The notes below the pieces were generated by a model that saw nothing but the letters and a program-made list of their open reading frames with translations, was not told the DNA's origin and ran no database searches. A stretch of DNA of 63,794 nt, filler included, from Collodictyon triciliatum (taxonomy: Eukaryota), in NCBI GenBank assembly GCA_043381765.1. It is 6 parts of 6 records of this genome, joined end to end, with 100 filler letters (N's around TTAATTAATTAA, not from the genome) between each part and the next. Parts side by side here need not be neighbours in the genome. Positions count along the whole stretch, not along the records: positions 12,549 to 24,991 come from JBHJMP010002167.1; positions 25,092 to 37,521 come from JBHJMP010002168.1; positions 37,622 to 50,057 come from JBHJMP010002169.1; positions 50,158 to 62,573 come from JBHJMP010002173.1; positions 62,674 to 63,794 come from JBHJMP010002334.1; 1 more part is not named here. One strand, written 5' to 3'. The first letter of the stretch is position 1. Each line of letters starts with the position of its first letter. The position numbers were made by a program, and so were the translations under genes. Shown here piece by piece: positions 1 to 63,794 of this stretch.

Positions 1-3000
1 AAATGAAAAGAGAGCTGGTATTTTCATTATGGAGAATATGGTGGAGCTCCAGTCGACATCGAAGTTCGCCAGATATGACAAAACTTGAAAATGAGATGCA
101 AGTGTTTTTAGTATCTGTATTTTTGCCGTCTTTGGTTGTCTTGATTGCTCTATCATGAATAAAACAAACAACAGAGGTACTGCAATGCTGAGGAAAACTA
201 AAAATCCACTCGTTCCTTGGTTGGGGCATTTAGTGCAATAGACACCAGTCTTACCAAAAGCCTTTTCACAAACACTGCATAAAGCTCCGGTATATCCTTC
301 AGCACATGTATTATTCCCTCCATTGCAAGCATCTTCATTTAGGCATTTGTAAGCTTTGTATTCTCCATCCAATGTTGGTGCTTGCCAATACCCAGGTGCA
401 ACACTCGGCTGACTGCTTCCATCACAAACAAAACCTTTTGGACAATCTTTGCATTTATTGGTCTTTGAATCATAATATGTCGACGGAATACACTTGCAAT
501 CTTCAATTGATATTGATGCAGTCATATTTGTGAATGAATTTATTGGGCATTCTTTGCACAATGTCTGTCCATAATTTTCATTGTAAGTGCTAAGTGGGCA
601 TTCATAGCAGTTCTGCTTTTCATACCATCCAGGTTTGCATTCGCAAGTGGAGTTTCTGAGTTCAAATCCAGTACTACAGATACAATCGGTTGAATTCACC
701 GAGCCATTATTTTTTGTGGTAAATTTATCACCGCATGAAAGGCAGAAATTTGTGTCGCGTGTTGACTTGTATGAACCTATTCTGCACGGAACGCATTTAT
801 TTCCATCCTCGAATTGTCCTGGAGGGCACGTGCAAGCACCATTGAATGATATATATGAATGCAAGCACGTGCAATTATGGATTGATTCAGAGCCTTTTGT
901 GGTTGTTGTTGAGCGAGTAGGACATGAATTGCAAGAAGAGCTTCTCTCTGAGCTGTAGCTACCTTTTGGACATGAAATGCACGACGATTGATCAAATAAG
1001 CCGGTTTTGTCGTTGAATGTGCCAGATGGACACGATGTGCATGACGCTTGACCATACCTATCATTCCAAGTGCCTTGTGGACATTCAACGCATGACGAGC
1101 TTCCATATGATCCGGAGTTGGAGTTGAATGTGCCTTTTGGACAAGCATAACATGATTTTGAGTCTTTTATTATTTCTTCTTTTTGAAAGTATCCTGATGA
1201 GCATAAGCTGCATGATGCGCTTCTTTCTGAGCTGTAGCTTCCATTTGGACATTCAATGCATGATATTTGGCTGAATGAACCAGTTTTGTTGTTGAATGTA
1301 CCAGGTGGACACGGTGTGCATGATGCTTGACCATCCTTATCATTATTCCAAGTGCCTTGTGGGCATTCAATACATGATGAGTTGCCATATGAGCCTGAGT
1401 TTGAGTTGAATGTGCCTTTTGGACAAGCATAACATGATTTTGAGTCTTTTATTATTTCTTCTTTTTGATAGAATCCTGATGAGCATAAGCTGCATGATGA
1501 GCTTCTTTCTAAACTGTATCTTCCATTCGGACATGAAATGCATTGCGATTGATTGAATGAGCCAGTTTTATTGTTGAATGTACCGGCTGGACACGGTGTG
1601 CATGATGCTTGACCATACCTATCATTCCAAGTGCCTTGGGCACATTCAATGCATGATGTATTGCCATATGAGCCGGAGTTGGAGTTGAATGTGCCTTTTG
1701 GACAAGCATAACATGAGTTTGGGTCTTTTATTATTTCTTCTTTTTGATAGAATCCAGATGAGCATAAACTGCATGATGCGCTTCTCTCTGAGCTGTAGCT
1801 TCCATTCGGACATGAGATACATGATGATTCATAAATTGAGCCAGTTTTATTGTTGAATGTACCAGCTTGACATGATGTGCAAGATGCTTGACCATCTCTA
1901 TCGTTCCAAGTACCTTGTGGACATTCAATACATGATGTGTTTCCATATGAGCCAGAGTTTGAGTTGAATGTGCCTTTTAGACAAGTGTAGCATGATTCTG
2001 AGTCTTTTTTGATTCCTTCTTTTTGATAGAATCCTGGTAAGCACAAACTGCATGATGAACTTCTCTCTGAGCTGTAACTTCCATATATACATTTAATGCA
2101 GGACAATTGATTGAATGAGCCAGTTTTATTGTTGAATGTACCAGCTGGACATGATGTGCATGATGCCTGACCATCCTTATCATTCCAAGTACCTTGTGGA
2201 CATTCAATACATGATTTGTTTCCATATGAGCCGGAGTTTGAGTTGAATGTGCCTTTTGGACAAGCATAACATGATTTTGAGTCTTTTGTGATGTTTTCTT
2301 TTTGATAGAATCCTGATAAGCATAAGCTACATGATGTGCTTCCGATTAAGCTATAGCATCCATTTGTACATTTAATGCATGAAAATTGATTGAATGAGCC
2401 AGTTTTATTGTTGAATGTGCCAGATGGACACGATGTGCATGAAGCTTGTCCATCTCTACCATTCCAAGTGCCTTGTGGACATTCAATACATGACTTGTTT
2501 CCATATGAGCCGGAGTTTGAGTTGAATGTGCCTTTTGGACATGCATAACATGATTCTGAATCTTTTGTGATTCCTTCTTTTTGAAAGTATCCTGATAAGC
2601 ATAAGCTGCATGATGAACTTCTTTCTGAACTGTAGCCTCCATTTGGACATGTAATGCATGATGATTCATCAAACGAGCCAGTTTTATTGTTGAATGTACC
2701 AGCTGGACATGATGTGCATGATGCTTGACCATCTTTATCATTCCAGGTACCTTGTGGACATTCAATACATGATTTGTTTCCATATGAGCCGGAGTATGAG
2801 TTGAATGTGCCTTTTGGACAAGCATTACATGATATTAAATCTTTTATAACTCCTTCTTTTTGATAGAATCCTGATAAGCATAAGCTGCATGATGAGCTCC
2901 TATCTGAGCTATAGCTTCCATTTGTACATTTAATGCATGAAAATTGATTGAATGAGCCAGTTTTATTGTTGAATGTGCCAGATGGACACGGTGTGCATGA

Positions 3001-6000
3001 CGCTTGACCATCTCTACCATTCCAAGTGCCTTGTGGACATTCAATACATGATGAGTTGCCATATGAGCCTGAGTTTGAGTTGAATGTGCCTTTTGGACAT
3101 GAATGACATGATTTTGAGTCTTTTATGATTCCTTCTTTTTGAAAGTATCCTGATGAGCACAAACTGCATGATGCACTCCCAGATAAGCTGTAGCTTCCAT
3201 TCGGACATGAGATACATGATGATTCATAAATTGAACCAGTGTTGTTGTTGAATGTACCAGCTGGGCATGATGTGCATGATGTTTGTCCATCTCTATCATT
3301 CCAAGTACCTTGTGGACATTCAATGCATGACCAGTTGGCATATGCACCGGAGTTTGAGTTGAATGTGCCTTGTAGACAAGCATAGCATGAGTTTGAGTCT
3401 TTATTGATACCTTCTTTTTGATAGAAACCTGATGAACATAAGCTGCATGATGAGCTTCTAACTGAGCTGTAGCTTCCGTTTGGACATGAAATGCATGATG
3501 ATTGATTGAATGAGCCAGTTTTATTGTTGAATGTCCCAGCTGGACATGATGTGCATGATGATTGAACATCTCTATCACTCCAAGTACCTTGTGGACATTC
3601 AATGCATGATTTGTTTCCATATGAGCCGGAGTTCGAGTTGAATGTGCCTTTTGGACAAGCATAACATGAGTTTGAGTCTTTTGTGATTCCTTCTTTTTGA
3701 TAAAATCCTGATGGACATAAGCTGCATGATGCGCTTCTTTCTGAGCTGTAGCTTCCATTCGGACATGAAATACATGACGATTCATTAAATGAGCCTGTTT
3801 TGTCGTTGAATGTTCCAGCTGGGCATGATATGCATTCTTCTCTTTGTTTATTACCATAACTACCCTTGGGACATTTAAAGCATGAAGAATTTGAATTTGA
3901 ACCAAATTTTGGGTTATATGTTCCGTCAGTACAATTAGTGCATTCAGTCTGACCTAAATATGGATTGTAAGAACCAGATGGACAAAGTTCACAAGTCGAT
4001 TCCCCTGATTTAGACGAAAATTTTCCTCTTTCACATAGTTTACAATCGCTAATACTCGCAGATGTGACATTTAAATTATAATAACCAGCAGGACATTTCT
4101 CGCAAAAGGTTGCTTTCGTAGAGTTTGAGTAAGTTCCTGGTTGGCATGGTAATGGAGCAGATGCCCCTTTTTCTGACACGTAAAATCCAGGTTTACTTTC
4201 TTGGCATCTCGATTGACCTTCAACTCCGTTGTAAGTGCCAGGCTCACATCGAACACATGAAGAATTTGAAGTTGCCATGAAGTCCACTCCATAAGTTCCT
4301 GTTGGACACATAGAGCACGATTCCAAACCAAATTTATCGCCATAAGAACCTGCGAAGCATTTGAGGCAAGAATTGTAAAGAGAACTAGACCTCTTGCTCG
4401 GGTTATATGTTCCAGGGACACAACTTCTACAAAAGGATTGTCCTGAAAAAGGATTGAATGTACCGATATCGCACGGTTGACATTCAGAATCACTAATTGA
4501 GCGATCATGGGAGTTGTAAGTGCCTGAGGGACAACTGATACATGAACTCTGGTCATTTAGATTATAATATGTTCCCTCTGGACATGACTTGCAATTATTT
4601 GAGAGCCAATCTAAATAAAATCCTAATTTACAAATATTCCATATTTTTATCGTCGTATCCCAGCTTCCACTTCCAGATACAATTTTTGAGCCATCAGGAG
4701 TAATAGTAACACTTGTAACAGTATCGGTATGACCATTCAATGTGTGAATCAAACTTCCATCAGGAAGATTCCAAATTTTGACGGTTTTATCACCACTTCC
4801 AGAAACAATTTTCGAACCATCAGGGGCAACAGAGACATCTGTTACATAATTGGAGTGACCAATCAATATGCGAATCAAACCTCCGTCAGAAATAGTCCAT
4901 ATTCTTATTGTATTATCATAACTTCCAGAGACAATTTTTGTACCATCAGGAGTAACAGAAACACAAGTAAGACGACTGGTATGACCAGTCAATGTGCGAA
5001 TCAAACTTCCATCGGAAAGATTCCAAATTTTGACTGTTTTATCACCACTTCCAGAAACAATTTTTGAACCATCAGGAGTAACAGCAACACTGTAAACTCC
5101 ATCAGTATGGCTAGTAAGAGTGCGAATCAAACTTCCATCAGAAAGATTCCAGATTCTGATTGTTCTGTCAGCACTTCCAGAAACAATTTTTGAACCATCA
5201 GGGGTAGTAGCAACACTGTAAACTCCATCAGTATGGCTAGTAAGAGTGCGAATCAAAGCTCCATCAGAAAGCTTCCATATTTTGACTGTTCTGTCAGCAC
5301 TTCCTGATATAATTTTTGAACCATCAGGAGTAGCAACAACACTGTTAACACCAGTATGACCAGTCAATGTGCGAATCGGGGCTCCATCAGAAAAATTCCA
5401 AATTCTAATAGTGCTATCTGGACCACCTCCAGCTCCTGATATTATTGTTACACCATCAGGAGTAGCGGCAACACTGCCAATCCAATCAGTATGGCCAGTC
5501 AATGTGCGAATTGAATTACCATCATAAATATTCCAAATTTTGATTGTACTGTCAGAACTTCCTGAAACAATTTTTGAGCCATCAGGAGTGACAGTAACAC
5601 AGTAAACATCGCTAGTATGACCAGTTAATATGCGAATAATTGCTCCATTAGAAAGTTTCGAAATTTTGATATCGTCGCTTCCAGAAACAATTTTTGAGCC
5701 ATCAGGAGTGACAGTAACACCGTAAATAGTACCAGTAAAGTCACGGCCTGCCAACGTGCGAATCAGAGCTCCATCAGAAAAATTCCAGATTTTGACTGTT
5801 TTATCGCCACTTCCAGAAACAATTTTTGAGCCATCAGGAGAAACAACAACACTATTAACATTACTAGTATGACCAGTCAATGTGCGAATCAAAAATCCAT
5901 CAGAAAGATTCCAGATTTTGACTGTTTTATCGCCACTTCCAGAAACAATATTTGAACTATCCGGGGTAACAGCAACACTGTTAATACCATCAGTGTGACC

Positions 6001-7191
6001 AGTCAATGTGCGAATCAGAGCTCCATCAGAAAGATTCCAAAATTTGACTGTTTTATCGCCACTTCCAGAGACAATTTTTGAGCCATCAGGAGTAACAGCA
6101 ACACTGTTAACACTATCAGTATGACCAAACAATGTGCTAATCAATCCCTTCTCGAAAATATTCCAGATTTTGATTGTTGCATCAGCACTTCCAGAAACAA
6201 TTTTTAAACCATCAGGAGTAACAGAAACACTACGAACCTCACTAATATGACCAGCCAATGTGCGAATAAAAGCCCCATCAGAAAGATTCCAAATTTTGAC
6301 TGTTTTGTCATCACTTCCAGAAACAATTTTTGAGCCATCAGGAGTAACAGCAACACTGTTAACACCATCAGTATGTTCAGTTAATGTACGAATCAGAGCT
6401 CCATCAGGAAAATTCCAAATTTTGATCATTTTATCGCCACTTCCAGAAACAATTTTTGTACCATCAGGAGTAACAGCAACACTGTTAACATTATTAGTAT
6501 GTCCAGTTAATGTGCGAATCAAAGCCCCATCAGGAAAATTCCAAATTCTGACTGTTTTATCATAGCTTCCAGAAACAATTTTTGTACCATCAGGAGTAAA
6601 AGCAACACTGTTAACAGCACTGATATGTCCAGTTAATGTGCGAATCAGAGCTCCATCAGAAAGATTCCATATTTTGATTGTTTTGTCATCACTTCCTGAA
6701 AGAATTTCTGAGCCATTAGGAGTAACTTCAACGCTGTTAACGACACTAGTATGACCAGTCAATGTGCTAATCAGAGCTCCATCAGAAAGATTCCAGATTT
6801 TTATTGTTCTGTCTTCACTTCCAGAAACGATTTTTGAACCATCCGGAGTAATAGCAACACTGCGAACATCACCGTTGTGACCAGTCAATGTGCGAATCAA
6901 AGCTCCATCAGAAAGATTCCATATTTTGATCGTATTATCACCACTTCCAGAAACAATTTTTGAGCCATCAGGAGTAACGACAACATCATGAGGACCAACA
7001 GTATGACCGCCTATGGTGTAAACTTGGTTTTCTTGTCCTTCGACTTGAAAAAATTGGAAGCAGATTATCAATCCTAAAAATATGAATTCATTTAAATTTC
7101 TGTAAAAATTCGATATAAAAATAGGATTAATTTCATAAATCAACGCACCAAAAATCCAAAAGGGTGCACGAGATTTATAATTCAACCTCAT
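1..7191 (-). CDS. Giant surface-receptor-like protein: probable signal peptide + ~19 WD40 repeats + Cys-rich (GCC2/GCC3, Ephrin_rec_like-type) tandem stalk + multi-TM module; 3'-partial
   Basis: ATG at 7191 (MRLNYKSRAPFWIFG...). The segments translated by hand share one frame down to base 1; the ORF track lacks it, consistent with no stop inside the window. WD40 units such as GHTDTVTSVTITPDGSKIVSGSGSWDTTIKIW run straight into CKSCPEGTY/CPAGTFNNKTGS repeats, then CAEGYTGALCSVC, a hydrophobic helix (GFLVFLSIAVPLLFVLFMI) and KIQILKTLASHFQVLSYLANFDVDW. Confidence 0.9.
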   Translation of the reverse strand, partial: MRLNYKSRAPFWIFGALIYEINPIFISNFYRNLNEFIFLGLIICFQFFQVEGQENQVYTIGGHTVGPHDVVVTPDGSKIVSGSGDNTIKIWNLSDGALIRTLTGHNGDVRSVAITPDGSKIVSGSEDRTIKIWNLSDGALISTLTGHTSVVNSVEVTPNGSEILSGSDDKTIKIWNLSDGALIRTLTGHISAVNSVAFTPDGTKIVSGSYDKTVRIWNFPDGALIRTLTGHTNNVNSVAVTPDGTKIVSGSGDKMIKIWNFPDGALIRTLTEHTDGVNSVAVTPDGSKIVSGSDDKTVKIWNLSDGAFIRTLAGHISEVRSVSVTPDGLKIVSGSADATIKIWNIFEKGLISTLFGHTDSVNSVAVTPDGSKIVSGSGDKTVKFWNLSDGALIRTLTGHTDGINSVAVTPDSSNIVSGSGDKTVKIWNLSDGFLIRTLTGHTSNVNSVVVSPDGSKIVSGSGDKTVKIWNFSDGALIRTLAGRDFTGTIYGVTVTPDGSKIVSGSDDIKISKLSNGAIIRILTGHTSDVYCVTVTPDGSKIVSGSSDSTIKIWNIYDGNSIRTLTGHTDWIGSVAATPDGVTIISGAGGGPDSTIRIWNFSDGAPIRTLTGHTGVNSVVATPDGSKIISGSADRTVKIWKLSDGALIRTLTSHTDGVYSVATTPDGSKIVSGSADRTIRIWNLSDGSLIRTLTSHTDGVYSVAVTPDGSKIVSGSGDKTVKIWNLSDGSLIRTLTGHTSRLTCVSVTPDGTKIVSGSYDNTIRIWTISDGGLIRILIGHSNYVTDVSVAPDGSKIVSGSGDKTVKIWNLPDGSLIHTLNGHTDTVTSVTITPDGSKIVSGSGSWDTTIKIWNICKLGFYLDWLSNNCKSCPEGTYYNLNDQSSCISCPSGTYNSHDRSISDSECQPCDIGTFNPFSGQSFCRSCVPGTYNPSKRSSSLYNSCLKCFAGSYGDKFGLESCSMCPTGTYGVDFMATSNSSCVRCEPGTYNGVEGQSRCQESKPGFYVSEKGASAPLPCQPGTYSNSTKATFCEKCPAGYYNLNVTSASISDCKLCERGKFSSKSGESTCELCPSGSYNPYLGQTECTNCTDGTYNPKFGSNSNSSCFKCPKGSYGNKQREECISCPAGTFNDKTGSFNESSCISCPNGSYSSERSASCSLCPSGFYQKEGITKDSNSCYACPKGTFNSNSGSYGNKSCIECPQGTWSDRDVQSSCTSCPAGTFNNKTGSFNQSSCISCPNGSYSSVRSSSCSLCSSGFYQKEGINKDSNSCYACLQGTFNSNSGAYANWSCIECPQGTWNDRDGQTSCTSCPAGTFNNNTGSIYESSCISCPNGSYSLSGSASCSLCSSGYFQKEGIIKDSKSCHSCPKGTFNSNSGSYGNSSCIECPQGTWNGRDGQASCTPCPSGTFNNKTGSFNQFSCIKCTNGSYSSDRSSSCSLCLSGFYQKEGVIKDLISCNACPKGTFNSYSGSYGNKSCIECPQGTWNDKDGQASCTSCPAGTFNNKTGSFDESSCITCPNGGYSSERSSSCSLCLSGYFQKEGITKDSESCYACPKGTFNSNSGSYGNKSCIECPQGTWNGRDGQASCTSCPSGTFNNKTGSFNQFSCIKCTNGCYSLIGSTSCSLCLSGFYQKENITKDSKSCYACPKGTFNSNSGSYGNKSCIECPQGTWNDKDGQASCTSCPAGTFNNKTGSFNQLSCIKCIYGSYSSERSSSCSLCLPGFYQKEGIKKDSESCYTCLKGTFNSNSGSYGNTSCIECPQGTWNDRDGQASCTSCQAGTFNNKTGSIYESSCISCPNGSYSSERSASCSLCSSGFYQKEEIIKDPNSCYACPKGTFNSNSGSYGNTSCIECAQGTWNDRYGQASCTPCPAGTFNNKTGSFNQSQCISCPNGRYSLERSSSCSLCSSGFYQKEEIIKDSKSCYACPKGTFNSNSGSYGNSSCIECPQGTWNNDKDGQASCTPCPPGTFNNKTGSFSQISCIECPNGSYSSERSASCSLCSSGYFQKEEIIKDSKSCYACPKGTFNSNSGSYGSSSCVECPQGTWNDRYGQASCTSCPSGTFNDKTGLFDQSSCISCPKGSYSSERSSSCNSCPTRSTTTTKGSESIHNCTCLHSYISFNGACTCPPGQFEDGNKCVPCRIGSYKSTRDTNFCLSCGDKFTTKNNGSVNSTDCICSTGFELRNSTCECKPGWYEKQNCYECPLSTYNENYGQTLCKECPINSFTNMTASISIEDCKCIPSTYYDSKTNKCKDCPKGFVCDGSSQPSVAPGYWQAPTLDGEYKAYKCLNEDACNGGNNTCAEGYTGALCSVCEKAFGKTGVYCTKCPNQGTSGFLVFLSIAVPLLFVLFMIEQSRQPKTAKIQILKTLASHFQVLSYLANFDVDWSSTIFSIMKIPALFSF
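915..3830 (-). repeat. Coding tandem repeat, ~279 bp (93 aa) x ~10, Cys-rich stalk
   Basis: acaagcataacatga-like anchor recurs near 1141, 1423, 1702, 1981, 2260, 2539, 2818, 3097, 3376 and 3655; each unit has several CxxCPxGT/SY motifs. Confidence 0.92.
4640..7010 (-). repeat. Coding WD40 array, ~126 bp (42 aa) x ~19, high internal conservation
   Basis: ccagaaacaatttttgagccatcaggag recurs about every 126 bp; translated consensus LxGHTxxVxSVAVTPDGSKIVSGSxDxTVKIWNLSDG. Confidence 0.93.
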
Positions 7192-9090
7192 TCTACATAT
7201 AATGTGAATTTTGTTAAAAGAATATACCGGAGTCATTAAAAAGGCATGCCTTATATTTAATTTCGATATCATGTTACTTTTCTAATATTAATCTAATCAC
7301 ACATAATATTTGTTTAATTTATCACTATAATTACTTATATTCATTAAATTTTCGCAAAATTACTATTCAAGTATGTAATAATAAAAAGAATGGCTAAAAT
7401 CCACGTATTTAGTTGAAATGGTATTTATGACTTTGTAATTTTTCTTATACAAGAATAATTTGTTTTTGTTTTTGGATAAATTTTGTCCCTCAAACTCTCA
7501 AAGATTCAATTATAATGATCGTATATTTTGATTCAAAATAATTATCACAACGTAAACGTAAATTAGGGAGATATTATCATGCTGCTGTATTCTTATAAAT
7601 GGTAATTTATTAAATACTTATAATGATGGGTACAGTACGTATGTTTATTTATTCGTATGCGATTATTTAATTAAATTTTATAAAATAAATTAATTATAGA
7701 TTTTAAGATATATTCAAACTTAATCTAATTCATTTCATAAAAATAAAAAGTAAAAATTGGTAATGCAATTAGTAATTATACAAATTATGATTTTAATTTT
7801 ACATTGTGTTCAATATTTTCTATTGGACCTTCAACCTTATTTTTGTAAATTCATCTATATAATATAATAAATAGACCATAATTTATTAACACAATCGAGA
7901 TAATCACTAGGCGGATATAGTTTTTAGCACAATAATATTTAAGTGTACTATTAAAATACATAATATCATTTCGAAAATCAATTGAATCATCTACTTAATA
8001 TGATTGAAATAAATATTTTCAAAAATTTATGATGTAATAAACATATTAAGTTTATAATTTTTTAAGGAGCGGGAAAATAAATTTATTGATCATAGTTTAC
8101 CAGATGAATATCATGAAAATGATTTGAGATTTGTAAGATAATATGGTGACGGATAAGCTCTTAGTATTTGTAGATTTTTAGATTATTCCTAAACTATAGA
8201 AGCCCTCTCATAAGTAGTCAGTAGAAACTGTTTTTTCATAATAATTTACCAACAGATTATAGCATTAGAGCGAAAATTAAATAATATATTTCATATGAAT
8301 TAACGGCAAGCACCTATATAAATCATCATCAATATAATAGATAATATTGATCATGTAAAAGGGATAAAATTATATTTAATATAATGAAAGAGAAGCATCT
8401 ACCAGATAAAATAAAATGAAAATTAAATTTATAAACCAGAAATTTGCTTTTTTTTCATGGCATTTACTCAAATATTTATATGTAAATATACGGTAGATTA
8501 TTTTATTTTTAATATCTTTTGAATCATGCATTCAGACTAAAAAGTGAAAAAAACAAAATTTTAAAAAAATTATGTAATTAAATATATAATTGATCAGAAG
8601 TGAAATCATGAATATAGTTTTATAAGTTTTTCGAACATGTTGTTAACAATAAACATTTCAATACATAAAATCAGACATGATTTAATGTTTGAAATAGTTT
8701 TTCATGAATTTTTATTATAAAAAATTCAGCTTTTAACATAATCTTTATGTATAAGTTATTTATTGAAATTTACAGTTGTAAGACTAATTTATGCATAATA
8801 TACACTTCAAGAGGTAGTTCTTTACATTAAATTATATCATCATAATCGTAAATATCATCTAAAATATTTAATTAATAAAATTTAATTAAAATTTTGAAAA
8901 GATGAAATTAATCCATTACAAATCGATTTAGTGCACTAAAATTCGTAAATAGGAATATAATAAAATGAAATAGTTTAAATATCTTATTGAAGATAAATGG
9001 TCCCTTAACAAATATTTGATTCTTCTTAGGAATAAATGAAGTCATCAATTCAATATAATTGATTATGTTACAAGTTTAATCTGTAAATTA

Positions 9091-9191
9091 TCCGCCACCC
9101 GACCACCAATTAGCGTTCATGCAATAGATGACTTGCGAATCAAAGCCAATATCTCCACCATCCTGCAAAAATTGAAAGGAAGAATAAAAAA
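9091..9191 (+). mobile_element. 5'-truncated non-LTR retroelement 3' end with A-rich tail
   Basis: Clear diverged copy of 11577-11681 (tccgccaccc...caccatcctgca...aattgaaaggaagaataaaaaa). Confidence 0.7.
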
Positions 9192-11284
9192 GAATAATAA
9201 ATAAATTAAATAAAATTATTAATATATTTTAAACAGAAAATAAATTGGAATTTTACTAGATTATCGGATTCACTCTAGCATTTAAATGACTGCGAATGAG
9301 ATGCATTGTTAATTTAATTTTTGATATGATCAAATTACGAGTTATTTATAATCAATTTTTTCGACAATTTATTATCATATCACAATATAAAATCATTCTA
9401 AAAACATATTATAATATCGTTAAACAAAAAACTTAATTTTCTTTAATCTCTAACAATTCTGGATATTTTATCGTAATTAATTATTTTAGATAGTAATAGT
9501 TATCATTTTATATTAAAATAGTCAAATTTTAATCTTTTGGTTCGAATAACTGAAATACATTCAAATTTGTGATTATGAGATTATTTTAAATATATTGAAA
9601 ATTTTTTTGGTTTCTTTTCAACAGTTTAGAATTATATTGAAACTTATTCAAACAACGTGACAAAAAACTTGAGAACAAAAATCGGTGCAAATGAAGACCT
9701 TTTTGAGTCAAATTTCAGCGAAATTCAAAATAAAAATTGAGTTTTGAATCTATTATAATAGGCATTAATAAAATGTTTCAATAACATTGTATACTAAATG
9801 AAATGAAGAAGAAAAGGAAAGTTCCTAATAACTATAAATATTTATTTTTTTCGTTTTAATATTTCAATTAAATCATAGTAAAGTCTATCTTTCTAAACAA
9901 GAACACATTCACTTTTGAGTAAATGTGTTTATGCAGTTATATAATATTTGATGGTCATGTTTTTACATAAATAACAGCATATTCTACAAATTTAATCTGG
10001 GCCATTACCTTTGAATTTTAATGACTGAGAATAGAAAATTTCGAGCGATAAGCTATTAATATCTATGCTAAAATTTGGTGATTTTTTGAAAAAATAACCC
10101 AATATTTGAAAATTAAGTAAAAATAAAACAATCTATTTTAATTTCAGTGCAGAGTTTATCATTTGAAAAAACCAAAAATTTCCAATAAATAATATAATAA
10201 AATATTAAATAAGTAATACATATACATATATATCAATTGTTGATAACATACTAACCTCATGAATGAGCATTTTATATTAATAATATCTCTCATATACTTA
10301 GAATTTGAGGAGAATAAAGTGTTTTATTGGGTAATATGACTTAATTTACTATAAATATAGTGGTATTAATAAAAAATCAAATAGATTCAAAATAGAAGAT
10401 CAATTTTTTACATATCGATCCTCGACACGACATCTTATTTTCACTTAGAAAGTCAATATGACAGTCAGTAGGGCACTAATCGGAGTCATACTCTATGTTA
10501 ATGTATAAAATTATTACATGTCTCTAATATTGAATGCATTGTAATTTGGTAACTACATATTTTGATGTTATAATGATTTCAGCAATTCCAAGAAATTAAG
10601 GAATAGAGAAACGAATAGAAAAGAAAACAGACCAACATGGTCGATAGAAAAGAAAAACTAATTATTGTAAAACCAATAGAGGTCAAATGTTGGATGTAAG
10701 AATAAAAATTGAAAAAAAATGTCTAGATGATTCTTCACAATTCAGGCAGCTGAACAATCAGGGCTCTGATACCCACCCAACTCCTGAAAATCGCTAAAAA
10801 CTACTTAAAATCACGAATTGATTACCATTGGCAAATAGTATGGTGATATAATAACAATCCAGTGCGAGCTCCTATGATGAAGCAAGGTTGAGGAATATTG
10901 ATAAATCGAAGCAGAATTAGTATTATCCTGCAATGAGCAAAAAGTGGGATGAAACATGGCATTGACGATCCCAAAGCACTTAGCTAGCAATTATACTGAT
11001 AGACAAGCACCCTGCACCAAGCATATAATACTGGATAAGTGAATTTTTTTTTTATTAAATATGCAGATGCATAAGTGTTTTAAAATCTATGAAAATTGGT
11101 CGATACCATCCTGACTCAAGAGTTTTGCAAGTTATAATAAATGGAGTAAAATAGTACAATGACGATTCATGGAGTAGGCAATATCTATTAGCTAATGTAA
11201 GCATTTCAGTCATAATCACTTTTTATATTTTGGGAAGCTCTATCATTTCCAAGTGTTTTGTGTGATATTTCAAATTAAAAATAG

Positions 11285-22640: not shown

Positions 22641-24561
22641 TTTTTAAAGAAAGGTGCATGCATATTTTGAAGAGTTAAAAGAACTTTCTTGAGTATATTT
22701 TTAGTGTTGATAAAGTCCCTTGTTAACAATACACCTTGCATGCTTTCTGAGAGATTGCATTCTTTACATATGAGACATCTATAAAACTTATTTTGCATTT
22801 CCTTTCGGTTTCATATATTCCAGTTCCTTTTCGCAGTTGCAACACATCTTGGAGGTTTTAAATTCATCTACACTAAAGGTTTCAAAACGTTTGGATAGTA
22901 TTTTCGTAATCCTCTTCCGATTGTTGGCATAAAATGGTTCATCTGAGATTTTCTGCTCCAATCTCCATACGCCAGTACAACATCCTTGCCAAATGTCTTT
23001 TCGATTCGGTCCATAAACAACTGTTCACTTCTTTTTGTGTTAACATACTGTCTCCATTCTCGCTACACTTTGAATCGAATAAAGGAAAAAAAAAAACATA
23101 CTGTCTCCATCTCATCTCTCGAAAAGTTACTCGTTCATAAAATTTGGATAATTCTATCTGGTATCTTGATTTCATAGATACATATTTTCGAAATTTTTCA
23201 TAATCGACTGTGCATTAATTATGTTTACTCAGTTCTGTCTCTAAATTGATTAAAGATACTCTTGATGTCTCCCCCTTGATTTTCTTCAATTGTTCTGTGA
23301 CCAAAAGAAACAGCACTTTGTAAACCTGTTGCCATGTATATCCCTGAAGAATTGTACTTTTCTTTCGTGCAAGAGTATTTTGTGATTTTTAAGAGATTTG
23401 CTATCATGTCTTTGGTGTGCCGTGTAGCGTAATTTCTTACCTGTTTCATCCGCCATGTAAACCAAATTAAACTTGCCTGCGTCCACTCCAACTATTTTTT
23501 TGTCGCTAATAAAGATAAATGCTCTTCGGAAAGTTCATCTATATAAACATATTCTTGGGTTTTTGATTATATTTGGAATTTGAATTTGAAATACCTTTCT
23601 TTTTAAATAACAATGACACCGCCAAGCCGTCTGTTTGTATCAAGTATTTAATATTGTAGTCTCTTTGATGAATGACCCTCTTCTTCATTTCAAAGAAGTT
23701 ATACCATAGTGTCTCTTTGCATCCTGACATATTCTTCAGTAATAATGTTTTTCCTGTTGATAATAATATATCTATCTATCAAACATGCAGTATCTAGAGT
23801 AATATGATATGGTATATTGTTCGTTCTTATAGGGATTGGTTGAAGCAGTTTGGTTCCAATATCCCCAAAAATGCGATTCATGTAAATTAGACATGGAATG
23901 TACTTATTTGGATTGACTTTGACGACATATTCGATAGCTTTTACAATATCGCTGGTAATGATACGATTCAAATGCATTATAGTCCATCATTTATATTGTT
24001 CCGGTATGTCGAGATTCTTGAAGATGGCAATTTTAATTTTCGTAACTATGCCTTTTTAATAGCATCCATCAATTCTCATCTTTAGGAACTTTGATTTATA
24101 AAGTGCAGTGACCTCTTTACAAAACGCTCTTTTATGTTACTATGATAAGCTGTGATTATTTGCTTCGCCAAGTACGGTAATAAACAAGACAGTCCAACCA
24201 ACGGAAAGCGTTCTTCTCGGGACAAAAGGAATCGAAAATAATTGAGATAAAAGTCATCATGTCATAACTCATTTCTGATTTTTAATCTTGCGGGTATATC
24301 TTGTGAAGCTTTTTCGACTATCTTTAAAGCGTACAGAAAAACCATTTCATAGATTGTTGAGACTTGTTGTGATTACAATATGTAACATCTTGCAAACAGA
24401 AAAGTGTCGGTAATCAAATTATGACACGATAAAACCGTATTGTTCATTTTGTAATCGTCATCCAGATTCTTTACAATCGACTGTAGAGATGTTTTCCCAT
24501 TTCGATAGTCTGGTTCTACAAACCTTAGATTCTCAAACTCAAGCCGTTTTCTTTTCTTCAT
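22589..24561 (-). pseudogene. Fanzor1 (TnpB-derived RNA-guided RuvC nuclease) pseudogene
   Basis: Broken frames give, in order: KTSLQSIV...FLFARCYIL, KVNPNKYIPCLIYMN, QPIPIRTNNIPYHITLDT, IQTDGLAVSLLF, RuvC-I VGVDAGKFNL, LAYGDWS...MPTIGRGLR, VDEFKTSKMCCNC, CLICKEC, RuvC-III TRDFINTKNIL. Several stops and frameshifts; no introns. Confidence 0.88.
23058..23094 (+). mobile_element. Micro-retroposon-like insertion, copy 1 (inside Fanzor)
   Basis: tctcgctacaCTTTGAATCGAATAAAGG(A)n between perfect 16-bp direct repeats aacatactgtctccat (23042-23057, 23095-23110). Confidence 0.9.
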
Positions 24562-25298
24562 CCGAAAGTCTTTGTTTTACTTTTTCTTTTAGAAAACTAC
24601 CGAGTTTTCAATTTTAATAAAACTTGAGTTAATCAATCAATTTAACAATAAATATAAAAAACTGCATAAAATCAATTTATGTAAAATTAAGCATATACCG
24701 AAACCCCTTTGGTTTTGCACAAAAACCACACGCCATGACAACTAAGCCTCACTATGACGACGAAAGTGCGGCCTACAAGCACTAAAGAACGTGACCGGTG
24801 GAGTGAGCAGCGGGACTGCAGGAGAAGGGACTCTACCCGGCCGGCTGTGTGGTGCGCCTTGTGGGCGTTTACACTGAAACACTGAGACGCACGCCACACG
24901 CCTGCGCTTGTTGGAGCAGCTGTGCGAAGTCCACCGCACCCGCGAGTGCGCCACGGAGGGCGTTGTGCTGCTGGCATCCGACCTGTCGAGCNNNNNNNNN
25001 NNNNNNNNNNNNNNNNNNNNNNNNNNNNNNNNNNNTTAATTAATTAANNNNNNNNNNNNNNNNNNNNNNNNNNNNNNNNNNNNNNNNNNNNTTCTCTTTT
25101 TTTTTTTTTCTTTTTTTTTTTCTTTTTTTCTCTTTTTTTTTCTCTTTTTTTTTCTCTTTTTTTCTCTTTTTTTCTCTTTTTTTTTTTTACACTTTTCTCT
25201 TACCCTCCGCACAGCACCCCGAGGTAGGCTCCCGCACACGAACACACACACACACTCACACACACATAGCGAGAGAGACCCTTCCCCGTCTGTCGATC

Positions 25299-27189
25299 AT
25301 GTGGCAGCGAACGAGCACACACGGGACGTCTCCAACAGCGCGGTGTGCTCACGCAGCAGTGATCTGCACCAACCTCTACGTCTTTGGAGGATGGAACGGT
25401 TCGATAATGCTGGACGATCTGCACGTCTTTCAGATCGGTTTGGACTTTCTCACTCGTTGCTCCTTATTTACAGAATTATTAGAATAGTTTCATGTCTCTT
25501 TTACTGGGGTTTTTACTGGGTTTTTTTTACTGGGTTTTTAAACTGGGGTTCTCCTTAAAATCTACAGATACAAAGACGTGGTCGAAGCCGATATTCACTG
25601 GAACAGCGCCCCAATGCCGAGCAGGACACAGTGCCACAGTTTGCGGCCATTTGATATATGTCTTCGGAGGTGGCGATGGAAGTGTGTTCCTGAACGACAT
25701 GCATGTGCTTGACACAGGTTTAGCCAATGACCAACTGACTCTCGTGTAGAACTCTTTAATTAAATGCACCCTCATATTGTTTGAAATGCTCATTAATATA
25801 TTTGTGTATGCACATTCATGCGTTATTTATGTATTGATTATTGGTTTTATTTGGTTTTATTTGGTTTTATTTGGTTTTATTTGGTTTTATTTGGTTTTAT
25901 TTGGTTTTATTTGGTTTTATTTGGTTTTATTTGGTTTTATTTGGTTTTATTTGGTTTTATTGGATTTTATTTGGTTTTATTTGGTTTTATTTGGTTTTAT
26001 TTGGTTTTATTGGATTTTTTTTCGTTCGTCATTAACCAGAGACGCTCTCATGGAGTCAGGCATATGTGGTACTGGTCAATTTCAATTTCAGACATTCGAG
26101 CCATCCGCATAAATGTCCACAATCCTTTTTAATCTATGAATTATGATGCATCGTCCTCATTCTTGGGTCAAGTCTGGAACTCCTCCTGCTGCTCGGTCGC
26201 GTCACTCTGCAACACTTATTTCTGGAAATCGAATCCTGATATTTGGAGGAGGAGATGAACGCCGTGTCTACGATGATATTTACTGCCTCGATATAGGTCA
26301 TATGATTTTCAATTACCTCATGTGCTGGAACAATATATGAAAATCGCACACGAATCATGCATATGCATATTGATGAAAGTACCGAAATAGTCCTGAATCA
26401 TTGATACTGTCATCTGCTGTATATATCAAAGCTTAATCAAACGCTGTCTATATTGTATAGCTACCATGTCTTGGTCCAGACTACGAACCAACGGAACCCC
26501 GCCAGCTCGTAACATATTATTTCAAAAAGAAGGATTATTGTATCCTGGGTTTGCTTTTGATATTCTGTATGCATATTCTTACTGTTTATTTTTATAGCAC
26601 GTTGGGCGCACACAGCATCTTTAGTAGGAGAGAAACTATTCATATTCGGGGGTCGTGATGGAGATCGGCTGTACGATGATTTGCACGTTTTAGATATAGG
26701 TCTTTCTCTCTATGATTCATTTACAATTTATATATTCTATATGGCTGAAAATTGGAAATGAACGCCAGTGTATGATGATACTCTGCATGTGTACTCGCGC
26801 CTTGTTCTCACTATGAAGAAACTCAGAATCCATGGCTTGGTCTCAGCCACAAACCTCCGGCCTACCACCGATAGCGCGGGCTGCCCATACATGCTCCATC
26901 ATCGGTACCATTCAACATCTATATATTGTGTTTGTAATATGTGCTGTTAGAATTTTTGTGTATCAACTTGTATATAAATGGGCGAACTCTGTGAATACAG
27001 CGACTGTGCCGTTTCTTATTGTTTTTATTCTCGTCAATACAGGAAATTGCCTGTATTTCTTTGGTGGAGGAGATGGAAATCGAATGTTGAATGAAATTGT
27101 GGTATATAATACTGGTATTCTTTCTTATAATGGAATTATGAATATTTAGACTCCTTTCTCTGTTTTTTTTTAGAATAGAATGAATCCTT

Positions 27190-27288
<99 letters not shown>

Positions 27289-28919
27289 TGTTTTGTTTCA
27301 GCCCTTTTCGTCAAATATCATGTTATGTAGTTTTATATCGGTTCCACCTATTTTAGATAACCTCACATGGACACGCCCAAATATCACAGGCACTTCTCCA
27401 ACATCTCGATGTGCTCATAGGTATATTCATTCGCTACTCCCAAAGTTTAGCTTGTTTGTACAAGTGACCCTTTTTCATCATTTTCTTTGCACTATTAGCG
27501 CATCAGCAACTGGAAGCCGGATTATTGTTTTCGGTGGCAGTGACGGGAACAGGCGATTCAAGGATATCTATATTCTGAATACTGGTGACCTTTATTATCC
27601 CATAATTTTATTATTATAGAAAAAAGAAAAAAACGTTTGAGTTCGTGTCTCATTTTTGAGAAATGAATTGCGCAACAAGCTGCCAGTAAGTAATCATCCT
27701 TTTCATTTTAAAATAGAGCATCTTGGAAAACACAAAGAGGAGCCTTCAAAGGAAGACAATAGAAAGGTTTTACAAAAAAAAAACCCCATATCTTACTCTT
27801 GTTAATGTTTCTTATTAGAAAAAACTGTACTTATCAATTGATTTATTCATTTAATCTTGTAATTGAAATAGACACCAAGTGTTCGGGCAATTAAAGGCTA
27901 CGGCGCTGCTTCAGATTCTGCTGATAAACAAATGACCTCTGTTTACGAATCCCAGCCTGTCCAAAACGAAGTCCACAACCAAATTGCAAGCACACTGATG
28001 AAATCGCCTCTGACAGAAATCCCCACAGCGAACCCAACCCCTGATGAAATTCCATCAAACGAGACTATACATGACATTCGCCCGACGAGTCCCTTAGTAG
28101 CAAACACACCGCCGCGTTTGTCTCTATACAACTGTTCTTTTTAAAAAAAATAAAAGGAATTAAAAATCATGAAATTAATGGCTTTTCGGTTCTTTTCTGT
28201 ATGCGGAAAAGTTTATGATAAAAAAAAAAAAGAAAGGCATGGAAAATAACTGTGCAAATTACATTATTTTCGGTGTAGAAAACCTGCCAAGGAGGTCGTC
28301 GTACGCTCACATCACTGGAGAACTTTCGATGGATATTCGGGGTTGGCTTCAGCTTCATAACATGGCAAAGTATACAGATTTATTTCTCCGGGAAGAGATT
28401 GATATGGTCATTCTGCCGCATATCACGGAACAAGACCTTGAAAAGATTGGTGTGGATGCATTGGTCTGTTGTTTTCGTGATGAATTTTCTTTCTTGCTAT
28501 CTCGCCTACAATTTATTATTTATTTATTTTTTAGCTCTTTGTCTAGTCTCTTTTTAATTAGCTTTTTTAAAATTTTATTCCTCACTGTATTTTTTTATTA
28601 TTATTTTGTGGTTATTTTATGTTCAAAATTAAAATTATGCGACTGATTGAAAACTCATTTTATAAATGCAATAACTCAATATGTATCCACATAGGGGGCA
28701 AGAAAGAGAATGATGCTCGCCATTACGCAATTGAAATTGTCTCAGAATTCTGCTCATTACTCAGTTCTCTCCACACAAATGAAGCTGGAAGCACACTCTA
28801 GTCGCCCCAGTATGACTCTCTTTTATGCTCTCACCTATGCACGAATCAAACAATCGAAGGGAAAACAATCGGAACAATATAGGACAAACATAATCCCAAC
28901 CAAGAATTATATCTTATGA
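25299..28919 (+). CDS. Kelch beta-propeller + C-terminal SAM domain protein (spliced)
   Basis: Repeated PxxRxxHxA...Y/IFGG motifs across GT-AG exons; SAM-like DIRGWLQLHNMAKYTDLFLREEIDMVILPHITEQDLEKIGVDAL|GARKRMMLAI. Exact stop uncertain. Confidence 0.88.
25840..26010. repeat. Intronic (TTGGTTTTAT)n minisatellite
   Basis: Direct reading; lies within a Kelch-gene intron. Confidence 0.95.
27190..27290. repeat. Intronic (GTT)n microsatellite
   Basis: Direct reading. Confidence 0.95.
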
Positions 28920-29468
28920 GTTCTTTTCGACAAGCGCTGTTTTCATCATCGCAAAAGACTGACTTTTTTTTTTTTTTTACCACAGCCTCGCCGAACAACG
29001 CCCTATTGTTACAAAAGATAGGTACATGCAAATAACAATTAATTGAATAATATAGTTGTCATAAGGGATTTAAAAAAAGTTTAATTCTTTTTTTATTTTA
29101 TTACAAAGTGATAGAAAAAAGAACAAGATAATCTGACAAACTGTTTGTAGCACTTGACTTGCAACAACTTGTCGTGGATATAAGCAAACTCAACCAATAA
29201 AACAAAGTCGGACTTTTTGGAGATGTGATGTTGCAGTGATTCTTGTCTGCAAAAAACCACGCAGACAGCGAAGCTTCGTCTGTGATATCATAACAGATTG
29301 CCCAAATCAGAGGAAGGGAAGAGAAAGAAAAGTAAGGAAAAGAGAACAAAGAGCAGAGGGAAAACAATAACATATTGATTAACAAAGAAGGGAATGTCAA
29401 GAAAGCATGCAAGTCTTGGATGAATTATGTTTTGTTTTTGTTTTTTTACTTTTTTTTTTTTTTTTGAC

Positions 29469-29562
<94 letters not shown>

Positions 29563-29769
29563 CCTTTCTTATTTCTCCTCTGTTCTAGATGTTCTTTTCT
29601 CCAAGAGGAAAACAATCAAAGAAATAAACGTACTAAAGAAATCGAAACATCGCTGGTGAATTGTGCTTGGGGGTTGAGATTGATATTTATTTTATTTTTC
29701 ATAATCATTTAAACCTTGGGACAAAGAGGCTCAAGAAAAGAAAATCTAAGAAGGAAGAAACTTTGTTGA

Positions 29770-32700
29770 AGGCGGAAGTGGGTGTCTGGGTTCCCCGGTA
29801 ATTGATGAGCACCGATTAAAATGCAGAATTCGATTCATAACCGTGATTCATTTCTTTTCCCTTTCATTCTTTTTCCTTCTGCAGCGTTTTCTTTTTTTAA
29901 AAAAAAAAGAAAAAAGAAAAATGAAGCTTGCACCACAACAGTGTGATTAAAAAAGAGTACGGTATTTCTCGATGATAAAAAGAAGGGCGTCGTTTGTCTG
30001 TGGGATTTGTGAGCTTGTTAAAAGCGTGTCGATCCGCGGACGAATGACATTTGGCCCAAAGACAGTGGCCTGCATTGCGAATCGGATTGTATAAATTGAA
30101 CTGTGAAAGTGATGATTGAAACAAAGATAGCAACACTTTTACATCAGGCTCGAGAGAGAAAAAAAAAAGAATGGGATATTTTCTTGATAATATATGTGGG
30201 TTTACAATCATATATGCTTGAAAAATCGAGAACAGAGATCCCTACCAGATTTTTCATGTTCATTTTGTTTTTCGAATGGAATTGCGAGACCCTTATTTCA
30301 TCGAATTTATTTGTTTAGGTATATAAAATATTGGTATTATTATTATTATTATTATTACTATTACGGTTCATGTAATAGTGTGGTAGAATATATTCCTATA
30401 ACCAATGCATGTCAACTTCATATAGGGTGTGTGTATATACATTTATGAGGGAGGAATAAGATTTACTTTGTGAGGAATGAACACAAAAACTGTAGCGCTT
30501 TTTGGTGCGAGTTGGGGAGTTTGATAATGATATTTTTAAATTCGCAAAGTTTGACCGCTGGGTCTTCGATTTCTGAGCAATAAAGGAATTGGTTAGAGCA
30601 AAAGTGAGGTATGCTCTCTAGGATGAAATAGAATACTAATGTGTTGAAAATATGGATGCATCAAGTGTCTCTTCATTAATATATATATATATATATCTTT
30701 AAAACAGCGTCTTAGATGTGAAACAGGCGCGATGGATGGTTACAGATAAATGAGAAATACATCTTCGTGCGTTATGCTTATTGGTGGCATATGCACTATA
30801 AACCATAAAAAGGGAAGCATTGCAAATGAATCGAGAACAAAACAAAAGCAGACTAATGCAAACACTCGTAATGGATTACCCTGTGCTGCGACTACATCTT
30901 CATACATGGCGAATGGGATGAGAGGCTCGGGCAGGTCACGCAACCACATTTTTATTATTGCGGCAATATCGATGGGGTCCTGGTCAAGAAAGTCGTAATC
31001 TCGACCTTTTCGATGCATTTTTTTTGGAAAAAAGAAAAAGGGGGGAGACAGAAGAGTGAGTGAGATGGTTATAGTATACCTTTTTGAAAACATTTCTATG
31101 GATAAATTCCATAAATCTTCATTGTATGTTGAAAACAGGGTGCAATACTACCTGCGTCTAGTGTTTCCTTAAGTCTTTCAACAGAAGCTGCGTTTCCTGG
31201 GACGCGGAAAATGCCCTCAATCTCAAGTCCTGCGTTTGGAATGATGAAGTAAACATAAAGTAAAAGAATCGGGATTTGGAGCCGACAAACAACAGTGTAT
31301 TTTATGAAAAAGCATGCATGTGATAGAAATTACCTTGAGAGAGAATGTGTTCTGCGGCGTCATGAATGAATTGTGGAACCGCGTGTTGATGGTGTTCTTT
31401 CTTGAGAAGGGCATCCAGAGGTGATCCAAAGACTGTTGGCGATATTTAGGGATTATGGGAGAAATGTTAGCACTATTGTAAGAATGTAACAATAATAAGA
31501 AAAAAATAATAAAAGATAGTGCGACGATATTTCATGTCCCACATACCTGTGTTTGCAACTCTCTCAGAAAGCGCACTGGATATGCTTTCGACCCATTTCC
31601 TCTTCTCCTCTGCGGTGGATGCTGATAGAATAAATGATTCGGATGGTAACAAAATCTCGAAGATGAATCGAAGATGTGTCGTATGGTAAAGGATGAATGT
31701 AGGTAGTTTGTAATGGCACATGAAAGAGAAGTATTTGAAAATTCGTTTCAATATGGCATCATCGGATTTTACTGGAGTGTGTCCTTCGTTTATTGCATTT
31801 TACTTCAAAATAGAATTATTCACGGGCTATATACACATCAAAGCCATTTATAAATAAATTTGTCTCAATTGAAAGACTGTTTCATAAAAGGATATTTCCT
31901 TGGTCAGGTAGATCACGAATTTTCATTTGTGAAATTTTGTACATATTACGAAATCTAAATGTGGTGTCATAGGGCAAAATTACAATGATAATAATTGATG
32001 GTAATTGGTTGCATGTAGGCTACCTGAAAAGGAAAACAGCGTGAGTAATTTGATATAGATGCACTACCTAAACATATTCTTGTTAGCTGAGCGAGCTAAT
32101 ATCAAGCGGTCATCAAATAGAAAAATGTGTCTCTGGTTGAGCTTCGATTCGTGGCATGCAATCAAATCTCCCTCTTGAATAAAGATAGAGTCCAACGAAA
32201 ATTTGTCCTATACGAGGAATATTTAGCCGATTAGGAGCATTGTCATTCATAATTTTGAAGCTTGTGTATTTATGCTGATCATTCAGTTGTATTTTGTGTT
32301 GATTTGTTGATTAATTTCATATTAACTACACCAAACTCAAGCATTTGTGGATAAACATGTGTTTGAAAAAAAAAGTGATCACTTACATGCCCGTCCTGCA
32401 TCCTCCTCAGAATATCGAGAACTTGTGCGCGACTTCCAGATTTTTCTAATCTATTGTTTGAAATAGTTAGTACATAGTTGATATGGTGTCGCGTTTGGAT
32501 TAATTTGATCATTTTTATTGGAGAAAAAATACCGCCATTGATTTGAGTATTAGGCTAATCTCACTTTGATTGGATGCTGAAAGTCAATCTCCTCATCGAA
32601 TCATACGCTTGAGATAGTTCACTATAATCATTGTGTTGCGGTGGAGTATTCTGCAATATCGTCTGTGAAGACAAGAGAAATTAAAAAAAAAATTAAATAA

Positions 32701-35700
32701 AAAGGCATCATTATTGCTTCGGAATTTAATGTTGAATAATTATTATCCCAAAACTCCCCTATGTTAATCTATTGACGTAATGACCAGGTATGTAGTCATT
32801 GTAAATTTTAACCTCGATAACTCGTTCATAAAGAGATGTCCTGTCCAAAGGCTGTGAGAGACACGCTTGGAATGGTAAATCGCCAGGATTTTGATTCTCA
32901 AATCCCTTGGTTGATTATTGATGATATTTTAATTCAAAAATGGAACGACAGAAGACGAGAAAAGAGAATATGGTAATATATATAGGACTATGTTGGCTAC
33001 GAAATTTTGAGCTTTTACTTGAACAAACGATGCGAATCTTGCATTCTCGTCAAAGCGCGAGAGAACATCACGAGAATGTTGGAAATTGTTTGCATACTCT
33101 TCGTATATCTTCATTGCATTCACCTATATTTGGTTTCATTTATTTAATTCAAGTGGTTACAATATAAATGTCACAATATTGACTGAATGAAATGACTCAT
33201 CGAGGAATGAATGGTGTGCAAAAAAAAACCCATTACAGATTTTTTCAAGATAGTTCCGATGTTCTCAGCAGCATAAGGCCATCCATTTGTGAGCTCTTCT
33301 AAGCTTTGGAGGAATTCATAGTGGTAATGAAACAGTGCTTCATAATTCCCAAATATCCCCTAAAAAAAAAAATTTTATCTCGTGAACACTTCTTTTTCAA
33401 AAAGAGCAGCAATTTAAACACCATTTAATAAAGAATATTGATTTTAGATGGAAATGAATGGTCGTAAGAAATGAATACCTTGAGTTCATGAGGGTCGGGG
33501 AAGTTTGGGTCACGGGAACTTCCTAGAGCAGAAGCTTGTTGCGATAAAGGAATGTAGAATGTCTGAAATTAAGTGTGGGGATATGTCAATATACTATTGC
33601 ATAATTTCTATGCTGCACGATCTAACAGAAAAAAATGAATGAGTGAATAGTCAAGACTTAGAAAAAGGCTTATTTTTTTTCGTAAAAAGAATGAAAGAGT
33701 AATTTTTGGGCATGTGAATTTAAATCAACGAATCATTTTGAACCTTGTAGCAATATTTCAGTATTTCCACATAACTTTTTTCTGCATTTAAGAGGTCCAA
33801 TATAGCCATTTGACGAGGAATCATTCCAGAACTCTCTAATGGGGGAAACCTCTACTGTAAGAATCGCTCAAGTTATGTACATAGGAATAGGAAACCGTAT
33901 AATAGTGAGCAGAGAACATTAGATATTTGAAATGATATTCACGAAGGCAAAAAATAAATAAAAAGTGAATGGGTATAGGTTTTGCCCATTACTCATCATC
34001 TTGTATCGTCTGTGTTCGATTCTTCTCTTTGCAAACCGTTGAATAGTGTAAATTGCCTTGCATTTTACTTGATGTTCGAACATATTTTGAACCTCAGTTT
34101 GCACTTGTTCCTGTCGATGATAGGAAATTGCCAAACATTCAATGATTGGTATAAAAAATCAAAGACAGCTTGCATGAAGATTAGTTACTTAATGCCTATT
34201 ATCGGTATCTACATTAGGCAATTTACCAAAAACTCTATCTGGTTCTCATCGAGCAATGCAATTGTGTTTTTTCGTAGCCCCTGAACACTTTCCAGGGTCG
34301 CAGCAACATCAGCAGGTTGCAATTTCATGGACAAGAGGAGAAACCGAAGGATTTTGTCAAAGAAGACCCCGTTATCCTTTCATACAGTTTTTTGTTTAAG
34401 AATCCCATGTGACCGTAATAATAATAATAATAATAATAATAGTAATAGTAATAATAATGCTTTTCTCGAAGGAACGACTTAATTAAATTGAGATTAAATA
34501 ATCCATTAAAAAACTAAATATATGGAACGAGGAAGATATTTACTCTTGGGTCTCGCACTGTAGCACCCTCTGAAAATCCTTCACCGTCGACCTCAAACCC
34601 ATCCAGGTCTGCTCCAGTAGAAATGTCAAGGTCTGAGATATTTGGCATATCGAGAGCCTCATTCTCGTTTTCATCTATTTCAGGTGTTCAAGGAAATAAT
34701 ATTTTGAATTGGTACATACTAAATAATGTAAAAAAAATTAGGCTTAATATAAAAATGGCATACATACATACATACATACATACATACATACATACATACA
34801 TACATACATACATACATACATACATACATACATACATACATACATACATACATACATACATACATACATACAGTTCATGAATGAATTATTACAATAACAA
34901 AACAAAAAACCTTTTACGGCTGACGGACTTCCGAATCCTTTCACCTTCACAGAGCCCGGTGAGCCTGCATCTTCAACGCTTGTTGAGCTCGAGCGCGAGC
35001 GCGGATTGTCTGTATTTGCCTCGTCCGACTCGCCCTCTCTTTTCGCATTCTGGCCCAGAAACGAGAACGAAAAGGAAGACGATTGTGTAGAAAGCGCGTC
35101 GGAGTTATCGGTTGGTTTGGCCTTTGAAAACGCAGCAAAGAACGTGGCATTTGTGAAGCGTTCGCGAAGGGACGATCCTGTGCGATCTCGTGAGGTGATT
35201 TCGTCCTCGTCGGCGTTTGTGCTGCCAAAGTGGATCGGCATACTCGGAGTCGACGAGGAGGTTGTGCCGCGTCGGATTTTGAAGATGGACGAAGCCCCAG
35301 AGGCCATGACTCTCGTGTCTGGTGAGGAAACTATGGAGCTGTGAAACGTACAAAGTGTTTGTGAAAAGGTTTTCGTTTTCGTTTTCGTTTTTTTTTGTCG
35401 GCCCCGTTAGCTGTTATTTATGGTAAAATAATATTAATAATAAAATAAAATAAAATAAAAACAATATAAAATAAAATAAAAACATTTGGGGAAGGCGTCC
35501 TGCGTGGGTCGACAAGGACTTGATTTTATTTGAAAGTATATATGTTCGATTGAATACATTTTCATATAGTCTCTTTGTTTCGAAGCATAAGTGCAGGAAG
35601 GTTAGGGCGAGGACTGGGTTTTCTGTCTCCAGGGAAGCACCCGCGCTTTGGCTGTGAAGCTTTTGGAGAAGGCGAAATCACCCGCGAGTCAAAGAATCTC

Positions 35701-35884
35701 CTGTGCTTGAAAGCCATGCGAAAATCATTCGGTGATATATCCTACATGTGGAATTTATACCGCTGGAGAAACTGCCATTCGTTTTGCTTTCGGGCTTTGA
35801 TTGACGCGTGAGAGTTGCTTGCTTCGGGGTAGGCCTATTGAGACGAACGGGGCTTGGCCATTGCTCCTGGCTGGGCGAGTGCAT
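29770..35884 (-). CDS. IQ + RhoGEF(DH) + PH + RhoGAP protein (spliced; 3' end approximate)
   Basis: IQ-like AIYTIQRFAKRR; DH: LLNAEKSYVEIL, IFGNYEALFHYHYEFL, IYEEYANNF, LSQPLDR; PH: RHIFLFDDRLIL, FILSASTAEEKRKWV; GAP: VFGSPL, EGIFRVPG, IKMWLRDLPEPLIP, NKMNMKNL|ATVFGPNVIRP. Exon 35884-35761 splices in phase to 35330. Confidence 0.88.
34759..34871. repeat. Intronic (CATA)n microsatellite
   Basis: Direct reading. Confidence 0.95.
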
Positions 35885-35941
35885 CTACACGGCCCGCCCG
35901 ACTGGCTGATACACATCATATATTATCTCTAGGTTGGAGAA

Positions 35942-55900: not shown

Positions 55901-58900
55901 AAGCTTTCTATGGAGAGCATTCGATTTCACTACTTTTGATTTTATTAAAGTGTGGGCAACGTTGAACACATGGAATCTGTGTGGATTTGGTGGATTGATT
56001 TTAGATAGAACAGAATTTGTGGCATCAAGGAGTCCCATCGTTCTCTTTTCATTCTCAGAATTCTGTGAAGGTTCTTGTATTTCTACAATCGAGGCATTGA
56101 TATCGTCCTTGATGTATTCAGCTGCAAAGAATTCGTAGAGAGATTTATGAAAGAACTCATAAGTTGTGGCACTTGATTTTTTAATAGGAGCACATCTCAG
56201 CACGAAAATAGAATAGGACGGCTCTCCATCTTCGAGTTTGTGATCGGGATTAGCGTTGAAAAATTTTGCGTAGGCAGGGTTCTTTGACAATTTTCCCTCA
56301 ATTGTTTCGTATTCCAAGGCGGGTATACCAATTTGGCACATGGTCTGAGCTATATCTTTACATTTATTCCAGAGTAATGTTTGTAAATCTTGAGGCATTC
56401 GTTGTTTCAAGGATAGTGTTGACTCGAGTTTTTTCCTTTCACGTTCGAACCATGTCCTTGAAAACTTATCTAGAAAATCCGTTCTCATCATCTTTGCATC
56501 GTCCTTGGATTTTTTAGAGTCTCCACGTTCCCTGCAAATTGATGGAAGTGTAGTGGCTGCCATAAAAATCATGAATGGAGTGATGGCCAATTCTTCAAGC
56601 TCTTTGATTTTTTTAAGCTCTTCCTCGTATCTTTTTCCATCCTCCCATCCTTCCACAGGATTTATTTTTGCAAAATTAATAAAGTAGTCGAGTCTTTGTC
56701 TTGGTTCAAATGATGTAAGGTATATTTCATCCAAAGAATAGCCTTCTTCGCTTTTTGGTGCAAACAATGATTGATATCGATTTTTTCTATCCAAAAACTG
56801 TTTACGAAATCCAATCACAAATTTGCAGTTGGGCCACTCTTGTAATTTGTTTGAATGATAGAATGACGTACTTCTGTCCTCAATTTCATCGAAGCCATCT
56901 AAAAAGAATATAAATTGCTTATCTTTGAGCTCTTTAATTTGTTCTTTACGGAAATCAGAGTCTGATATATAGAGACTATTTTTGCTTTCTGACAAGAGTA
57001 ATTCTTTAATAACTTTCTCCCTTGGATTCTTGAGTGATGTCAGAGGGACATACAAAGGAATGTATCCCTTTCCATATTCATATTTTTCCCACAACAATCG
57101 GGTGATGTATTGTTGCAAGAGAGATTTTCCAGAGCCGGAATCTCCCAGCACAAGTAAAACCTTAGCTTGTGAAGCTTCGATGAATTTGAGTATGTATTCT
57201 TGGGCGTCAAATGATCTACCTCTCTCCAGAATCCTTTCTGCTCGACCTGGGATGTATGTAAGGAATCGACTGTTAAACTCTCTGTTTCGTATGGTCTCTT
57301 CTTTAATGTTTTCCAGTATATCTTTAATAGTCCTTTCATCTCTCCCCGCTTTTTCAAAAAGAATTGTGGGTAAATATAGATTTTCTGGAACAAAAGAACA
57401 TAACTTGCTCTTTTGTTCTTGTACGAATATATCTATTTCATCACTTTTTATCCATTTTTCATGGCTCGTAATGTAATTCAGAAAAGATTCATATTGTTGT
57501 TCAAGGCCTTTTCGAACAAAGCATAGACGATCACATATCGCATCGAGAATCAAAAAGGCAAGATTTTTTTCAATCTTTTCTGTTTTCAGTGAGGCATAGG
57601 CATCCCAAACTTTTTTGGCCTCATCAACACCGGTTGATAAAGAAACACGAAATAATTGGTAAAAGATAAACCAACTCCGTTTTATTTCGATTTCACCAAA
57701 AGAGGTAATTGTTTCTTTTAGAGAGCTCAATGCACCGCCAATATCGAAGGACAATACTGAGGAAGCCACGTTGAATAACCCAAGGCTAACCTTACCAGCA
57801 ATTTTCAGATTTTTTATAACAGGATTCTGACCATCGCTAATGTATTTCAGAAGCTCACAGAATAAATATTTCTTTGCCTGCATGTGCTTTATCTGCACTT
57901 TGGTTTTGATATCTTCACCATGTGTCTCTGTTTTCTTTTCAATCCAACTTTGGCTAAATGCTTCCTTGTAAGCCTTATATTTCTCTTCAGGAATACCAAA
58001 TGCACCAGAAATATACAAAGAGTTTAGGATGGCAATTAAACTGTCTAAAATCTTTTCGCACAGAGCTTCATCAGATGCAAAAAGGGCCCCTACACGATCA
58101 ATTAAAATATTAAGAACCGTGGCTAATAATACATGGTCAAAGTCTTCCTTTAACGTGTTGGACACAACAATTTGAAGGGCATTCAACAAACGCTCTAGTT
58201 TCTCAATTCCTTTCTGAATCTTATCACCAATAGCAGTCACCAGTTTTTCTGATATGAGTTTATCTCCTGCTGGTGCCAAAGCAGTAAGTTCTCTGAGACT
58301 CTCGTCGGTAGTAGTATGCTCCTTCATGAAAAGCTTTATGATTCGAATGGCTCTTTTCTTCTCAATTGTAGCACCTGATTGCTTATCTCTTTGTTGAAAT
58401 ATCGATAAAGCGAGCTGTGAGGCATCGGAAGGCCCTTGTATTATTTGAAAGTTCTGATTTGCATCCATATTAAGAACCGAAACTAATTGATCGAGTGGTA
58501 AGTGGCTGTGCTGATTAGAGGATTTTGGAGGGACTACTGGAGCTAATTCTTTTTTGACATTTGTATTCAAGCGAGCTGAAAGATGCGATGTGTTTGTGAG
58601 TGATCTGTCCACTATAGGAATACTTTTGTTAGTGAGGCCTTGGGTCGATGAATTTTGAGATGGCTGGTTGGTTTCGATTTGCATGGATTCCTGTAAATGC
58701 AAAGAGATAGAGTTTTCATGACTTGATATCGATGTATTATTAGGTAGGATTGTGGAGGGGGCCAAGTAAGCAGAGGCCTGAGGAAGAATCGCACGAAATA
58801 TAGAATCGATTACTTGGCTATTTTGCTCTATTGCTGGCAATCTTGATATTTGGTCAACAAGGCCCTGAATTAATCTTTGTCTTGATTCGTTCAGTTTTTC

Positions 58901-60686
58901 CATGAGTAAATACTGTTTTTCCAAAAGTAGCACTTGTTCACGAAGACTTTCTGTTTGAGCTGCAGATTGTCTCTCAGCGATGATGGCTTGAGTTTTAGCT
59001 ATGTCGGCCTGTTCACGCAGATTCTGTGTTTGAAATTTAGCCTGTCTCTCTGCTAAAGAAGCTTGTTCACGGAGAAAGTCGGTTTGAATGGCAGAATATC
59101 TTTCAACAGTAGAAATATTTAATGTAGCGAATCTTTCAATAAGTTGAATATCATTCTCCTTCGTGGCACTTGCGAGAAGTTGCGATGCCAACACATGGCT
59201 TAATTGTAAGAATATATTCGGGTTATTTGGTTCTGTCGTAGAGGTGGATTTCATCGGTTGGCAAGATTCATTTAGTTTGGAAAGAATATCGAGAATTTCG
59301 GGTGTTGCATCCCCTTTGATTCCTGACTCTTTCTCTGAGGAACCATTTTGTCTTGTGTGTCGTGACCAAGAGTTTCCCCCTCCTCCTCTTGAGGATATAT
59401 GTAATTGATGGTGTCCATTACCACGAAATGTACTTTGTAAAGATTCATAAAACAGTGCGTCATCCTGCAGAACATTTGGGTCGATGTTGGGTGGGACAAT
59501 TAAACCGATGAATGAGCTTTCATTGGGTGCTACAGTTATATAGTTGGCATATGTTAATTTTGGACTTTGAATTCTTTCATTTTTGGAGTCTGAATCATAT
59601 TTTGTTAAAATCTTCCCATGTTAATTAACAAGAATGATGCATATTAAGAGAAAATAATATGTGTAGAAATAAATGGATAGTGCAATTATATTATTTGAAG
59701 AAATATACATTTTTGTGTACTATAGTCTGGAAATGCGACCAAGATATCATCAGTTGTCTGTAGATTACATATCGTCAGCTAATTATACCACATGTTCAAA
59801 AAAAAACATGCGAGAAATCTCACAATATTTGTGTACAATTTTACATGATGGTTTCAATTCTTACAATTGGTCGATGTGATTGTTTGGATAATTTGGTATC
59901 TTTCTCCTCTTTAGATGGTATATCTTTGGAGAGAAAGTAAGTGGAAAAATTTTAACAACTCGTTAGGATATCAGAATATTAATTAATTCAGAATAAGTTG
60001 GAAAAAATCCTTCTGGTGTTATCTATTCCGAATGATAAAATAGTGATACCTTGGTGAATCAATCGAGGAAGTGATGTATTGTTTTCAAGTGAGACATTTA
60101 GATAATCGATTGTCGGTTTCTTTCGTAATAGTAAAAATAAATAAATGTGAAATTGAATCCATCACATTTATTCAATTATGAGGAGAGAAAAGCTACGTAA
60201 TGTATCGAAAATATACCCAAACCCCCTCAAATTTTTCCAAACTGTTTCCGTTACTTTTTTGAATAATACCTTCTTTTTTTCAAGTCAATGTGACGATAAT
60301 TTAGTATATATGTAATGGATATGGTTGTTCAAGGGTATTTTTGTGCTTTTTTGGAAATAAAGAAAACTTTGTTGGCTGGCTTGGATTGCAGTATCAACAG
60401 AGACAGAATCTTGATAATCGTCAGGATTGGTACTCTTTGACTCATGTAAACTGATTATACAGAGGTTACATGATAAAGGTGAATATATCATTTTTTTTCC
60501 TTTATTCGATTCAAAGAAAGGTGAATATATCATAATTATTTCTTTTGTTCAATGCATCAATTTAAGTTAAATTATCATTTTTTTGCACATACTATGCACT
60601 CGCAAGATGCTCTAGAAGGTTATTTTTATTCATTTCAGTCGGCATGGGGATGTGTGATTCGTCGCGGAATCCACCGTTGGCTTCAT
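52925..60686 (-). CDS. NLR-like STAND protein: helical N-terminus + NACHT + pentapeptide repeats + 13 WD40 + Sel1-like repeats; main exon 52925-~59612 plus upstream exons running into a gap
   Basis: Walker A VLLVLGDSGSGKS, Walker B FIFFLDGFDEI, YEFFHKSLYEFF, AASNAITILNYADVSFSDMDFRGIQIPNADM, 46-aa WD40 units, three ECYENGWGVEKD-type repeats; frame stays open ~120 codons upstream of ATG 59254. Confidence 0.92.
60492..60516 (-). mobile_element. Micro-retroposon-like insertion, copy 6 (probably in an NLR intron)
   Basis: tttttttCCTTTATTCGATTCAAAG between perfect 17-bp direct repeats aaaggtgaatatatcat (60475-60491, 60517-60533). Confidence 0.92.
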
Positions 60687-62673
60687 NNNNNNNNNNNNNN
60701 NNNNNNNNNNNNNNNNNNNNNNNNNNNNNNNNNNNNNNNNNNNNNNNNNNNNNNNNNNNNNNNNNNNNNNNNNNNNNNNNNNNNNNNNNNNNNNNNNNNN
60801 NNNNNNNNNNNNNNNNNNNNNNNNNNNNNNNNNNNNNNNNNNNNNNNNNNNNNNNNNNNNNNNNNNNNNNNNNNNNNNNNNNNNNNNNNNNNNNNNNNNN
60901 NNNNNNNNNNNNNNNNNNNNNNNNNNNNNNNNNNNNNNNNNNNNNNNNNNNNNNNNNNNNNNNNNNNNNNNNNNNNNNNNNNNNNNNNNNNNNNNNNNNN
61001 NNNNNNNNNNNNNNNNNNNNNNNNNNNNNNNNNNNNNNNNNNNNNNNNNNNNNNNNNNNNNNNNNNNNNNNNNNNNNNNNNNNNNNNNNNNNNNNNNNNN
61101 NNNNNNNNNNNNNNNNNNNNNNNNNNNNNNNNNNNNNNNNNNNNNNNNNNNNNNNNNNNNNNNNNNNNNNNNNNNNNNNNNNNNNNNNNNNNNNNNNNNN
61201 NNNNNNNNNNNNNNNNNNNNNNNNNNNNNNNNNNNNNNNNNNNNNNNNNNNNNNNNNNNNNNNNNNNNNNNNNNNNNNNNNNNNNNNNNNNNNNNNNNNA
61301 AAAGACCCTTAACTTACTATGTTGGCTTTTTAAAATGCAAAATTCTTAAAGAAATATATATTATGTACATAAGTATAAAAAAAAAGCTCTCTTTTCGTGA
61401 TGTTAACTATGTTAAAGTGAGAGTTGTTTTGATAAAATTAGCTACGTTAATAAAAAATGCGAGGTCATCTCTTTTCTAGACCAAGCGTTATTATACAGAT
61501 ATTTGTCCAAATTTCAAAGAAAAATGCTATATTGACAATAGAGAAAAATATTAAGTTTCAGATGATAGATTCTCATCAAAATAATTTTGAAAAAAGAAAT
61601 TATGTTTAGAGAATAAAATTATCATAGTTGTGTATTGTACTGGGCTCTAATTGTATTGAAAAATTGGATTTAAAAAAAAAACTGAACGTTAAAAAAATAG
61701 TGCAGACCTAATAATTAAGTAAATCGTCGTAATTATTATAAAAATTTCAACCTTTGGTCATGTTATTTTCATGAAACTAATTATGTTTTAATTATCATTT
61801 TCTTATGTTGGAAATATTTGTCGACGTGAGTATTATTGGTAGAACCTTCTTTTCCAAGAAAGATACATAAATGTCAGAGAATGAAAAAGTGTGATATGTA
61901 TATGAACAATAATGGTCTCACGTTACAAGAGTCGGTTCTATGGTGTAAATGTTCGAAAATTAGAGCTTTGAGAAATATTGTACCTTTATAGGGAAATTAT
62001 GAAAGTTATCAAAATGTCTTATTGATTCATATTCATCACATATAGAGGATATGAAATAGCTTGGCGAAGAAAACGGTATTTATATTACCTTGACTCTATT
62101 CGACATATGTACTGAAAAATAATGTGTTTCGTCTTGAAGCAGAATGTGGTGCGTTTTACTGATCTCGATATTTGGTTTAAAATAATTTTGAATTAATGAA
62201 AAAAAAAAAGAGTTTCATCCCAAAAGACACCTTCCTTTTATCTCTGCTACGTAATTGAAACTATACAAAAATTGCCTGTTGATTATGACTTATTCTGTGG
62301 TTAGATATGATGTAATGAATATTGAAATAGACTAAGCATAACACATTTGGCTGTAACAGGAAAATTCGGCATATTCTTAGAACATGATATCCAATATCAA
62401 CTATTCCTTCTATCTTTTATTCTTTTATTCTTTTATTCTTTTATTCTTTTATTCTTTTATTCTTTTATTCTTTTATTCTTTTATTCTTTTATTCTTTTAT
62501 TCTTTTATTCTTTTATTCTTTTATTCTTTTATTCTTTTATTCTTTTATTCTTTTATTCTTTTATTCTTTTATTNNNNNNNNNNNNNNNNNNNNNNNNNNN
62601 NNNNNNNNNNNNNNNNNTTAATTAATTAANNNNNNNNNNNNNNNNNNNNNNNNNNNNNNNNNNNNNNNNNNNN

Positions 62674-62790
62674 AAAACCATAAAACCATAAAACCATAAA
62701 ACCATAAAACCATAAAACCATAAAACCATAAAACCATAAAACCATAAAACCATAAAACCATAAAACCATAAAAACACAGAACCATAAAAA
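62674..62790. repeat. (AAAACCAT)n scaffold-end microsatellite
   Basis: Direct reading; similar T/A-rich 7-11-mer arrays end most scaffolds here. Confidence 0.9.
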
Positions 62791-62919
62791 CATAAAAAAA
62801 AAACATTAAAAAATAGAGTCAAGATATCTAGCAACTGAAAGGAAAAAGGGAGAGTTGGATGCGAAAGGGAAAGCATTTCTTTGGGCGAAGAATCAGGGTT
62901 TAAGTGGGGCCCTTGACTC

Positions 62920-62937
62920 TCGAATAAAGGGGAAAAT
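62920..62937 (+). mobile_element. Micro-retroposon-like insertion, copy 7 (shortest)
   Basis: TCGAATAAAGGggaaaat between near-identical repeats agtggggcccttgactc (62903-62919) and agtggggctttgactc (62938-62953). Confidence 0.78.
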
Positions 62938-63794
62938 AGTGGGGCTTTGACTCCGCAGTCCATAGACGAGCATTAATAGTCGATCTGCACTTTTGTGACT
63001 CTTTTTTCTTTTGTTTTTTTCATTATTCTTTTTTTCATTTCCCATCTAAACAAGATTGCTACGGCACACCACGAAATGATAATAAAAAATTTTTGTTCTG
63101 GTGTCTATGCCCTTTTCCAAATTTGTTCATTTATATTAGTCATGAACTACCAGAGTTCTTTGCAAGGTATCTCTCTGGAGAGACATGTCACCTATGATTT
63201 TCTACTTAAGTGATTGAAGCAGGAATCCAATTTCGTAAATTTTCCTTCGAAATGTCATTTCATTTTCGCCCAATTTTTTCTTCAATCTGCCCCGGCATCG
63301 GCTCCTACTGCTTTGTGGGTCGTGGAGACAAGCACTACTGGGTAAACCGAGTGGGTTGGCTGTGTCTTGCTGACTTTGCCTCTGCGGCTTCGCTGCTGGT
63401 CACGCACTGAAGGGCGTCTTGGTGGAAGTGCAGCGAGATGCCTACGGCAAACCCCTCCACAACTTCTGGCACACCTTTAGGCCTAAGCATGGGAAGTCTT
63501 CGTCTAGATTGTTTTTGTTTTTTTAATTGTATATGAAAGACCCGGAAAAAGAGACACGTTCTCTTGCTGAGCTGCTGGGCCACGTCTTGCTTGTCGGTGT
63601 GACGAAAAGTAAGGCTTGAAAAGAGGCAAATCGAGACTCAGCACAGAGACGGTTTTGTGGAATGCGTAGCTTGTTGCCTCTCGCTGAAACAACTTCACCT
63701 ACACAACCCCGTCCACAAGTTAAAAAAAAAAAAAAAAAAAACAGGGACAAACAACACCTAGGAATAACAAACATCTTCTATCTTTTTCGGATCC

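Follow-up and report, generated by a model that had tools for sequence, protein, structure and literature searches.

WD40 domains are mostly cytosolic, and a locus of the protist Collodictyon triciliatum raises the question of whether a WD40 array of the kind found in NLR proteins is displayed outside the cell. The locus lies at the low end of the window, i.e. the whole 63,794-nucleotide stretch of DNA (filler included) that was analysed, on its minus strand and within the part contributed by JBHJMP010002163.1. The initial annotation had read it as a surface receptor in which one frame joins a leader, WD40 repeats, cysteine-rich repeats, a cysteine module and a membrane part. The frame is indeed continuous: positions 1..7272 (minus strand) contain 2424 codons without a stop, and the frame is still open at position 1. 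No N occurs in positions 1..7400, and the longest of the other frames over 1..7272 is 260 aa. By our own arithmetic from a GC content of 39%, a stop-free run of this length has a chance of ~1e-70. The frame encodes, in order, a hydrophobic leader, 19 WD40 repeats, a stalk of ~1465 residues built of Ephrin_rec_like modules, a DUF7630-like cysteine knot and one transmembrane (TM) helix, after which the scaffold ends.

The hydrophobic leader that had been proposed is present, though it is weak when read unspliced (mean hydropathy 1.46). The proposed first coding exon (7149..7191, minus strand) holds an ATG at 7189-7191, a basic n-region with three K/R among its first eight residues, and the start of the leader hydrophobic core. 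The GC content of this exon is 0.35 vs 0.21 upstream, in a host whose DNA is AT-rich; the ATG at 7189-7191 is our choice of start codon, with two more in-frame ATGs upstream. Within the leader lies a putative in-frame intron of 75 nt (7074..7148, minus strand; GTGCGT...TTTTTAG), with GT..AG ends, a length that is a multiple of three and a GC content of 0.20 vs 0.35-0.39 in the flanking coding DNA. Its removal leaves a 15-residue hydrophobic core with a mean Kyte-Doolittle value of 1.98, so if this segment is an intron, the leader would become a neat canonical signal peptide.

The 19 WD40 repeats, each of 42 aa, occupy residues 88-880 (4633..7011, minus strand), as delimited by Pfam, Tandem Repeats Finder, anchoring on the xPDG motif and AlphaFold. 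Pfam WD40 (PF00400) matched 18 stretches with 645.9 bits vs a cut-off of 27 (E 7e-202), the xPDG anchoring yielded 19 units with a 42-residue spacing in 15 of 18 intervals, and Tandem Repeats Finder reported 18.4 copies of a 126-bp unit (4667..6985, 78% matches). The expected number of about 19 repeats was thereby recovered, but they are not near-identical as had been stated: amino acid identity averages 67% (range 45-88%), just under the 0.7 cut-off used for "highly repetitive" arrays in PMC5587647, and dS among the repeats is ~0.45. Repeat 11 is degenerate. The AlphaFold model of the array (pLDDT 83.1) contains 40 strands, a disordered repeat 11 and then 32 strands (72 in total). Together with the Foldseek matches, this model predicts four-stranded blades forming propellers; at a pTM of 0.48, its division of the 19 blades into rings is tentative. 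The best Foldseek match was 2YMU (E 8e-59, 43% identity), and Apaf-1 was matched at E 5e-39. When the whole protein was used as query, all 120 matches listed were WD40 arrays and were confined to the WD40 third of the protein, with no match to the architecture as a whole among them; NACHT is annotated as well in at least 29 of these 120. P0002 was considered as a donor of the WD40 array and rejected, since its identity is 36-37% vs 43-53% for outside matches and it comes from another piece of scaffold.

Variation among the repeats had been described as concentrated just after GH and after SG, and this was confirmed. Of the four WD40 columns of highest entropy, two sit on either side of the conserved V that follows GH and two on either side of the conserved D that follows SGS, and the pN of these four columns was reached by only 4 of 20000 random four-column sets. 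They are numbered 7, 9, 25 and 30, where column 30 becomes codon 27 after removal of three insertion columns. Diversifying selection has been reported at WD40 codons 7, 9, 25 and 27 of the Podospora HNWD proteins (PMC1805685), and in the register that we matched to that report, the four variable columns fall on the same codons, around conserved positions 8 and 26. By the Nei-Gojobori method, applied to the paralogous repeats of this one gene, dN/dS was 0.80 at the four variable columns vs 0.44 in the other 38. The HNWD-type variable design proposed for this array thus stands as to the position of the variable columns, and diversifying selection on them is conjectural: among the repeats of this one gene, dN/dS stays below 1 even there. 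Relaxed constraint would also give a value of 0.80.

The cysteine-rich stalk follows at residues 881-2345 (238..4632, minus strand). It contains 30 Ephrin_rec_like / GCC2_GCC3 stretches (PF07699, modules of ~48 aa), which together scored 641.6 bits vs a cut-off of 23.1 (E 4e-198), and 160 Cys, or 10.9% of its residues. Within it, a tandem array of 93-aa (279-bp) cysteine-rich repeats covers 930..3835 (minus strand; 10.4 copies, 85% matches by Tandem Repeats Finder). The array comprises ten full repeats and a partial eleventh at a 93-aa spacing, in agreement with the roughly ten originally counted. Directly before the TM helix, at residues ~2309-2349 (226..348, minus strand), lies the CxxGYxGxLCxxC module that had been noticed, here a cysteine knot of the form CxxGYxGxLCxxC...CxKC. 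It scored 22.7 bits against DUF7630 (PF24633, 45 aa), below the Pfam cut-off of 27 (E 1e-4), yet it stands at the expected place before the first TM helix (TM1) and carries all invariant Cys and Gly columns of our family alignment, A1. Among relatives, P0229 and P0244 pass the DUF7630 cut-off, and 6 of the 16 rows of A1 match it at E<=0.01.

The first TM helix, at residues 2356-2374 (151..207, minus strand; 19-residue Kyte-Doolittle mean 2.77), aligns with TM1 of the family, and no other segment of the protein is strongly hydrophobic. The helix is followed by a conserved stretch of the type K-I-L-x-N-Y-x-Q-V...F-x-x-x-W-P (1..150, minus strand), which carries the invariant Q of A1 and is cut by the end of the scaffold, ~50 residues past TM1. 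A phmmer search with the last 134 aa matched 7 of 206 proteins (E 6e-19 to 4e-5), with alignments spanning the knot, TM1 and the loop behind it. At the sequence level, these 134 residues assign the protein to a protist family that is very large and mostly unannotated; we counted 5591 representative clusters for it at E<=1e-3. The layout of this family is a signal peptide, a huge and variable ectodomain, an Ephrin_rec_like stalk, DUF7630 and a module of ~7 helices. A crude topology count gave a median of seven C-terminal TM segments among 107 usable members, and an equally crude test detected an N-terminal leader in at least 46 of the 107, a lower bound because many members are metagenome gene models with doubtful starts, and hence no argument against secretion; P0128, P0158, P0190 and P0145 are among the leader-bearing relatives. 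WW and SH3 domains occur in tails of the family, which is what a C-terminus in the cytosol would lead one to expect. By homology, the protein studied here would also continue into a multi-pass module. The initial annotation had spoken of TM helices and a multi-pass module; one clear helix besides the weak leader is visible, and the multi-pass part comes from the comparison with relatives rather than from the window.

The affinities of this module were assessed further. Of 20 members scanned, 4 exceeded the cut-off of PF06011, the "TRP" family of fungal Flc/Pkd2 proteins, and 7 of the 16 rows of A1 matched it. P0383, a direct match of the C-terminal region studied here, carries both PF07699 and PF06011; P0128, the nearest full relative, itself falls short of PF06011. 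An AlphaFold model of the module of relative P0210 (pLDDT 79.6) had no match in the PDB by Foldseek at E<=1e-3, TRPV1 appearing at E ~1, and a wide VIA-align search with the same module scored no higher than Z 8.1, against helical bundles of designed or generic type. A phmmer search of P0262 against PDB sequences gave no match. In fungi, PF06011 corresponds to the TRP domain of the Flc proteins, and these are described as controlling calcium homeostasis (PMC9600462). Pkd2 of Schizosaccharomyces pombe is reported to combine a signal peptide and an ectodomain with a TRP-like TM domain and a tail in the cytosol (PMC6727746), and to be stretch-activated and calcium-permeable (PMC9727806). The name "TRP" comes here from the Pfam family, and channel function in this branch is putative.

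On which side of the membrane would the WD40 array lie? A hydropathy scan found no TM-like segment between the array and the cysteine-rich part, the leader and residues 2356-2374 being the only hydrophobic segments in the protein, and no Met-led second leader occurs at the junction. With no membrane segment between them, the array and the sequon-rich stalk with its 160 cysteines should share a compartment, and the array should be extracellular. Glycosylation motifs were less informative. The motif W-N-x-S/T is present in 10 of the 19 repeats, so that many repeats do carry a sequon as had been noted, but the WD40 part as a whole is not enriched (11 sequons vs 8.7 expected from composition), and the motif was spread by repeat copying and so counts as about one event. 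The stalk has 39 N-x-S/T sequons vs 28.4 expected. Sequon enrichment was rejected as proof of secretion because it is weak. The earlier proposal of a variable non-self recognition propeller shown extracellularly on a multi-pass module is thus supported in part, as to its predicted placement, by the uninterrupted passage into the stalk, the leader and the family layout; a role in non-self recognition is conjectural, dN/dS at the variable columns not being above 1.

Among 170 other module-bearing proteins, WD40 was found in one, P0194, and it was found in none of the 150 best module relatives. P0194 has WD40 ahead of an Ephrin_rec_like stalk and the same module (E 1e-22 and 3e-20), with no TM segment before the module, and the design is found on two contigs. 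It differs from the protein studied here in that its WD40 repeats are not internally repetitive and that it ends in PF13676. WD40 is very rare in this large and mostly unannotated family. No close orthologue or paralogue was found, the best identities being 53% for the WD40 part, among the matches listed, and ~32% for the rest, which no relative exceeds. A Protein Atlas search with the junction region returned WD40 clusters only (scores <=0.84). A search among shorter fragments for the missing 3' end gave three matches at 28-32% identity, all from other species, and a six-frame scan of the window with the module profile found only the gene itself.

Relatives resemble this protein in their leader, large ectodomain, Ephrin_rec_like stalk and cysteine knot, and also have the ~7-TM module and a tail. 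Their heads differ: RCC1 and TIG in P0171, a PQQ-like propeller in P0356, DUF7948/SBBP in P0158, and others. RCC1, PQQ-like, Kelch, FG-GAP and NHL propellers all occur among family relatives in the position that WD40 takes here, and it is the use of an NLR-class WD40 array there that is rare, not a propeller on a stalk as such. We found no description of a WD40 plus Ephrin_rec_like/DUF7630 architecture in the open-access papers searched. Nevertheless, the suggestion that the architecture is without precedent was overstated, given these heads and the ectodomain of the plant receptor kinase CRINKLY4 (ACR4/CR4). CRINKLY4 is described as having an extracellular N-terminal seven-bladed propeller, called WD40 by its authors, followed by a TNFR-like cysteine-rich domain (CRD; bioRxiv 10.1101/2020.08.10.245050). 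As presented there, it has one propeller with a stabilising disulfide in each blade and BLIP-II as top structural match, one CRD of ~90 aa, a single TM helix and a kinase. The present protein differs in its 19 canonical NLR-class repeats, whose blades lack disulfides (the 793-aa WD40 part has 2 Cys), in the 1465-aa length of its stalk and in a membrane part predicted from homology to be multi-pass; among the relatives scanned, which are multi-pass, none had a kinase next to the module.

Two further systems bear comparison. HNWD proteins (het-e/het-d) and "highly repetitive" prokaryotic WD40 proteins such as Nostoc Npun_R6612 (PDB 2YMU) are like this protein in having 42-aa repeats of high internal conservation, and the best matches are 43-53% identical. 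However, HNWD proteins have an N-terminal HET and a central NACHT domain, whereas the present protein has neither, only 87 residues (the leader) before the array, and a predicted location outside the cell. With the fungal Flc/Pkd2 proteins (Saccharomyces cerevisiae Flc1-3, S. pombe Pkd2 and Cryptococcus neoformans Flc1), as these are described, the layout of signal peptide, ectodomain, multi-helix domain and tail is held in common. Their ectodomain is given as a small ML-like domain (PF14558; PMC9600462), in contrast to ~2300 residues of WD40, Ephrin_rec_like and DUF7630 knot here. An ML-like domain (PF14558 / PF02221) was absent from the best 25 of the 53 families matched by the protein, in which residues 88-2345 are WD40 and cysteine-rich modules.

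We favour, with a probability of roughly 55%, a reading in which the gene is real and nearly intronless and encodes a very large membrane protein that enters the secretory pathway and has its N-terminus outside. A cleavable signal peptide at the N-terminus would be followed by 19 WD40 blades arranged in at least two propeller bodies, carried on a rigid, disulfide-rich and glycosylated Ephrin_rec_like (TNFR-like) stalk of ~1465 residues and a DUF7630-type knot. The visible TM segment would be the first helix of a ~7-helix module of the Flc/Pkd2 (PF06011 "TRP") kind, with the remaining helices and a cytosolic tail encoded past the scaffold end. Residues that vary on the upper face of the blades may contact a ligand outside the cell, for example a partner cell, prey, a microbe or a matrix component, and binding, or pull via the stalk, would change the state of the membrane module. 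The output would be a flux of ions (Ca2+), signalling by way of the tail, or both. Of this reading, the order of the domains, the unbroken frame, the family to which the visible C-terminus belongs and the location of the variable columns were observed, and topology, missing helices, ligand binding and output are predictions. A bolder version, which we regard as speculative and rather doubtful, is that in some protists the variable WD40 sensor known from intracellular STAND/NLR immune receptors was relocated to the surface and coupled directly to an Flc/Pkd2-like module, giving NTPase-less transmembrane receptors for non-self, prey or mates in which propeller binding gates an ion or adaptor signal.

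The same architecture could belong to a surface adhesion or coat protein without a sensing role, in which WD40 and stalk serve cell-cell or cell-substrate attachment or self-assembly and the module is an anchor. Adhesion-type ectodomains (TIG, Filamin, beta-helix, F5/8-C and EGF) are common in the family, a long, rigid tandem stalk with ten 93-aa repeats suits a spacer, and the module fold has no solved relative, with channel activity in this branch putative. We nevertheless judge this explanation improbable, as a 7-helix module conserved across 5591 clusters and cytosolic tails with WW, SH3 and PF13676 exceed the needs of an anchor, and the fungal PF06011 proteins affect calcium. Unlikely too, in our estimate, is a young or decaying chimera, i.e. 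a recent insertion of NLR-type WD40 between the leader and stalk of a cysteine-rich receptor, unexpressed or misfolding in the ER. The combination is near-unique (1 of 170), the degenerate repeat 11 is modelled as disordered, and the unplaced scaffold of ~12.4 kb ends inside the gene. Base composition and codon usage also differ between the parts (GC3 0.21 in the WD40 part vs 0.295 in the cysteine-rich part; RSCU correlation 0.31), where the tandem repeats dominate and distort both measures. Against this, the repeats have diverged under purifying selection to a pS of ~0.32-0.34 with the frame kept and with dN/dS of 0.24 (93-aa repeats) to 0.44, which needs long-term selection on a translated product; 7.27 kb are free of stops, and P0194 keeps the same design elsewhere, on two contigs.

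That the assembly misjoined a WD40 gene and a cysteine-rich receptor gene is very unlikely. Repeats make up much of both parts, and the assembly is in fragments, its scaffolds being joined by linkers, but the joint is in frame, within the last WD40 unit and without N, neither a separate start nor a separate leader is seen for the cysteine-rich part, nor another C-terminus for the WD40 part, and a stop-free, in-frame misjoin is not readily produced by chance. We give hardly any credence to a cytosolic array, through inverted topology or an unused leader, for all that WD40 domains usually reside in the cytosol and that the unspliced leader is weak. No TM segment separates the array from the stalk with its 160 Cys and 39 sequons, and a cytosolic array would therefore put the whole 2345-residue N-terminal part in the cytosol too, at odds with the leader-bearing relatives.

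If the extracellular receptor reading is true, this locus would clearly exemplify, for eukaryotes, an extracellular function of a WD40 array that is canonical and internally repetitive. Fungal and bacterial STAND immune proteins use repeats of this type as their sensor, a design that would then be portable between compartments. The family, with its 5591 clusters and ectodomains that can reach thousands of residues, may rank among the main classes of surface receptor in free-living protists, built on a shared membrane module that lacks a solved structure and that Pfam recognises only patchily as Flc/Pkd2 "TRP". Swappable heads (WD40, RCC1, PQQ-like, TIG and beta-helix) on one conserved module would offer a testable model of receptor diversification. 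The same C-terminal cassette is present in P0128, P0145, P0171 (a Rigifila ramosa transcript), P0158 (Anaeramoeba) and P0194.

A stop-free frame of 2424 codons spans window 1..7272 on the minus strand and leaves the window at its low end. No competing frame over this interval exceeded 260 aa, and by our own arithmetic the chance of a stop-free run this long is about 1e-70 at 39% GC. Tandem Repeats Finder identified a 126-bp unit at 4667..6985 (18.4 copies, 78% matches) and a 279-bp unit at 930..3835 (10.4 copies, 85% matches), and Pfam assigned 18 WD40 and 30 Ephrin_rec_like stretches to the product. Together these results confirmed the domain order of the initial annotation, in which a leader is followed by a WD40 array, a Cys-rich stalk, a CxxGYxGxLCxxC knot and a membrane part. 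Anchoring on xPDG gave 19 WD40 units, of which unit 11 is degenerate, with a 42-residue spacing in 15 of 18 intervals. These units had been called near-identical, a description that did not hold, as they average 67% identity (45-88%) with a dS of about 0.45. The 93-aa Cys-rich repeats number ten complete and an eleventh partial, and the final 300 residues contain further Ephrin_rec_like modules and the knot, which scored 22.7 bits against DUF7630 (cut-off 27). A single strong hydrophobic helix (residues 2356-2374) follows, with about 50 residues to the end, so that only one of the several membrane helices previously proposed lies within the window.

The window consists of six pieces rather than one continuous locus. 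The spacers at 12449-12548, 24992-25091, 37522-37621, 50058-50157 and 62574-62673 each consist of a 12-base six-frame stop motif with N44 on either side, and separate pieces of 12448, 12443, 12430, 12436 and 12416 bp, in order, from a short sixth running from 62674 to the window end. These near-equal, slowly falling sizes suggest size-sorted unplaced scaffolds, and the gene therefore probably breaks off where its own scaffold ends, not merely at the window edge. The AT-rich DNA upstream of the gene (7300..12448) contains no frame longer than 99 aa. Two short plus-strand frames there (9040-9204 and 11457-11621) resemble each other in their peptide pattern (SATRP..SVHA.D), pointing to a dispersed repeat or the remnant of a transposon.

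The start previously proposed, the ATG at 7189-7191, results in a basic n-region, which leads into a short hydrophobic run. Next comes a 75-nt segment (7074..7148) that begins with GTGCGT, ends with TTTTTAG, is a multiple of three in length and has a GC content of 20%, compared to 35-39% in the coding DNA on either side. Without it, the leader core consists of 15 hydrophobic residues (mean Kyte-Doolittle 1.98), and small residues follow at the expected cleavage positions; with the segment retained, the mean is 1.46 and the leader weaker. We infer from these sequence features a putative intron inside the leader.

No hydrophobic segment was found between the leader and residue 2356, and no Met-led internal leader was found at the WD40/stalk joint. 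For these reasons, the WD40 array must, by prediction, lie on the same membrane side as the disulfide-rich stalk, i.e. in the lumen or facing the cell exterior. The stalk contains 160 Cys (10.9%) and 39 sequons versus 28.4 expected, and the WD40 part 2 Cys and 11 sequons versus 8.7 expected. As had been noted, many WD40 repeats carry a sequon: W-N-x-S/T is present in 10 of 19 units, versus 93 of 2573 equivalent motifs (3.6%) in the best 120 WD40 matches. Because the units were copied from each other, this excess counts as roughly one event and is weak evidence.

All 120 matches listed for the whole-protein search were WD40 arrays, covering 21-36% of the query (about a third) at 27-53% identity. 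They include HET-E-annotated fungal and many bacterial proteins, and NACHT (PF05729) was listed in at least 29 of them. The AlphaFold model of the array (pLDDT 83.1, pTM 0.48) comprises 40 strands, a disordered unit 11 and 32 strands. Its top solved match was 2YMU (E 8e-59, 43% identity), described as Nostoc Npun_R6612, which forms two propellers from 14 repeats (PMC5587647); Apaf-1 was matched too. The 67% internal identity falls just below the cut-off of 0.7 that the same source gives for "highly repetitive" WD40 proteins.

Entropy among the units was highest at columns 7, 9, 25 and 30 (3.12, 2.21, 2.14 and 2.10 bits), which flank a conserved V and an invariant D, in agreement with the variation reported after GH and SG. 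By our own register matching, and with three insertion columns dropped, these columns correspond to codons 7, 9, 25 and 27, described as under selection in the Podospora HNWD proteins (PMC1805685). The four columns had a pN of 0.50, a value that 4 of 20000 random four-column sets reached, and a dN/dS of 0.80, compared to 0.44 for the remaining 38 columns and 0.19 for the two that they flank. The variability is thus patterned as in NLR sensors; a dN/dS of 0.80, not above 1, does not demonstrate positive selection and fits relaxed constraint equally well.

Residues 2020-2424 used as a query matched 85 proteins of 1333-4242 aa, with named sources including Percolomonas, Guillardia, Hanusia, Anaeramoeba, Triparma and Ectocarpus. 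On their own, the last 134 residues, comprising the knot, the helix and the next stretch, matched 7 of 206 collected proteins (E 6e-19 to 4e-5), which have N-terminal leaders, long ectodomains and 6-9 C-terminal hydrophobic segments. A 444-residue query from one relative, P0128, covering the knot and every helix of this membrane module, matched 5591 representative clusters at E<=1e-3 (1602 at E<=1e-10), nearly always C-terminally, the longest of the proteins reaching 7961 aa. Among 20 of the best 150 module relatives (P0208-P0357) scanned with Pfam, PF06011 ("TRP") scored over the cut-off in four (P0229, P0244, P0262 and P0301) and under it in two more (P0250 and P0291); DUF7630 directly precedes the helices in P0229 and P0244. 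PF06011 did not match P0128 or the relative P0210, and this model recognises the module family only in part. In a 16-row alignment including the last 134 residues of the window protein, PF06011 matched 7 rows and DUF7630 matched 6; WW or SH3 domains are present in some of the tails. The window protein keeps every one of the seven invariant columns (five Cys, one Gly and one Gln). P0383, matched directly by its C-terminal region, lists PF07699 and PF06011. By a crude count over 107 usable members, the median number of hydrophobic segments, counted from where the module begins, was 7, and the ectodomain and tail had median lengths of 1649 and 157 residues.

In fungal Flc proteins, PF06011 is described as the TRP domain (PMC9600462). 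The published description of S. pombe Pkd2 runs from a signal peptide and ML-like ectodomain through a TRP-like membrane domain to a coiled coil in the cytosol (PMC6727746), and the protein is reported to be calcium-permeable upon membrane stretch (PMC9727806). The AlphaFold model of P0210 had a pLDDT of 79.6 and a pTM of 0.78, and neither structure comparison of this model nor sequence search found a solved relative of the module. The module may be a channel, a label drawn from the fungal members that stays provisional because the P0210 model matched no solved structure.

Local profiles run on 357 collected proteins identified the module in 171 and WD40 in 123; P0194 and the window protein alone had both. 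Of the 170 other proteins with the module, one thus carried WD40, and of the best 150 module relatives none did. P0194, an independent 2554-aa metagenomic protein found on two contigs, has the order WD40, Ephrin_rec_like, module (E 1e-22 and 3e-20), with no hydrophobic segment before residue 1638. Its precomputed Pfam list includes a C-terminal PF13676, which we take to be TIR_2, and overall the protein resembles a transmembrane receptor whose tail is of an immune type. Propellers of other kinds are also found in this place: RCC1 in 10 of the 85 proteins matched by residues 2020-2424, Kelch-type in 2, FG-GAP/VCBS in 2 and NHL in 1. The Rigifila ramosa transcript P0171 also has the module, with an RCC1 and TIG head, and the relative P0356 has a PQQ-like propeller. 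The plant CRINKLY4 ectodomain similarly combines a propeller with a TNFR-like Cys-rich domain; its authors describe a disulfide in every blade and suggest that this may adapt it to the extracellular milieu (bioRxiv 10.1101/2020.08.10.245050), whereas the blades of the window protein have none. A lumenal WD40-like domain has been described in Giardia GlVps (PMC3423367). Given these heads, CRINKLY4 and GlVps, placing a propeller on a Cys-rich stalk is already known as a general design, and the rarity lies in the head being an NLR-class WD40 array. The earlier view that the architecture was undescribed is overstated as regards the design; a search of open-access article texts found no description of this architecture.

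We favor, at a probability of about 0.55, a real N-out surface protein acting as a ligand- or force-sensing receptor with a variable WD40 head. In such a receptor, variable propellers would be held up by a rigid glycosylated stalk that couples them to an Flc/Pkd2-type membrane module, and the whole protein would sense ligand or force. Counting against this reading, the leader relies on the putative intron, the 3' end of the gene is missing, the WD40 blades are without disulfides, and the combination of WD40 and module is rare. In addition, neither whole-protein nor C-terminal-region searches found an orthologue, and the WD40 part differs from the stalk in GC3 (0.21 vs 0.295), with an RSCU correlation of 0.31.

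An adhesin or coat protein, built likewise but without signalling, is unlikely, if the foremost alternative to a sensing receptor. Only slightly behind it we place a chimera, young or decaying; the dN/dS of 0.24 among the ten 93-aa repeats argues that the product was under past selection. That the frame arose by misassembly is improbable, and window 1..7400 contains no N letters. Least probable is a cytosolic WD40 array, which runs contrary to the predicted topology.

A second WD40 gene lies on a separate scaffold piece, where an intronless frame of 2109 aa (52925..59254, minus strand) encodes a NACHT domain (32.7 bits, cut-off 26.7), 13 WD40 stretches, whose units of about 47 aa contain an inserted loop, and Sel1 repeats at the C-terminal end. 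Its product is an NLR-like STAND protein; a pentapeptide-like stretch was seen by eye. Its WD40 units share no more than 36-37% identity with those of the window protein and, since the pieces are separate scaffolds, it is not a proven neighbor of the gene. The other pieces appear to contain ordinary intron-rich eukaryotic genes, as opposed to these two long intronless repeat genes. Exon-like frames at 25044-28650 (plus) and 30740-31800 (minus) showed, in translations viewed by eye, Kelch-, SAM-, RhoGAP- and PH-type patterns. Microsatellite and low-complexity runs (hexamer, trinucleotide and poly-A/T) occur at most scaffold ends (e.g. 12549-12830, 25092-25300, 49900-50057 and 50158-50330), where they are probably assembly break points. 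Further runs of these kinds lie at 26919-27317, 29288-29712 and 34744-34880, and inside the intron-rich genes of the other pieces. Other pieces also carry tRNA-Leu (CAA) at 14461-14544 (plus) and tRNA-Ala (AGC) at 39986-40058 (minus).

Follow-up and report, generated by a model that had tools for sequence, protein, structure and literature searches.

Seven short A-tailed inserts in Collodictyon triciliatum, probably extremely 5'-truncated copies of an L1-like retrotransposon

Seven very short A-tailed inserts in the genome of Collodictyon triciliatum are, in our judgement, probably dead-on-arrival copies left by a single L1-like family of non-LTR retrotransposons (APE-endonuclease type) after extreme 5' truncation. 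They lie in a window of 63,794 nucleotides, the whole stretch of DNA analysed, which is made up of six contigs of about 12.4 kb with linkers of the form N44-TTAATTAATTAA-N44. The inserts bear the signature of target-primed reverse transcription (TPRT), their sequence is identical to the 3' terminus of a LINE, no longer copy occurs among the seven and their 5' end points are clustered.

Inserts, tails and target-site duplications

The 18-mer CTTTGAATCGAATAAAGG matches the window with at most two mismatches at six sites (23068 and 40531 on the plus strand; 38577, 39519, 41513 and 60499 on the minus strand), while the chance expectation from 100 dinucleotide shuffles is 0.00. A 3'-anchored search of the window, with TAAAGG plus an A-rich tail as the query, gave nine matches, seven of which make up the insert family, including a copy of 11 nt at 62920-62930; the matches at 36382 and 21176 have only 7 nt in common with the family and were dismissed as chance. 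The family motif with its tail has the general form (N)AATAAAGG(A)n, and its copies are spread over four contigs in both orientations at a frequency of about one per 8.9 kb. A sequence-only reading of this DNA had described seven A-tailed copies in both orientations on four scaffolds, and this is borne out, the 11-nt copy being the seventh. A generic caller for A-tails with target-site duplications (TSDs) returned one further candidate only in the window, at 9591-9642, which is very AT-rich and possibly a chance match.

Copy s1 (23042..23110, plus strand) lies between two copies of the TSD AACATACTGTCTCCAT (23042-23057 and 23095-23110, 16/16), and its 37-nt insert at 23058-23094 begins with a T, followed by the terminal 27 nt of the LINE at its 3' end and by a tail of nine A's, or 10-11 if the A's common to the TSD are included. 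Perfect duplications also flank s4 (40513..40571, plus strand; 18 bp, AACTTACAACATAATATC, at 40513-40530 and 40554-40571) and s6 (60475..60533, minus strand; 17 bp, ATGATATATTCACCTTT, at 60517-60533 and 60475-60491), whose inserts are the exact 18-mer followed by A5 (40531-40553, 23 nt) and by A7 (60492-60516), respectively. The minus-strand copy s2 (38553..38607) has the TSD TCCGCTAATG(T/C)CCT at 38594-38607 and 38553-38566, with 13/14 positions matching, and a 27-nt insert (38567-38593) that begins at element position 2-3 and ends in the tail AACAAAAAAA. In s5 (41489..41548, minus strand), a decayed 18-bp TSD (15/18, at 41531-41548 and 41489-41506) encloses the 18-mer with one mismatch and the tail AGAGAA (41507-41530). 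The duplication around s7 (62903..62953, plus strand) measures 17 nt on one side and 16 nt on the other (62903-62919 and 62938-62953), with one mismatch and one indel, and of the element the insert keeps just the 3'-terminal 11 nt (TCGAATAAAGG, 62920-62930), followed by a degenerate tail, GGAAAAT. Copy s3 (39513..39536, minus strand) consists of the 18-mer with two mismatches and A6; because no TSD is recognisable there, it is presumably the oldest copy.

In each of the seven copies described above, an A-rich stretch of 5-10 nt immediately precedes the downstream copy of the target; it consists purely of A in s1, s3, s4 and s6 and has decayed in s2, s5 and s7. Each insert bears an AATAAA signal together with its A-run. 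TSDs of 14-18 bp were measured at six of the seven copies, s3 being the exception, so that the earlier description of six copies with flanking direct repeats, ranging from perfect to decayed, stands. Ungapped TSD scores for s1 to s7 are 16, 11, 6, 18, 9, 17 and 8. Scores of at least 9 were reached at 5/7 insert sites; among 2880 random positions in the window, 137 (4.8%) scored as high, most of them in microsatellites. The score of 6 at s3 is at background level. Together, the A-tails and the 14-18 bp duplications uphold an origin by TPRT, as had been proposed from the sequence.

The junctions between upstream sequence and TSD read GTGTT|AACAT, TATTT|AACTT, TAATT|ATGAT, GTTTA|AGTGG, TTCAC|AAGAA and TGTAT|TCCGC in the six copies with a duplication. 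A T stands at -1 or -2 in five of the six junctions and five of the six TSDs begin with A; the sample is small, and where the tail adjoins a TSD that begins with A, its exact limit is uncertain. The L1 endonuclease prefers TT|AAAA, and most of these junctions appear to resemble that known preference. Four of the seven inserts are located within 3 kb around a tRNA-Ala gene, on which basis insertion close to a pol III gene may be preferred. An origin of these four clustered copies by a tandem duplication of about 1 kb was rejected.

A fragmented assembly in which contig ends are microsatellites could raise the suspicion of a chance similarity or of an assembly or adapter artefact. This explanation is hardly conceivable in view of six matches where none is expected, of copies that lie inside contigs in both orientations, each in its own TSD and of differing ages, and of the same sequence terminating a LINE in an independent metagenome contig.

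A LINE 3' terminus in an independent contig

Long elements ending in the motif had been suggested as a place to look for a parent, and a LINE 3' end with the same terminus was indeed found, in a metagenome contig of 1157 bp from another sample (L005). This contig contains an ORF with a zf-RVT domain (PF13966; 32.4 bits, cut-off 27.5), which represents the C-terminus of a reverse transcriptase, followed by a stop codon and a 93-nt 3' UTR that ends in ...CTCGCTACACTTTGAATCGAATAAAGG(A)11; the insert sequence is the last 18 nt of this UTR. Copy s1 is identical to L005 at 37/37 bases, reaching 9 nt past the 18-mer. The sequence-only reading had also stated that extra 5' bases differ between copies, which does not hold: only s1 has such bases, 9/10 of which continue the 3' UTR of the parent element, and elsewhere they are the ends of TSDs.

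L005 is the one true relative among 12 loci returned by a metagenome scan with a 20-mer. The other 11 are chance matches inside unrelated sequence, four of them one and the same sequence. Prokaryote genome contigs gave four motif matches, all by chance and in MAG coding sequence, and viral contigs gave no motif match and no relative of P0015. A search of sequencing runs gave eight, all of them metagenomes and none RNA, with small shares of 0.05-0.11.

Relative to P0001 and P0015, L005 carries a frameshift, and it is therefore itself a dead copy. A phmmer search with its ORF returned 14 proteins at E<=0.001, including one 98%-identical fragment and four relatives with lengths of 1226-1275 aa and identities of 29-38%. 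Exo_endo_phos and RVT_1 domains are present in each of these four, and a sub-threshold zf-RVT in three of them. The RT and endonuclease domains were seen only in these relatives of about 30% identity, the parent being known from the L005 contig alone. No full-length element of the insert family (>50% identity) was present among 1.84 billion representatives, and a word-index protein search with the L005 ORF in its 'longer' setting gave no matches.

A further LINE family, B, is represented in the window at 11273..11694 on the plus strand. The copy is an ordinary truncated one with a TSD: a 5'-truncated stretch of 398 bp (11285-11682) within the 12-bp duplication AATTAAAAATAG, comprising an ORF2 C-terminal remnant and ending in ...TTGAAAGGAAGAATAAA(A)n. 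Family B is related to L005, P0015 and P0002 by tblastx and tblastn and is distinct from the insert family. Small ORFs of the window yielded Kelch, RhoGAP, SAM and ankyrin domains only. The best protein relatives, from assorted eukaryotes, show 27-38% identity.

SINE/LINE pairs with common 3' tails are well known, and each insert retains at most 28 nt, which is too little to tell a SINE template from a LINE template. Because just 28 nt are in common, the template could equally be a SINE borrowing the LINE tail, and the inserts would then be truncated copies of a SINE or other non-autonomous element that has at least its last 28 nt in common with the LINE. We regard this as very unlikely, given that no SINE head or tRNA-like sequence stands next to any copy and that the sole longer sequence found to end in the motif is a LINE, L005. 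An Rfam scan of the window identified two ordinary tRNA genes only, neither of which adjoins an insert. The inserts, which total 18-37 nt, lack the layout of a SINE, in which a tRNA-, 7SL- or 5S-derived head with an internal pol III promoter is followed by a body and a tail like that of a LINE.

Length, 5' end points and folding

The length of element sequence kept is at most 28 nt in 7/7 copies (range 11-28 nt, mode exactly 18 nt), which has a probability of about 2e-6 under a log-uniform length model of 11-5000 nt. This uniform shortness is the one unusual trait of the inserts. The 5' end falls on one identical base in three copies and within 1-2 nt of it in two others, so that 5/7 lie within 3 nt. 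Under the best-fit low-processivity (geometric) model, at least 5/7 end points in any 3-nt window occur with P = 0.08, and P = 0.004 is reached only when the cluster is required to be clear of the detection floor. The stop of homology at a common 5' point, noted from the sequence at the outset, is real, but the sample comprises only seven copies.

The shared start base, the two starts within 1-2 nt and the 0-2 non-templated-looking bases form a run-off pattern, as would be expected if the template were a dedicated, discrete RNA consisting of about 18 nt and a poly(A) tract, cleaved from the LINE transcript just 5' of CUUUG or made from a master locus, and copied to its 5' end as a minimal module recognised by the RT. 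Such a tail-only micro-retroposon would also fit the P values of 0.004-0.08 against the geometric model, the lack of any longer copy in seven and the density of copies in the window. We nevertheless consider it unlikely. Copy s1 extends into the LINE UTR by another 9-10 nt and s7 falls 7 nt short, so that an RNA of 18 nt cannot have served as template in every case. Furthermore, 18 nt are too short for a pol III promoter, an RNA of 18 nt with a short A-tail is without a shown route to stability or RT loading, and cmscan of L005 at E<=1 revealed no ribozyme (HDV-like, hammerhead or others) and no other Rfam family beyond two chance-level lncRNA matches. A ribozyme-processed RNA was accordingly rejected, with no self-cleaving ribozyme near the common end point in L005.

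The common 5' end is at the same time the first base of a 4-bp inverted repeat, CTTT...AAAG, legible in the sequence, which raises the idea that the RT recognises a 3' stem-loop CTTT-GAATCGAAT-AAAG and aborts at the hairpin base. Stringent-type LINEs are reported to be recognised via a 3' UTR stem-loop (PMC5135761). The 3' end of family B (TTGAA...GAATAAA) is loosely similar to the insert motif when the 3' ends are aligned; against this, two families are too few for covariation. In the parental context, the RNA stem has a folding energy of only -0.3 kcal/mol (z 0.85), and 158/200 shuffles fold as well. The whole L005 3' UTR folds no better than its shuffles (z 0.40), the MFE of the cDNA strand is 0 kcal/mol, and the fold of -4.7 for the RNA in the s4 context is due to chance flanking bases. 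A stable conserved 3' stem-loop, a feature of stringent-type LINEs, is thus absent, conservation having been compared with one other family only (B), and we hold a hairpin-directed abort to be quite improbable. Neither RNA and DNA folding nor the Rfam scan found a structure, ribozyme or other feature that marks the stop point.

These results separate the two options that the sequence-only reading had offered. The one that fits is a LINE whose RT habitually stops early, in keeping with the LINE 3' end found in L005. An abort at the hairpin base is not supported, the hairpin being without thermodynamic backing as the cause of the stop. Nor is a self-standing minimal SINE-like RNA, for which 18 nt leave no promoter room, Rfam provides no match and the lengths of s1 and s7 do not fit.

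Proposed mechanism, related systems and implications

Under the preferred explanation of truncated LINE copies, the element endonuclease would nick a T-rich/A-rich target and the freed T-rich 3' end would act as a primer at the poly(A) of the element's transcript. The RT would then copy just the last ~18 nt of the 93-nt 3' UTR (range 11-28 nt), and the short cDNA would be attached to the target end on the upstream side, with 0-2 additional bases and no microhomology, while a second nick 14-18 bp away would give rise to the TSD. We favour the view that the terminal 18 nt are, or are part of, the site that the RT holds at initiation. If the RT failed to switch to processive elongation after initiation, or met a barrier or the end of the RNA at this point, abortive yet integrated products could result. 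Since stubs without a promoter cannot propagate, all copies would derive from full-length masters elsewhere in the genome.

The inserts share with 5'-truncated L1-type LINE insertions the poly(A), the variable TSDs (14-18 bp here), apparently the nick between T-rich and A-rich sequence, and the retention of the 3' end at the loss of the 5' end, as well as a putative parent with a zf-RVT domain at the ORF2 C-terminus and distant full-length relatives with APE and RT. L1 copies are spread in length over hundreds to thousands of bases, whereas the inserts described here keep 11-28 nt in 7/7 cases, and protein identity to any full-length element found is about 30%. A poly(T) stretch in NF1 exon 25 has been discussed as 'a severely truncated L1 element' (PMC3219598), and insertions of this kind show that products with almost no template body can be integrated by the L1 machinery. 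Such tail-only insertions are rare single events of uncertain template, whereas in the family described here this outcome is recurrent and dominant, the template can be recognised and one stop is preferred. Short RNA-templated insertions with LINE-type junction features are also known as class 1 templated sequence insertion polymorphisms (PMC5110952); their templates are assorted cellular sequences, in contrast to the retrotransposon's own 3' terminus in every case here.

Stringent-type LINEs and their SINE partners exemplify the idea that the RT needs a short 3'-terminal module, and the 18-mer could be such a module. They differ from the present case, in which there is no stable stem-loop, the end is poly(A) as in relaxed L1-type elements and no promoter-bearing SINE body occurs. 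The literature yielded no occurrence of a 14-nt part of the motif in a full-text search and, by keyword, no published LINE family in which tails of about 18 nt are the mode, which is weak evidence of absence. The eel pair UnaL2/UnaSINE1 is reportedly an example of a stringent-type LINE and its SINE.

If the window is a fluke, the inserts represent routine 5' truncation in a new but ordinary L1-like family. If the pattern extends genome-wide, LINE activity can litter a genome with insertions much too short to be picked up by standard repeat annotation, and the AATAAA signal and A-run of each insert would bear on annotation, on the calling of indels and polymorphisms and possibly on the polyadenylation of host transcripts. 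A bolder and rather doubtful proposition is that an active L1-like LINE mainly produces, in place of truncated elements, a defined tail module of 18 nt with poly(A), at about one per 9 kb, with a sharp 5' boundary set by a discrete processed RNA or by the footprint of the RT on its recognition site, and perhaps with a location near pol III genes. Were it true, thousands of copies of 25-40 bp would be invisible to repeat finders, and the boundary would provide a natural read-out of the step from initiation to elongation in TPRT. A sharp, sequence-defined stop 18 nt into the template, if real, would be one of the few natural means of studying how a LINE RT departs from the site of initiation.

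Short A-tailed inserts and their target-site duplications

The sequence-only reading had proposed a family of A-tailed hairpin micro-retroposons with long target-site duplications (TSDs) at 23042-62953, and the insert family itself proved real. The 18-mer CTTTGAATCGAATAAAGG has six matches in the window at no more than two mismatches, where 100 shuffles predict 0.00, and direct repeats bracket six of the seven copies. A 3'-anchored search of the window (TAAAGG plus A-rich tail) returned nine matches, of which seven are family members, one of them an 11-nt copy at 62920 (s7); the other two were dropped because they have only 7 nt in common with it. The copies lie on four contigs and in both orientations, at a density of seven per 62,278 non-N bases.

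The duplications match at 16/16 positions in s1, 13/14 in s2, 18/18 in s4, 15/18 in s5 and 17/17 in s6, while a mismatch and an indel separate the 17- and 16-nt repeats of s7; s3 (39519) lacks a flanking direct repeat. An ungapped TSD score of at least 9 was reached at five of the seven family sites versus 137 of 2880 random positions, the latter mostly within microsatellites. When the whole window was scanned with a generic insert caller (an A-run, then a 10-mer recurring within 400 bp upstream), six calls resulted: four family copies, a 398-bp LINE fragment and one unrelated candidate. This last candidate (9591-9642, minus strand) is a 32-nt stretch with A7 at its end, flanked on both sides by TTTCAATATA, in surrounding DNA of 22% GC; it is unrelated to the 18-mer and could be due to chance.

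Taken together, the A-tails, the TSDs of 14-18 bp and the T-rich|A-initial junctions bear the signature of target-primed reverse transcription (TPRT) by an APE-type LINE. Most of the junctions resemble the L1 endonuclease consensus. At the 5' junctions, microhomology is zero and 0-2 extra bases are present. Since an 18-nt stub contains no promoter, every copy must derive from master elements elsewhere.

Parentage of the inserts

Public metagenome contigs were scanned using a 20-mer taken from the motif. Of 12 loci, 11 were chance matches inside unrelated sequence. The parent-like contig, L005 (1157 bp, from another sample than the window), carries on its minus strand the motif with an A11 run after it. 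An open frame upstream encodes a zf-RVT domain (PF13966, 32.4 bits; cut-off 27.5) and, past one frameshift, extends to a stop located 93 nt short of the A-run. CTTTGAATCGAATAAAGG therefore forms the final 18 nt of a LINE 3' UTR. The frameshift in ORF2 (minus strand, about 550-610 from the 5' end) is defined relative to the 98%-identical protein fragments P0001 and P0015, which read through the site; the L005 copy is itself decayed. The single longer copy in the window, s1 (23058-23094), is identical to L005 at 37/37 bases, that is, 9 nt past the 18-mer, and its "extra 5' bases", noted earlier as differing between copies, are therefore parental sequence.

A phmmer search with the L005 frame against 1.84 billion representatives returned 14 proteins at E<=0.001. 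Near relatives among them are short fragments of environmental contigs, and four are long (1226-1275 aa, 29-38% identity). Exo_endo_phos and RVT_1 occur in all four long relatives, and sub-threshold zf-RVT in three, a domain set that corresponds to the L1-like architecture.

The window also holds a copy of a second LINE family, family B (11273-11694, plus strand), 5'-truncated to 398 bp, with a 12-bp TSD and a 3' end of ...TTGAAAGGAAGAATAAA(A)n. The ORF2 C-terminus that remains in it shows about 41% identity to L005/P0015, and both families have a loose TTGAA...GAATAAA terminus in common. This copy is an ordinary LINE truncation from a related family; a search of the window for RT-coding remnants found none besides it.

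The most likely account of the insert family is extreme truncation of an L1-like LINE, in preference to a new retroposon class. The template could also have been a SINE sharing the tail of the LINE, as the sequence in common with the LINE amounts to only 28 nt or less; truncation of an L1-like LINE is the explanation we prefer.

End points and the terminal module

None of the seven copies keeps more than 28 nt of the element (P about 2e-6 under a log-uniform length model, 11-5000 nt). With the first C of the 18-mer as reference, their 5' end points lie at -10, 1, 1, 1, 1-2, 2-3 and 8. Under a best-fit geometric model (very low processivity), the chance of five or more of the seven falling within any 3-nt window is P = 0.08; requiring the cluster to sit 5 nt or more above the detection floor, as observed, lowers P to 0.004. 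A preferred stop site is therefore likely, though seven copies fall short of proving it.

The suggested hairpin with a CTTT/AAAG stem found no thermodynamic support. In parental context the stem folds at -0.3 kcal/mol (z 0.85), a value equalled or bettered by 158 of 200 shuffles; s4 and s6 score better, owing to fortuitous flanking bases. Shuffled sequences fold as stably as the 116-nt end of L005 (z 0.40), and the cDNA strand has an MFE of 0. Rfam families, ribozymes included, gave only two chance-level lncRNA matches to L005 at E<=1. The stop coincides with the first base of a 4-bp inverted repeat and, given the terminus common to both LINE families, the terminal module may plausibly contribute to RT binding.

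Genomic setting and known systems

The window is eukaryotic, and its six contigs, each about 12.4 kb (GC about 36%), are linked by N44-TTAATTAATTAA-N44 (12449-12548, 24992-25091, 37522-37621, 50058-50157 and 62574-62673). Microsatellites, e.g. (ACAAAAA)n, (TTTATTC)n, (GTGTCTTTT)n and (AAAACCAT)n, occupy nine of the ten linker-side contig ends. Two giant uninterrupted ORFs lie on the minus strand, one of >2427 aa (1-7281, extending past the window start; WD40 x18 and Ephrin_rec_like x30) and one of 2231 aa (52928-59620; NACHT and WD40). The closest database relatives are just 27-38% identical and taxonomically scattered.

Four of the seven copies fall inside 3 kb (38553-41548; about 0.34 expected per 3 kb), roughly symmetrically about a tRNA-Ala(AGC) gene (39986-40058, minus strand), one of two tRNA genes in the window. 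On one side the distances are about 450 and 1390 bp, on the opposite side about 473 and 1455 bp; an N gap at 40929-41026 makes the 1455-bp figure uncertain. The clustering may reflect a local hot spot for insertion. Duplication of a 1-kb unit was ruled out as the source of the four copies, as none accounts for the clustering. Directly adjoining the tRNA gene (40060-40185) are about 12 tandem units of a 10-bp, AGTATATTGA-like repeat.

Insertions truncated to the tail have been recorded as rare events, e.g. the NF1 poly(T) insertion, discussed as possibly a "severely truncated L1" (PMC3219598). Short LINE-mediated insertions from other RNAs (class 1 templated sequence insertions) are described in PMC5110952, and 3' stem-loop recognition by stringent-type LINEs in PMC5135761. 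Motif and keyword searching of the literature found no family with an ~18-nt tail as its dominant product, which is weak evidence of absence. The window family works like L1-type 5' truncation, pushed to an extreme; what is unusual about it is its uniform shortness together with the preferred 18-nt end point.
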